Positions 1 to 55,208 of a stretch of 55,208 bases of DNA are shown piece by piece. The first letter of the stretch is position 1. Each line of letters begins with the position of its first letter. The stretch is from contig JAOUFI010000009.1 of the NCBI GenBank assembly GCA_029858305.1, positions 1-55,208 on the forward strand, in the 5' to 3' direction. The DNA is from Candidatus Thorarchaeota archaeon. GTDB lineage: Archaea > Asgardarchaeota > Thorarchaeia > Thorarchaeales > Thorarchaeaceae. The translations under genes and the position numbers were made by a program. Under the pieces are notes generated by a model. That model made no database searches and was not told where the DNA came from. It saw only the letters and a program-made list of their open reading frames with translations.

Positions 1-3000
1 TTATGACCATTACTCAACAGGCATTTCCACTTCACAAGTCCGAGTGGGTGTGTATGGATCAACTGGTTGGACCGTTGCTGGGAAATACCAAGTAGGCATG
101 CAATTCCCGCTTAATATTCCTCAAGGAGCGACTATATCATCAGCTCGTCTCGAAATAGAAGCATATGGTCGAATCGGGGGAGTGGTTGCTATCCGGATAT
201 ACGTAGCTCAAGAGGATAATGTCGCTCCGTTTACAAGTGGTTTACCACATCTTCAGGACAGATTTGACTGGAGCGGAGAAAGCATTGAATGGACATTGGA
301 TCCATGGAATCAAGATACACGTTATAGATCTCCAGACATTTCATCACTCGTTCAAGAAGTCATCTCGAGACCTGGATGGTCAAGCGGGAATTTCATTTGC
401 CTGATGCTTGACTACATGTATGGAAATGAATACCAAAATTATGTTCAAATAAAGGGTACTGCGAGCTATAATGGCGCAGATCTTGAGAGACTGTTTGTTG
501 ACTTTGGAGTGCCCAAGGTAGAAGATACTATCTCGGTTCTTCAATTCAGCAAGGACTTAGTTATTGACCATACAAAGGTAAATGCAGATCTTCAGGACTT
601 CCCGGTTCTCGTAGACATCTATGATAGGGATCTAAAAACTGATGCCCGATTCGATGGCGCAGACATCAGATTCATGAGCGGTACAGAAACGCTTTATCAT
701 GAAACAGAACTCTTTGAACCCAATTACAATTCGACTCATGCACACCTTAGAGCTTGGGTGAAAGTTCCTTCGTTATCTTCCTCAGTTGACACAGCGATTA
801 CAATGTCTTATGGTGCTCTTGATGCAAACAGTCAAGAAAATGCGGATCAGGTCTGGGATGATTACGAGAGCGTCTGGCATCTCTCAGAAAATACTGGTAG
901 TGGGATGTTCCTAGAAGATTCAAGCCAAAATGATCATGATGGTACTCCTGGTCAAACAACATTCATGTCAAGCGCACAGATAGGAGGCGCTAGGTATTTC
1001 CAAGACTTAGCAGGCAACTATATTCCTTTCATTGATGGCGAGAGTATATTTGATGGATGGACAGATTTTCAGTTCTCATTTTGGATTTATTTTGATTATT
1101 CAAGTGATTCTGAATGGACAGGTGTAGAACCCAGAGTCTTTGGTAAAGGTACAAGTATTGATCTGGTGAGAACATTCAGAGGACCTACAGGCTGGCCAGC
1201 TGGTTATGCTACGTTCCAGCCTGACATCCGTTTTAATACTGCAGGCACCAGTTACACGGGATTATATGTTAAACGGCAAGCTTGGAACTACATTGTGTAC
1301 AAGTATGAGAGCAGCGGAGATGGAGTATTACGCGCTTATAGTTTTGCAGATGGAGTACTAATAGATTCTGGTTCAGATACGGGAACGATAGTGGGTGACA
1401 GACTGCTTTATGACACAAATATGTTCACACTTGGCATTGATGGAGGGGGCCAGGTTCATCGTGGAGGAATAGATGAGTTTCGAACAATTAAAGGCTACAA
1501 GTCAGCCGCCTGGATACAGACCGAATATACAAACCAATACAATCCTTCGAGTTTCTACTCAGTAGGTGGGGAACAAGCAACCGAGTTCTCGAGCAATGCA
1601 GAGCTTCAGTTTTCTTCAACTGCTCAATCTATTGTCGAAATCTTGCCAAGACTAAAATTGAATGCAACATATCAAGGTTTAACACTCGATGAGAACTTTA
1701 AACCAGGAACATCATTCAGCGTGAGTAACGGCACTGACGCTACTTGGATTGCAAACGTATTGGTGAGTCCTCCACTAGGAGTGAGTCAACTCAATCTCAC
1801 ACTAGACAATCCCAGCACATGGACATTGACAAATGTCACAGATCCACTTGGTCGGAACCGACTCCTAGAAGTAACCACAACAGGCACGCAGACGATGGTA
1901 TCATCGTCAGTGCTAGATGTCTTGGGCATCTGGACATTCATATTCTCATCCACAAATGAAGCATTAGGGCTTGAGTGTGGTGCAAATGCTGAAGCATATG
2001 GCATTACGACATCACTTCAGACAGGAGACCTTGCGAAGTTCAGAGGCACAGCTTCAATAATTCCCGGTTCAGCAATGAGGCTCCATTTGATAGACCCAAG
2101 CGGGCAGCTCTACAATAGTTATGATGATATAACACAGGATGGAAGTGGGCAGTTCGAGTGGACTGGAATCAGTGTAACTTCCGCTTGGCCAAGTGGTCTC
2201 TGGCAGGCTCATGTTGACTTCAATGAGACAGCAGACTCGGCTCCAATCCGCGTTGGTAGGTACAGTAGATACTTCACAGTACAGCATGCCTCATCACTTC
2301 AGTTAGTATCCCCATCTGATGCGGTGGGAGATGGCGTGGCTGTCAGAACAGCAGGCGACCTTCTCACTGTGGAGGTACAGCTGACAGACACAGTCACAAC
2401 AGAGAACATTGTAGGTTCTACTGTCACAATGAATTGGACCGTTTTAGGCATAGAAACGATACTCCAACTAGAAGACTATGGAACAGGGATATATGGTAAG
2501 ACTGTGAATACGTCAGATCTAGGTCAGCCCGGAAACTGGAGAATTAATATCCAATCAAGCCACCCCAATCTAACTGATAGCATGACATATTTTGACTTGC
2601 AGCTATCACATCTGACAGTACTTACCTATTCAACTCCACCTTCGACACCATATGGTGACGATTTTTCAGTTCTTGTGACTCTCAAGGATGATATCACAGG
2701 TGCCAGATATTCTGGAGCTAGTTTCAATTCCAATGGGAGTATTGTTGGCGTTTCAGACTACAATAATGGAACATATCTCATTGAAATCGATTCTACTGGT
2801 CTGAGTATCGGTGTTTACGCTTTCCAAATTCAAGCAACTCCATCTCAGAACTTCGTCCTCGGCAGCTCGGTGCAAGTTGTCTTCAACTATAGGGAGATTG
2901 CTACAGATCTTGCTCAGATTGGCGTAAGTCCAGTTGGTGTTCCATGGGGACAGAATGCTAGCATATCGCTTGAGTGGCAGGACATTGATCATGGTGGTTC

Positions 3001-6000
3001 TGGTATTTCAGGAGGATTGCTCAGCGGTGATGGCACATTTGTGTACATTGACAACCTTGATGGTACATATGCTGTTGAGATTGATGTCGATTCATTTGAG
3101 ATTGGTGTGCACCTCTTTAATTTCACAATTACAGGTATTAATCACCAAACTGGACATATCACAATCACGGTAAGTGTGATACCACACAGAACATTGGTAG
3201 TAGCCTCATGTCCAAGCATAGTAGCCTTGGGTGCAAATGCATCCGTAACGCTCACATTAATGGATTTAGAACTTGGAAATACAATCATCAGTGGCAACCT
3301 CTCAAGTGTATTGGTGGAATGGAGCGGAGGGTCTTCGATTTATGGATCACTCCTATTCACGATTCATACACAGAATTGGACCATAGGTACCTATACGATA
3401 CACATTACAGTCCGCACAACAGGTTTTCCACGATATTACCACGATGCAGAAACAATCATAGTTTTGGACATTCGAAAATTGAGTGCTTCTCTCACATGGG
3501 ATAACTTAGATGTAATCCCAATTGGTGATGATTTTGAAGTAACTACTCATGTTACAGTGAACGATTCTACTTCAATATATCATGAAGCACCAGTGAACAA
3601 CCTTCTCCAGAGTCAATTCACAATTCGTGCTCAGAATGGGACAATCTACAGCATCAATTCATTCAGTTTTTCAGGTTCAGGAACATATGTCCTGACACTT
3701 AGCTATTCTCTCTTTACCAATGGCACATATGGAATAAGGATCTATTTGACATTTGGCTTGGCTGAAAACTACTCTGGCACTCAGACTCCACTCATCATCT
3801 TTGAATATGCTGCTGCCCGTAGTGACCTGAGCTCACCAGACTATCCTCTCATGACAATATCCTTCAGTACAAATGCCATAGTCACTATCGAGTTCATTGA
3901 TATCGACAGAGGAATTGGTATCGATACAGCAATCATCTACGTAATCGGTGCTGAAAAGCTGAGTCAACAGTTGATAAGCAGTGGAAGATATAGAGTGACT
4001 CTGAATACATCAACATGGACTATTGACTCTTATCTTGTGAACTTTACAGCATCTGCACTGAATTATGAAAACCAGACCATATCAATTAGCATCGAGATTA
4101 GACAGATACGAACATTCGCGACAGCAACTGTTAGTCTTCTCGACATTCCTGTTGGAGATAGTAAGTCGTTCTATGTTGATTATAGGGATATGGACCATGA
4201 TGTTCCTATAGTCACTCTAAATCATATCTGCAATTGGACACTGATTCACTACGATATTATCTGGACTGGTACACGTTATCAGGTCACGATTCGCACATTT
4301 GACTCAGACGCTCTAGGAACATATGTTTTGAGATTCAACTTCTCTGTAGGCGTGGAATATGAAAATGCGTCGTTTACAGTATCAGTCGTGATTCGAACAA
4401 TATCGACAGAACTGAGGTTTCTAGCTCCTGTTGAGGAAACTACATCCTCAAGCAATATTAGCATTTCAGTATATTATGGAGATCGAGATCATTCAACTGG
4501 AATAGTTTCGTCATTTGTGAGCTGCTCAATCTGGAATTCTACAGATCCATTACTATTCTTCTGGTTCAATGGTTCTGCCCCTGGTAACTATGAGATTAGG
4601 ATTGATGCTTCACAGTTCAATAGTCTAGGGGTTCAGCATCTTACAATCTATTTCATTTGGACTGGAAGTATCCAGAAATATCAAGATAAAGTTCTATCTG
4701 TTGATGTCGAGATAATTGGTGAAGACACTGAACTAACCCTTATCCAATCTGCTCAACCCTCCCCCTGTCTTGAATATATGGTCTATACGTTCCTCTACTC
4801 TCAGGCATCTACAGGCATGGGAATTATGAATGATACTGGAAATGTTCTCATTAGTGTCGATTTCACTGGATTGGCTATTGACCTCTCACAAGTTGATATT
4901 TGGGAAGTAAACAGAACTGGAAGTCCCGGACAATATTCTGTGGGATTCAACAACTCAATACTTGGACGCACAGGTCTTTTTGTCATGAATATATACATCA
5001 ACTGGTCTGAGGCTGTATTCCCATACTATACAGATAGAGTGGACTTGATTTCAGTCAGAGTTCTCCCAAGAAGTGCCCTCCTTACAATCATCCCTCCAAC
5101 TGGCGTTTCATATGGGGAGAATGTCACATTTTCATTCACATATGACGATACAACTGGAGGTTCATCGAATCCTGTTGTCTATAATCCCATTTCAATGATA
5201 ATCACATTGAACGTTCCTGACTTTTCATTTTACTACAATGCGATTGATAGGCTATACACTCTCTCATTCAACACGAGCCAACTTGGTGAACCTTTGGGAC
5301 TGAGAACAGTGATTCTTGATGTCACCTGGGCAGGTCTTCCGTTCTACACAAATGTGACAGGAAAAGTCATATCATTGACTCTAGCCGCCAGGCAGACATC
5401 ATTAACATATCCGACACCATCTAATACTCCATATGGAGACCTGGCTACCTTTACGATTGTCTTTCTTGATGTTGCTGGAGCTACACCTCAAGATGTGCAA
5501 GGAACGATAATAACAATCTACAATGGCGCGATTCAGATACCTGTCAGCTATCTCAATATTGTAGTGCAAGGATCGGGTCGTTATCGAATTGAGGTCAACA
5601 CATCATACTTCAACCAACCAGGCCAGTATGACCTCATGGTCAATGCTTCGTCTAATCAATTTTATTATCAATATAGGCAGTTAACAAGGATTCTAACAAT
5701 AAATCTTAGAGAAACTCTACTGACCGTCGAGCCCCCAAGAGAAACTCCCTATGGCACTCCACTCATTTTTGTTTTGCATTATCAGGATCTCAATACTCTC
5801 GATCCTATCGGAAACAGCACACAACTCATGACGATGGTGGAGATTCTTAATGGTAGCAGCTGGATATTCACATGCGTATGGCGACCTTCACTAGAGAACT
5901 ATCTTATTACGATCGAAACAAGCAATCAGATACTAGCAATAGGAAACTCCTATTTTCTATGGCTCAATTTCAGTACTGAGAGCAAGGCCCCATTCTATGA

Positions 6001-9000
6001 TTGGCAAGACATACTTGTATCATTCCAACTAAGTGAGAGAGATACGAGTATAGACCTAATTTCTGCGCCACTTCAGACTCGTTATCAAGACTACGCAAAC
6101 TTCACAATCCTCTACAAGGATATACTATCATCGTCTGGTATTTCTGGAGGCACAATCAACATTTTCTTTGGAGTAACTCTTCTACAACCATCAACAGACT
6201 ATTTGATCACATTGATTGGCTCAGGAACATACAGAATTAGTGTTGATACATCCTCGTTGGGTTCACCTGGAACAAAATCACTCACAATCACTGCGAACTG
6301 GACAGGAGGTGTTCCCTACTATGGTAATTGCCAGCGTACAGTCAATATTCAGGTCATCTGGCGTCCATCAAGTGTCGAAATCTTGGTTCCACCACAAGAC
6401 ACTTGGTTCCTCGAGAATGTAACCTTCGACTTTGTGTTTACGGACTTGGCAACCGGCGAGGGAGTGATGGTTACTATGGGCGCTGTGAGCATTTTTAATA
6501 ACGGAGTATTACTCACAACTGCCCAATATACGATTACCCCTATAGGACTTCTATTTAGAGTCAGTATGAACTCTACAATAATCAACGCGAATCTGGTCAA
6601 TAAATGGAACGTATCAGTTCTTGTCACATGGCCAGGAGGAGCACCCTATTACAAGGATGATTCCACTACAGTATATGTCACTACTATTGGTAGAGTTGGG
6701 AATGTCGATCTACAGCAAATTAATGATACAGCCTTTGGAGACATCATGAATCTTACTCTAATCTACACAGATCAGAAATCCGGAGTTCCAATTGAAGGAG
6801 CCTCGATCCTTCTTGACTGTATTGAATCACCAGGTCTGGTAGAAGGAAATGATTACTGGATACAAGTTGGTTCAGGATTTGAATCAGGTACATACAGAAT
6901 CTTGGTTAATACATCATCATTAGGGAGTCTTGAATTATTCACATTTGAGATTGATATCATATGGAACTCATCACAGGCACCATACTACAGGAGTATCACA
7001 GGCCTACTGGCCAAAGGAGTTGTAAGAGAAATTCAGACCTCACTATCCAGTGATATTCCAACGCCTTCGGTGGTTGCATTCTATGAGTTAATCTCGTTCA
7101 TCATCGAGTTCACTGACATTGATCATGGATTGGCCATTAATGGAGCGGAAGGATTCATCACAGTAAAGTACTCTACAGGTCTAGAACCATCCTATTGGTC
7201 AGTATATGCAATCGGTGCAGGACAATATAACATCACTTTGAACATGACTGATTCACTGACAACTGGTCTCCAGACGCTTATCATATCAATTAACATGTCT
7301 CCCTATCAGGAAGCTGAAACACAAGCAGTGTTTGGATTGAGTACTAGAATAGCGGGCTTATCTGCCAATCTGGCGCCTACTAACTATGCGGGATATTTGG
7401 TATATGTCACAATTTTTCTATCAGACTCTGACGCAGATGATGCACCTCTAACTGGTGCATCTCTGAGTTTGACTTGGGCAGATTTGCACACTTATGTTGA
7501 CCTTGGTGATGGACGTTATAACATCACACTCTACACATCCAATCTCAACTTCGGGTCTCATCTACTGACTGTACAAGGCAATTTGACTCATTACACTATT
7601 AATCCCCTTAATGTTAAAATCAATCTCCTTGCTGTTCCATCAGAGCTTATTGTGTCATGGATGGGACCAAGGGGCGACAGAGAGATATTCTGGGGTGAAA
7701 CCCTAACCATCTATGCATCAATCAATGATACTCTTAGAAATCAAACAGTTTCCACAGCCTTCATAATTTTTGATTGGGATGGTGGTACTGGATCATTCTC
7801 ACCAACTGCGATGATAGGCAACTACTCTGCTTTTCTGGATACTAGTCTAGTAAGTGTGGCTGATACAATAGTAATCAGAATCGAAGGATCATCGCCTAAT
7901 TACATCAATGCATCATATTTACTGATCTTCAGACTATTGCCCCGGCTCATGGAAGTCATACCTGAAAATAATCAATATGTCTACTCAGTAGCTTGGGGAG
8001 GCATAATAGACATCATTGTATATTTAGAAGATCCACTTGATGGAAGTAAAATCACTGATGCAACTCTCATAGCAGGCTGGGATTATGCTAGTGGGCTCAG
8101 TCTTGTTGAGGTACCTGGGAGACCTGGATTTTATCAGGTGACTCTATCAGCTGGATCGGCAGGCTTTGGCAGCTATGAAATCCAAATAGACGCTAGCAAA
8201 GAAAACTATGGAAGTTCTTCAGCGATTCTAATCCTTTCAATAGCTGAGATTCGAATGGTCATGTGGCTTGACAATAATACCGTCACCTATGAGTACACAC
8301 CAGTCTACTGGTCACAGATTGTAAGGATTGGTGTCTATGTTGTTGCTCCCGCTCTGAACCCATCAGATCCACTGTCAACTGGACTCACAAATCTATTAGT
8401 GACTTGGTACTCTCCGGAACTAGGTCGGAATGGTACACTTGCTAATGGGACACTAATAGGAGGCCCAGGATACTATTATTACGACTTCAATACTAGTGAA
8501 GGCATTGCGTCGGTGCACACGTTCAAGATTAGGGCATTACCTCCGACTACGGATTATACAGATGCTGAGAATTCCACATCTATTTTAGTTAGGAACTTGG
8601 TGGCGACGATTATTTCTCCAGGTTCGCCTGAATTCTCTTGGGGATGGTCAGGTTTCATTAACTTCACCTATTATGATTCATTCCACGATGTGGGGATTCA
8701 AGCTGATGATGCTTCATATTCATGGGCTGGTGGAAATGGAAAAGCTATCTATCTTGGTGTAGGGCAATACGGAATACCAATCGACACCTCTATTTTAAGA
8801 CCTGGTACATACACAATCACCCTAGTCTGTCAAAGGGCAAACTACAATGATGTACGAATCATCTTTAGGATTCATATTGCTCCAGTGCAAACAGAAGTTT
8901 TACTCAATATTTCAGATGTATATCGAATCAGTGGTAGCTCAACAAATCTGAGGGTGCCCTATGGGGACATTTTGAACATCAGTCTAGTATACAACAACGT

Positions 9001-10861
9001 TTTGTTTGCTAGTGGAATTCCATACGCCAACTTCAACAACAGCTACTTCTCGGGTCCAGGTTTCTTTGAGCAACCTCTCATACTAATAGACTTGGGAAAT
9101 GGAAGTTACTCGTTCTTCTTTACCACAATTCCATGGGATCTTGAGAACATATTCTCATTCCACATTCAATTCATGCGTGAGAACCATACTACTGGTACAC
9201 TCAACTTTGAGATTACAATTATTGAGATACCAACTATAGTCAATTTGGATGGACCTTCAATAATCTCATTGAACTGGGGAATGAACACAACATTTTGGAT
9301 ATCATATTTGGATGCTTGGCCAGGTCACTTTGGTGAAGGAGTCGAGGATGCATTAGTACTTGTAAACAACGATTCACCACTATTCGCTTTGATTGAGTAT
9401 CTCGGACCAGACTCTGAAAGACCCGGATGGTACCAATTCAGAATCATTGCATCACGGGCATCTGGAGTAGCAGGAGTGAATATAACGTTCTACAAGACCT
9501 ACTACGTTACTCAATCAGTGATGCTATCAGTTTCTGTAAGTCCATCTGCAGAGGATATTGCCCTTCAAAATGCAATGACCTATGGAGGAGCATTCATCAT
9601 TGTCATGATTATTGGTGCAGTCGTATGGATTCGAATCCTCAGAGTTCCAAAGATAATTCGACGTATCAGCAGTCAAATCAGAGTGATACGCAGGGGCAAA
9701 ATACCTAAACCTGCAAAAGGTGTCCAGAGCCGTAGAGCATTGGTCACATCTATCTTCAACGACATCTATGCAACAACTGGAATTAAGAGAAAAGTTGCTG
9801 ACATTCCATCAGAGCCTATCATTGTTGAGGTTCCTGAGGTAGAAGAACTAGTAATTGATCTTTCAATTCTTACAGGAATGACCCAAGAAGAACTCAATGA
9901 TTTCAAGTTCGAGATATCCAAGATGAAAATGAGCCAGCAAACCAGCTTTGTAAGAGAAGTAATTGCGCAAGAACTGACAAGAGTTGCTACACTTCAAGGC
10001 AAATCTATTGAACAGGTGCTTCAAGAAGTCGTGGCAGAAAGAAAGAAGCGAATTGGTGGCGAGGGAACACCCACGAAGATAGAAGACTATATCCCCACTG
10101 AAGAAGCACCAGCCGTGGTGGAGCCGCCAACTGAGGGAATTGAATTTGAAGACCGTCTGCGAGAATTTGAACTCGAAGAGATGACAATTGAACTGGAAAA
10201 ACGTGGTATTCCTAAGCATGAAATTGAGTCATTCATCGCTCAATCAAGAGAGCTTCCCAAGGATGTGGTCCAAATGCTCCTTCAAAGCTTCCAGCCTCGA
10301 ATGAAAGCTGTGCCGACTGAGGACAAAATCGAACATATGACAGAGGCTGAGATTGAAGATTTGAGGACCGAGCTAGCTAGGAGAAAGGTCAGTGAGCGTG
10401 AGATTGATTCAATTATAGACCAGGCACGAAAACTTCCAAAGGAACTTGCACTTGAGCTCTATAAGGAAGAGGATGAATCGGGCAAGAAGAAACGGAAACA
10501 GAAAGTCGAGACACTTTCCGGAGCAGAATTCTATGCCTTGCGAGATGAATTGATGAACAAAGGAGTCCCTGAACAAGAGATTGAAGCAATTATGGAAACT
10601 GCAAAGACGGCTCCAAAGAAGGTGGTCATGGAATATCTCAAGTCGATTGACAAGATGCCGCAACCCGAAACCGAAGAGGTTGAATTCGAGGATACGCTTG
10701 GAGAGCTAGAGATTGAAGAACTACGCGAACAGCTTGAAAAGAGAAATCTTCCACCCGACGAGATTAAGGCAATCCTAAAGCAGGCGAAGGGTCTGCCCAG
10801 TGCCTTAGTCGAAGACCTGCTTAGAAGCATAGATGCAGACAGGGAGGAAAGGAAGGAGTAG
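1..10861 (+). CDS. Giant single-pass cell-surface protein (DUF2341-like + LamG-like domains, many Ig-like repeats, C-terminal TM helix, repeated cytoplasmic tail); 5'-truncated
   Basis: The frame is open from base 2 (YDHYSTGISTSQVR..), so the true start lies upstream of the window. LQDFPVLV..DIRF..WVKVP is DUF2341-like; VWHLSE..GGIDEFR..WIQTEY is LamG-like. Recurrent GxYxIx(D/N)TSxL beta repeats, abundant N-x-S/T sequons, and a TM helix YGGAFIIVMIIGAVVWI at ~9581-9635. Confidence 0.85.
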   Translation, partial: YDHYSTGISTSQVRVGVYGSTGWTVAGKYQVGMQFPLNIPQGATISSARLEIEAYGRIGGVVAIRIYVAQEDNVAPFTSGLPHLQDRFDWSGESIEWTLDPWNQDTRYRSPDISSLVQEVISRPGWSSGNFICLMLDYMYGNEYQNYVQIKGTASYNGADLERLFVDFGVPKVEDTISVLQFSKDLVIDHTKVNADLQDFPVLVDIYDRDLKTDARFDGADIRFMSGTETLYHETELFEPNYNSTHAHLRAWVKVPSLSSSVDTAITMSYGALDANSQENADQVWDDYESVWHLSENTGSGMFLEDSSQNDHDGTPGQTTFMSSAQIGGARYFQDLAGNYIPFIDGESIFDGWTDFQFSFWIYFDYSSDSEWTGVEPRVFGKGTSIDLVRTFRGPTGWPAGYATFQPDIRFNTAGTSYTGLYVKRQAWNYIVYKYESSGDGVLRAYSFADGVLIDSGSDTGTIVGDRLLYDTNMFTLGIDGGGQVHRGGIDEFRTIKGYKSAAWIQTEYTNQYNPSSFYSVGGEQATEFSSNAELQFSSTAQSIVEILPRLKLNATYQGLTLDENFKPGTSFSVSNGTDATWIANVLVSPPLGVSQLNLTLDNPSTWTLTNVTDPLGRNRLLEVTTTGTQTMVSSSVLDVLGIWTFIFSSTNEALGLECGANAEAYGITTSLQTGDLAKFRGTASIIPGSAMRLHLIDPSGQLYNSYDDITQDGSGQFEWTGISVTSAWPSGLWQAHVDFNETADSAPIRVGRYSRYFTVQHASSLQLVSPSDAVGDGVAVRTAGDLLTVEVQLTDTVTTENIVGSTVTMNWTVLGIETILQLEDYGTGIYGKTVNTSDLGQPGNWRINIQSSHPNLTDSMTYFDLQLSHLTVLTYSTPPSTPYGDDFSVLVTLKDDITGARYSGASFNSNGSIVGVSDYNNGTYLIEIDSTGLSIGVYAFQIQATPSQNFVLGSSVQVVFNYREIATDLAQIGVSPVGVPWGQNASISLEWQDIDHGGSGISGGLLSGDGTFVYIDNLDGTYAVEIDVDSFEIGVHLFNFTITGINHQTGHITITVSVIPHRTLVVASCPSIVALGANASVTLTLMDLELGNTIISGNLSSVLVEWSGGSSIYGSLLFTIHTQNWTIGTYTIHITVRTTGFPRYYHDAETIIVLDIRKLSASLTWDNLDVIPIGDDFEVTTHVTVNDSTSIYHEAPVNNLLQSQFTIRAQNGTIYSINSFSFSGSGTYVLTLSYSLFTNGTYGIRIYLTFGLAENYSGTQTPLIIFEYAAARSDLSSPDYPLMTISFSTNAIVTIEFIDIDRGIGIDTAIIYVIGAEKLSQQLISSGRYRVTLNTSTWTIDSYLVNFTASALNYENQTISISIEIRQIRTFATATVSLLDIPVGDSKSFYVDYRDMDHDVPIVTLNHICNWTLIHYDIIWTGTRYQVTIRTFDSDALGTYVLRFNFSVGVEYENASFTVSVVIRTISTELRFLAPVEETTSSSNISISVYYGDRDHSTGIVSSFVSCSIWNSTDPLLFFWFNGSAPGNYEIRIDASQFNSLGVQHLTIYFIWTGSIQKYQDKVLSVDVEIIGEDTELTLIQSAQPSPCLEYMVYTFLYSQASTGMGIMNDTGNVLISVDFTGLAIDLSQVDIWEVNRTGSPGQYSVGFNNSILGRTGLFVMNIYINWSEAVFPYYTDRVDLISVRVLPRSALLTIIPPTGVSYGENVTFSFTYDDTTGGSSNPVVYNPISMIITLNVPDFSFYYNAIDRLYTLSFNTSQLGEPLGLRTVILDVTWAGLPFYTNVTGKVISLTLAARQTSLTYPTPSNTPYGDLATFTIVFLDVAGATPQDVQGTIITIYNGAIQIPVSYLNIVVQGSGRYRIEVNTSYFNQPGQYDLMVNASSNQFYYQYRQLTRILTINLRETLLTVEPPRETPYGTPLIFVLHYQDLNTLDPIGNSTQLMTMVEILNGSSWIFTCVWRPSLENYLITIETSNQILAIGNSYFLWLNFSTESKAPFYDWQDILVSFQLSERDTSIDLISAPLQTRYQDYANFTILYKDILSSSGISGGTINIFFGVTLLQPSTDYLITLIGSGTYRISVDTSSLGSPGTKSLTITANWTGGVPYYGNCQRTVNIQVIWRPSSVEILVPPQDTWFLENVTFDFVFTDLATGEGVMVTMGAVSIFNNGVLLTTAQYTITPIGLLFRVSMNSTIINANLVNKWNVSVLVTWPGGAPYYKDDSTTVYVTTIGRVGNVDLQQINDTAFGDIMNLTLIYTDQKSGVPIEGASILLDCIESPGLVEGNDYWIQVGSGFESGTYRILVNTSSLGSLELFTFEIDIIWNSSQAPYYRSITGLLAKGVVREIQTSLSSDIPTPSVVAFYELISFIIEFTDIDHGLAINGAEGFITVKYSTGLEPSYWSVYAIGAGQYNITLNMTDSLTTGLQTLIISINMSPYQEAETQAVFGLSTRIAGLSANLAPTNYAGYLVYVTIFLSDSDADDAPLTGASLSLTWADLHTYVDLGDGRYNITLYTSNLNFGSHLLTVQGNLTHYTINPLNVKINLLAVPSELIVSWMGPRGDREIFWGETLTIYASINDTLRNQTVSTAFIIFDWDGGTGSFSPTAMIGNYSAFLDTSLVSVADTIVIRIEGSSPNYINASYLLIFRLLPRLMEVIPENNQYVYSVAWGGIIDIIVYLEDPLDGSKITDATLIAGWDYASGLSLVEVPGRPGFYQVTLSAGSAGFGSYEIQIDASKENYGSSSAILILSIAEIRMVMWLDNNTVTYEYTPVYWSQIVRIGVYVVAPALNPSDPLSTGLTNLLVTWYSPELGRNGTLANGTLIGGPGYYYYDFNTSEGIASVHTFKIRALPPTTDYTDAENSTSILVRNLVATIISPGSPEFSWGWSGFINFTYYDSFHDVGIQADDASYSWAGGNGKAIYLGVGQYGIPIDTSILRPGTYTITLVCQRANYNDVRIIFRIHIAPVQTEVLLNISDVYRISGSSTNLRVPYGDILNISLVYNNVLFASGIPYANFNNSYFSGPGFFEQPLILIDLGNGSYSFFFTTIPWDLENIFSFHIQFMRENHTTGTLNFEITIIEIPTIVNLDGPSIISLNWGMNTTFWISYLDAWPGHFGEGVEDALVLVNNDSPLFALIEYLGPDSERPGWYQFRIIASRASGVAGVNITFYKTYYVTQSVMLSVSVSPSAEDIALQNAMTYGGAFIIVMIIGAVVWIRILRVPKIIRRISSQIRVIRRGKIPKPAKGVQSRRALVTSIFNDIYATTGIKRKVADIPSEPIIVEVPEVEELVIDLSILTGMTQEELNDFKFEISKMKMSQQTSFVREVIAQELTRVATLQGKSIEQVLQEVVAERKKRIGGEGTPTKIEDYIPTEEAPAVVEPPTEGIEFEDRLREFELEEMTIELEKRGIPKHEIESFIAQSRELPKDVVQMLLQSFQPRMKAVPTEDKIEHMTEAEIEDLRTELARRKVSEREIDSIIDQARKLPKELALELYKEEDESGKKKRKQKVETLSGAEFYALRDELMNKGVPEQEIEAIMETAKTAPKKVVMEYLKSIDKMPQPETEEVEFEDTLGELEIEELREQLEKRNLPPDEIKAILKQAKGLPSALVEDLLRSIDADREERKE

Positions 10862-10915
10862 TCAGTCTCTTATTCGAATAGGAGTGAAATCAACAAAGAC
10901 ATGAATTTCAAAGAT

Positions 10916-12289
10916 TCATTCACATTTCCGAAGCACCAAGACCCATTCTCCAATCATTCGCTCTTGGCGGGGTATCTTAATGAAATGGCGTATCAAGCGA
11001 GAGAAAAACATCCTTTCCAAAGAAAATCCAACATATTCTGTGGCAATCTGAGCTAGAATATCATGTGAATTAATTCGAAGGCCGCGAATGACATTGTTGC
11101 CAATTGCCAAGCAATATCTTCCGCCAGGTTTGAGGACTCGCAGAGTTTCTGATAGCTGTCTTTGCATATCAGAAAAGAATTTGAAAACAATATAGGACCT
11201 TCTTGGATCCTGTCTGTAGATTCGCTCTATTAAGGAATCCAACGTTGCTATGCCAAATGTTCTCAAATTTTCATATTCGTTTTTGTAAACAGTTTCAGTG
11301 CCAATATAGGTACGTTTGAGTTTTGATAATGGACCGTCACCTAGGAAACCAAGCCAATACATCTCAAGCTGATGAGTTCGGGGATAGTCTACAGCATTGA
11401 TGTATGGTGGTGAGGTTATTGCCAGATTGACCGTTTCACTAGCAAGTCCTGTATTCAATGCATTTGTTTCAGGAATAGAAACTTTTTGGAATTTAAGACC
11501 ATCACAGACATGTGCAAAGTCAGCCATGTTCCTAGATTGTTGTAATAGCACTTCTTTGAATCTTGAAAGAGTGTCACCAGGCGAGATATTCTTCACAACT
11601 TTTTTCCTGAGAACAGTTCTTGTGCAGTGAGGATCAGCGTTTGACATGTCACGGATTATCGAAGACATTATCACCCTGAAAAAGTCCTGAATGTCCTGGC
11701 AAGTTTCTGTAGGAAGAGATGAGGACACAATGTCAATACTATCATTGATTATAGCTAATTCTCTCAGAACAAAAGGGCGAAACCAATTATCACGATAGTG
11801 GAATTGAGGAATATTCGGCGAATACTCCGCAGAGCTGTCGAGTTTTTGAATTTGCATCACTAAAGAAGCCGCCGCCAATTGCAGAGAGCTGGGATTAAGA
11901 GGCGTTGTTTTCACTTTGGTCAAGAGGCGTGCTATTGGATCGATGTCAATCCCAATGCATTTCCTATTGTTCAACAAACCTTCAAGTATGACTGTACCAC
12001 TACCGCACATCGGATCAAGAACAACATCGCCCTCCACAGAGAGCTTACGAATTAGATATCGCGGAAGTTCAGGAAAGAACTTGGCAGGGAATTTATGAAT
12101 TCCGTGGGTAAGGTACGATTGATCCCTACTAACTATTAGTATACTTGATCTATCAGCTATCTCAACGCTTGTATCAATATCTCCTATGACTTCCAAGTGG
12201 TCTACAGAGTCTTGAGATACATCCACGGATTCCGTGTCCGAAACTCGATTAGTCACTGGTAAACCAACTCCTAGTAAGGTACCTTCCAA
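10916..12289 (-). CDS. Amino (N4-C/N6-A) DNA methyltransferase, motif I before motif IV (alpha-type order), apparently orphan
   Basis: THGIHKFPAKF, motif I DPMCGSGT, motif IV TSPPY, RVLKPGG. The exact start is uncertain. Confidence 0.85.
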   Translation of the reverse strand: MEGTLLGVGLPVTNRVSDTESVDVSQDSVDHLEVIGDIDTSVEIADRSSILIVSRDQSYLTHGIHKFPAKFFPELPRYLIRKLSVEGDVVLDPMCGSGTVILEGLLNNRKCIGIDIDPIARLLTKVKTTPLNPSSLQLAAASLVMQIQKLDSSAEYSPNIPQFHYRDNWFRPFVLRELAIINDSIDIVSSSLPTETCQDIQDFFRVIMSSIIRDMSNADPHCTRTVLRKKVVKNISPGDTLSRFKEVLLQQSRNMADFAHVCDGLKFQKVSIPETNALNTGLASETVNLAITSPPYINAVDYPRTHQLEMYWLGFLGDGPLSKLKRTYIGTETVYKNEYENLRTFGIATLDSLIERIYRQDPRRSYIVFKFFSDMQRQLSETLRVLKPGGRYCLAIGNNVIRGLRINSHDILAQIATEYVGFSLERMFFSRLIRHFIKIPRQERMIGEWVLVLRKCE

Positions 12290-12508
12290 AAAATGAAGTC
12301 GAATGTAGATAATAAGCTCGCCGCTTGCGTCTAGAACTGTTATAGTGAACTATTACGAATATAAGATACATTAACGGCATAAGTATTAGCAGATATCACA
12401 AAATATCGATAGTCCTAAATACTTCCTCGTGTCCAATAATTAACGATTCTTAACAACTGCACGTTAAATGATGCGCCAGTGATATTTGAGTTGATAGAGT
12501 AATGATTC

Positions 12509-12531
12509 CATCAATCACTTGATGATTGATG
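12509..12531. promoter_or_regulatory. Perfect 9-bp inverted repeat in a divergent intergenic region (candidate operator)
   Basis: CATCAATCA-cttga-TGATTGATG, ~85 bp upstream of the ATG at 12615. Confidence 0.3.
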
Positions 12532-12614
12532 CCTTGTAACTCCTTTAATTCATGTCACAAACCGTATCATTTCATTGCTGATTGTGAGTCTCACTTGAGA
12601 GGAGATAAAACGAA

Positions 12615-12941
12615 ATGTCAGATATGAAGAAACTCGGTGACTTACTTATCCTACTAGGTGGTATTGTCGGTCTGATTGAGGGAATACTGATTACACTCGG
12701 TTTGTCCTATCTTGCGTTCCTACCAACTGTTGCTTGGGGTCTTGGATGGATAACAGGAATCTTAGGTATCATATTCTCACTCATCGCGCTGGTGAACAGT
12801 GGTACGATTAAGATTAAGGCACTTGAATTTAGCAACAAGTGGCTAGTTGTGCTCATAATGGGTGTTCTCATGTACCTGTTTGCAAGCACACTAGGTGGAA
12901 TACTAGTTATCATTGGTTCTATTCTATTATTAATCAAATAG
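12615..12941 (+). CDS. Small Gly-rich multi-pass membrane protein
   Basis: GAGGAG RBS upstream; about 4 hydrophobic helices. Confidence 0.75.
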   Translation: MSDMKKLGDLLILLGGIVGLIEGILITLGLSYLAFLPTVAWGLGWITGILGIIFSLIALVNSGTIKIKALEFSNKWLVVLIMGVLMYLFASTLGGILVIIGSILLLIK

Positions 12942-12999
12942 AGGATGATTGCTCAACATTGAAGTTACCTGTGTTGAGCAAATCCTTTTTTCTCTGAAA

Positions 13000-14346
13000 T
13001 TAAATTTCCTCAGCAATAGCCTTGTCCAATCGTTCTGCCACATCATCTATATTTTCCTTTGTTATAATATAGCTAGGAGTCATACGAATGACATTCTGAC
13101 CAGCTCCCAGCATCCAGAGATGTTGCTTCTGGACCGCATTTTTCACAATACTATCTCTCAATTTTCGAGCTTTTTCTTTGGTCTTCCTATCCTTCACAAT
13201 CTCCATGCCAACCATGAGACCCAAACCACGAACATCTCCGACCACTTCGTATTTTTCCTTCAATTCATTAAGACGTCTCATAAGATAATTACCGTTCTCT
13301 ATGTTCTTCCTCAGGAAATCTCCATCTTCCATGTGTTTGAGTATCCATAGTGAAAAGAGAGACATTTTGGGTTCAGCAGAAAAAGTTTCAGAATGACGAG
13401 AACCGCCTGTGAACATAGGAGCAGGACCAATAGATGCACCCATTGGGTACCCACCTCCAATTGCTTTGCCCATTGAGATATAATCGGGGATTACGTCATG
13501 GTTCTCAATAGCACACCACTTTCCGGTTCTTCCCATCCCTGCTTGAACCTCGTCGGACATAAAATAGGCTCCAACCTCTTTTGTGAGATTATAGATGCCT
13601 TTTACTGCCTTGGTAGGGGGGACAATAAGGCCACCCTCACCACAAAGTGGTTCCATTACTGTGGCTGCAACATCGTTGCCTTCGACTTCTAGTGCATAGC
13701 GTAACGCCTCGACACATTCAATGCTGCAGTCTTCCTCTGTCGTGCCATAAGGGCAACGATAGCAATACGGATAGAAGACACGAATCACATCAACACCCTG
13801 GGGGAAACCAGACTTATGTTTAGAATTCGAAGCGGTTAGAGAAAGCGCATAGCCAGTTCGACCATGAAATGCTGGTCGAAAGGCAACGAACCGTCGTCGA
13901 CCAGAGAGATCCATTGCAGACTTCATACAACCTTCTACAGCTCTACCACCCGAAGTTGTGAAAACAACTCGTTTCTTGTGATTTCCAGGAGTGATACCCG
14001 CAACACGCTCTCCAAGAAGTGTTTGGGGAATTGCATCAAAATCCTGTCCAGGAAGTTCATTTATGACATCCATGATGCTGGCTTCAAAATCGACAAAGGG
14101 CTTATACCTTAGTCCAAAAGCACGAACAGCCACACCGCCAGTCACATCTAAGTATTCAGTGCCCTCAATGTCAAAGATACGGACACCTTCTCCAATAGTA
14201 TGGTCTAAACAACCGTATACATCTCTATCTTGGGTCGTCAATGCTAAAGCATCAGCAGCACGTTTCTTCCAGTAGTCATTTGTTAAATCTTGTTTACGGA
14301 TATCAAATCCCAATTCATTGAGAATCTTGATGTGTCTCTCGTCCAT
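13000..14346 (-). CDS. Class III PLP-dependent aminotransferase (4-aminobutyrate/acetylornithine-type)
   Basis: YLDVTGG, FHGRT, EPLCGEGG, DEVQAGMGRTG, and the PLP lysine in SMGKAIGGG. Confidence 0.92.
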   Translation of the reverse strand: MDERHIKILNELGFDIRKQDLTNDYWKKRAADALALTTQDRDVYGCLDHTIGEGVRIFDIEGTEYLDVTGGVAVRAFGLRYKPFVDFEASIMDVINELPGQDFDAIPQTLLGERVAGITPGNHKKRVVFTTSGGRAVEGCMKSAMDLSGRRRFVAFRPAFHGRTGYALSLTASNSKHKSGFPQGVDVIRVFYPYCYRCPYGTTEEDCSIECVEALRYALEVEGNDVAATVMEPLCGEGGLIVPPTKAVKGIYNLTKEVGAYFMSDEVQAGMGRTGKWCAIENHDVIPDYISMGKAIGGGYPMGASIGPAPMFTGGSRHSETFSAEPKMSLFSLWILKHMEDGDFLRKNIENGNYLMRRLNELKEKYEVVGDVRGLGLMVGMEIVKDRKTKEKARKLRDSIVKNAVQKQHLWMLGAGQNVIRMTPSYIITKENIDDVAERLDKAIAEEI

Positions 14347-14430
14347 AGCGATACTGTCCTTTGATTGACAGACTTGGGAGAGATATCACTCTATTATCTA
14401 ATTTCCTATACAGACATCTTATTTTGAGGC

Positions 14431-14808
14431 TCAAGATCTCGCAACGATGAGGATACCGGCAAGTAATATCATAAATCCAGCAAGAGTATCAAGGCTCTGT
14501 AGCCATGCGATTGGATCCAGTGTAATTCCTGGCCAAGATGCAATTAAGATGGCAATGAAGCCGAGCAATGCCAGAAGAAGCCCGGATCTATTTAATTTCC
14601 AATGAGTAAACCCACATGCATCAAATGCTAATGCGACAACTAGGATAAGTACAACGCCAAGCACTATTTGCATTAGACCTTCCATAGTTCCTGGTCCGGG
14701 TGAATTTACGTTATTTATGATTCTCTGCAATGCATACAGAATGAGCACTATACCGCCCAAGACTGTATAGCCTTGTGCAGCACCTTCTGCTTTACAACCC
14801 AATTTCAT
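14431..14808 (-). CDS. Small multi-pass membrane protein
   Basis: GGAGG RBS; about 4 TM helices; resembles 12615..12941. Confidence 0.7.
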   Translation of the reverse strand: MKLGCKAEGAAQGYTVLGGIVLILYALQRIINNVNSPGPGTMEGLMQIVLGVVLILVVALAFDACGFTHWKLNRSGLLLALLGFIAILIASWPGITLDPIAWLQSLDTLAGFMILLAGILIVARS

Positions 14809-14908
14809 TCTACCTCCAGGGAATCTCGCGTTCCCATTCCTATAACATCATGAACTCATAGATGTATTAAATGTCCCGAATTCATACAACTTGGGGTAAT
14901 ACATACCA

Positions 14909-15814
14909 TTGTATTGTTCAGAGGATATCCTCGTATGGCAGCAATCAAGTCATCTAGGGGTGACAAAGACGAGATATCCAACATATGACGGGAATAAGGT
15001 CACGGAGAGACCTGTCAGACTTGACAAGACAGAAGGGCATGTGATAATTGAGGGGAGAACATATCCAGCAAAGGAGCTTGTTGAAGCTCTAGCTCAAAGC
15101 GGCTATGCTGAGATGAGGACTGTTGGTGACTCTATTGTTTTAGGTAACAAAAGGATAACACCCATTTTCAAATCAAGACAGGAACGAGCAATGGCATCCC
15201 TCTGCCATGGTAGTCTTGCCTATTGTTGCCCACTCTCAAAAAGATGCGCTGAACGAGATAGAGCCCTAGAGATTCTAGGTCTAGCACCAAGTGAATATGA
15301 AGATTTGAAAAAGAGTGAGCATTTCAAGTTTGTAGATGCAGCTAAAGGAATTGGATCCGAGGATCCTCAATGGACAACACAGATTTCAAGAGAGCGAGTT
15401 GCTAATAGACCTGCAGTAGATCCTGGGTACGGTTCTGAGGACTACAGGCGTGATTTCGAGGCTCTTGATAAAGCAATGAGTTCAGAGCCCGAACGATTTG
15501 ATGGACGGCTCTCGACATGGCAAGATTCTCATGATGATAGACGAACACCACAGTATCGAGAGCGTGAGAGTAGAGATATCTATGCAGACCTACAGGGAGC
15601 TGTTCCAGCAGAGAACGACCCCAGTTGCAGTGCCTGTAATGTTCAGAGAGATGAAAATGTAGAGGGAATCGGAGCTCTATTCACTCAAGGAGAATTGAGT
15701 CCATTCTTAGATGATGCCCGAAAAGAAAGCCAGGAGCAGACTTTTTGTTTTTCCTGTGGACGTAATGTCAGAATGAGCAATAGGGTCTGCCCATACTGTG
15801 GTGCACGCCTATAG
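14909..15814 (+). CDS. Cys-rich protein with a methanogenesis-marker-9-like motif and a C-terminal zinc ribbon
   Basis: CHGSLAYCCPLSKRCAERDRALEILGL..EYEDLK; C-terminal CFSC..CPYCG. The true start is probably downstream of 14909. Confidence 0.6.
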   Translation: MYCSEDILVWQQSSHLGVTKTRYPTYDGNKVTERPVRLDKTEGHVIIEGRTYPAKELVEALAQSGYAEMRTVGDSIVLGNKRITPIFKSRQERAMASLCHGSLAYCCPLSKRCAERDRALEILGLAPSEYEDLKKSEHFKFVDAAKGIGSEDPQWTTQISRERVANRPAVDPGYGSEDYRRDFEALDKAMSSEPERFDGRLSTWQDSHDDRRTPQYRERESRDIYADLQGAVPAENDPSCSACNVQRDENVEGIGALFTQGELSPFLDDARKESQEQTFCFSCGRNVRMSNRVCPYCGARL

Positions 15815-15827
15815 ACATGTATTTCTT

Positions 15828-16868
15828 CTAGTAGTTTCCTATGGCGCTTTCGCGTCTTCGAGAATAGTCAGAGGGGTAATGGAAAGTTGTTACTATTCTA
15901 TTAATTCCAACATCTTTTCCTAATGCCTTAAGCTCTTGCAGCTGTTCCAGAGTTGTTACGCCCCAGCGAAACAGGGATGCTCTCCCACCCCTTCTGGTAA
16001 ACTCATTGACAAAATACAGTGATTCTACAAGTTCGCTATAATCAGATGTGCCCTTTGTTGGTATCACGGGAGACCAAGGAAAGAGATTGATAAGGACATT
16101 CTTCGTAATCTCACCAATTTTAGCATAATCATAGCCATACTCATTTTTTGCGCCATCTGAAAGACCTGTTTCTGGGTCGAGGAGAACTTCAACTGATAGT
16201 TTGAGTGGATGCTCTCTGCCTGTCACATCATCCGAATCCACTGCAGCCTCCTTCAAAAAGGAAAGGCCTTCATGCACCTTTTCGCTCCTGAACTTATGCC
16301 ATTTCTCATGGTATTCAGGATTCTCGGAGATGTACTGATAGGATAATCGATTTGGTTCCTGATCGACCATAGGTGCAAATTCCTTTCGGCATCGGTCACA
16401 GAAACAAAACTGATCTCTGATGAAACCGGCTCCAAATAGGAGAATCTCATCAATTGGGTACGATCCAATCTCTTTTACAATCTCAGCTCCATACTGCCAG
16501 AACTCAGGACGATTAGGGCATATCTGGTGTTCCATCTTTGTGCCCTTGTCATTCATCGTCTGGTACTTGGGGTCTCGAGCAAACCAGCCATCAGTATACA
16601 AATCAACCCCAATCACACCTTTGATGTCTAAGGTATCGGTGAGCCGGACCCATTCTTCAAAGAAGGCAACATGCTGTTCTCTGACTGGAGCTGTTCGACT
16701 CGGGTATAATGCGTATCCATCAGGGCCCTTTCCAACTATTCCCACATCTTCCATGTATGAAGCATAGGTTGAGATGAAATCCTTGGCTGACATCTCTATA
16801 TCCTCGGGTTTGAACATAATCAACATCTTTTGCATGAAGAATTCGCGATAATTCAGTTTCATTATCAA
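15828..16868 (-). CDS. Glycoside-hydrolase-like TIM-barrel protein with a CxCxxC motif
   Basis: ALYPS, ICPNRPE, FCFCDRCRKEF and WHKFRS follow a GHL-family pattern. Confidence 0.55.
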   Translation of the reverse strand: MIMKLNYREFFMQKMLIMFKPEDIEMSAKDFISTYASYMEDVGIVGKGPDGYALYPSRTAPVREQHVAFFEEWVRLTDTLDIKGVIGVDLYTDGWFARDPKYQTMNDKGTKMEHQICPNRPEFWQYGAEIVKEIGSYPIDEILLFGAGFIRDQFCFCDRCRKEFAPMVDQEPNRLSYQYISENPEYHEKWHKFRSEKVHEGLSFLKEAAVDSDDVTGREHPLKLSVEVLLDPETGLSDGAKNEYGYDYAKIGEITKNVLINLFPWSPVIPTKGTSDYSELVESLYFVNEFTRRGGRASLFRWGVTTLEQLQELKALGKDVGINRIVTTFHYPSDYSRRRESAIGNY

Positions 16869-16970
16869 ATACCCCGTCGAAAGTACACTAAGTCAGGCTC
16901 TAGGTCCTTTTGCGAGTACCATGCCACGGCTATAAGAATTTCTTATTCAGACTCTACATCCATTATTCAA

Positions 16971-19802
16971 TTAGAAAAACTTGTCTAGGGTCGTAAAACC
17001 GAGAAACTCATTGAAGTCGAGACCCACGGAATCTAGAACTTGCTCGAAAACGCTCTTCAAAATATCAACATACACATCTTTGTCAATCCAATATGAGGTG
17101 TTTTTTGCAAGTTCCACAGGTAGGACTCCGCTTGGACCTTTTATCCTGATGAACTCAACAATTGTTCCAGGTAGTACTTTATTGGGGTCGTTCGTCTTTT
17201 CAACCAACATCTTTGCAGCACGGACATGTGGTGTATCTGTGGGGTACTCAGAAAGACGTTTTGTAAGCTGAATCCGAAAGGCAAGCTCTTCCGGGGAATA
17301 CTCCTTGGCTTTACCCTCCAATCTATCAATGACATGATTGACAATCTCACGGATACCCTCCTTTGCTGTTTCAAATCCCTCGGCATCGTCTACGCGACTA
17401 AGTACTTCAAGCATGTCTCTGAAAGCTTGTTGAGCATAGTCGGGAGTGTTCCTTTTCTTCCCACTAAGCCCCTTGACTTCGACCTTTCCATCAGTGTAAA
17501 CGCCAATGTAATTCTTCTTTCGATCAGATAGTGCAACATACTTGTAGGTCTTCTCAACTTCAAGGTCTATACCAAGAGCTTTTCCAGACCATTGAACGAG
17601 TTCCTTTTGTTGCTCTTTTGATGGATTATCTAGGAATACAGAATCAGTATCGCCATAAAGAACTCGGATTCCCATCTCCTCAGCTTTTGCCTTTGCTCGC
17701 TGGATTGCATCACGTCCGAATGCAGTGATACTTTCAGCAGCAGGCATGCAAAAGAGTTCAAAGTGCTTGGCGCCTGTAACACCATAAGAGGCATTTACAA
17801 ACACTTTCAACGCTTTTTCCACGACCGAGTACCAGTTTCTTGTGCGTTCATCTAACGCTCGATCCTTACTCTTCGGTTTGAACCATTTTACACGTGTATC
17901 ACGGAAAAAGCCGATAGTCTGACTAATCATGCCACGGCGTTTTTTGCATATCCAATGATCAGTTTCCGGAACCAGATTATCGCCCGCCGTTCGACATTCT
18001 TCATGAGGGCAGTCAATTGATTCATAGCTGATGTTGTGCGCTTTCATGATGGTTGGATATAGGCTAGCAAAATCCAGAACAGTTGCGTTGAAATGCACGC
18101 CTGCTACTGGTTCAATGACAATAGCACCCTTGAAAGCCTTCCCACCAATCATCGCTTCGGTTTGAGCATCGGCCTGTTTCATCGTATCGATATCCACGCG
18201 CCGTGGAATCAATTGCTCATTGGCTCTGTGTTCTTGTCTGAACAGAGACTGAATCCAGGATGAAATGTAAAACCGAGTGACTTCTCCCATGGACATTCTA
18301 GAAATACGCATGAGGAGGACAATGAGACGGAGGAGAAGGTTGTTCTCATAAGTGGTGAACCTAAGGACAAGATTTGCGTCCAGCCAACAATAATGGGCGA
18401 GCTCATTGTATGACAGTGCTGAGATATTATCACTTAGCTCGAGCTTGCGTTCACCAAGGATGCCCTCTGCGATGGTGTCCAGATTCTCTCGTTGATATGC
18501 GCCCGATAAAGCATAGATTTTGATGGAAGGATTAGTGAAGAACTTGTACATATCAACATGGATTCCACGTTTCAGGTCAGCCTGTTCCCTTCGCGGGTCT
18601 TGATTACCACGAATGACGATAGGGCAGTACTTGTCCATATCAATTCTCAAGTGCTTCGCACGATGGTAGAGATATTTTAAATCAAAAGAGTCACCCACAA
18701 ATGTCAAAACCACGGGATAGGTATCTATAATCTTGAAGGCTTCAACTAGCATCTCTGCCTCATCGTCAAAATAGATTATCTTAAGCTCTTTAGGAAAGTC
18801 TTTGCCTTTCTGACCTTCAACTGACCCAGCTCGTTTTAAGACAAAACATTGGTTGAGTCCTTCACTGTCAGACAGACCTATTGCAGTAACCGGATACTGT
18901 GACACACGAGCATCAGGAACTCGGTTGACCACAGGAGTGTAAACCTCAATATCAAGAGCAATTCGTTTGATGTCAGGGACTTCAGTGAAGAACATAGGAG
19001 AATAAGTGGAGATTATGGATTCAAGACCCTCTTCATCAGCAATTGTATTCTTGAAATCATCAAGAGTCTTTGTATCAACATCAGGAGGAACTGCAGTCAA
19101 GTTCCCTTTCTCAATTTTATACATGAGTCCGGGCACAAGATTTCTATCATATGTATAGCACAAGTGATAACGAATAGTAGCCTCCCAAGCATGACTTACA
19201 TCATTGGCGTCAACCAGTTTATTTCTCATTGCTGCAGCACCTCCACCTATACTCAGTGGATTATCACCAATGAGCTTCGTCATTGCTACCTGTTTGTCAT
19301 GCAAGAGATCGTGAAGCTGAACTGTCTCTGTTTTCACAAAGCCTGGATTGCTCTTCACTTTTGATTCAACCATCTGTGGAGGCCAATCAGTATAGAGGTA
19401 GGGTTTATGGCCAGTATTATCAATCCAGAAATAGACTTTCTTCGATTTTGGATCATAGAGTCGAGCAACCGCCTTATTCAATTGACCTGAGTAATCTATG
19501 GAGAGGAGAAATGAGGGAGAGAGGTTCTTAGGAGTCTCTCTCTCACCAATTGGGATTTGAAGTACAGGCTCTTCGATCTCTCCATCATCAACAAGTTCAT
19601 CTTCATCTTCGTTTGTGGGTTGAGAGTCACCTATCGGCTCGGGTGGATTTGGAGCGTTAGTTTGCTTCGGAACTGTATTTTTCCTTTCTCGGACTGCATC
19701 GATGGTAGGTGCTGGTACAGGTACAACTTCCTCATCTCCGAAGAAGTCTTCTAATGAAGATTGATTTTCATCTGCAGATTTCTCGTCCTTCACCAAATTC
19801 AT
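16971..19802 (-). CDS. polB: Family B DNA polymerase, PolB1-like, with intact 3'-5' exonuclease motifs
   Basis: ExoI LDIEV, ExoII GDSFDLKYL, ExoIII YCWLD; polymerase motifs LDFASLYP, KVFVNASYG, YGDTDS. Start moved to ATG 19802 (or GTG 19793) to avoid overlap with the divergent gene. Confidence 0.95.
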   Translation of the reverse strand: MNLVKDEKSADENQSSLEDFFGDEEVVPVPAPTIDAVRERKNTVPKQTNAPNPPEPIGDSQPTNEDEDELVDDGEIEEPVLQIPIGERETPKNLSPSFLLSIDYSGQLNKAVARLYDPKSKKVYFWIDNTGHKPYLYTDWPPQMVESKVKSNPGFVKTETVQLHDLLHDKQVAMTKLIGDNPLSIGGGAAAMRNKLVDANDVSHAWEATIRYHLCYTYDRNLVPGLMYKIEKGNLTAVPPDVDTKTLDDFKNTIADEEGLESIISTYSPMFFTEVPDIKRIALDIEVYTPVVNRVPDARVSQYPVTAIGLSDSEGLNQCFVLKRAGSVEGQKGKDFPKELKIIYFDDEAEMLVEAFKIIDTYPVVLTFVGDSFDLKYLYHRAKHLRIDMDKYCPIVIRGNQDPRREQADLKRGIHVDMYKFFTNPSIKIYALSGAYQRENLDTIAEGILGERKLELSDNISALSYNELAHYCWLDANLVLRFTTYENNLLLRLIVLLMRISRMSMGEVTRFYISSWIQSLFRQEHRANEQLIPRRVDIDTMKQADAQTEAMIGGKAFKGAIVIEPVAGVHFNATVLDFASLYPTIMKAHNISYESIDCPHEECRTAGDNLVPETDHWICKKRRGMISQTIGFFRDTRVKWFKPKSKDRALDERTRNWYSVVEKALKVFVNASYGVTGAKHFELFCMPAAESITAFGRDAIQRAKAKAEEMGIRVLYGDTDSVFLDNPSKEQQKELVQWSGKALGIDLEVEKTYKYVALSDRKKNYIGVYTDGKVEVKGLSGKKRNTPDYAQQAFRDMLEVLSRVDDAEGFETAKEGIREIVNHVIDRLEGKAKEYSPEELAFRIQLTKRLSEYPTDTPHVRAAKMLVEKTNDPNKVLPGTIVEFIRIKGPSGVLPVELAKNTSYWIDKDVYVDILKSVFEQVLDSVGLDFNEFLGFTTLDKFF

Positions 19803-19899
19803 CCACAGATTTAGTTGAATGAACTTTACTGATAAGCACTTCCCAATTAGCTCGTGACCCTCCGTGGACTTCATTAATGGCCGATGTTTATTTCCAGAC

Positions 19900-20331
19900 A
19901 TGACAGGAGTACAGGTAACCAAGACAACAGGAAGAGTGGTGATAGCACGGCTCAAGCCTGGAAACGATATTCTTCATTCAATAGAAAAAATAGCTACTGA
20001 GAATAAGATTCAATCAGGTCAGCTCAGTATGATTGGTGCTGTTTCTGGAGTTCATCTTGGATACTTCGATAGAGAAGAGAAGGTCTACAAGGACTTCAGA
20101 ATTGAAGAAGATCTTGAGATTGTTTCAGGCATTGGCAATATCACCAAATATGATAACAATTATGTGATTCATGCCCATTTAGTAGCAGCAGACCAGACAG
20201 GTAGATGCTATGGAGGACACCTACTTGAGGGATGTGAGGTGTCAGTCACCATTGAACTTATCATCATAGAAATCCCTGAGTTATTGCGTGCAACTGATGA
20301 GGCAACTGGCCTTAAGTTGCTTAACATCTAG
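19900..20331 (+). CDS. PPC domain (DUF296) protein
   Basis: RLKPGNDI, IGAVS, EIVSGIGNI, HAH, GGHL; likely ATG at 19900. Confidence 0.9.
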   Translation: MTGVQVTKTTGRVVIARLKPGNDILHSIEKIATENKIQSGQLSMIGAVSGVHLGYFDREEKVYKDFRIEEDLEIVSGIGNITKYDNNYVIHAHLVAADQTGRCYGGHLLEGCEVSVTIELIIIEIPELLRATDEATGLKLLNI

Positions 20332-20756
20332 AACGAATCTCTGATTAATTTGGATACTCGTTCTAGCTCCTCCCGAGGAGCCATAGACTCATGATATCCG
20401 GGTGGAAACTTGAACCCAAAGGGGTCCCCCTTACTTCTCGGGATAGCATGAAAGTGCAAATGAGCAATCTCCTGACCAGCTCCTTCGCCATTTGCTACAA
20501 CATTAATCACACCTTCAGCGCCTGTTGCCTTCAATACAGCTCGGGTCAATTCTGAGAGTTTTCGAGACATATGAGCTAAGACATCACCATCAACATCTAA
20601 CATGTTGACAAAGTGTTCTTTTGGAATGAGTAGACAGTGACCAGTGGTGATTGGAAAGACATCCATAAAGGCGATACAGACATCATCCTGAAATACCACC
20701 GAAGATGGGATCTCACCCCGTACTATCTTACAGAATATACAATCATCTGAACTCAT
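20328..20756 (-). CDS. HIT family nucleotide hydrolase
   Basis: DCIFCKI, GHCLLIPKEH, GQEIAHLHFHAIPR; likely start MSSDD at 20756. Confidence 0.93.
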   Translation of the reverse strand: MSSDDCIFCKIVRGEIPSSVVFQDDVCIAFMDVFPITTGHCLLIPKEHFVNMLDVDGDVLAHMSRKLSELTRAVLKATGAEGVINVVANGEGAGQEIAHLHFHAIPRSKGDPFGFKFPPGYHESMAPREELERVSKLIRDSF

Positions 20757-20876
20757 GTTCTGATAATGTGGAGAGGTGTGAAATAAAGGATTCGAAGTGC
20801 ACGGGTAATGTGCGCACAAGTCTAATTAGCGTAAATGCCTAGGATAGACAACAACCGGCAATATAGGTGCATCCTC

Positions 20877-22067
20877 TTGAGTGGAAGAAGACCAAAGATT
20901 TACTTCGACCAAACACAGAACGAACGTGGAAGGCTCGATAGCACATACTCTGAACTAGGTAAGATTCTGAGAGATAATGACTTTGATGTAGAGCCCTATA
21001 CAGAGTTCATGCTTCTCGCGAAGAATCTCAAAGATGCAGATGTTTTGGTTTTTGGATGTCCGAATAGTTCCAAGCTGCGATCTCCAGAGATTGATGTTCT
21101 TCTAAAATTCGTGAAGAACGGAGGGGGTCTCATGTTACTCTCCTTATCTGGTGGCGATAAGGGTTTGATGAATAACATGTCCCAAGTATCAGAAGAGTTT
21201 GGAATAATATTTGATAATACTGCAGTCAAAGACGAAAGGCATAATGCAGGAATTCCGACGATGCCTATCATCAGGGAGATTGTACCACATCCAACAACAG
21301 AGGATGTAGAAGACCTACTCATCCCCTCTGCATGTAGCTTACGACTAACCAGTAAAGCCATCGCATTGGCTCGGACATCAGATGTAGCAGATCCAAGTAA
21401 TGTCCCTATCATAGCAACAGCAGAGCCTGGGAAAGGGCGTGTTATGTGTATAGGAAGTTATGAGATCTTTAGAAGGGGAGGCGGGTTAAAGAATAAAGGA
21501 AATGCAATATTTGCCGTTAATGCTTTCAAGTGGCTGAGTGGTGAGTTCCTGATGACTAAGCCTAGTTCTGTTGTAAAAGAACAGGAAAAAACAGAGAGCG
21601 CGAAGACAAAGGAAATGTCTGCTCAAGTAGATTCCGCGCAATCAGTAGAATTCGAACAGACCCTTAGAAGACTTGTAAATGCCGTATTTGACCTGCAGAA
21701 AGATATCTCTAACATAAAGGAGCAGGTAGGAAGTGTTGAATCAAATATCGAACTACTCCGAAATCAGTTTCAGGACTTCGCAGAAAAGACGCAGCAACAG
21801 CTGGGTGTGATGATCCCTGCAAGACAGTTCAAGACCGCAGAAGAAAACAAGGCGGCAGATATCGAAGCCGATATCAAATCGTTACTAAAAGAAGTCACAT
21901 CTATTGATCAGCTGTGTGAACATATCGAACAGAAATATGCAACAGGTGCAATGTCTAAAGAGTCCTATACCGAACAAATTGAGAAACTCAATACAAAATT
22001 GACTAGCTTGAGAAAAAAGATTGAGAAGAAGCAGAAAGAGCTTGAGCAACTCAAGACTCCGGAATAA
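20877..22067 (+). CDS. GIFT (GldG/IFT52-like, DUF4350-like) domain protein with C-terminal coiled coils
   Basis: IYFDQTQNE..DVLVFGCP..EIDVLLKFVKNGGGLMLL..EEFGIIFDN..GKGRVMCIGS, then heptad-rich helices. TTG 20877 follows AGGTG; the ORF track starts at 20835. Confidence 0.7.
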   Translation: MSGRRPKIYFDQTQNERGRLDSTYSELGKILRDNDFDVEPYTEFMLLAKNLKDADVLVFGCPNSSKLRSPEIDVLLKFVKNGGGLMLLSLSGGDKGLMNNMSQVSEEFGIIFDNTAVKDERHNAGIPTMPIIREIVPHPTTEDVEDLLIPSACSLRLTSKAIALARTSDVADPSNVPIIATAEPGKGRVMCIGSYEIFRRGGGLKNKGNAIFAVNAFKWLSGEFLMTKPSSVVKEQEKTESAKTKEMSAQVDSAQSVEFEQTLRRLVNAVFDLQKDISNIKEQVGSVESNIELLRNQFQDFAEKTQQQLGVMIPARQFKTAEENKAADIEADIKSLLKEVTSIDQLCEHIEQKYATGAMSKESYTEQIEKLNTKLTSLRKKIEKKQKELEQLKTPE

Positions 22068-23577
22068 TCGTAGATTCATTCGTTGCAAACTTTTCCGAGT
22101 CTATTTTCAGTGATATCCTAAGATGTCTGAAAAAAGAGTCAAATCCGTGAGTCAGAGCTTCGACCCCGAATGAAAAAGCCTCATGCAGAACATATCCTAT
22201 TAGTATGAGAGTAACGATTCCAATATACACATAGCGGCCTGGAATGATGATTAGAAGACCTAATAAAATAGGATTTAGAATCATGTAAATCGAAGCTTTG
22301 GATCTCTCTATTTTTGTAGTAATCACACTTGAAACGGGTTGAATGGAAAAGAAGGGAATAATCGCCACAAAGTAGTATTTGTAAATTCCGCGAGGAGAGA
22401 AGATGTGAACAGATAACATCAGGAGAAGCGTAAGGAATAGCATTCTCCGCCAGAAATTGGTGTGAGTATTATTAGGTGTGACTTGTTTTAGCATGAACGG
22501 AAGGATGATGAGAATGGAGATTGCTAGAAAGATACTGTAGTATGTTGCTTTGTTAACAAAATCAACCAGTTCGATAGGAGCTCCAAAAAATATCAAGAAA
22601 GCCGCGGGGGTTATCGGTTGTGACAAATCTGGAAGCGTGGTTAGATTGGTCAGAAGAACTCCGCCAGGCACCTCAAATATATAGTGGAGGTAATTCTTGA
22701 TGTCAAATAGAAAGGGGAGTGAAACCGCTATAACATAGATTACAGCTAATCCAGCCATCTTACTAATATTCTTCAGATCAAAGACAGCATGTAGGGGTCT
22801 CGTTGTTTCCACTTGGCCTTCAGGGAACTTCACTTCATGCTTCTTTATGAGGATGATAATCAATGGGATTAGAAGAAAGAAGGCCATCTGTTTGAACAGC
22901 GCGGCTGTGACCATAGCTAGGGTTCCTGATACTCGTCTGCCTTTCATGAGGAGGTAGAACGACAACATCATGAAAAATACAAAGGGCGCTGGATTAAGCC
23001 ACTTGAAAACTGTATGAAATAGCACAATGGGATTGAAGAGGTATGTGAATACAGATATCTCTGCAACTCTTCGATTGTTTGAGATGTAAGCACTTATACC
23101 ATAGACGGGAAATGCTGTAAGATATCCAAAGAGAGTGAGAAGAAATCCAATCCCAAAAGGATCAATAGGCAGAACTAGACCTATTGCACAGAGATATACA
23201 TAGAGAGGGGGAAAGAAGTATGGAGTGTCGTAGATTCCATTTCCAACTATACTCCTATCGAAAATACTTGAATAAGGCGCAATACCTCTTAGAAATTGTT
23301 CCCCCCATGTATAATAATAATAATCATAGTCTACATACCCTTCGAAATTGAAATTAATTGTTAGACCGAACAATTGAAACTGACCGGTACCTCCCCAAGA
23401 TGCTCTGAAGGGACGCTCACCAGCTGAAATGAACTGAGAAGCTGCGGACGAGAACACCCATATCCATACCAAGGCGGCCAATACAAGAATTAGTATGAGT
23501 ACAATATTCCTTCGTGCAACCTCTTTGAAATCACCAATGTAGTCTTCTTTCCTCCGAAACATCACTTCATCTCTCAA
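22051..23577 (-). CDS. GT-C fold (GT87/PIG-M-like) membrane glycosyltransferase
   Basis: Multi-pass; FEGYVDY, YFFPPL, YLFNP, AALFKQ, RGIYKYY. Confidence 0.7.
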   Translation of the reverse strand: MRDEVMFRRKEDYIGDFKEVARRNIVLILILVLAALVWIWVFSSAASQFISAGERPFRASWGGTGQFQLFGLTINFNFEGYVDYDYYYYTWGEQFLRGIAPYSSIFDRSIVGNGIYDTPYFFPPLYVYLCAIGLVLPIDPFGIGFLLTLFGYLTAFPVYGISAYISNNRRVAEISVFTYLFNPIVLFHTVFKWLNPAPFVFFMMLSFYLLMKGRRVSGTLAMVTAALFKQMAFFLLIPLIIILIKKHEVKFPEGQVETTRPLHAVFDLKNISKMAGLAVIYVIAVSLPFLFDIKNYLHYIFEVPGGVLLTNLTTLPDLSQPITPAAFLIFFGAPIELVDFVNKATYYSIFLAISILIILPFMLKQVTPNNTHTNFWRRMLFLTLLLMLSVHIFSPRGIYKYYFVAIIPFFSIQPVSSVITTKIERSKASIYMILNPILLGLLIIIPGRYVYIGIVTLILIGYVLHEAFSFGVEALTHGFDSFFRHLRISLKIDSEKFATNESTIIPES

Positions 23578-25844
23578 GGTGCAAATTGCTCTGCTTCTGG
23601 GGATTTCAGAATTCCATTAAAATCATCTAATGGAAATTGATGTACAGAGTTTCCACCCAATGTAAACAGAGTCAATATTATCAATCCAGCTATTAATGTG
23701 CATCCAAAAAGAAGGAAGATAGCATCACCAAGTAAGAACCAGGTCCAAGTGGCAGTGATACTTCCTATAAGAAGGAAACAATCAGATAACAATCGAAACC
23801 TCTTCTGTATCTGTGTTACGAGTCCGAGTACCCACATTATGATAAACATACTAGAGAAAATCATAATCTGGCGTACCAAGAAGGAAGTGACAGTCCAACT
23901 TAGAATGTATGTTTCTATACTGAATATGAGAATAAGAACAGCTATTGTACTTGACAGGGTTTTAATGACATAGTTTAGGTCGATGAGCTTCTCTTCGTTT
24001 GATAAAATACCATTTGTGGCAATTGATAGAATCTGTACACCTACGAAGATCATAACACCCATCAATAAAATGAGCAGCAGAATGACTTCAAGGGATGCAG
24101 CCAACCATGCAAAACAGATGGAAACACCGAGAATGATGAGCGTTGAACCTGACACGATAGAAAAGATTACGATTATCCATTGAAGAATCCGGTATCGTAA
24201 GGATTGAGATAACCTACCCTGATAATGAATAGTTCCGAAGCGTATGTGAAAGATAGAACCAATAATTGACTTCAGGAAACCAAAAGGACGCTTAATTTCA
24301 TGATAGAGGCGGTCAAAAAGGGATGACAGTGAGTAGAATACGAATATCAAGATAACATATCCAAAATAGAAGTTACGATCAGGAATTAGAATTAGGAGCG
24401 AGAAGAGAACAGGCATCCATATCATTGATAGCGAGAACGGAACATGTTCGCCTTTTCCGCGAATCATCCGAGCTGATGAGAATATCGAGAAGAATGGGCC
24501 AAACATGGTGAAGTAATACTTGAAGACTCCTCGAGACCCTGTAAGGTTGGTCCAGAGCATAAGGAGCATCGTGAGAAACAAGATTCGACGAAGATATGTC
24601 TGCTCCTCGCCTTTGTATTTGTCAAGGAGTAGCATGAGTCCTGCATACACGACAATTCCAAAAAAGAACGGGCCTGAAGAAACGATTAACATATCTAAGA
24701 ACTCAGCAAATTCAGGCATATTATACATGATTGGGAGAACAGGTAGTCTGATGGGAACATTGTAAGGAATTGGATCAACATAATTTCCATCGAATGAGAA
24801 AGAACCGAGTGCCAAGGACCAAAATCTCAAGAAATCTAATCGAGCAAGAATGAAAGGAAGCATGATTGCGCCTACATAGGAAAGTGCCAAAACAATACTA
24901 ACAGCAAATCCTCGAAAATCAAAGTATTCGAATAGAAAATCGAATTCCCTTGCGAGAGACTTCCTCTTACTTTTTTCTTCAATGGCACCATTCTCACTAC
25001 TCAGAGTATTTTTCTCAGAATCTTTCTCTTTCCTTTCACGGGCTCTCACAAGAAGATAGACAACAAGAGGAATCCCAAGAAACCAAGCTGTCTGTTTGAA
25101 GAGCGCTGCTGAAATTATCAATATTGTAGCAATATGTTTCCTTCCCTTTACAAGAGCATAGAATCCTGTAAAGAAGAAGAAGTAGAATGGGGCAGGATTC
25201 AACCAGAGATAATCAATATGATAGAGCACCAAAGGATTTAGAGTGTATGTTAACGCGGCAATCTCTCCTACTCGGGGATTTTTGGAGAGCTCTCTAGCTA
25301 ATCCATATACTGGGAGAGTTGTTGAGTATCCAAATATTGAAAACAATAGACCAATACCCCAGTTTCCAGGTCCAATTATTCCTTCTAATGCAATCCCAGC
25401 TGCATAGAGATAGGCAGTGAGAGGAGGGAACATGTAAGCTCCATTCTCATTTACTATCCCATCCATTTCCAAGTAACCAAAACCATTAGAATAAGGCATC
25501 ACTCCATCTAGTAAGTTGTGTCCCCAATGAACATAGTAAAAGGAATAATCACTAAAGCCCTCAAACTGATACAAAACCGTATACCCAAAGAGTTCAAACT
25601 CGCCAGGATCAGGAAATGGACCTAGCCATGAAGTTCGTGAGTTCCAGAAGGAAGTGTTAAGATAATCAACAAGTGCAATATTAAAAACAACAGACCAGAC
25701 TACGAAACCAATAAGCATCACAGCAAGAAGATAGCGATATTCGCTGAGGAATCGTGATAGTTGGCGCCCCCATTTTAAGAGTAAATCATCAAATTGGCGA
25801 ACTGAATTGATTATCCAAAACCGATACCCTTCTTGGACGCCCAT
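23574..25844 (-). CDS. GT-C fold membrane glycosyltransferase, paralog of the downstream gene, with extra C-terminal TM helices
   Basis: FEGFSDY, YMFPPL, YTLNP, AALFKQ, RGVFKYY; 4-bp overlap with the next ORF as called. Confidence 0.7.
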   Translation of the reverse strand: MGVQEGYRFWIINSVRQFDDLLLKWGRQLSRFLSEYRYLLAVMLIGFVVWSVVFNIALVDYLNTSFWNSRTSWLGPFPDPGEFELFGYTVLYQFEGFSDYSFYYVHWGHNLLDGVMPYSNGFGYLEMDGIVNENGAYMFPPLTAYLYAAGIALEGIIGPGNWGIGLLFSIFGYSTTLPVYGLARELSKNPRVGEIAALTYTLNPLVLYHIDYLWLNPAPFYFFFFTGFYALVKGRKHIATILIISAALFKQTAWFLGIPLVVYLLVRARERKEKDSEKNTLSSENGAIEEKSKRKSLAREFDFLFEYFDFRGFAVSIVLALSYVGAIMLPFILARLDFLRFWSLALGSFSFDGNYVDPIPYNVPIRLPVLPIMYNMPEFAEFLDMLIVSSGPFFFGIVVYAGLMLLLDKYKGEEQTYLRRILFLTMLLMLWTNLTGSRGVFKYYFTMFGPFFSIFSSARMIRGKGEHVPFSLSMIWMPVLFSLLILIPDRNFYFGYVILIFVFYSLSSLFDRLYHEIKRPFGFLKSIIGSIFHIRFGTIHYQGRLSQSLRYRILQWIIVIFSIVSGSTLIILGVSICFAWLAASLEVILLLILLMGVMIFVGVQILSIATNGILSNEEKLIDLNYVIKTLSSTIAVLILIFSIETYILSWTVTSFLVRQIMIFSSMFIIMWVLGLVTQIQKRFRLLSDCFLLIGSITATWTWFLLGDAIFLLFGCTLIAGLIILTLFTLGGNSVHQFPLDDFNGILKSPEAEQFAP

Positions 25845-25903
25845 GATGCAATGTCAAACTGCGTTACTCATTAATATTTGGCCTTACGCTGAAATCTAAT
25901 CAT

Positions 25904-27985
25904 TTACCGTTCAAGGGTTGCTGTACTGCTAAATCCAGCTTTTGCCACCTCGACAATAGGTACTCCCTCCCAACCTTGAACATCAGTATGTGTGATAAGC
26001 AGAATCTGTTCGAAGTTACTATCATTAATTAGATTCGATACTACAGACTCTCTACGAGCCTTGTCTAAACCTCCAAGCGGTTCATCAAGCATCACTGTCT
26101 TGACCCGAGGTGTGGTTATGGGACTGTCCTTTAGAGGGCGTATGCTGCTCATAGTGCGGCTAATACCAAGTCTGAGCGCAAGACTGATTGCAGTTCGGTC
26201 TCCAAAACTTAACTGGGATGTTTTCTTCCATGCTTGGTCGCGTTCGTCCCATATCTTAAGAAGAAGTCCAGCTCCCGAGCGTTTTGTAGCTGGAGTCGGC
26301 TCTAAATCTATGCTTGTATATTGAGCATTTGTAAAGAACCTGACGTATTGATTTGTCGCACTCCTGATGATACCGATGAGTCGCTTCTGAAAGACATAAT
26401 CTGCGACAAATCCGTTTACGAGATTTCGACGAACATATTTAGCATGCTGATTGAGACCCTCCATCTCCTGAATTTCAGCACCCATCTGCTTCATCAGAAT
26501 CTCTTTTCCCTCTAGTTCAGTAATAAGTGCTTGTTCTTTCCCAATGTTCTGCTCAATTTCAGAGGTGCTTTTCTTTGCTCCTCGAAGGTCTCCTTTTAGA
26601 GCTGAAACATACGATTGCAAATCAGCAATGGTGGGCATATTGAACTTCTTGAGAAGAGAGTTTAGATCTGCTATGTCAGCAGCCTGAAGAACGCTGGATA
26701 GTTCTTGTTCAGATTTTTCAATTGTCTGTTTGATTTCTCTTACTTGTTCTTGAGTTACCTTCACTTTTTCAGCAGCATTTGTTGACAGTGTAATTACGGA
26801 CAAACGCTGCTCAAACTTTTTCGCATCTGCAATTTGCAGCTTGCGGCCTTTATCGAGCTCTTTTGTTTTAAGATCTCCTTCACGGATTGCTTGTTTATAT
26901 TCCGAAACAAGGCGGTCTCGTTCTTTCAAAGATAGGGGTTTGGAGCAGGTGGGACAAATTACTTCATCTTTTGCATGTCCTGGCTTTGTCAGAATATCGA
27001 TTTTTGTTTTCAGGTCACTTTGGATGCCAGAAACTTTTCCCATCTCTTCAGAAACTTGTGTTATTGTGGCATTCAGTGCATCTCGCTCAGACTCAACCCG
27101 TTCCTTTTCTCGCTTTAGTGAGTCTATTCGTGCTTGAATGATTTCAGGTTCAGCATCAAGTATGCCAGCCTGCGAGAGATTCCGCTCAACTTCTTTCGTG
27201 GTAAGTTCTAGTTCGTGTTCCTTCCGCTCAATCTCCGAGGAAACCCTACTCATAATTTTCAGTTTATCATCATCAGGAATCCCTTTCAGTGTCCTTTCAG
27301 TTGAAAGAATCTCTTCGTTTCTATTCTTGATAGAAGACTCATAATCTGAGATTCGTTTTCTACAATGATCAATCTGTTCTTTGATATCGTCAGGAGAGCG
27401 ATAGTCAGCACGAAGAGCTCGTATTTTGGAATCAAGGTCTGATTCGAAATGCTCAAGATGATTAGACATTCGATTTAGTAGCTCAATATCATATATATCG
27501 ACCAAGAGATTTCGAAGCATTACGGGTCCCGCAGTTGAGATGGCAGCAACTTCTCCTTGACGCACTAATATTGTGTTTTGAGCCTGCTTCCACTCCAGTC
27601 CAAGAATCTCATCTATTTTAGTTGCGACAGATTGTGTCTTGTCAGCAATACGTTTCCAAGCTTTTCCGGTCTTGGTGAATAATACCACATTTGTCTTATC
27701 TGCAGGATTGTAAGATCTATCGATTTTGAACTGCGCTCCTGCCACTTCGAAGGTTAGAACAACGCTGCAAAAGGTCGAACTGAAACTGATGAGATCATCA
27801 TTATTTAATTCAACTGAATCCGAACCCCAGAGAGCCCAGAGAATAGCTTCGAGAAGAGATGATTTTCCAGTTGAGTTCGGACCTCGAATAATGATAAGAC
27901 CTTCTGGGAGAGTAGTCCCATCATCAGGGAGAGTCAAATCCAAAAAAGGCTTGAAATTACGAACTTCAAGTTTCAGAAGCTTCAA
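25904..27985 (-). CDS. rad50: Rad50/SbcC SMC-family ATPase
   Basis: Walker A GPNSTGKS, Q-loop VRQGE, Zn hook CPTC between coiled coils, signature LSFGD, Walker B MLDEP, LITH. Confidence 0.9.
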   Translation of the reverse strand: MKLLKLEVRNFKPFLDLTLPDDGTTLPEGLIIIRGPNSTGKSSLLEAILWALWGSDSVELNNDDLISFSSTFCSVVLTFEVAGAQFKIDRSYNPADKTNVVLFTKTGKAWKRIADKTQSVATKIDEILGLEWKQAQNTILVRQGEVAAISTAGPVMLRNLLVDIYDIELLNRMSNHLEHFESDLDSKIRALRADYRSPDDIKEQIDHCRKRISDYESSIKNRNEEILSTERTLKGIPDDDKLKIMSRVSSEIERKEHELELTTKEVERNLSQAGILDAEPEIIQARIDSLKREKERVESERDALNATITQVSEEMGKVSGIQSDLKTKIDILTKPGHAKDEVICPTCSKPLSLKERDRLVSEYKQAIREGDLKTKELDKGRKLQIADAKKFEQRLSVITLSTNAAEKVKVTQEQVREIKQTIEKSEQELSSVLQAADIADLNSLLKKFNMPTIADLQSYVSALKGDLRGAKKSTSEIEQNIGKEQALITELEGKEILMKQMGAEIQEMEGLNQHAKYVRRNLVNGFVADYVFQKRLIGIIRSATNQYVRFFTNAQYTSIDLEPTPATKRSGAGLLLKIWDERDQAWKKTSQLSFGDRTAISLALRLGISRTMSSIRPLKDSPITTPRVKTVMLDEPLGGLDKARRESVVSNLINDSNFEQILLITHTDVQGWEGVPIVEVAKAGFSSTATLER

Positions 27986-29292
27986 GAATCATCCCCCATC
28001 AAAGATTCAGAGGTCATTTTCCCATCTCTTTTCCCTACAGAGAACTCCAAAGAAGTGACAGCGATTTTAGTAAGTTTATCCAGGTCTAGGCTCTTGTCAA
28101 TATCAAGAGTGTTCAAATAGTCACGAAAATCATTTTCTGGGTCTTCAATCAAATATTCGGACTCGATCTCCGGATATGATGCAGCAACATACTCCGAATC
28201 AACTGTCTGCCGAGTGGACCAAACAAACTGGGCAACGTTGTATTCAGAGTCCTGTGAAAGGACTTTCAATCGAAAGTCTTCAAGAGCTACTCCCAAATCA
28301 AAGGAGCCTAAACGATGTGAAACGCCTTCAAAGACAATACGGACCCTTGCAGCTGTCTTGGCGTCCCATGCTGTAACCAATCCTTTACTCGAGAACCATT
28401 CATGAAGATTCCCTACAACAGACTCAACCGTATCATCCTCTGCAAATGATAGCTTTTCGTTCAATACTTGACGGGCGAATTCGAGCTTATGCGGAGTGAT
28501 TACCGGCGCTTTTCCCGCTTTAAGGTCAATGACTAAGAATCCCTTATCGTGAGAAGATTCGTCAAACCGCCATCTTTCTGGAGAACCTGCATACCATGCG
28601 TTTTGAGATTGTTTTCTCTGCTTATGGTCGTGACCTAAAGCAATGTAGTCGTAGTTCATACTGAAAATAGCACTATGGAGTGTCTTGTCTAAATCCATCC
28701 CATGAGCAACTCCAACGGCTGGTCGAAGCCGTTCTCGCTTCTGCTGACTGGTTATCCAATCATCAAACTTAGTAATCATATCAGATGATCGCAGGACTGC
28801 GTAGTCGATGAATGGAAAGCAAAAGACATCTAATTTCTCATAGGAATAAGCAAGAGGTCTGTCCTCACGAATAGCGGCCTTGATATCCTGTTGAGTTGCA
28901 ACATCCAATCCAGGTACAGCTAACTTAAGTCCATCCAAGAGAGAAACTTCTAGTAATCTATAGAGGCCATGATTGCCCTCCAGTATAAGGACAGGAATCC
29001 CAGTCTTCTTGATGAAGTTCTGAAGAACAGATATTGCAGTTTCTTGAGCGACAACAGGGGGTTGCGATGGATTTCCTTCCCAGGGGGAATTGTAGAGATC
29101 ACCTGAGTGAATCACCAAATCAACTGGAGGATCGAGTACTGCAATTCTATCGAAAAGCTCAGTAAATCGCTCATAGAAGTCATTCTCCAAGAGCTGCGTT
29201 CTCATCTCCTGCCCCCAGACATTATGACGAACACCATCTCTAGGTCGACTGCCTAGATGAGTGTCGGAGATGTGAGCGATTCGAGCAGACAT
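27982..29292 (-). CDS. mre11: Mre11/SbcD metallophosphoesterase nuclease
   Basis: SDTHLG, SGDLY, GNHG, AHG, LGHDH, YAGSPE; overlaps the rad50 start. Confidence 0.92.
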   Translation of the reverse strand: MSARIAHISDTHLGSRPRDGVRHNVWGQEMRTQLLENDFYERFTELFDRIAVLDPPVDLVIHSGDLYNSPWEGNPSQPPVVAQETAISVLQNFIKKTGIPVLILEGNHGLYRLLEVSLLDGLKLAVPGLDVATQQDIKAAIREDRPLAYSYEKLDVFCFPFIDYAVLRSSDMITKFDDWITSQQKRERLRPAVGVAHGMDLDKTLHSAIFSMNYDYIALGHDHKQRKQSQNAWYAGSPERWRFDESSHDKGFLVIDLKAGKAPVITPHKLEFARQVLNEKLSFAEDDTVESVVGNLHEWFSSKGLVTAWDAKTAARVRIVFEGVSHRLGSFDLGVALEDFRLKVLSQDSEYNVAQFVWSTRQTVDSEYVAASYPEIESEYLIEDPENDFRDYLNTLDIDKSLDLDKLTKIAVTSLEFSVGKRDGKMTSESLMGDDS

Positions 29293-29301
29293 TTAGAGAC
29301 C

Positions 29302-31062
29302 TCACATGATGTGTTCTTCTGTCTTCTTAGGTCTAGCATCTTTATATCGCTGCTTATCCTTTTCATAGATATCATCAAAGAGAGGAATCCGTACTGGCAG
29401 GGGGAGCTCTCTGTATGATGCTGTGACAATTGCCTCACCACGGGCCATGACACGGAACTCGCCCTCAAAGCCTGAGATATTCACACTTGCATTATCAATA
29501 CACGCCTTTATCTCTCGTTCATTTCCCAGACGGAGGTTAATCTCAGTATTCATCTGACTCAGAATGACATTATCGAGAACACTGACCTGTTGACTCACTA
29601 CAAGGAGACCTATGTTGAACTTCCGACCCTGACGAGATATGTCCTTGAACACGGATTGTCCCCGCATAAGCTCAGGATTTAGAATAGATGGAGCTTCTTC
29701 CACTGTGATTTGAATCACAGGAAGCGATTTTGGGTCTCGAACTTCAGCATCGTCTTTCATTCCACCTTTACTATAGAATGCACGAGCTTTGTCCTTCACC
29801 TTGCTGAAGAAACTCCTCGGAAGCCGCATCTCGGCTTGGCGCTCAAAGTCACCAAGATTACCACTGCTCTTCAAGGCTCGACGCATATCAGAAAGCGTCC
29901 GGGTGATAATTGTGGTGAGCAAGAACTGTTCTTGGTCACTCATTAAGCTAGTATTGACAACAAGCACTCTGCCAGTTTCCATTGCATAGTAAATATCTGC
30001 GAGAATTGACGAGCCTTTTTCAATAAACAGTGGTGAACGTTCCAAGAATCTCAATCGACGCTTTACAGCTTTAAGGGTTCCTTGAGCATCATCCTTGCTA
30101 TCTTCCATATTGATAATTGTACTAATCCAATCATCATTCGAGGCTGCATACTGGGCTTCAATGAACGAAGACATTTGTGGAGAGAACTCCATAATCGAGT
30201 AGAGGTCTCTAGGTCGAATTTCTGACCAAAGAATACGAATCTCTCGAGCATATCTACCAATTTCCCGCGTAGTCGCGCTCCTGTGAGTTGTGAGATAATA
30301 GAAATCTCCAATCACATTGGAGCGGGTAGTGCTACTCATATCTTCAATAATATGTTGAATACCATGCTTGTCGACGCCCTTTGCAAACTCATCATGGGGA
30401 TCGATGCAGAAAGCAGAGATTCTGGTACTATTTTTGTTCGGATTGCGGATTGCGTCGAGATTTGTGTCAATCATTGATTTTATGAGGACCATCATGAGAT
30501 TGCTCTTACCAGATCCAGTGGATCCAAAGATGCCAACATGCATTGGAAGGAATTTACAGGGAATTCTAATTGGCACATCAAGTGTATCTTCGCCGACCTG
30601 CAAGTCGCCAACGAAGATTTCTCCGTCTGTTTGACATTCGAGCATATCCCGTACAGATTCATCAGAAGTGCCATGCATCGGGCGATACACAGACGCCAAA
30701 TGATCCGGCATTCGTCGAGGAGCCTTGAAGGTCCATTCTCCCTTCTTATCCTTCTCGGCATATCCTAACATCCTTCCACCAACTGAAAGGAGCATATTTC
30801 TCTCGATACCGGACAGGTAAGCATCGCCTTCGACCATTAATGTACTAGCAACTCTAGACATATCATCTACTTGCCGTAGATAATTCTCCAAACCCAGAAC
30901 TCTGAAGAAGAATACGCGTTCATGGCCATCACGATCTGAGTAAATCATAAAGATCTCACCGACGCTAATGTCACGATTGCTTCCCATTATTCCGAGTGAG
31001 GTTTGATTGCCCACTCCGACTTTTCCGTAGAGTTCACCCAGTTTATCTCTATCTAGATCCAT
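29302..31062 (-). CDS. herA: HerA helicase/translocase
   Basis: N-terminal HAS-barrel-like region, HVGIFGSTGSGKS, IDPHDEF, VEEAP, RQGRKFNIGL, SQQ. Confidence 0.9.
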   Translation of the reverse strand: MDLDRDKLGELYGKVGVGNQTSLGIMGSNRDISVGEIFMIYSDRDGHERVFFFRVLGLENYLRQVDDMSRVASTLMVEGDAYLSGIERNMLLSVGGRMLGYAEKDKKGEWTFKAPRRMPDHLASVYRPMHGTSDESVRDMLECQTDGEIFVGDLQVGEDTLDVPIRIPCKFLPMHVGIFGSTGSGKSNLMMVLIKSMIDTNLDAIRNPNKNSTRISAFCIDPHDEFAKGVDKHGIQHIIEDMSSTTRSNVIGDFYYLTTHRSATTREIGRYAREIRILWSEIRPRDLYSIMEFSPQMSSFIEAQYAASNDDWISTIINMEDSKDDAQGTLKAVKRRLRFLERSPLFIEKGSSILADIYYAMETGRVLVVNTSLMSDQEQFLLTTIITRTLSDMRRALKSSGNLGDFERQAEMRLPRSFFSKVKDKARAFYSKGGMKDDAEVRDPKSLPVIQITVEEAPSILNPELMRGQSVFKDISRQGRKFNIGLLVVSQQVSVLDNVILSQMNTEINLRLGNEREIKACIDNASVNISGFEGEFRVMARGEAIVTASYRELPLPVRIPLFDDIYEKDKQRYKDARPKKTEEHIM

Positions 31063-31080
31063 TTCTATCGCCTCAAATCA

Positions 31081-32373
31081 TCATAGATTGTAATCAGCCC
31101 TGTATGAGTCAGTCTTGCGATCATCAAATCCCAACTCATGACGTACATCTCGTACAATTTCTTTCGCAATTCTAAGGTCCTCAAAGCTCAATTTACAGCT
31201 TTCATGCGCCAGAGCTAGAGCAACAGGATACCCGTACCATCGGGCATCTCTGGACATGAATTCTATCTCTCTGAAAAGAGCTTTTTCATTTTCCCGTGTC
31301 GATTTAGGATCACCAGCCACAAAGACGTTCTTTAACCACCACACTCTATCAAAATCAATTCTAGACGGTCTGTTGTCCCTCGAGAAACTGAAGAGATAGG
31401 GTACCGCCAACATAGGAGGGATATAAGCGCGTTCCTCAATGATATGGAGACCACCGCCCGGATCATCTTTAGAGGGAAGATGACAGAACCATTTCGCACC
31501 TTCACCTAATTGATCCTTTGCTACATTTGCTATTCGATGGGCAAAGGGAATGGTATGGTTCTTGCTCACAGCACAGAGAATCACGTTCTTCTGACGGGCC
31601 AGGGAACAGAGGTCTCTTAGCATAAACCCGCTTGGCATTGAGGGATAGTGCCTAACAAAGTGCATGAATATAGACATCGCACCATCTAGCAACATATACT
31701 TCGGGCAGAGATCGCTCTCAAGAAGATGTCTTACTGCTGCATATTCACTGACTTTCCTAAGTTCCTCATGGACTGTTGTATTCGTTAAGACCTGCGTGCG
31801 TGATATGAGGGATCTCATTTCTCGAAGTCGTTCAGTATAAGGCGCAAACTCCGAACCTGCAAAGTCAGAAATGCTAGTAATCTTGCCATCAGTATAATCT
31901 CGGAAGAAGGGTAAAATAATACTGATAATATCTTTTAATGGATAGATTTCGGCTAGTGATTCAGCCATTTTTTCTCTGGCATCATTTCTCACGCCAGAGT
32001 GCCAGTGTGCATCAACATGGGGTTGTTCACCTACTTCCTTCTCAAGAGTAGCTCGGTCAATCGGAGAGAACAATGAGTCACTGTGAGTATTCGAAGTCAA
32101 TACTATTGTGGAGGTACTCAATAGATGAACCCGTATATCATCAAGAGTGACGAGACTCTCCGTGCCAGATCCATCGACTGCAGCCACTAAGAAATCGTCA
32201 TCTAGAACAACATCTGAAGGATATGTATCGATGCTAGTTAGCAACTTTTCACGAATTCGTACCTCATCTTTAACAAACTCCTGTTCATCCCGACGATCCT
32301 GCTGGTTACTTATATCTGAGAATACAAGTTTCAGTGTTTTTCTAAACTTCTCAGCAAGTATCTTCTCAAGCAT
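31081..32373 (-). CDS. nurA: NurA nuclease
   Basis: AAVDGS, LLDGA, VSK, GYPVALALAHESC; first gene of the herA-mre11-rad50 operon. Confidence 0.85.
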   Translation of the reverse strand: MLEKILAEKFRKTLKLVFSDISNQQDRRDEQEFVKDEVRIREKLLTSIDTYPSDVVLDDDFLVAAVDGSGTESLVTLDDIRVHLLSTSTIVLTSNTHSDSLFSPIDRATLEKEVGEQPHVDAHWHSGVRNDAREKMAESLAEIYPLKDIISIILPFFRDYTDGKITSISDFAGSEFAPYTERLREMRSLISRTQVLTNTTVHEELRKVSEYAAVRHLLESDLCPKYMLLDGAMSIFMHFVRHYPSMPSGFMLRDLCSLARQKNVILCAVSKNHTIPFAHRIANVAKDQLGEGAKWFCHLPSKDDPGGGLHIIEERAYIPPMLAVPYLFSFSRDNRPSRIDFDRVWWLKNVFVAGDPKSTRENEKALFREIEFMSRDARWYGYPVALALAHESCKLSFEDLRIAKEIVRDVRHELGFDDRKTDSYRADYNL

Positions 32374-32613
32374 AGAATTCGACCCACTCCGATGTATAGG
32401 AAGGATTCAGTCCCACATTACTCTGTCTTGATCACTTCATAAAAAGATAGCACTCGACAAAATGGAGAGGGCATTGTAGGAGCAGAAAAGCGCTCAAACA
32501 GCCACTTGAACTGCATAGAGTCGCAATTTCCTTTTAAGGAGCCGTCACATCGGTTCAATAGCAGCAGTGATTCTGGCGCGACCGTGCTAGTGAACTTGAC
32601 GGGAAGTGATCGT

Positions 32614-33309
32614 TTGCTGAGCATCACCTACTTTGGACATACATCATTTGCATTGGAATCTAAAGGAACAGTAGTTCTGTTAAACCCGGGAATTTGGGAA
32701 AACAAACCTGTTGTTCCAGATGATTTTAGTGCAAGAATCGTAATAGCAACAAACCGAAAGGATGATGCAATCGGAAACTCAGCCGCGATATCAGTAAACT
32801 CCAAGGCGTGGTTCCTTGGAAATAAAGAAACTGTTGAGAAGGCTACTGAACAGGGAGTCAAACCCTGGCTTCTTCATGTTCTTGAAAATGAGGTTCCATA
32901 CGAGGTGCCCGATGTTCGAATCACCCCATACAATCTTTCAAGGATTGATGAGGAGAAAGATGGACGTATTGATAATCTAGGTCTCCTAATTGAGATTGGT
33001 GGTATGAGGATTGGCTACCTTGGTGATACAACAATTCGTGGTCCATTCGAGTTATTGGAGATGGATATTCTCATTACACCAATTGGTGGTGGAGCTACAT
33101 TTCCGGTGAAAGATGCTGTGAGTCTTTGCATCGATGCCAAACCTCGAATAGGTATACCAATGCGATGGACTTCAGAAGAACAACCTATGAAATTCTCTAA
33201 GTACCTTGAGCAGTTTGGGCAGGGAACTGAGGCAGTTGTGATGCAACCCTCCCAGAAACTCTCAGTTCAATGGGCGGCAGGAAACGAGTTTCGATACGAG
33301 CTAAACTGA
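32614..33309 (+). CDS. Metallo-beta-lactamase-fold protein (UPF0173-like) with a degenerate metal site
   Basis: ITYFGHTSF, YLGDT, PIGG; HxHxDH is replaced by NRKDDA. Likely TTG start at 32614. Confidence 0.75.
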   Translation: MLSITYFGHTSFALESKGTVVLLNPGIWENKPVVPDDFSARIVIATNRKDDAIGNSAAISVNSKAWFLGNKETVEKATEQGVKPWLLHVLENEVPYEVPDVRITPYNLSRIDEEKDGRIDNLGLLIEIGGMRIGYLGDTTIRGPFELLEMDILITPIGGGATFPVKDAVSLCIDAKPRIGIPMRWTSEEQPMKFSKYLEQFGQGTEAVVMQPSQKLSVQWAAGNEFRYELN

Positions 33310-33381
33310 TATTCTCTCTTTGAGTCACTAAGGCAGAAGATTCCCTGAATCAGTGAGCATATGACAATGGGTGTGCAATAG

Positions 33382-35169
33382 ATGAGTGAGAATGAAAAGA
33401 AGAATGTGATTATTGACCTCGAAGAATCTGAGAGGGTTCAACTCGGTGGTCGTAGTGAACTTGAGAGCATCGACACTTCAGGTGTCATGAGTGTTGTTAA
33501 TGTATCTGACAGAAGTCGAATTTGGAATGTCAAAGTGCATCTTGGGGACTCTCGGGGTTCCACCGATATCAGTAAAGAATCACTGGCAGCAGGAGAAGTG
33601 GATATTGGGAGCAAATGGGAGAGTAGATACAAGGTATCAGTAGATGCACCAATTGTGAAGCTTTCAGAGATTTTTGATACCTGTGGGGACATTGATACTG
33701 AAGATCCTCATTGGGCATATGTTAGTGGCAAAGACAATCCAGTCAAGATCACACTATCCATCAAGAATGAAACTGATGGCGAAATTGACAACATCATTCT
33801 CAATAAGACAGTTCCACCTGAATTATCTGACATTCAAATTCTATCCACAAAATCAGGTCATGCGGAGTATGATGAAGGAACAAAGCAGATTGTCTGGAAA
33901 GACTTTCTCATATATCCACATGAAGAAACGGCTATAGTCATTGGAGCCACCGGAGTTATTGATGATACTGAGCCAAGAAGCGCAGGAGAGATTGTCCTCA
34001 CCTATAGAGGAGAGGGACAACAGAGATCAGTTCTGGATCCAGATCTTACTGCACTCACTGAGTTCCTTATGGGAATAGAAACTGCTGAAACAGAACCCAA
34101 TCAATGGGAATGCACACTTGAATGCTCGAATGAGAGTGATTTGATTGTACGACTTGATAAAGCAGAGGTCTTCGTGACACCTGAAGGAGGCGGCGAGAAA
34201 CGAAAAATGATTGATGCCTCACCATCAATCGAGATGACACCAAATCAGCAATGGAAAGCATCTTTTACTGTAGCAAGTAAAGAAACACCGAAGTGCACAC
34301 AAGATCTTCTCTATACTCCTGTCAGAGTTGTTACTAAGCGAGTGCTTGGCACAATCGAAAAGGCGCCTCAAATAATACCTGTCGCTAAAATCGATTACAT
34401 AAAGACCTTCGATCCACCATCGGTCAACAGCTTTGATAAGACTCCAGTTGAAGTGACCATTGAAGTCAAAAACACTGGTACTGCAAAGCTCAACGAGATT
34501 ACCATTATTGATAATCTTCCTGGTGACGTAATGCCTCCGACCAGTGAGCATGTCACTGTTTGGATTAAGGGAAAGGAATTTTCCGGACCTTTTGAGTTCA
34601 TCATCGATCCCGAGGACCAAGAGCCTGAGAAACATCACAAGGTCACATTCACAGTCAAAGACCTCAAAGACTCAGTTGGAGAGATAGAGCCTGGTGAAAG
34701 TGTCAAAATTAACTATGCTGTCATGGCATGGAGAAACAGGCCTGAAAAGGAATATCCATCACCAATTGCTTGTTCTGCTAACACTCATCCAGCGGGAATT
34801 GAGGCTGAGATGTCAAGTCCTCAGGATGGGCATAAGCTAGGAGTTATCTATAAGAAACGTGCTATTTCAACGAAGAAGGCAATCAACAAGGGTGCAAATG
34901 CAGGAGAGTATGTTGTAGTTCTTGTTGTTTCCAATAATGGAGAAGTGACGGCTGAAAACATAAAGATGACCGACTGGATTCCAGCTGCTTTCGAGTATGT
35001 TTCCACTGATCCGGAGGATGACCATCCAACCATAACAAAGGTGGATGATGGAACAAACATGGTCTGGAACTGGACCCGCATGAACCCAGGCGATCAAAAG
35101 AAAATGAAAGTCACCGTTCAGGGCGAGGGTGAGTATGAACGTCGTGAGCCAGAAGTAACCTCAATCTAG
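33382..35169 (+). CDS. Acidic cytoplasmic multi-beta-sandwich protein (DUF11-like repeats; possible mu-homology-like N-terminus)
   Basis: Repeated V.I.V.N.G....N.I.D.LP...W....PG motifs; no signal peptide or TM helix seen. Confidence 0.65.
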   Translation: MSENEKKNVIIDLEESERVQLGGRSELESIDTSGVMSVVNVSDRSRIWNVKVHLGDSRGSTDISKESLAAGEVDIGSKWESRYKVSVDAPIVKLSEIFDTCGDIDTEDPHWAYVSGKDNPVKITLSIKNETDGEIDNIILNKTVPPELSDIQILSTKSGHAEYDEGTKQIVWKDFLIYPHEETAIVIGATGVIDDTEPRSAGEIVLTYRGEGQQRSVLDPDLTALTEFLMGIETAETEPNQWECTLECSNESDLIVRLDKAEVFVTPEGGGEKRKMIDASPSIEMTPNQQWKASFTVASKETPKCTQDLLYTPVRVVTKRVLGTIEKAPQIIPVAKIDYIKTFDPPSVNSFDKTPVEVTIEVKNTGTAKLNEITIIDNLPGDVMPPTSEHVTVWIKGKEFSGPFEFIIDPEDQEPEKHHKVTFTVKDLKDSVGEIEPGESVKINYAVMAWRNRPEKEYPSPIACSANTHPAGIEAEMSSPQDGHKLGVIYKKRAISTKKAINKGANAGEYVVVLVVSNNGEVTAENIKMTDWIPAAFEYVSTDPEDDHPTITKVDDGTNMVWNWTRMNPGDQKKMKVTVQGEGEYERREPEVTSI

Positions 35170-35183
35170 TATTTTCACTTCAT

Positions 35184-35219
35184 TGAGTAGGCACCGGGCG
35201 TTCACCCGGTGTCTATTCA
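35184..35219. terminator. Stem-loop between convergent genes
   Basis: TGAGTAGGCACCGGG-cgttca-CCCGGTGTCTATTCA: a 15-bp stem with two G-U pairs. Confidence 0.55.
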
Positions 35220-35232
35220 GAATTTACGCCAA

Positions 35233-35571
35233 CTATTCTTTCTCGAGATCTTCAATCTCTTTCCTTGTTTCTTCTAGTGCTGCGTCGATATCCTCTAATG
35301 GGATATAGTCCTCATCTTCTTCGGGCTCGCGAGTCTCCAACCTGTAAAGTACCTTGAAGCCCTTGAGTGTCTTATGGATTGCATCCGCAATCTCCAAAAT
35401 CGCAGTTCCGATATGTGTTTCCTTCAATTCTTCATCGGTATGTTCGTAAACAAAATCATATGGACCCTTGACTGGTTTGAATCCCAACTCAAGGAGTTTC
35501 TTAACAACTTCTGATGGTGATGCACCTTCGCTATAGAACCAAACTTGAACGTGTGTGACATACCTAGACAT
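35233..35571 (-). CDS. Small acidic hypothetical protein
   Basis: GAGGT RBS; FYSEGASPSEV..GFKPVKGPYDFVY resembles a conserved archaeal small protein. Confidence 0.75.
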   Translation of the reverse strand: MSRYVTHVQVWFYSEGASPSEVVKKLLELGFKPVKGPYDFVYEHTDEELKETHIGTAILEIADAIHKTLKGFKVLYRLETREPEEDEDYIPLEDIDAALEETRKEIEDLEKE

Positions 35572-35648
35572 AATAGATTACCTCATCAATACTGGATACA
35601 GGCTTCGCTCGGTGTGTGACATATGACTTTTGCTATTGGTCTTCGAAC

Positions 35649-36731
35649 TCAATTGTGTACTTGTAGAGAAGCATCTTCATGCTCAAGTACGTGTTTCCAC
35701 AGGTCCCAGCAATCACATTTTAGACTATCAAAAACTCGCACATCTTGATTCAAAGAAAATGTTCGAATAGCATCAATGAAGGAAGAATCACACTTACCAC
35801 AATTATGCGTACCTCTACTCTTGCCTGCAGCAACAGGGTCACAGACAATGTTCACAGTACTCGCACCAGTAAAACTCGCATGTCGCAGAACCTCAACTAC
35901 ACTCCATAACCATGGAGGTCGATACTTACCCTTCTCCCACAGAGATTCAACGAGTGTATTGCGTTGTACATTTACTGGATTCAAAGATATCGTTGTCACT
36001 CCGAGAGATACAGCATCAGTCACTGTCTTCTGGGCATCTAGAAGGGCAGACCTCTCTGTCATAAAAGGGGGTTTCAATAGAACATAAGCTCGTGTACCGA
36101 TGTTGTGTTTCTTGCCAACCAGCAAAGACTCTCTAAAAGAATCGAGATTGAAATTCTTGTTTATGCAGATAGACCTCACAAAATCACTGCTACTCTCTAA
36201 TCCAATTCCAAGTTCAACTACTCTGTCTCCGAGAATTCTTCGTACATCAGCAAGAACTGTGTCAGTCACATACTCGGGTCTTGATTCCAAGACTACCTCC
36301 TTTATCCGATCATCAACGGAGATTGCCCGTAGTATCCGATTTCGGGTTTCTTGGGGGATCTCATCGGAGTCCAAGAAGCTACCACTTGTGTATATTTTTA
36401 CAGAAAGAGGCGAATCTAGCTTCTCAAGCTGACTCATTGCTGTTTGAAATTGAAGGAAGAATTCTTCCGCTGTTGGATTTCTATTTACTCCATCTAAGAG
36501 ATAGCTGCACATAGTACAACCACCCTCATCACCGCGCGCATGAGCGCATCCAATCGAAGATAGTACAATTGAGAGAGCAGTTCCTTTTGTAGAGCCAATC
36601 CTACTAGGCGCAGTCCATGCAGCAGAAGGTTTTGTTGGACTCTTTGACCTTCGCCTTGGTATCGATTCGCCACGTGCACGAATTGAAGCCTGTTTCACTT
36701 CATTTCGAATCTGTTCATATGCCAAATCCAT
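35649..36731 (-). CDS. raSEA: Archaeosine biosynthesis radical SAM protein RaSEA
   Basis: GCAHARGDEGGCTMCSY, KIYTSGSFLD, ESRPEY, YRPPWLWS, HNCGKCD; coupled to arcS. Confidence 0.9.
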   Translation of the reverse strand: MDLAYEQIRNEVKQASIRARGESIPRRRSKSPTKPSAAWTAPSRIGSTKGTALSIVLSSIGCAHARGDEGGCTMCSYLLDGVNRNPTAEEFFLQFQTAMSQLEKLDSPLSVKIYTSGSFLDSDEIPQETRNRILRAISVDDRIKEVVLESRPEYVTDTVLADVRRILGDRVVELGIGLESSSDFVRSICINKNFNLDSFRESLLVGKKHNIGTRAYVLLKPPFMTERSALLDAQKTVTDAVSLGVTTISLNPVNVQRNTLVESLWEKGKYRPPWLWSVVEVLRHASFTGASTVNIVCDPVAAGKSRGTHNCGKCDSSFIDAIRTFSLNQDVRVFDSLKCDCWDLWKHVLEHEDASLQVHN

Positions 36732-38677
36732 CAGTCTCCTTCAAGCTTATGTCGCACACTCACAGCGCGGCCTCTATCCAGTTCACACATCTCTCTGCCC
36801 GACATCTCGCTTCGACCGACAGCAGTCACTTCACCCTTATTATTCAACACAATCACTTCATCCCCAGGTCGAATGGTAGCATCAGCCTCTCTTACACCAA
36901 CAGCAAAGATGGACCCACCCTTGACTGAAGGCGCATCCAGATGTACCCAATAACGGTTCAGTGGTGCTAGGCGTCTTGCCCCATCGAGTGTCAAGGATAG
37001 TAAACCGGTATCAGCAACGTAGGAACACACCTGTTCTTTCCCTACGCGGCACAAGATTTGCCTGTAGGGTTTCCCCCCCAACCTTGCGTCTTCAGGAACT
37101 AATGCATCTCCAGCTCCTGGACCAAACTGGAAATCAGCGGTTGCTCGTACAATCTCCTCTAGCTCTTGAGGTTTAGACCCCTTGATTGCCAGAATATCCT
37201 TCAAATCGCCTAGAGTTTCCTGTAAATCTTCTCGAGACTCCCAACTTGTGGGAGAAGTTTCCATACTGGTATAGATTATACTCTGAGATATTCTATTCTC
37301 AGCAGCCTGTACAATACTAAGATATCCGCCAGACACATGAGCAACAATAACTGTGTTTGAGTCGAACTTACTCATATGTGAAACAAGGGCATCTGCAGCT
37401 AGATTCGTTTCTTCTGAATCCCAATCTCCAGTGACAGGAATATCATAACTCGCAGCAGGGAACATCCTTTCTAATTCTCGCGGAACTAGTCCGAGCGGTG
37501 ATGTCAGGATGATTTGAGCAATCTGCGATGTGGCATTGCCAAGAGAGGTCTCTATGGTCTCAAGAAATCGACGATGGGATTTGGAGTCAGAATATGGCTT
37601 TCGAGCTGAGCAGGGCAATAGAAGCGCGATCTTCTTGTGCGCAGGAGGTCTGTATCGATGCGCTATATACTCCCTGAATCGTCGTACAGCTGGTGCATTA
37701 TATGACTCAGGACCAATCAGGGGAACATTTGACGCTCCAGTTGTAGGAGTAAACTCCTCGATGAATGAATACGCCTCTCTGTCTATTCTTCGAAGAATAG
37801 ATGCATGAGCAGGACTGTAATGGGTAGTGGATTCAACAAGCCAGCGAAGCCTCCCAGAAACCATCGCGTTTTGGGCTTCTGATAAAATAGAAGCATAAAC
37901 ATTCACATTATGATCCAGAAGAGCATCTACTACTTGGGTTGACTCAAGGCGGTCTAGGTTTTGGCAACTTGAGCATGGGCAATATCGATGCGGTTGTCCA
38001 GATTGGATAGACTCAGTTCCATTGTGCCATAATCGCTGATGTTTTGCTGCTGCCTCTTGGGCATGTCCAATGTCTATTACATCAAATCCCATGTAGTAGA
38101 GGAGAGGGACCGTTCCGGGAGCAATTCGACCTAATGCAAGAACTAGCCAAGACATGGGCAAATATCTTCGTTGTAGAAACGAATTGTAGTCCAAGTCGCT
38201 CAACAATCCATCGAATGTAAGAGCAGCAGCTCGAACACCTCTAGAATGAAAATCTGATAGGCTCGAAGAAAATACATTTAGTTCGATCTCTTCAGGTATC
38301 CGAATAATTATCCGATTCGATTCAATCGATGATTGGAGATCATCTAATACACCCATTTGATGGTTCAGCATGAGTGCTCCAGCGGTATATCCTAGAGAAG
38401 AGAATGAAGGCAAGCATGGAAGGAGTATTGAGTCAGTTTTCCTTATTCCTAGTTTTTCTGGATTATCGATGTGTGTTTCAAAGGGAAGTGCGAGAAAATG
38501 TGGATTGGAAGAGTGAATTTTGACTCGTCCAATCGTTCCATATGTTATGACTTGACTGTCGGAAAGAATAGGTGCTGTTAGAATAGGCGTGTTGTAGACC
38601 TCTGTTCCCATGATATACTCCCCAATTCTTGCGGGTCCATCATGACCACGACCTATTCGGAACTCGGTCAAACTCAT
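36731..38677 (-). CDS. arcS: Archaeosine synthase subunit alpha (TGT-like N-terminus, DUF5591, PUA)
   Basis: DGPARIG, CPCSSC..HN, LLPCSARKPYSDSKSH, TSPLGLVPRELE, C-terminal PUA domain IRPGDEV. Confidence 0.9.
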   Translation of the reverse strand: MSLTEFRIGRGHDGPARIGEYIMGTEVYNTPILTAPILSDSQVITYGTIGRVKIHSSNPHFLALPFETHIDNPEKLGIRKTDSILLPCLPSFSSLGYTAGALMLNHQMGVLDDLQSSIESNRIIIRIPEEIELNVFSSSLSDFHSRGVRAAALTFDGLLSDLDYNSFLQRRYLPMSWLVLALGRIAPGTVPLLYYMGFDVIDIGHAQEAAAKHQRLWHNGTESIQSGQPHRYCPCSSCQNLDRLESTQVVDALLDHNVNVYASILSEAQNAMVSGRLRWLVESTTHYSPAHASILRRIDREAYSFIEEFTPTTGASNVPLIGPESYNAPAVRRFREYIAHRYRPPAHKKIALLLPCSARKPYSDSKSHRRFLETIETSLGNATSQIAQIILTSPLGLVPRELERMFPAASYDIPVTGDWDSEETNLAADALVSHMSKFDSNTVIVAHVSGGYLSIVQAAENRISQSIIYTSMETSPTSWESREDLQETLGDLKDILAIKGSKPQELEEIVRATADFQFGPGAGDALVPEDARLGGKPYRQILCRVGKEQVCSYVADTGLLSLTLDGARRLAPLNRYWVHLDAPSVKGGSIFAVGVREADATIRPGDEVIVLNNKGEVTAVGRSEMSGREMCELDRGRAVSVRHKLEGD

Positions 38678-38687
38678 CCTTCTCCTG

Positions 38688-41345
38688 TTATACTAGAGGT
38701 TCGTATCCTACATATCCCTCTGTGTCTACCTTTGTTTCGACTTTAGAGAGTATCTTCTCGATGCTCTCAAGTGCTCCTATTTTGAACAAGGGGCTGTTAT
38801 TGTTACCACAGTTGTATGAATATGTGCAGAGGGGACATCCATCAACTGTCTTACAATCACATTTCTCCAGTATCGTTTTTGTTCTTCTAAATGCCTCATC
38901 TAGTTTTCCAAAGAGCAGTTTCGATGCACCATTCCCGCCTGGGCTTCCATCATAGACAAAAATTATTCCTGAATCACCCATTGAAACACCTCCTATTTCA
39001 CGGGTGCCTCCTCCTGTGAACATATTGCTGGATTCGATGAGGACATGTTCAACAGCGTGAAAAGACCCGCCATAAAGCTCTGCAGGACCCATCTTCCCTC
39101 CACCAAGGTGTGCATATTTCCCGGAAATGTAATCATTCACGGAGTTGTTTGGTTCAGGCGCTGTGAAGGCGAAACCACGCGTTTGATAAGTATATACAAG
39201 TGGGGTTGTGAGATCATGCCTGCTAATCACCTTCCCACTCCGGGTTTCCTTCCTCACATAACCAAAAACTGTCTGAGTCATCTCAAGATTACAGTAGACT
39301 GCGTTGAGACCTAGTATCTTTGTTCGTTCAACAATATCGATTATCTTTGGCATTGTGGAGTATAGAGGCTTAGTGTGGTAGCTTCGATCAGCCGAAGACA
39401 CAACAGTCGCTCTGCCAAATCCAGGCAAGTACTTGAAGTCGATTGACATGTAATTTTTACCACCGTGGAGGTAAATTGCTCCGGGATGAAGCTCTTGGGC
39501 AGCCATTGGCATTGAGCGTTCGCCAAGGCCTTTCTTATCAAGTTTAATCTGAACTGTGTCGCCAATTCCCCTTATACTATACCCCCGCCAAGCTTTTCGA
39601 GCTCTCTCATCGTCAATGATGCGAATTTTTCCGTTCTCAAGTTCCTTCACAAGTCCTTCATCAGATAGTTTCTGAATGACTTTCCTGTGTCTTGCGAAAT
39701 GAGAAGTAGTTAGCTGACCACTCATGGCTGCGGCAATTATTTGATAATATCCAACAACCTCATTCTCAGGTTCAGTGTATGCAGCATCAATATCAGTGAA
39801 GTATTTGTCTGGCTCATACCTGTAAAAAGATGAGATGGGATCATTTTCCCTTAGTGCAAGGATTGCAACACTCTCCTGACCTTTTCTCCCAGCACGTCCT
39901 ATTCTCTGAGTAAGCCGTGTTATTGAAACAATCATGCTCACTACGCTGTTTAGATCACCGATGTCAATTCCAAGTTCGAGAGTCGGAGTGGAAACAATGA
40001 CAGGTAACTGCCCAGACCTAAACTGGTCCTCAACCTCACTTCTGTATTTCTTTGTGAGACCAGCTCTGTGAACCATAGATTTCACACCGGTATCACCAAG
40101 GAGCATATTCAAAACCTCGGCCTCTGAGTGTGTGTTTCCAAAAACCAGTGTCTTGAACTTGCCAACCTGCAATGCAGAAACTAAGTCAACTATCATGCTG
40201 TATTTACTTCTCATGCCAGGATAGTACATGAGAAAGTGGATAGGTCCTCTCTTAGCGTTCTTTGATTCAATGAGTTGAACGTCTGTATCAAAGAGGACGT
40301 CCGCAAATTCTTTTGGATTAGCCACCGTCGCAGATGCGCCAATCTTCTGGAATTTTCCGGATTCAAGCTCAAGCCTCTTTAAAATATAGTATACGTTAGT
40401 GCCCATAGATCCTGTGTAGAGATGGATCTCATCAAGAACAACAAACTTCACCGTTCGTAGAAGAGGAGTCAGGCGTGACTGTGACCACCCCAGATGATAG
40501 TGCAAGACATCAGGATTAGTCAGCAATATATCAGGTGGGCTGGAGTAAATCTTACTTCTGGCGTCTTCTCCGATATCACCATCGAAAATGGATACGGTCA
40601 AACCGGATGCCCTACCCATCTGTTTAATCTTGTCATATTGATCGCGTGCAAGAGCTTTCGTTGGATAGATGAGAAGTGCTCTTACCCCAGGATATGTAAA
40701 TGACTCCTGAACTGAGATGAGGAGCTGTCTTATAATGGGAAGGATGAAGCCCTCTGTCTTACCCTGAGCAGTTGGGGCTGCAATGACAACGTTCTCACCA
40801 TTGCTAATCGCATTGTATGAGTCTTCTTGGAACTTGTAAAGAGTGATAATTCCCTTTGAAGCTAGGTGCTCTTTAAGGCGTGAAGGTATATTGAGATCTT
40901 CAACCATTGAACCATACTCAGCATCAGTTGAGGGCATGTATTCATACTTGACAAGATAATCACGACCGGCACGCACCAATGAGCTTAGAGCATCTGGGAA
41001 AGACTCAAGGTTGCCACCACCTTGTTCAACAATCTTTGTCACTACCTCATCAGATTGTACTCTGGTGGAGGGGTCTCCCCTGCTTCGTCTTCTCTTGGAA
41101 GTGTCAGCTCCACTACCCAAGTACTTCCTTGTCCGCGATCCTGTCTTTCCACTCGCACCAGAGAAGCCATCAGTCTTGATAGCTTGAGAGTATGCTTCAT
41201 AGGCATCAAAGAGGTCTTTCCTGCTGCCATCCACGAGAAGCTCGACATTGCAAGTGAAGCAGTTTACGTACCATCCTCCAGCAACTTTCTTGAAGTCGAG
41301 TCGTGAGCCACACTTGGGGCAGTGAAGGACCGGCACAATAATCAC
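38688..41345 (-). CDS. SF2 DEAD/DEAH helicase with DUF1998 (Hrq1/MrfA/SftH-like) and an N-terminal Zn ribbon
   Basis: APTAQGKT, YPTKALARDQ, DEIH, SAT, TLELGIDIG, QRIGRAGR, YDGSPGGNG, CDC..GCPLC. Confidence 0.9.
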   Translation of the reverse strand: MIIVPVLHCPKCGSRLDFKKVAGGWYVNCFTCNVELLVDGSRKDLFDAYEAYSQAIKTDGFSGASGKTGSRTRKYLGSGADTSKRRRSRGDPSTRVQSDEVVTKIVEQGGGNLESFPDALSSLVRAGRDYLVKYEYMPSTDAEYGSMVEDLNIPSRLKEHLASKGIITLYKFQEDSYNAISNGENVVIAAPTAQGKTEGFILPIIRQLLISVQESFTYPGVRALLIYPTKALARDQYDKIKQMGRASGLTVSIFDGDIGEDARSKIYSSPPDILLTNPDVLHYHLGWSQSRLTPLLRTVKFVVLDEIHLYTGSMGTNVYYILKRLELESGKFQKIGASATVANPKEFADVLFDTDVQLIESKNAKRGPIHFLMYYPGMRSKYSMIVDLVSALQVGKFKTLVFGNTHSEAEVLNMLLGDTGVKSMVHRAGLTKKYRSEVEDQFRSGQLPVIVSTPTLELGIDIGDLNSVVSMIVSITRLTQRIGRAGRKGQESVAILALRENDPISSFYRYEPDKYFTDIDAAYTEPENEVVGYYQIIAAAMSGQLTTSHFARHRKVIQKLSDEGLVKELENGKIRIIDDERARKAWRGYSIRGIGDTVQIKLDKKGLGERSMPMAAQELHPGAIYLHGGKNYMSIDFKYLPGFGRATVVSSADRSYHTKPLYSTMPKIIDIVERTKILGLNAVYCNLEMTQTVFGYVRKETRSGKVISRHDLTTPLVYTYQTRGFAFTAPEPNNSVNDYISGKYAHLGGGKMGPAELYGGSFHAVEHVLIESSNMFTGGGTREIGGVSMGDSGIIFVYDGSPGGNGASKLLFGKLDEAFRRTKTILEKCDCKTVDGCPLCTYSYNCGNNNSPLFKIGALESIEKILSKVETKVDTEGYVGYEPLV

Positions 41346-41437
41346 CAGACTCTATGAAGAGGAAGACGTATGGCTTATCAAACTTTGGCACTGGAGTGTT
41401 CAGAATATTACTGAATCTAATGTCTGCATACCGAATA

Positions 41438-42466
41438 CTAGTCAGAGTCGCTAGTGTTATAGAACCTTTTCGTGAAATAGTAGAATAGCGCATGGAAACC
41501 AATCAGAGCCACGATAATAGGGACAAATAACAGGAATGAATTAACAGCCTCAAATGGTGCAGATAGAACTGGGAGAGCAGAGATCCAAAGGGTCAGCACT
41601 AATACCAAACCGGTTGATACGATAATAGATAAGAAGTATGATGAAAATCCTGCCAGACGATTATTCGTGATATTAAGAGGGTCATGAGCTATTTTGAAAA
41701 TCGATTGCAACTCATCCTCATTAGGAGGGGACTTACGAAAAACATGACACCTTGCTACATCAGGATGTGTGTTATATTCTATCAGGACGGGGTTTTTTTC
41801 TCTTACCCTGCCACCCGCAGCTAGCCAAATTCCTTCAGTAGTAATCATAATCCAATAGAATACCCAAAGGATACTGAGAGCTAAACTCGTGGTCAGTCCT
41901 ATCCATTGCACTTGGAAAAACGAAAATGGAACATATAGAAGCACCGGAAACCATGTACTGAGGACAGGTTGATCCTCCAAGTCTTTTAGGATGTCAGCAA
42001 GAACTATTTCTGCATTCTCTGGAGAAGTTAGTAGATCTTCTTCCGTTCTTTTAGAAATGACTATTGAGTGATACATGAGCCCTGATAGAGGAAGTAGCAC
42101 CTGTTTACTACTTTGAAGCATCCATAATTCAGCATGTCTTGAAAATCCCATACGTTTTTTTGCACGAGATATGATTTCTTCTAGCTCAGGGCAGGAATAG
42201 AGTTTTCTGAAACGTTTTCGTAATACCAACTGGAAACTAATTAGTATCAAGAGGATTACTGCAAGAGAAAACGTGAACCAGAGGAGGAGATTATACAGAC
42301 TAAATTGGAACGAAATTGGTCTGATATAATTAGTGAATGCTGGCATCAAAACTACCAGAAAAAAAACAATGTCTAGAGGCAATATACTGTATAAAAGATA
42401 GGGAGCATTACCTTCCCTTCCCACCCCCTTTTCAAAACCTATTTTATAATCCACTTCAGGATACAT
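41438..42466 (-). CDS. Multi-pass membrane protein of unknown function
   Basis: About 6 hydrophobic segments; GGAA upstream of the ATG. Confidence 0.65.
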   Translation of the reverse strand: MYPEVDYKIGFEKGVGREGNAPYLLYSILPLDIVFFLVVLMPAFTNYIRPISFQFSLYNLLLWFTFSLAVILLILISFQLVLRKRFRKLYSCPELEEIISRAKKRMGFSRHAELWMLQSSKQVLLPLSGLMYHSIVISKRTEEDLLTSPENAEIVLADILKDLEDQPVLSTWFPVLLYVPFSFFQVQWIGLTTSLALSILWVFYWIMITTEGIWLAAGGRVREKNPVLIEYNTHPDVARCHVFRKSPPNEDELQSIFKIAHDPLNITNNRLAGFSSYFLSIIVSTGLVLVLTLWISALPVLSAPFEAVNSFLLFVPIIVALIGFHALFYYFTKRFYNTSDSD

Positions 42467-42730
42467 TTCCTACCAGCCCGTACCATCAGAAATTCAGGAA
42501 GGATATAGTTTTTTCGTTGACTAGAGAATCCGCAGAGAAAAGCTCTGGCACGGTTTTAGGTAGAGATGTTTTTCGATGAGTTGATATGTTCACAGATGGA
42601 ACATTGAAGTGGAAGGGAAATTTGCATGTCTTTATCTTGCAAGACAAATCTGCAGACTATGGCCATAGGGACTCATTTCGCCAGACTGATGCATTTATTG
42701 AATGGTTCATGAATCTATCGAACATTAGTT

Positions 42731-42997
42731 GTGTTTTACAATTGGCCACTCGATGCGCTTTATTTTGCTCTCTTCCTTGTTGACTTCATTCCCTTCCTTA
42801 TGGTCTGGTTCCTGAAACCAGAATGGGAGTTTGGTATCCGGATCATTGATGTATTTTGGATAATAATACTAGCTGCAATCCTTTTGCCGACAGGAGTAGG
42901 ACCAGGGTTATTAGTTGTCTTTTGTGTTCAATTCCTAGTGCTTATCTGGCCAAGACCATTCATCACCGTGCCTGAGCTGAACCAGTTGCTGAAGTGA
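42731..42997 (+). CDS. Small membrane protein, possibly a fragment of a frameshifted gene
   Basis: About 3 TM segments; upstream frame interrupted; stop overlaps a Zn-ribbon ORF. Confidence 0.45.
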   Translation: MFYNWPLDALYFALFLVDFIPFLMVWFLKPEWEFGIRIIDVFWIIILAAILLPTGVGPGLLVVFCVQFLVLIWPRPFITVPELNQLLK

Positions 42998-43113
42998 AGA
43001 ACTTAGCTCAGATCAAATGTAACAACTGTGGAGCGACTTATGCGTATAATCTTGACTCTATTATTAACGGAGAGGTTGTCTGTCAGAACTGTGGAAAGTC
43101 CTTCAGAGTATAG
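42994..43113 (+). CDS. 39-aa zinc-ribbon ORF (or the frameshifted C-terminus of the previous gene)
   Basis: My translation is MKNLAQIKCNNCGATYAYNLDSIINGEVVCQNCGKSFRV; its GTG overlaps the upstream TGA. It is absent from the ORF track because of its size. Confidence 0.6.
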   Translation: MKNLAQIKCNNCGATYAYNLDSIINGEVVCQNCGKSFRV

Positions 43114-43191
43114 TTGGTTATAGCGCAATCCTTTTAACGGTTGTGTAAGAAATTTGCACAACCGACCCGTACAATGCGGAGTTTGATCATA

Positions 43192-43554
43192 ATGGTAGAA
43201 GACATCAGCTCATCAGAGCTAGACAAAGTAATCTCAGAGAATAAAGTAGTGTTCGTGGACTGCCACGCGGTTTGGTGTATGCCATGCAGAACCCTTGGCC
43301 CAATCCTTGAAGAAGTCCATGAAAAGTATCAGGGTAGAGGACTCAAGGTGGTCAAGATCGATGTTGACCACAACCGAGAATTCAGCATGCAGAATCAGAT
43401 TACTGGAGTCCCAAGCGTTCTCGTATATGCAGAGGGCAAGAGAGTCATCTTCGATGACGGTTATGGTAAGAAGAGTGACAAACTCGTCGGTGTCATGCCA
43501 CCTGAAGTCTATGAGCAGATTGCAGACAACCTCCTGGCTGAAGAGGCTGCATAA
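43192..43554 (+). CDS. Thioredoxin (WCMPC)
   Basis: FVDCHAVWCMPCR, KIDVD, ITGVP. Confidence 0.9.
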   Translation: MVEDISSSELDKVISENKVVFVDCHAVWCMPCRTLGPILEEVHEKYQGRGLKVVKIDVDHNREFSMQNQITGVPSVLVYAEGKRVIFDDGYGKKSDKLVGVMPPEVYEQIADNLLAEEAA

Positions 43555-43574
43555 TCATACTATCACACATCCTC

Positions 43575-43597
43575 CGAGGAAGGACTTTCCTTCCTCG
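43575..43597 (+). terminator. Stem-loop between the tandem thioredoxin genes
   Basis: CGAGGAAGGA-ctt-TCCTTCCTCG, a perfect 10-bp stem. Confidence 0.5.
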
Positions 43598-43681
43598 TGA
43601 GTATGACTTGTTTTACTAACTCGCTTGAGTCACAACATTATTAGCCTATTCAGAGAAACACACAACTGGTGCATACCCCAC

Positions 43682-44068
43682 ATGGTAAAAGATGTGACCC
43701 CTGAATATGTTGAGGAAACCATGAAGAAAACAAAACTGCTCTTCGTGGATTGTTGGGCTGCCTGGTGCGGACCGTGCAGGGCATTAAGTCCGATTCTGGA
43801 GGAGTTGGAACAGAAGTACAGTAATAATCCAGAAATCGGGTTTTTGAAAGTAAACACTGACGAACATCAGATATATGCAATTAAGAATCATATCATGGGA
43901 ATCCCGTGTGTTCTCATCTTCTTTAATGGAGAACCTGCTAAACTGAAGATCACAAACAAGGACACAGGGGTCACTACGATTCATGATAGATTGATCGGAC
44001 TGAGGCCTGCAGAGCACTTTGAGTATGCTATTGAATCATTGCTCGGCGGAAATCAAGAGTCTAGTTGA
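43682..44068 (+). CDS. Thioredoxin (WCGPC)
   Basis: FVDCWAAWCGPCR, KVNTD, IMGIP. Confidence 0.92.
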   Translation: MVKDVTPEYVEETMKKTKLLFVDCWAAWCGPCRALSPILEELEQKYSNNPEIGFLKVNTDEHQIYAIKNHIMGIPCVLIFFNGEPAKLKITNKDTGVTTIHDRLIGLRPAEHFEYAIESLLGGNQESS

Positions 44069-44132
44069 ACACATGATATTTTATTAGATATCGAAGCCTG
44101 TGTACACCTGTTCAAGTTTAGAGGTGCGAGAG

Positions 44133-44657
44133 ATGCCAATACTACCCTTTGGAGATAAGAGCCCTAGAATAGACCCTAAGGCATATGTTAGTGTACAGGC
44201 AACTATCGTCGGAGACGTCGAAGTTGGACCTGGAGCGAATGTTTGGCCAGGTGCAGTGATACGTGGAGACCTTTCTTCAGTCAGGATTAGCGAGAATACC
44301 TGCATTCAGGATAGTGCGGTGATTCATGCTCATAGTCAGGACAACCCCGCGATTATTGGTAATAATGTCATTGTCGGTACGGCTGCAGTACTTCATGGGG
44401 TTTACATTGGTGATAGTACCAGTATTGGAGAGGGATGTGTCATCTTTGATGGTGCCACTCTTGGTGAAGGAGTCATGCTAGCTCCAGGGAGCATTGTCCC
44501 TGCAAATGTGGTCATTCCACCTCGCAGTCTCAATTCTGGAGTTCCAGCATCTCAGATTCGAGAGATATCGCGAGATGAAGTAGACAAGCATATTGTAAAG
44601 ACTGAGGCGATATCACAGGTCTTTCAAAAATTAAAACACTGGCAACAGATCGCCTAA
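44133..44657 (+). CDS. Gamma-carbonic anhydrase family hexapeptide-repeat protein
   Basis: IVGDVEVG, VIRGD, IQDSAVIH, LHG; GAGGTG RBS. Confidence 0.88.
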   Translation: MPILPFGDKSPRIDPKAYVSVQATIVGDVEVGPGANVWPGAVIRGDLSSVRISENTCIQDSAVIHAHSQDNPAIIGNNVIVGTAAVLHGVYIGDSTSIGEGCVIFDGATLGEGVMLAPGSIVPANVVIPPRSLNSGVPASQIREISRDEVDKHIVKTEAISQVFQKLKHWQQIA

Positions 44658-45785
44658 TCACATCGTTTCTCGAGCCAAAGAACCCAAGTTTTCCATTCCA
44701 TCATGAGTAAGGAGAACCACATCTGCTACTTTTGCCGAACCAACCTCAGGCAAGAACCTTGTAGGATGAAGTGTGAAGACCATACCCTCTCTCAAGGAGT
44801 ATTGACTCTTTGGTGAGATGTAAGGAGGTTCATGAAGATCTAAGCCAATCGAACTCCCGAGAGGCTGAACGAACGACTCTGGATGGACTCCTCGTCCACT
44901 CTTCTTTAGGATGTGGTTAGCCACTTCTTCAATACTTACATCAGGTTTCATTACTTTCTCTCCAGCCTTGATAGCGTGCAGGATAGAGTCGTGAAGTGCC
45001 CTTTGTCTTTCACTAGGTTTCCCCAGATGGATTGTCCGGGCAATTTCAGCAAAATATCCCGAGTGACTCACTGTGATGTCCAAGACAACAAAATCCTCGG
45101 TCTTAATCCGGTCTGGACCGGGTTGGGCAACTGGAAAGCGGGCATGGGTTCCAGAGAGTACTGCGGCACGTATCCCTCGCTGTTGTCCACCGGCTCCTCT
45201 CATTGCTGCTTCAATTTCTAAAGAGGCTTCATCTTCGGATTTGCCAGAAGCTACAATCTCCAGTGCAGTTCGAACACCAATCTCGGCAACTCTCACAGCT
45301 TGGCGGATTGCATCAATCTCAACAGGATCCTTGATGTGGCGTAATTTCCAGAGGGCTTGTGAAAAGTCTCGAAATCCAGCTTCAGGAAGGTTTGTCTTTA
45401 TTTTCTCGAATTCCCTGACTGATAGCCAATCATGTTGGAGACCTATCATACCCTTTGTCTGCCCCATTTCATTCAGTACACGCAATGCCTCATCCCAGAA
45501 AGCATTACCATGAGCACGAAACCAATCCTCAGATGCATCCGAGTTGAAAGTATGTATGGAACCTAGAATGGAATCTACTGCAGTATTACCTTGAAGATTG
45601 TCCGAGAGAATCAAATGCGGATGGCTTCCTTCTGCGATGATGCAACCAATTGGTACATTATGACCTGTACTCTCAAATCCAGTCAAGTATTGAACATCCT
45701 GCCGTCGTGTTACCACTAGAGAGTCGATCTCATCACGTTTCATAGCCCGATATACTCTCTCCAGCCGTTGAGGGGTATATTGCAT
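44658..45785 (-). CDS. M24 (Xaa-Pro peptidase/creatinase) fold protein with degenerate metal ligands
   Basis: YLTGF, LRHIKDPVEID, GYFAEIARTI, SIGLDLHEPP, LREGMVFTLHP. Confidence 0.85.
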   Translation of the reverse strand: MQYTPQRLERVYRAMKRDEIDSLVVTRRQDVQYLTGFESTGHNVPIGCIIAEGSHPHLILSDNLQGNTAVDSILGSIHTFNSDASEDWFRAHGNAFWDEALRVLNEMGQTKGMIGLQHDWLSVREFEKIKTNLPEAGFRDFSQALWKLRHIKDPVEIDAIRQAVRVAEIGVRTALEIVASGKSEDEASLEIEAAMRGAGGQQRGIRAAVLSGTHARFPVAQPGPDRIKTEDFVVLDITVSHSGYFAEIARTIHLGKPSERQRALHDSILHAIKAGEKVMKPDVSIEEVANHILKKSGRGVHPESFVQPLGSSIGLDLHEPPYISPKSQYSLREGMVFTLHPTRFLPEVGSAKVADVVLLTHDGMENLGSLARETM

Positions 45786-45910
45786 CTGGTCTACATCACT
45801 CTTTGAAAGTTAAGCAACTTAGAAACTACCTTGCTGCGCTCTTGTCGATTTTATTACCCCATTTAAGCTTCGTGTCGAGGTGTAGGACGAAAACAGAAAG
45901 CGGAAAGGAG

Positions 45911-45988
45911 TGGCGGGACCGCCCGGATTTGAACCGGGGATAACCAACTCCGCAGGCTGGTGCCTTATCCAGGCTAGACTACGGCCCC
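45911..45988 (-). tRNA. tRNA-Arg(GCG), CCA encoded
   Basis: Reverse complement GGGGCCGTAGTCTAGCCTGGATAAGGCACCAGCCT-GCG-GAGTTGGTTATCCCCGGTTCAAATCCGGGCGGTCCCGCCA; all stems pair. Confidence 0.93.
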
Positions 45989-46028
45989 ATTTTACGAGGG
46001 GCTGGATTTGACTCATAAAGTCTTCGTT
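45989..46028 (-). promoter_or_regulatory. tRNA upstream module P (BRE/TATA-like AACGAAGACTTTATG), repeated at ~47194-47233, ~48217-48256 and degenerately at ~46744-46790
   Basis: TTTATG lies ~26 bp upstream of the mature tRNA 5' end; near-identical copies precede the pseudo-tRNAs. Confidence 0.7.
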
Positions 46029-46125
46029 ACGATAATTGATAGTATATTCCAATTCTGAATTCTGAAATTATTAATTCTCATTTTCTGTTTCAGATTGCAC
46101 TTTCTCCATTTTCCCTTCCGAAGTA

Positions 46126-46719
46126 CTAGACGTTCTGTTTCTTGCTATGGTTTTTTGCTAAAACCTCTTGTGCAGCTGTTCCAATCCAATCACTTCTCTC
46201 AGCTATTTTCTCAATAGCTTCTTGATAGTAATGATGTTCACTGTCTTCTATCCGCTCATTATACTTCAAAAGGAACTGCTTGAATCCATCATAAGAACGG
46301 TTCCATACTCGTGCTCTGAAAATCCAAACACTTGCTAATCGATCTGAGTACGGAGGAAATACCCATAGGAAAGCTGGGTGTCTGTACATACCAGCAATAA
46401 CGACTACGAGTGTCACTATTAGAAACAGCCACTCTCCAATTGATATCATCAAATAAGGGAAAATAACGTCTTGAGTGATGCCAACTCCGAGTCCAAGGCG
46501 GAACCCACTCATGTAACTCTTGGCAATCCAATACATCATTGAAACGAGTAAGACATATAGAACAAGGGTTCGTTTTAAGCCATTAAATAACTTTGAACCA
46601 AGTCTTTGAATCACAAGAGGACCTCTTTTCCATGTGAAAGCATAGTTTAAAGAGGGTAACACAAGAACTGTGATACATCCAACTAATGTCCAGAGCACGA
46701 CATCCATCCATTCTACCAC
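46126..46719 (-). CDS. Membrane protein of unknown function (in the tRNA-repeat array)
   Basis: 3 TM segments plus a soluble C-terminus. Confidence 0.7.
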   Translation of the reverse strand: MVEWMDVVLWTLVGCITVLVLPSLNYAFTWKRGPLVIQRLGSKLFNGLKRTLVLYVLLVSMMYWIAKSYMSGFRLGLGVGITQDVIFPYLMISIGEWLFLIVTLVVVIAGMYRHPAFLWVFPPYSDRLASVWIFRARVWNRSYDGFKQFLLKYNERIEDSEHHYYQEAIEKIAERSDWIGTAAQEVLAKNHSKKQNV

Positions 46720-46829
46720 CTATAAAGCAGTGACTAAGCCCCCATTAATAGAAGGGCGAGATTTAGCACATAAAGTCTTTGTCGTGAATTTAATTAGTTG
46801 ATTCAGATCGGTGTATGAACTTGTAGAAC

Positions 46830-47036
46830 TCAAACAAGAGGCAGCTTCATCATTGTAACTACAGCTCGTCCTCTTCGCTTCGTCACTCTGAGTGTGTGCT
46901 CAGAAGTCTGCAGTATAAAGTCTTCTCCTTCCTCCAAGTTTTCGAGAACTGTTCTCCCCATAGGGCCATTCAGATATTTGGTGAAACGTGCCACTACTTT
47001 TTCTTCATTTGTGACATGGTTGCCAACAATACTCAT
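46830..47036 (-). CDS. Small soluble hypothetical protein
   Basis: GAGGT RBS and a TTTATA box ~40 bp upstream; globular alpha/beta-like composition. Confidence 0.7.
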   Translation of the reverse strand: MSIVGNHVTNEEKVVARFTKYLNGPMGRTVLENLEEGEDFILQTSEHTLRVTKRRGRAVVTMMKLPLV

Positions 47037-47115
47037 TTTTGAAACCTCACGTCATAATTCAATATCAGAATGAGGCATATAAAGTCCGACTGACTGTAGA
47101 AATGAGAAGAAAAAG

Positions 47116-47193
47116 TGGCCGTACCGCCCGGATTTGAACCAGGGATAACCAACTCCGCAGGCTGGTGCCTTATCCAGGCTAGACTACGGCCCC
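47116..47193 (-). pseudogene. tRNA-Arg(GCG) pseudocopy with acceptor-stem mismatches
   Basis: Differs from 45911..45988 at 3 positions: acceptor 3' strand CGGTACG (G1:G and G3:A mismatches) and one T-stem C>T that gives a U-G pair. Confidence 0.8.
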
Positions 47194-47539
47194 ATTTTAC
47201 GAGGGGCCGGATTTAACTCATAAAGTCTTCGTTGTGAAAAGACAATAGAAGGATTATAGGGCCGTGAGTATCATTCAAAGTGAAGTTGGAGTCCTACTGC
47301 AGTACAATCTGCTCTTTTTATCACACAGGGTTTACCTCCAAATATCTAAAAATTAAACATTCGCCATCTTCTGGATAATCGAGCACCACATTATCCAACG
47401 AACCGATGAAACAGCTTGTACGTCCACTCATAATGTTGTTTACAGATGAGTCTAGTTCATAATAAATGACTCAGATGATCGATTTCCAATCCGATGTTGT
47501 TGGAAAAGAGAATCTCTTCATAGTCAGATTTCGTTCTGT

Positions 47540-47911
47540 TTATGGGCTTGACGATGACTTGCTTGGAAAAGCATTGGGTATTACAAACCTAAGCATTAGC
47601 AGCAAACATGCAAGAGCAGAGAAACCCAATTCACCAGTAACAATTTGAAGCCAGATGGCAATTGCCGATACACCGAGAGTCCAAAGAATATATCGTACTA
47701 AGTTCCAAAAAAAAGTGTGTTCATAGTAAGATTCGCAGTACCAAATGATTATTGAAGAGGGCACTTTTTCCTCATTCAAGGCACGTACATGAACCTTCAT
47801 CATATAAAGCAGTACTTCAGATAACAGGAGAAGGAAAACACCGACTACTGGAAGACCCAGAATTGTCGCTAGATCATCCATAGCCGGTATTTGAATCACT
47901 AATACATTCAC
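47540..47911 (-). CDS. Small membrane protein (in the tRNA-repeat array)
   Basis: 3 TM segments; lies directly downstream of repeat module A. Confidence 0.65.
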   Translation of the reverse strand: MNVLVIQIPAMDDLATILGLPVVGVFLLLLSEVLLYMMKVHVRALNEEKVPSSIIIWYCESYYEHTFFWNLVRYILWTLGVSAIAIWLQIVTGELGFSALACLLLMLRFVIPNAFPSKSSSSP

Positions 47912-48138
47912 TCCTCATCTCAACTACCCTTCCTCCGGCACACGACAACTGAATCTCAGTTGGTCCCCTGTACTGAATACACTTGCCTCGGTTAATAAAC
48001 TTGTCATTTTTTGTATTTGCACAAAATTGTATCCAATCTCCACTACATTCAAGGGTGGTATCCTGCAAACAAATAACTAATTCGAGGTAGATATCACTAG
48101 CTACCTCTTTGCTTTGAGCACAAGTCTATAAGAAATAA
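47911..48138. repeat. Module A copy 1 (~230-bp non-coding direct repeat of ~49681-49905)
   Basis: Shared blocks CACGACAACTGAATCTCAGTTGGT, TTAATAAACTTGT, ATTTGCACAAAATT, ACTAATTCGAGGTAGATATCACTA, ATAAGAAATAA. Confidence 0.9.
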
Positions 48139-48216
48139 TGGCGGGACCGCCCGGATTTGAACCGGGGACACCCAACTTGTTACGCTCGCGCCTTATCCAG
48201 GCTAGACTACGTCCCC
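48139..48216 (-). pseudogene. tRNA-Arg-derived pseudo-tRNA with a scrambled anticodon arm
   Basis: D arm, T arm and CCA end retained; the anticodon arm reads CGAGC-GTAACAA-GTTGG and the acceptor has an A5:G mismatch. Confidence 0.8.
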
Positions 48217-48289
48217 ATTTTTCATGGGGCTAATTTTGACTAATAGAGTCTTCGTTGTGAATTATCAAATAGAAATAATTGTTTGTAAT

Positions 48290-48616
48290 TCACTGCTTCG
48301 TTTCTTCATGCATTAAGCTAGAGTTTTTCTTTCGTTTCACATAGTAGAATGTGGCTACACAAGAGCCGAAGATAAAAAAGACAGATGGTATGATAAAGAA
48401 GGCAGTGAAGGATACAACTGATGGTACCTTTGTACAATAATCGGGTAATAGTAAGTTTATAGTTAAGAAAGCCAATGATCCAATCCAAAAGCCAGATCCA
48501 CTAAGAACTTTACTATCGTGTCCTAGTTTGATTTCTCTTCTTCTTATAAGGAATTCTGAAACGAACGATGCAAATGCTGGTATGGTGAGTATCACCATGA
48601 TTTCTTGTATTAGCAA
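48290..48616 (-). CDS. Small membrane protein (in the tRNA-repeat array)
   Basis: GGAGGTGA RBS before TTG; 3 TM segments; basic C-terminal tail. Confidence 0.7.
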   Translation of the reverse strand: MLIQEIMVILTIPAFASFVSEFLIRRREIKLGHDSKVLSGSGFWIGSLAFLTINLLLPDYCTKVPSVVSFTAFFIIPSVFFIFGSCVATFYYVKRKKNSSLMHEETKQ

Positions 48617-48663
48617 TCACCTCCACAGTTTGTTCTGTCTATAGATTCACCTCGTATTCAAAA

Positions 48664-48870
48664 TTATTGTTCTTCCAAGCTCTGTTGGAAAACGCATTGA
48701 GCAACATGAAAAACCCATGCCAAGGCAAATAATTTGAACAACACGTAGAGAGGAAGTCCAATGAATAACCTATCAAATGCTGCAGCTCCACTCAGTCCTT
48801 GGTACACAGAGGTGATGAAGCTTCCTACGAGGAAAAGAACTGCTGATAAAAGAAGCATTATACCTGTCAT
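48664..48870 (-). pseudogene. Probable 5'-truncated membrane-protein remnant
   Basis: 2 TM segments; its ATG is at the edge of repeat module B, only a few bp from the TATA-like box. Confidence 0.4.
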
Positions 48871-48933
48871 GAGTCATATAAAGTCCGATTGACTGTATGA
48901 TTGACGAGAATGAGTGGCGGGACCGCCCGGATT
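48869..48933 (-). repeat. tRNA-Arg 3'-end fragment (48915-48933) plus module B (copy of ~47070-47115)
   Basis: TGGCGGGACCGCCCGGATT matches the last 19 nt of both intact tRNAs; CATATAAAGTCCGA(C/T)TGACTGTA is shared with 47076-47098. Confidence 0.85.
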
Positions 48934-49217
48934 CTCATCAGGTTGAAGAATGACGAAGAGGAGTGTTGGACAATAACTCTAATCAAATGTCTTAAAGATG
49001 TCAGGTTGTTTTCCGTCAAATCTCATTCATGGACGTACCCAACACTCCATGAATGGGTACGTGGCAGATGAGCCTTGTTCATTTAGAGAACTCATGAGAT
49101 TAACCTCATTCTCATCTCTTCTACTCTAATTGGATCTATAAGGTTCAATAAATCAGGTTTATTTCATTGATATTCATCTATTCATTTCAATCTACAACAG
49201 TACATTATTGTGCTCGT

Positions 49218-49610
49218 TCATGGAGTGATAGAACTGTCTGAATTAGTAGAACATGATAATTCTTCTAACTGTCGGGATATTAATGAACCAATTATCATCA
49301 TTGAAAAATGCAGAACTAGTACTGCAAATACAAATGGAGGCCAACTGGAGTACAATATCGGGTTCGAATACCAGATCACACTCCACACTATACAGAGTGA
49401 AATAGGAAGAAGAAAAATCAAAACCTGGTATTCAGTTGAATGCTCACTTACTATAATTTTGTAAGCTGAATTATCATACCAAGTTTGGGGGGAGAAAGGG
49501 CTTTCTATCCTATCCAACTTTAGGCGTAACTTCACTCTTTGAATGGCAACATTGACTAGTATTAAGAGGGAAGATAAAATTATAAAGATGATAAATAAGA
49601 GTTCCTCCAT
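49218..49610 (-). CDS. Small membrane protein (in the tRNA-repeat array)
   Basis: 3 TM segments; downstream of module A copy 2; weak similarity to 47540..47911. Confidence 0.65.
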   Translation of the reverse strand: MEELLFIIFIILSSLLILVNVAIQRVKLRLKLDRIESPFSPQTWYDNSAYKIIVSEHSTEYQVLIFLLPISLCIVWSVIWYSNPILYSSWPPFVFAVLVLHFSMMIIGSLISRQLEELSCSTNSDSSITP

Positions 49611-49680
49611 TTCTCGCCCGTTCCTAAAATCACAATACTTAGTGTTTCAATGCATACAATTCTTTTCCTGGATATAGTTA

Positions 49681-49905
49681 CCTCACTCAACAACGCTTCC
49701 TCCGTCGCACGACAACTGAATCTCAGTTGGTTCCCTGTACTGAACAGACCGACTCTATTTAATAAACTTGTGATTTTTTTGCATTTGCACAAAATTACAT
49801 CCAATCCCCACTATATCCAAGGCGGCATATTGCAAATCAATGACTAATTCGAGGTAGATATCACTAACTGCCTCTCTGCTTTGAGTACAAGTCCATAAGA
49901 AATAA
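49681..49905. repeat. Module A copy 2
   Basis: Colinear with 47911-48138 and abutting the CCA end of tRNA-Arg(CCG). Confidence 0.9.
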
Positions 49906-49983
49906 TGGCGGGACCGCCCGGATTTGAACCGGGGAATACCAACTCCGGAGGCTGGCGCCTTATCCAGGCTAGACTACGGCCCC
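49906..49983 (-). tRNA. tRNA-Arg(CCG), CCA encoded
   Basis: Reverse complement GGGGCCGTAGTCTAGCCTGGATAAGGCGCCAGCCT-CCG-GAGTTGGTATTCCCCGGTTCAAATCCGGGCGGTCCCGCCA; all stems pair. Confidence 0.93.
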
Positions 49984-50034
49984 AAGAGGCTAAAGATAAG
50001 GGATCGCTTAAAGAATTTGCTCCAAGTGCCGGTT

Positions 50035-50556
50035 TCAAAAGAGAATAGATGTAGGATCCACCAGCCACCAAGCACCCCGTTTATTCCTAACAAAACCTTT
50101 CTTGTATTCGAGCACCGGAGAGCCCAATATTTCCATCGCACGATTATTGAGTCTATCAATTCTATCTAAGATGGTTCGTCTCTTCTGCGCATCTCCGAGG
50201 AGGTGCTCCGCGAGCTCAGGAGTTGTTCCGCCTTCATTCCGAATAAAGAAAGCCAACAATTTCCGATCAAGATCATCAGCACTAATCTGTTCCTTTGCTG
50301 TCTTATTGAGGTCTCCAAGAAACACGCTTGTTGCTTGCGATCGTTCTAGGTGTTCAACGCGAGTCTTTAGTTGAGCAATCTCTTCTGATAGCTCAAGAAA
50401 CATTGGTGGTAAATCCTGATCCAATCTCCACTCAATAGCCTCGTGAATATACCTCTGACGGTTTCTTTCTCCTGCTGTAATGTCTATCCGGTCTAGTAAG
50501 GACTTTTCAAGACGTACACGAATGCTCACTGCTTCGTCGTCATCCTTCTTACCCAT
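50035..50556 (-). CDS. Putative DNA-binding protein: RHH + coiled coil + winged HTH
   Basis: SIRVRLEKSLLDRID..NRQRYIHEAIEWRL (RHH), a heptad stretch, then DRKLLAFF..TTPELAEHL (wHTH). Likely start MGKK at 50556. Confidence 0.7.
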   Translation of the reverse strand: MGKKDDDEAVSIRVRLEKSLLDRIDITAGERNRQRYIHEAIEWRLDQDLPPMFLELSEEIAQLKTRVEHLERSQATSVFLGDLNKTAKEQISADDLDRKLLAFFIRNEGGTTPELAEHLLGDAQKRRTILDRIDRLNNRAMEILGSPVLEYKKGFVRNKRGAWWLVDPTSILF

Positions 50557-50695
50557 CTTCTCTACTCCTGCTGTACGAGATACTGTGAACGGACTCCTTT
50601 TGACATCCCGAGAACAAAAGGGTTGCCTTCGTTCTCTTTCGACACAGTTATAAAACAAACCACTAGCCATGGCTAAAATGCGATGGTGAGAGTCG

Positions 50696-51073
50696 ATGGT
50701 GAATAAAGAAAAGAACCTCAAGCGAGAACGAATACGACTGAGTAAAAGTCAGAATCCTCAGCAAATCGACTACAAGAGAATGGATAAAAAAAGATCAATC
50801 AAGACTGAGTTCTGGAAGCTGAAGAAGAGGGGTACAGCTATCCCTGCAAAAGTGACAGCATCAAAGAAGGCTGAGAAGGCACCAAAACCAGCGAAAGAAA
50901 AGAAGAAGAAAGAGAAAGAACCAGAACTTGAGGTTATCGAGGAAGAAATTGAGGCTATTGAAGAAGAGCCTGAAATCGAAGAGATTGATGAAGAACTCGA
51001 GGATCTATACTCCTATGACGAGGATATAGACGAGGAATTCGACGACGAAGATGAGATTGAAGAGTCTGAGTAG
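50696..51073 (+). CDS. Charge-polarised small protein (basic N-terminus, very acidic C-terminus)
   Basis: GGTGA RBS; K/R-rich first ~75 aa and D/E-rich last ~50 aa. Confidence 0.7.
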   Translation: MVNKEKNLKRERIRLSKSQNPQQIDYKRMDKKRSIKTEFWKLKKRGTAIPAKVTASKKAEKAPKPAKEKKKKEKEPELEVIEEEIEAIEEEPEIEEIDEELEDLYSYDEDIDEEFDDEDEIEESE

Positions 51074-51165
51074 AACGTAATACTTGACTCCACCACTCAT
51101 CCAAAAGAATAAGACGGACATTACCTATCTTCACAGTCTGAGAACCCTATAAGAGGCTGATAGAA

Positions 51166-51996
51166 ATGACCACTCTTCTTCAGATTATCAAGCGTCTACA
51201 AGAACTATCACCTCGAGAGATGACGATTCAAGGTCTAGAGGATCGGGTAGAGATAGGTCCTCAGAATCCTACAGAACAGGCAAACACAACAATAAACAGG
51301 ATTCTTATCGCCACTTATCCCTCCGCAAGAGTCGTGACAAAGGCATCTCAAGATAAATCAAACCTGCTCGTCACATATAGACCCCTATTTCCGTATGTCA
51401 TAGACAGACTCTCTGGTCTTGATCTTGTGAGAGTACGACTACTCACAAAGAACTATATCTCATCCTACGTCATGGGAAGTGGTTGGCTATGCGCAAGAGA
51501 TGGTCTAAATGATGCTCTGTGCGATGCACTTGGTGTGGAGAGGATAGGAGATTTTCTAGCAGAGGGTGATTATGGCGAGTATGTGCCCTTTGGCAGGATC
51601 TGCAAACCGCAAAGCGTCAAGAATCACTCTGGTTTTGTAAATTATGTTGCATCCAAATTAAATCTCAACACAATAATGTTCTCCGGAGATTTGGATGATG
51701 AGGTTGGTGACTTCTTATTGGTTGCCGGATGTCATGTAGATATGCCGCATATCATCAATGCAAAGAAGCAGGACATCGATACCCTTGTAACTGGCGAATT
51801 GGCTCCAGAAATTAGACTTCTAGCTCATGAAGAGGGCATCAACACTCTTGAACTCGGTAGCTTTGTGACAGAAGATCCGGGAATGAAGAGGCTTCGGGAT
51901 AGTATCAGTCTTGAATACCCGGAGCTGAAAGTTGAGTTCATGGCATCTACACAAGTTGCTCATGGACTTAGGCCATACAAGGAAGATATGGCATAG
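51166..51996 (+). CDS. Nif3/YbgI-like protein with a degenerate metal site
   Basis: LLVTYRP, GLNDALCDALG, DTLVTGE, ELGSFVTEDPGMKRL. Confidence 0.75.
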   Translation: MTTLLQIIKRLQELSPREMTIQGLEDRVEIGPQNPTEQANTTINRILIATYPSARVVTKASQDKSNLLVTYRPLFPYVIDRLSGLDLVRVRLLTKNYISSYVMGSGWLCARDGLNDALCDALGVERIGDFLAEGDYGEYVPFGRICKPQSVKNHSGFVNYVASKLNLNTIMFSGDLDDEVGDFLLVAGCHVDMPHIINAKKQDIDTLVTGELAPEIRLLAHEEGINTLELGSFVTEDPGMKRLRDSISLEYPELKVEFMASTQVAHGLRPYKEDMA

Positions 51997-52009
51997 CAGG
52001 CAAAGCACA

Positions 52010-52900
52010 TCAGTCAGCTGGTGGCATCCGTATCAATATTACATTCTTGTTTTTCGGAACTCCTACATGTCGTGCCACTGGGTCACACTTTGTTCTCATG
52101 ATATGAACTGTCGGACAGGTTGGTTCAAACTCTGTCAACGACTCGAAGTTACCCATGCCTTTTGCTATAATTAGCTCAGATGAAAAGAAGAGGTCTTTGA
52201 ACGCGTTGGAACTACGTTCGAGGTTAACACCTATGGCAGAGGTACCAGTATCAATAACGTGATCAGCATAGTCACGTAGATGGACCTCCTCAGCGTCGAT
52301 CCTTGTTGCATCGTTCAAAACGGGACCGCCTTTTACAACTGCGACTACCTTTGGACCAATCCGTTTTATCTCACGTATGAGAATTAAATCAAGAACGAGT
52401 TCTCCAGCATTATCTAGGAGGTAGAAAACACTCTTTACATCTTGGCAAAGTAATCGTACGTCCTCGATTTGGTCGACTGCAAGATCGGTTTCTACATTAT
52501 CTATGATAGCCTTTAGTTCGCTTAGAGAAAACTCACGACCAGACACATCAAATTCAATGGCGTTTGCAGCTGCTGCAATCAAAGTAGCTATTCTGAATCT
52601 CGAGGCAGGTTCAGTAAATCCTTCGACAAGCTGAAGTAGTTCTGGAAAAATACTTAGTGCCATCAGATTTGATTGATGTTTCAAATCTTTGTATGGGTCA
52701 CAGCCAGTCATGCGTTGGACAAGAAGATCCCTGTCAGTACCAATATGGCTAGGTACCGCATCACTGTTGAAGTTCTCACCAAGAAATCGAGTCATTGCTT
52801 CAATGACCTTCATCTGGAGTTTGGGGTCGTCTGTGGCAAGTCGTACTTGATTTCCTGCTCGTTCTAAGAGACAATGGGCACATTCAAGAGATACCTTCAC
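52010..52900 (-). CDS. DUF89/ARMT1-like damage-control phosphatase
   Basis: ECAHC, DPYKDLK, LLDNAGE, PVLNDAT, IAKGMGNFESL, KCDPVA. Confidence 0.9.
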   Translation of the reverse strand: MKVSLECAHCLLERAGNQVRLATDDPKLQMKVIEAMTRFLGENFNSDAVPSHIGTDRDLLVQRMTGCDPYKDLKHQSNLMALSIFPELLQLVEGFTEPASRFRIATLIAAAANAIEFDVSGREFSLSELKAIIDNVETDLAVDQIEDVRLLCQDVKSVFYLLDNAGELVLDLILIREIKRIGPKVVAVVKGGPVLNDATRIDAEEVHLRDYADHVIDTGTSAIGVNLERSSNAFKDLFFSSELIIAKGMGNFESLTEFEPTCPTVHIMRTKCDPVARHVGVPKNKNVILIRMPPAD

Positions 52901-52955
52901 TCACATCGCCAAGACAAAAGCCAATCCGATCTAGTGAAAAATGAACCGGATTATG

Positions 52956-53645
52956 CTATTTACTCAATGGTGATACCAAATCAGATAGGACTGGTTCTGG
53001 CTTGTCTGAATTCGCAACTGCAGAGGCCAATAGCACTCCCTGAGCTCCTAACTTGATTGCTGCAGCGACATCGTCACCGTTGCCAATTCCAGCACCACAT
53101 AGAATCACTACCTTCTTGTTCACCTTTCGAATCTTTTCAACGGTACCTGAGATTATCTCTGGCTGTGCTTGGGAAACTGATATTCCAGAACCTATTAGCT
53201 CAGGGGGTTCTACAGCTACAGACCAAGGATTCATACATGCGGCAGCCACACTCACCTGTATATTGTTCGTGCAGACGACGGTGAAGAGGTTGATTTTGTG
53301 TGATTTTGTTATGGATTCCTCTATATCCGCTAGTTGCATCCTTTTTTCAGAATGGTTGAGGAGAGTCCCGGTGCATCCGGATTCGACCAGAGTGTCGCCA
53401 AGAACATGACCGGTGAATCGTCCAGGTTCACCTGGATCCATATGTTGTGAAAAGACTGGTATTTCTACTGCTTTTGCGACCCGAAACAAGTCGGGTATCT
53501 GTGGAGCAATTACTATTGGCACGTCATATTTATTCGAAACCCGCTCACAGGTCTGAGCCAATAGGACTGCTTTTTCTCCTGTTGCTTTGGTATAGGTCTT
53601 GAAATTGATAATTACGACTGGAGTTTCAATTTTAACCACAAACAT
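52956..53645 (-). CDS. tpiA: Triosephosphate isomerase, archaeal type
   Basis: INFKTY, LLNHSE, AVEPPELIGSG, LCGAGI, GVLLAS. Confidence 0.96.
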   Translation of the reverse strand: MFVVKIETPVVIINFKTYTKATGEKAVLLAQTCERVSNKYDVPIVIAPQIPDLFRVAKAVEIPVFSQHMDPGEPGRFTGHVLGDTLVESGCTGTLLNHSEKRMQLADIEESITKSHKINLFTVVCTNNIQVSVAAACMNPWSVAVEPPELIGSGISVSQAQPEIISGTVEKIRKVNKKVVILCGAGIGNGDDVAAAIKLGAQGVLLASAVANSDKPEPVLSDLVSPLSK

Positions 53646-53723
53646 CCCACCTGGGTACTACAAGCAACTAAACCCTTGATTAAAACTTTGTTGGACAGAA
53701 TTTGTGGCAAGACTTGTGGTCAT

Positions 53724-54287
53724 CTATCTAGCTGAGCCAATGAGTAGCTTCATGATTGGCACGCGAGCATAGCCTCTTCGATTCAGATCTGTAATAGGTT
53801 TCCGTACCTCGATCTTAACGAATTTACCGGCCTCAGCGGACTTATAGTAGTGCATGAAAGTCTTGGAGAACTCCGTGAAGTTCGCTGCAGAGAGGAGTTC
53901 GGTTGCAACATCATTAGAAATGCGAACATGTGCATCTTGATCAGTCATTGCACCAGCCTTTATTGTTACTTGGCCAAGAGGAACCTTTCCAATCCAAAAC
54001 CGTTCGCCCATTGCCATAAATTCAATATAGAACTCATCAGTCCCTTCAATCCCAGCGCCCATGCGTGAATCATTGAACATGTACATCAACCGGTCCTGAA
54101 TTGATGCGTGGTAAGGAATTGTTGATTCTCTGCCCACTGGTACTTCCTCAGTGGCAGTGACTTCGGATTCTGTGGCTCTTTCAATACTAGGCTCGGTTTC
54201 TTCAGCCTGGACCTCATCTTTTTCGGTATCATCAATAGTTTCTTGCTTTTCTTCGCCTGACTTCTTGCGCCTAAAAAATCGTGACAT
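53724..54287 (-). CDS. Hypothetical protein: acidic disordered N-terminus plus a possible SCP2-like domain
   Basis: Likely start MSRFFRRKK at 54287; VTIKAGAMTDQDAHVRISNDVATELLS recalls an SCP2 pattern. Confidence 0.6.
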   Translation of the reverse strand: MSRFFRRKKSGEEKQETIDDTEKDEVQAEETEPSIERATESEVTATEEVPVGRESTIPYHASIQDRLMYMFNDSRMGAGIEGTDEFYIEFMAMGERFWIGKVPLGQVTIKAGAMTDQDAHVRISNDVATELLSAANFTEFSKTFMHYYKSAEAGKFVKIEVRKPITDLNRRGYARVPIMKLLIGSAR

Positions 54288-54419
54288 ATCCAGATTCGCT
54301 CCTAATTGCAAATTGAGCATAATGCTCAGCATTCGGTATGAGATGATTTCTTCATCTAACTGCAATGCTTAGGCAGAAAACCTACTTAGATGTAGAAAAA
54401 GATAGCTCAGTTGTATCCA

Positions 54420-54650
54420 TCAGGTTGAAGGATTTGGTTTTTGTACTCCGGAAATTAGAGCCATTTTCTCGAGTTGGGTCACTAGTGGGACTCCACCCGA
54501 TATCTTCCGTTCTCCCCAGAGCTCATCAACCAGAAGGTCTCTGATTGCTATTCTAATGACCTCTGAACGATTCGGATACTTATTCTGACCAATTAATTTG
54601 TCCACACCATCAACATAGGACTCAGGTAAGCAGATAGTGACGACTCTCAT
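54420..54650 (-). CDS. Ribbon-helix-helix (CopG/CdrS-like) regulator
   Basis: MRVVTICLPESYVDGVDKLI..YPNRSEVIRIAIRDLL. Confidence 0.85.
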   Translation of the reverse strand: MRVVTICLPESYVDGVDKLIGQNKYPNRSEVIRIAIRDLLVDELWGERKISGGVPLVTQLEKMALISGVQKPNPST

Positions 54651-54728
54651 AGTGACCAAGAACAAACAAAACAAACACTGTAAAGAACCGGTGTCTGATT
54701 GTAGTGCGTATCAGGGTAATACTTACCA

Positions 54729-55208
54729 TTAAGGGCGAAGAACTATTTTTCCGAACTGTTCCCCATGTTCGAGAATCTCGTGAGCCTCTTTTGCCTTTGA
54801 GAGGGGATAGATGCGGTCTACTACAGGTCTAATCTTCCCACTCCAGACCAGCTTTAAGGCAGTTCGTAATTCATCCCTGCTACCCATGGTTGAGCCCAAT
54901 ATCTCAAGTTGTTTCCAAAATATAAGATTGAGATTGGTCTCAGCTTTTGGACCTGAGGTTGCGCCACAAGTCACCAGTTTTCCACCTTTTCTTAGACTCT
55001 TTAGACTTCTATCCCATGTTGCCAGCCCCACTGAGTCCAGAACAACATCGACTCCACGATTCTTTGTCACTCGATAGATCTCCTTGTGATACTCAGGACT
55101 TGTTCTATGATTGATTGTAATGTTTGCACCAAGCGTTTCCGATTTTTTCAGTTTTTCATCTGAGGAACTGGTGACAATCACTCTAGCACCAGCAGTCTTG
55201 GCAATCTG
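54729..55208 (-). CDS. Zinc-binding/MDR family dehydrogenase, C-terminal part (start outside the window)
   Basis: GVDVVLDSVG, GGKLVTCGATSG, ILGSTMG, FGKIVL; the frame runs to the window edge. Confidence 0.9.
   Translation of the reverse strand, partial: QIAKTAGARVIVTSSSDEKLKKSETLGANITINHRTSPEYHKEIYRVTKNRGVDVVLDSVGLATWDRSLKSLRKGGKLVTCGATSGPKAETNLNLIFWKQLEILGSTMGSRDELRTALKLVWSGKIRPVVDRIYPLSKAKEAHEILEHGEQFGKIVLRP

Follow-up and report, generated by a model that had tools for sequence, protein, structure and literature searches.

Cis-mobilizable elements (CIMEs) are flanked by attachment sites, lack an integrase, and are each linked to a known cognate integrative element with the same attachment site. 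Thorarchaeota belong to the Asgard archaea, and the archaeon studied here is uncultured. In the tycheposon islands of Prochlorococcus, tRNA-specific tyrosine recombinases are carried in the elements and the repeats are ~40-nt 3' pieces (10.1101/2020.12.28.424599). HeimV1 and the Heimdallarchaeum aloposons are described as tens of kilobases long and as carrying either an integrase or a set of conserved genes (PMC8813620).

The locus described here comes from a metagenome bin (G000; 89% complete, 205 contigs, 3.04 Mb) and lies within a window of 55,208 nt, the whole stretch analysed (positions 1–55,208). It shares with the tycheposon islands a fixed landing site at a tRNA gene, stacked modules with partial tRNA copies between them, integrase-less leftover cargo gathered beside the tRNA, and content that differs between close strains (10.1101/2020.12.28.424599). 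In contrast to those islands, the Thorarchaeota genome yielded no integrase, and its units, of 0.75–1.8 kb, hold one or two small genes. The repeats also differ in including full-length tRNAs with their promoter, as well as promoter plus 5'-end pieces, and the islet lies between two near-identical isoacceptor genes that recombine with each other. An Asgard host, insertion beside tRNA genes, and cargo rich in surface or giant proteins are features in common with HeimV1 and the aloposons (PMC8813620), but the ~1-kb Thorarchaeota units differ from the elements described there in having no mobility gene. Like CIMEs, the inserts are edged by attachment-site repeats, lack recombination or transfer genes, and stand in tandem at a tRNA site; unlike CIMEs, no cognate integrase-bearing element was found for them among 12 integrase loci from eight genus genomes, with neither tRNA-Arg-like sequence nor sequence resembling the B module (below) in 1.4–3.8 kb of each. 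The locus is read here, with a probability of roughly 0.55, as a tRNA-anchored accretion islet. Foreign DNA is known to pile up at tRNA genes; the islet is a compact form of this that lacks an integrase, and is best regarded as integron-like in outcome without being an integron.

Organization of the tRNA-Arg locus

The intact tRNA-Arg(GCG) and tRNA-Arg(CCG) genes of G000 are 3,995 nt apart and delimit the following features.

45911–49983, minus strand: the islet, in Candidatus Thorarchaeota archaeon, contig JAOUFI010000009.1, GCA_029858305.1
45911–45988, minus strand: T0, intact tRNA-Arg(GCG) (ARAGORN; Rfam, 54.7 bits), the proximal anchor beside an M24 peptidase gene
45989–46035, minus strand: P0, putative BRE/TATA-type promoter module of tRNA-Arg(GCG), conserved genus-wide in alignment
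46126–46719, minus strand: g197, cargo gene for a membrane protein (ORF list, hydrophobicity scan)
46732–46800, minus strand: P1'+f5, decayed old promoter (putative) and first ~12 nt of tRNA, directly before g197 (repeat comparison, nhmmer)
46830–47036, minus strand: w68c, 68-aa soluble protein, a conserved resident present in 26 of 28 genus genomes
47070–47115, minus strand: A1, putative promoter module of w68c, which follows tRNA-Arg(CCG) in relatives
47116–47240, minus strand: T2 pseudo-tRNA with promoter copy P2; GCG-type body, mutated 3' acceptor strand
47241–47539, minus strand: y, non-coding spacer of the g123 module, in a block 91.5% identical to G007
47540–47911, minus strand: g123, membrane-protein cargo gene, found in just two of 28 genomes (G000 and G007)
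47919–48138, minus strand: B2, B-module copy directly after the tRNA 3' end (repeat comparison)
48139–48263, minus strand: T3 pseudo-tRNA with promoter copy P3; anticodon arm destroyed
48290–48616, minus strand: g108, membrane-protein cargo gene; of 28 genomes, G000 and G023 alone have the family, in each case at the tRNA-Arg locus
48664–48870, minus strand: g68m, small two-helix membrane ORF, beginning right after promoter copy A2
48871–48933, minus strand: f3+A2, a 19-nt tRNA 3'-end copy (48915–48933), then a copy of promoter A (sequence reading, nhmmer)
48934–49905, minus strand: E1 module, comprising B1 (49686–49905), cargo gene g130 (49218–49610) and spacer x (48934–49217), with a 19-nt direct repeat at its ends
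49686–49905, minus strand: B1, the B module inside E1, orthologous to B of G007:C206 (88%)
49906–49983, minus strand: T1, intact tRNA-Arg(CCG) (ARAGORN; Rfam, 52.6 bits), the distal anchor beside a conserved 228-aa gene

The start-to-start spacing of the two tRNA genes is 425–451 nt (~440 nt) in 16 of 20 same-genus relatives with both on one contig, and this compact form holds a single conserved 68-aa gene. The best reading of the ancestral order, kept by most of the genus, would be 228-aa gene, tRNA-Arg(CCG), promoter A, w68c, promoter P, tRNA-Arg(GCG), and peptidase gene. In that arrangement the two tRNA-Arg genes, ~90% alike, are direct repeats 440 nt apart. In G000, at least four modules of 0.75–1.8 kb make up the additional DNA, each edged by tRNA or promoter copies.

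An earlier note on this DNA had listed five co-oriented tRNA-Arg sequences (two intact, two pseudo, and one 19-nt fragment). All five were recovered using ARAGORN, Rfam, sequence reading, and nhmmer, and a sixth piece that the note had missed was located at 46732–46800. Every tRNA element is on the minus strand, and four are full-length tRNA-like units by ARAGORN and Rfam. Only the two outermost genes stay functional, and the inner copies decay: T2 (tRNA part 47116–47193) has a GCG anticodon with two acceptor-stem mismatches (37.7 bits), and T3 (tRNA part 48139–48216) has a ruined anticodon arm and is called 'Val AAC' (34.4 bits). The position of T0 is identical in all genus loci examined. The flanking modules P, A, and B recur as the note had described, with P taking up ~47 nt in front of each of four tRNA units and also present as a degenerate copy. 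The A copies (47070–47115 and 48871–48914) are 80% alike and the B copies (49686–49905 and 47919–48138) 86–89% alike; none of the three modules was found again anywhere in the 3.04-Mb genome. Motif position suggests that P is the tRNA promoter (the TATA-like motif of P0 lies ~27–32 nt before the tRNA) and that A is the promoter of w68c; B is the mark of one module family. Duplicated promoter modules directly precede cargo genes, and the placement of the motifs suggests that the P, A, and B copies may drive cargo expression.

T2 and T3 are hybrid units. T2 has a GCG-type front with CCG-type flank A behind, and in T3 the tRNA is preceded by a GCG-type promoter and followed by B; units with a GCG-type promoter ahead and a CCG-type flank after show recombination between the two isoacceptors. 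The junction repeats measure 19, ~57, ~127, and ~300 nt, lengths so different that one mechanism may not explain all of the junctions. The shortest borders E1, where a perfect repeat (49906–49924 and 48915–48933) runs from T-loop to CCA and similarity ends abruptly beyond it. Nineteen nucleotides is short for homologous recombination and therefore points to an unseen site-specific enzyme.

Resident and cargo genes

Six co-oriented ORFs lie between the tRNA units, and five contain two or three hydrophobic stretches each in a Kyte–Doolittle scan, in agreement with the membrane proteins predicted earlier. The view that the whole array consists of cassettes fails at 46830–47036: w68c, with 21 orthologs (73% column identity) and a dN/dS of 0.05–0.12, is a conserved resident. 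The cargo genes are under purifying selection (dN/dS 0.2–0.25; 0.22 for g197 and 0.25 for both g123 and g108). Their distribution is patchy across the genus, and some lie elsewhere in relatives. This selection, together with the synonymous divergences and the islands in relatives described next, indicates that the cargo is real and mobile.

The true start of g197 is probably the ATG at 46707. This gene has no counterpart in the closest relative (G007), and its homologs in G002 (72%) and G003 (64%) are both away from tRNA-Arg; against G002 its dS is 0.75, whereas the peptidase gene is saturated. Similarly, the block from g123 to w68c gave a dS of 0.18–0.24 against G007, compared to 0.84 for the adjacent peptidase gene. 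Weak relatives of g130 were found in G003 islands. The relatives of g197 and g130 sit away from tRNA-Arg, in islands of genes for small membrane proteins where no tRNA pieces are present. No homolog of g68m was detected in G000 itself or in the relatives' tRNA-Arg loci examined.

Variation among relatives and strains

The earlier note had anticipated variable content between conserved flanks, and comparison of the interval across relatives bore this out. Between the flanks, G002 has a 118-aa membrane ORF, G023 a w68c paralog and g115, G010 two w68c paralogs, and G007 the B module, a large ORF, and g123 (over two contigs). Most expansions in relatives consist simply of the resident 68-aa gene repeated in tandem. 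A tRNA-Arg unit was present at 50 of 61 metagenome loci, none with more than two, and no multi-unit array occurred at any other of ~70 related loci. Three species have the same layout with three unrelated cargo genes: an old promoter with the 5' 12–25 nt of the tRNA, the cargo, and then an intact promoter and tRNA-GCG. These 5'-side duplications end variably, at tRNA position 12, 20, or 25. P1' of G000 is orthologous to the working promoter of G007. T2 is also found in G007 and is decayed there too; P2–T2 is 94% like P0–T0 in G000 and diverged in G007. The g108–P3–T3 block of G000 is a 70% match to g115–P–GCG of G023.

Assembled contigs of sequencing runs X1 and X3 were also examined. Run X3 comes from an independent study. 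One of its contigs (306 nt) connects 47115 directly with 48139, the junction falling in the final 6 nt of the tRNA, and reads g108–P3–T3–A1–w68c, lacking exactly one unit of 1,023 bp; g123 is present on other contigs of X3. Run X1 contains a minor form in which w68c is followed by promoter–tRNA without g197. No circle junction or recombination intermediate was seen in the assembled contigs of the runs.

Inserts at other tRNA genes

The tRNA-Glu, Ala, Gly, and Leu genes of G000 carry the E1-type footprint, with 24–37-nt 3'-end direct repeats, all running from T-arm to CCA, around integrase-less inserts of 0.5–3.5 kb. The tRNA-Glu insert is a single gene between exact repeats, and the site is empty in five of five relatives. 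The tRNA-Gly site is empty in three relatives and holds a different 7-kb insert in two. No common head or tail motif was found among these inserts. The tRNA-Gly inserts are comparable to Asgard tRNA-gene elements with cargo rich in surface or giant proteins.

A possible route of assembly

The anatomy of the islet, its variability, its empty or alternative forms, and the selection on its cargo are shown by the data. The order of events has no unique reconstruction, and gene replacement or gene conversion must be invoked for several steps (P2–T2 is one example). In the preferred scheme, at least four DNA modules would have been inserted between the two tRNA-Arg genes. E1 (B1–g130–x, 972 nt) would have entered at the T-loop-to-3'-end part of the CCG tRNA, to be edged by the perfect 19-nt repeat. 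A 1,767-bp unit (tRNA–B–g130–x–f3–A2–g68m–g108–P), edged by ~300-bp tRNA+B repeats, is best taken as a circle that CCG × GCG tRNA recombination looped out of a related locus and that one crossover then re-inserted. The 1,023-bp unit (B2–g123–y–P2–T2), polymorphic between strains, would be a further insertion, and g197 would have arrived with a fresh promoter and tRNA 5' end, the old promoter and first ~12 nt of tRNA remaining before it as a remnant. Joining would proceed by host homologous recombination at tRNA/promoter copies, possibly assisted at the short 3'-end repeats by a site-specific recombinase acting in trans. A much bolder proposal, which we consider improbable, is that Thorarchaeota run an integrase-independent exchange of gene cassettes, or one with an unrecognised recombinase family. 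In such exchange, stable-RNA genes (tRNAs, here with promoters) would be universal attachment sites for ~1-kb single-gene circles, paired tRNA-Arg genes would excise and capture circles, and expression would come from duplicated tRNA or neighbor-gene promoters. If true, integrase-independent exchange would be a functional analogue of the integron made from housekeeping parts.

Alternative origins

The leading alternative, possible though less probable than accretion, is a decayed stack of ordinary tRNA-targeting integrative elements, each module being the remains of a larger, site-specifically inserted element whose own tyrosine (or other) integrase was later deleted, or else a stack of cargo-only satellites moved in trans, resembling CIMEs or tycheposon remnants. 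E1 resembles such elements in that a direct repeat of the 3' portion of the tRNA, perfect and abruptly bounded, borders it and an intact tRNA stands at one end. Empty sites are likewise present: 16 of 20 genus loci are ancestral, the X3 form lacks the 1,023-bp unit (its junction lying in the last 6 nt of the tRNA), and among the four other tRNAs with T-arm-to-CCA repeats, both sites checked (tRNA-Glu, 5/5, and tRNA-Gly) are empty in relatives. Tyrosine recombinases were found in 8 of the 28 genus genomes (chiefly on short contigs) and in none of the other 20; mobile elements with integrases may simply have been left unbinned. Integration at tRNA sites is documented in Asgard archaea (PMC8813620). 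Against this origin, no PF00589 or PF16795 match was found in G000 or G007, and the islet modules have no integrase gene beside the attachment site. As the earlier note had stated, the window has no integrase or transposase (no Pfam integrase, transposase, or other recombinase family matched any of its 31 ORFs ≥140 aa or the six small ORFs), and Pfam and PHROGs scans revealed no integrase remnant among ORFs or cargo. The one gene filling the tRNA-Glu insert between exact repeats leaves little room for a deleted integrase. Full-length tRNA+promoter repeats, 300-bp tRNA+B repeats, and 5' duplications with variable ends are also unlike the product of one fixed crossover site.

The earlier note had cast near-identical tRNA isoacceptors as recombination anchors and portable promoters of an integron-like array. 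The anchors and the placement of the promoters held up, with all boundaries formed by tRNA or promoter copies, hybrid units, and promoters before cargo; the integron-like mechanism did not. Such a dedicated platform, in which a specific recombinase would capture promoter-less single-gene circles at a tRNA-derived site for expression from platform promoters, is very unlikely. Like integrons, the islet is a variable series of small, mostly single-gene units (0.75–1.0 kb) at one chromosomal site between conserved flanks, the platform supplies the promoters, and a junction of tRNA 3' end and B is common to two units. Unlike integrons, it has no IntI-type integrase, attI/attC hairpin sites, or common Pc promoter, and its recombination sequences are tRNA and promoter copies. 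No integrase was found beside the array or elsewhere in the genome, no attC-like hairpin or recurring inverted repeat was found at the unit ends, and B folds no better than shuffled sequences (z of −0.1 and −1.6). The absence of a common motif from the inserts at other tRNAs, the cargo relatives in ordinary islands, the tandem w68c copies that make up most expansions elsewhere, and the lack of a second multi-unit array among ~70 related loci argue in the same direction.

Unequal crossing-over or loop-out between tandem paralogous genes is textbook homologous recombination. A process without foreign DNA, in which unequal crossing-over between the two tRNAs duplicated the segment in tandem and the copies later diverged, would account for the hybrid junction genes T2 and T3, whose flanks are those expected from GCG × CCG exchange, for DNA duplicated or deleted between repeats, and for the w68c duplications that are the commonest expansion in relatives. 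This process alone cannot bring in unrelated cargo genes, however, and homology between the units is limited to the tRNA, P, A, and B modules instead of extending over their whole length. The genes behind B1 and B2 are unrelated or ~25% alike, against 86–89% for the B copies. Most genus members lack g197, g108, and g123, and in G002 and G003 g197 occurs elsewhere, with synonymous divergence below that of the core gene. Tandem duplication is thus contradicted for the cargo, and highly improbable overall, but could hold for single steps.

An assembly chimera, in which alternative strain alleles sharing tRNA repeats were chained in series, is equally hard to sustain: although the sequence is from a metagenome bin, independent unitigs of the probable source run end wherever a tRNA copy occurs, and strain variants do exist, word depth in X1 (a rough figure) is 8.7–13.1 for every inter-tRNA segment against 11.4–13 for the flanks, instead of fractions summing to flank depth, unitigs pass from unique DNA into T2- and T3-specific variants, the independently assembled G007 has g123–y–P2–T2–A1–w68c–P–T0 and CCG–B, and the X3 contig has g108 and w68c on one molecule.

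A minus-strand tRNA-Arg array with six small genes

The interval bounded by tRNA-Arg(GCG) and tRNA-Arg(CCG) contains tRNA units (T0 to T3), tRNA 3' and 5' pieces (f3 and f5), and the recurring flank modules P, A, and B.

Elements of the array (units T0 to T3 scored with ARAGORN and Rfam)
45911-45988, minus strand: T0, tRNA-Arg with GCG anticodon, 54.7 bits
46732-46800, minus strand: P1'+f5, degenerate tRNA upstream module followed by ~12 nt of tRNA 5' end
47116-47193, minus strand: T2, GCG anticodon, acceptor pairs 1-72 and 3-70 mismatched, 37.7 bits
48139-48216, minus strand: T3, ruined anticodon arm, called "Val AAC", 34.4 bits
48915-48933, minus strand: f3, copied tRNA 3' piece of 19 nt spanning T-loop to CCA
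49906-49983, minus strand: T1, tRNA-Arg with CCG anticodon, 52.6 bits
stretch of ~47 nt preceding T0, T2, and T3, minus strand: module P
47070-47115 and 48871-48914, minus strand: module A, copies 80% alike
49686-49905 and 47919-48138, minus strand: module B, copies 86-89% alike

ARAGORN/Rfam and repeat comparison confirmed the four full-length, co-oriented tRNA-Arg-like units and the 19-nt 3' fragment reported in the earlier note, as well as its claim that modules P, A, and B recur around the tRNA copies. The five tRNA elements in that list stand, but the list was incomplete, having overlooked the sixth piece at 46732-46800. Six ORFs in the same orientation occupy the intervals between the tRNAs, and 2-3 hydrophobic stretches in five of them bear out the assignment of five of the six as membrane proteins. 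Read along the minus strand in the 5'-to-3' direction, the elements are a 228-aa gene, T1(CCG), B1, g130, x, f3(19 nt)+A2, g68m, g108, P3+T3, B2, g123, y, P2+T2, A1, w68c, P1'+f5, g197, z, P0+T0(GCG), and an M24 peptidase gene, where x, y, and z are spacers, w68c is a 68-aa gene, and the other five ORFs are termed cargo. Spacer y holds a putative 36-aa coding ORF (47320-47430, minus strand) that is also open in G007, the closest relative, with 6 amino-acid differences.

Every junction of unrelated DNA in the array carries a tRNA or promoter copy. The module E1 (B1-g130-x; 972 nt) is flanked by a perfect 19-nt repeat, and behind the displaced 19-nt copy f3 lies A2, which originally flanked the CCG tRNA on its downstream side. 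T1+B1 and T3+B2 form a direct repeat of ~300 bp spaced 1,767 bp apart, and P3+T3 lies 1,023 bp from P2+T2. P2+T2 and P0+T0 are 94% alike at a distance of 1,205 bp, whereas P1'+f5 shares just 70% with P0+T0 at a distance of 755 bp. The hybrid units T3 and T2 each have the GCG-type promoter before them, with B behind T3 and the CCG-type flank A behind T2. The search for modules P, A, and B proposed in the earlier note found them nowhere else in the genome (G000; 3.04 Mb, 205 contigs, 43% G+C). An Rfam scan of 40-55.2 kb matched tRNA as the sole family; B was also considered as a structured RNA and rejected, as its copies fold no better than shuffled sequences (z of -0.1 and -1.6).

The rest of the window consists of core genes, including those for a family B DNA polymerase, HerA/Mre11/Rad50-type proteins, an archaeosine tRNA-guanine transglycosylase, and triosephosphate isomerase. 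A family search of the window ORFs matched no integrase or transposase, in agreement with the earlier reading. The window starts with a giant gene, a single 3,605-aa open frame (44-10858, plus strand) with DUF2341 as its only match.

The ancestral locus and its resident gene

The locus was retrieved from same-genus genomes using the neighboring M24 peptidase gene as an anchor. In 16 of the 20 relatives with both tRNAs on one contig, the start-to-start distance from CCG to GCG is 425-451 nt; the exceptions are G012 (509 nt), G002 (896 nt), G010 (948 nt), and G023 (1,230 nt), compared to 3,995 nt in the window. The predicted variability of this interval among relatives is seen in both spacing and content. 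The lone gene between the tRNAs in relatives is the ortholog of w68c (window ORF 46830-47036), present in 26/28 genus genomes with a mean column identity of 73% across 21 orthologs and dN/dS of 0.05-0.12. From this wide presence, conservation, and purifying selection, w68c is a resident of the locus and not a cassette. Position and conservation suggest that P, whose TATA-like motif lies 27-32 nt ahead of tRNA-Arg(GCG), is the promoter of this tRNA, and that A, a conserved TATA-like block between tRNA-Arg(CCG) and w68c at 20-30 nt from the tRNA, is that of w68c. Among relatives, B was found in G007 alone.

The AlphaFold model of w68c is good (pLDDT 86.9) and comprises two helices and a three-stranded sheet; a Foldseek comparison with the PDB gave no match below E 0.28. 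An excisionase-like role was considered and found no support. The w68c domain also forms the C-terminal end of a 497-aa leucine-rich-repeat (LRR) protein in the closest relative (L081, G007:C131:950-2443, minus strand), and a gene related to this one is the only cargo of an insert at tRNA-Glu in G000.

Cargo genes and their exchange between species

No useful Pfam or PHROGs family match was obtained for g197, g123, g108, g68m, g130, the large G007 ORFs, or the inserts in G002 and in metagenome loci L085 and L089. The dN/dS values (g123, 0.25 vs. G007; g108, 0.25 vs. G023; g197, 0.22 vs. G002) argue that the cargo are real genes. Their distribution is narrow: g108 and g123 each occur in 2/28 genus genomes, and g197 occurs in 3/87 genomes of the order. 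The g197 homologs of G002 and G003 lie away from tRNA-Arg with neither a tRNA nor a P module nearby; that of G003 is within a run of co-oriented small membrane ORFs, one of them a weak g130 relative, beside toxin-antitoxin-like genes. Compared to G007, the g123-w68c block has a dS of 0.18-0.24 and 91.5% nucleotide identity, vs. a dS of 0.84 and 84% identity for the adjacent peptidase gene; compared to G002, g197 has a dS of 0.75, and the peptidase is saturated (pS 0.77). This mismatch between cargo and core-gene divergence points to exchange of cargo, and even of the w68c-containing block, between species more recently than their split. A viral origin of the array gained no support, as a search of IMG/VR turned up neither g197 nor g130 relatives nor the exact B motif.

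The G007 locus (peptidase 89% identical to that of G000) reads CCG, B, large ORF, g123, y, P2+T2, A1, w68c, P, GCG, with the large ORF extending over 427+ aa on contig C206 and 543+ aa on C100; g197 and the entire g130-to-T3 stretch are missing. P1' in the window is orthologous to the working promoter of G007, which implies that g197 brought a fresh promoter and tRNA 5' end along. The window, G023, and G002 share a layout of an old promoter with 12-25 nt of tRNA 5' end, cargo, and an intact promoter and tRNA; the cargo of G023 is g115, homologous to g108 of the window at 59%, and G002 carries an unrelated 118-aa ORF instead. Scanning of 15 further genus loci, of which 14 contain both tRNAs and one is truncated at a contig end, revealed no additional tRNA-Arg unit or remnant. 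Duplicated promoters lie directly before cargo (P1' before g197, A2 before g68m, and B before g130 and g123) and may drive it.

Strain-level variants were sought in assembled contigs of public sequencing runs, placed on the array. A 306-nt contig from X3, a run from a different study, fuses 47115 to 48139 (shorter side, 152 nt) in the order g108-P3-T3-A1-w68c, so that precisely the 1,023-bp unit B2-g123-y-P2-T2 is missing from it; g123 is present on other X3 contigs. X1, which is probably the source sample, has a minor contig (depth 4.1, vs. 8.7-13.1 for the main form) in which 35 other letters separate the w68c end from a promoter-tRNA unit, a form without g197. X1 unitigs cover all inter-tRNA segments at flank-like depths. 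A gap over 47361-48870 in X2 was not taken as evidence of absence, given that only contigs were compared, and X2 joints at 47197/49906 and 49985/50065, with short sides or unknown letters between, are probably tRNAs of other organisms.

Similar footprints at other tRNAs

ARAGORN found 24 tRNAs in G000; besides the Arg pair, four are followed by a repeat of their own 3' end in the same orientation.

tRNAs of G000 with downstream 3'-end copies
C113:8309-9943: tRNA-Glu(UUC), 37-nt exact repeat, 1.5-kb insert with one LRR-protein gene
C119:45406-46064: tRNA-Ala(UGC), 24-nt repeat, 0.58-kb insert
C188:15238-18828: tRNA-Gly(UCC), ~27-nt repeat, 3.5-kb insert with two secreted-protein genes
C204:2894-4214: tRNA-Leu(GAG), inserts of 0.67 and 0.56 kb in tandem

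At all four, the repeats (24-37 nt) extend from the T-arm to CCA, and the inserts (0.5-3.5 kb) are integrase-less. The tRNA-Glu site is empty in 5/5 relatives searched; the tRNA-Gly site is empty in 3/5 and carries a different, 7-kb insert in 2/5, with a TnpB-like gene, a 1,701-aa ORF, and no integrase found. In G001 and G013 (L184, G001:C27:6800-14700), the TnpB/Cas12f-like ORF of this insert is 557 aa long, and the 1,701-aa ORF has no family match. No head or tail motif is common to inserts at different tRNAs, except B between E1 and E2. Elsewhere in G000, tRNA-Arg(TCG) (C5:12308-12385) has an inverted 43-nt partial copy 3.8 kb away (C5:16168-16210), 95% identical to the Arg tRNA query.

Recombination at tRNA and promoter copies as a candidate mechanism

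The reading we favor, with a probability of roughly 55%, is mixed recombination at tRNA and promoter copies. The two isoacceptor genes would act as direct repeats bracketing a short stretch, and recombination between them would loop out the intervening DNA as a circle that carries one hybrid tRNA; one crossover between this circle and a tRNA-Arg copy of a related chromosome would then add content and duplicate the tRNA with its flanks. Such re-insertion would explain the hybrid units as well as the 1,767-bp unit and the ~300-bp repeats that bound it, and the X3 form would represent the 1,767-bp unit in a locus without the g123 unit. In three species, the insertions on the 5' side fit homology-anchored insertion, with pairing to the tRNA and promoter at one end of the incoming DNA and illegitimate joining within the tRNA 5' part at the other. 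The T-loop-to-CCA repeats of E1 and the other tRNAs resemble classical attachment sites and may need a site-specific enzyme, of which none was found. After each event, one intact copy per isoacceptor would be kept, here the outermost ones.

tRNA genes are textbook integration sites, and the enzyme is normally visible. A genome-wide search of G000 (89% complete) matched neither the tyrosine-recombinase family nor the archaeal SSV-type family, and G007 has no tyrosine-recombinase match. Such enzymes occur in 8/28 genus genomes, mostly on short contigs; the 12 recombinase loci retrieved from the genus, covering 1.4-3.8 kb each, contained no tRNA, tRNA-Arg-like, or B-like sequence, giving these integrases no support as the engine. 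PF00589 was unmatched in 20/28 genus genomes, several of them 90-97% complete; the same search matched 14/14 control genomes, so that even a XerA-type enzyme is undetected in those 20.

A decayed stack of ordinary integrase-borne elements is a possible, rather doubtful, explanation. The closest described system is the tycheposon islands of Prochlorococcus, which the preprint describes as growing by repeated integration at tRNA genes, with stacked elements separated by partial tRNAs and a build-up of leftover cargo (bioRxiv 10.1101/2020.12.28.424599), and integration at tRNA sites is known in Asgard archaea, as indicated in PMC8813620. The array differs from known systems in five respects: Searches found no integrase, its units are tiny, whole tRNAs are duplicated together with their promoter, some insertions are 5' of the tRNA, and the islet is bracketed by two isoacceptors. 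Integrons possess IntI and attC; the array has neither, so the integron-like label of the earlier note does not extend to an integron proper, and a dedicated system of that kind is very improbable. Plain duplication and divergence and an assembly chimera were weighed and rejected as main explanations, each with only a slight chance of being correct; flank-like X1 depths, the independent G007 assembly, and the X3 g108-w68c contig argue, at the level of assembled contigs, against a chimera, as had been expected.

A keyword search, which is not proof of absence, found no literature description of such an array in Thorarchaeota. The array and the four other tRNAs present cargo-only units that are very small, cleanly bounded by tRNA-derived sequence, and gained or lost between close relatives in a genus where tyrosine integrases are not seen in most genomes. 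If host recombination or an unknown recombinase is responsible, it would let surface- and membrane-protein genes flow at little cost in Asgard archaea, whose gene exchange bears on eukaryote origins. Paired, directly repeated isoacceptors would offer a simple, testable model of a cassette array without a dedicated platform.

Related loci in metagenomes

A metagenome scan with the w68c alignment yielded 61 loci; nhmmer detected tRNA-Arg units in 50, with a maximum of two per locus. Expansions among them are tandem w68c paralogs (L087/L097, L093, L094, L096, and L133). L085 has two small membrane ORFs before w68c and no CCG tRNA within 746 nt, and in L089, the CCG tRNA is reduced to its 3' half behind an unrelated 147-aa ORF. 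In L118 (5138-5424), both tRNA-Arg genes are adjacent and inverted relative to w68c; a hexapeptide-repeat protein gene, usually beyond the peptidase, is directly upstream, so the locus is rearranged. The tRNA-Arg units of L108, L110, L114, L116, L122, L130, and L131 are 30-60 nt longer than usual, are misread or missed by ARAGORN, and may contain introns.
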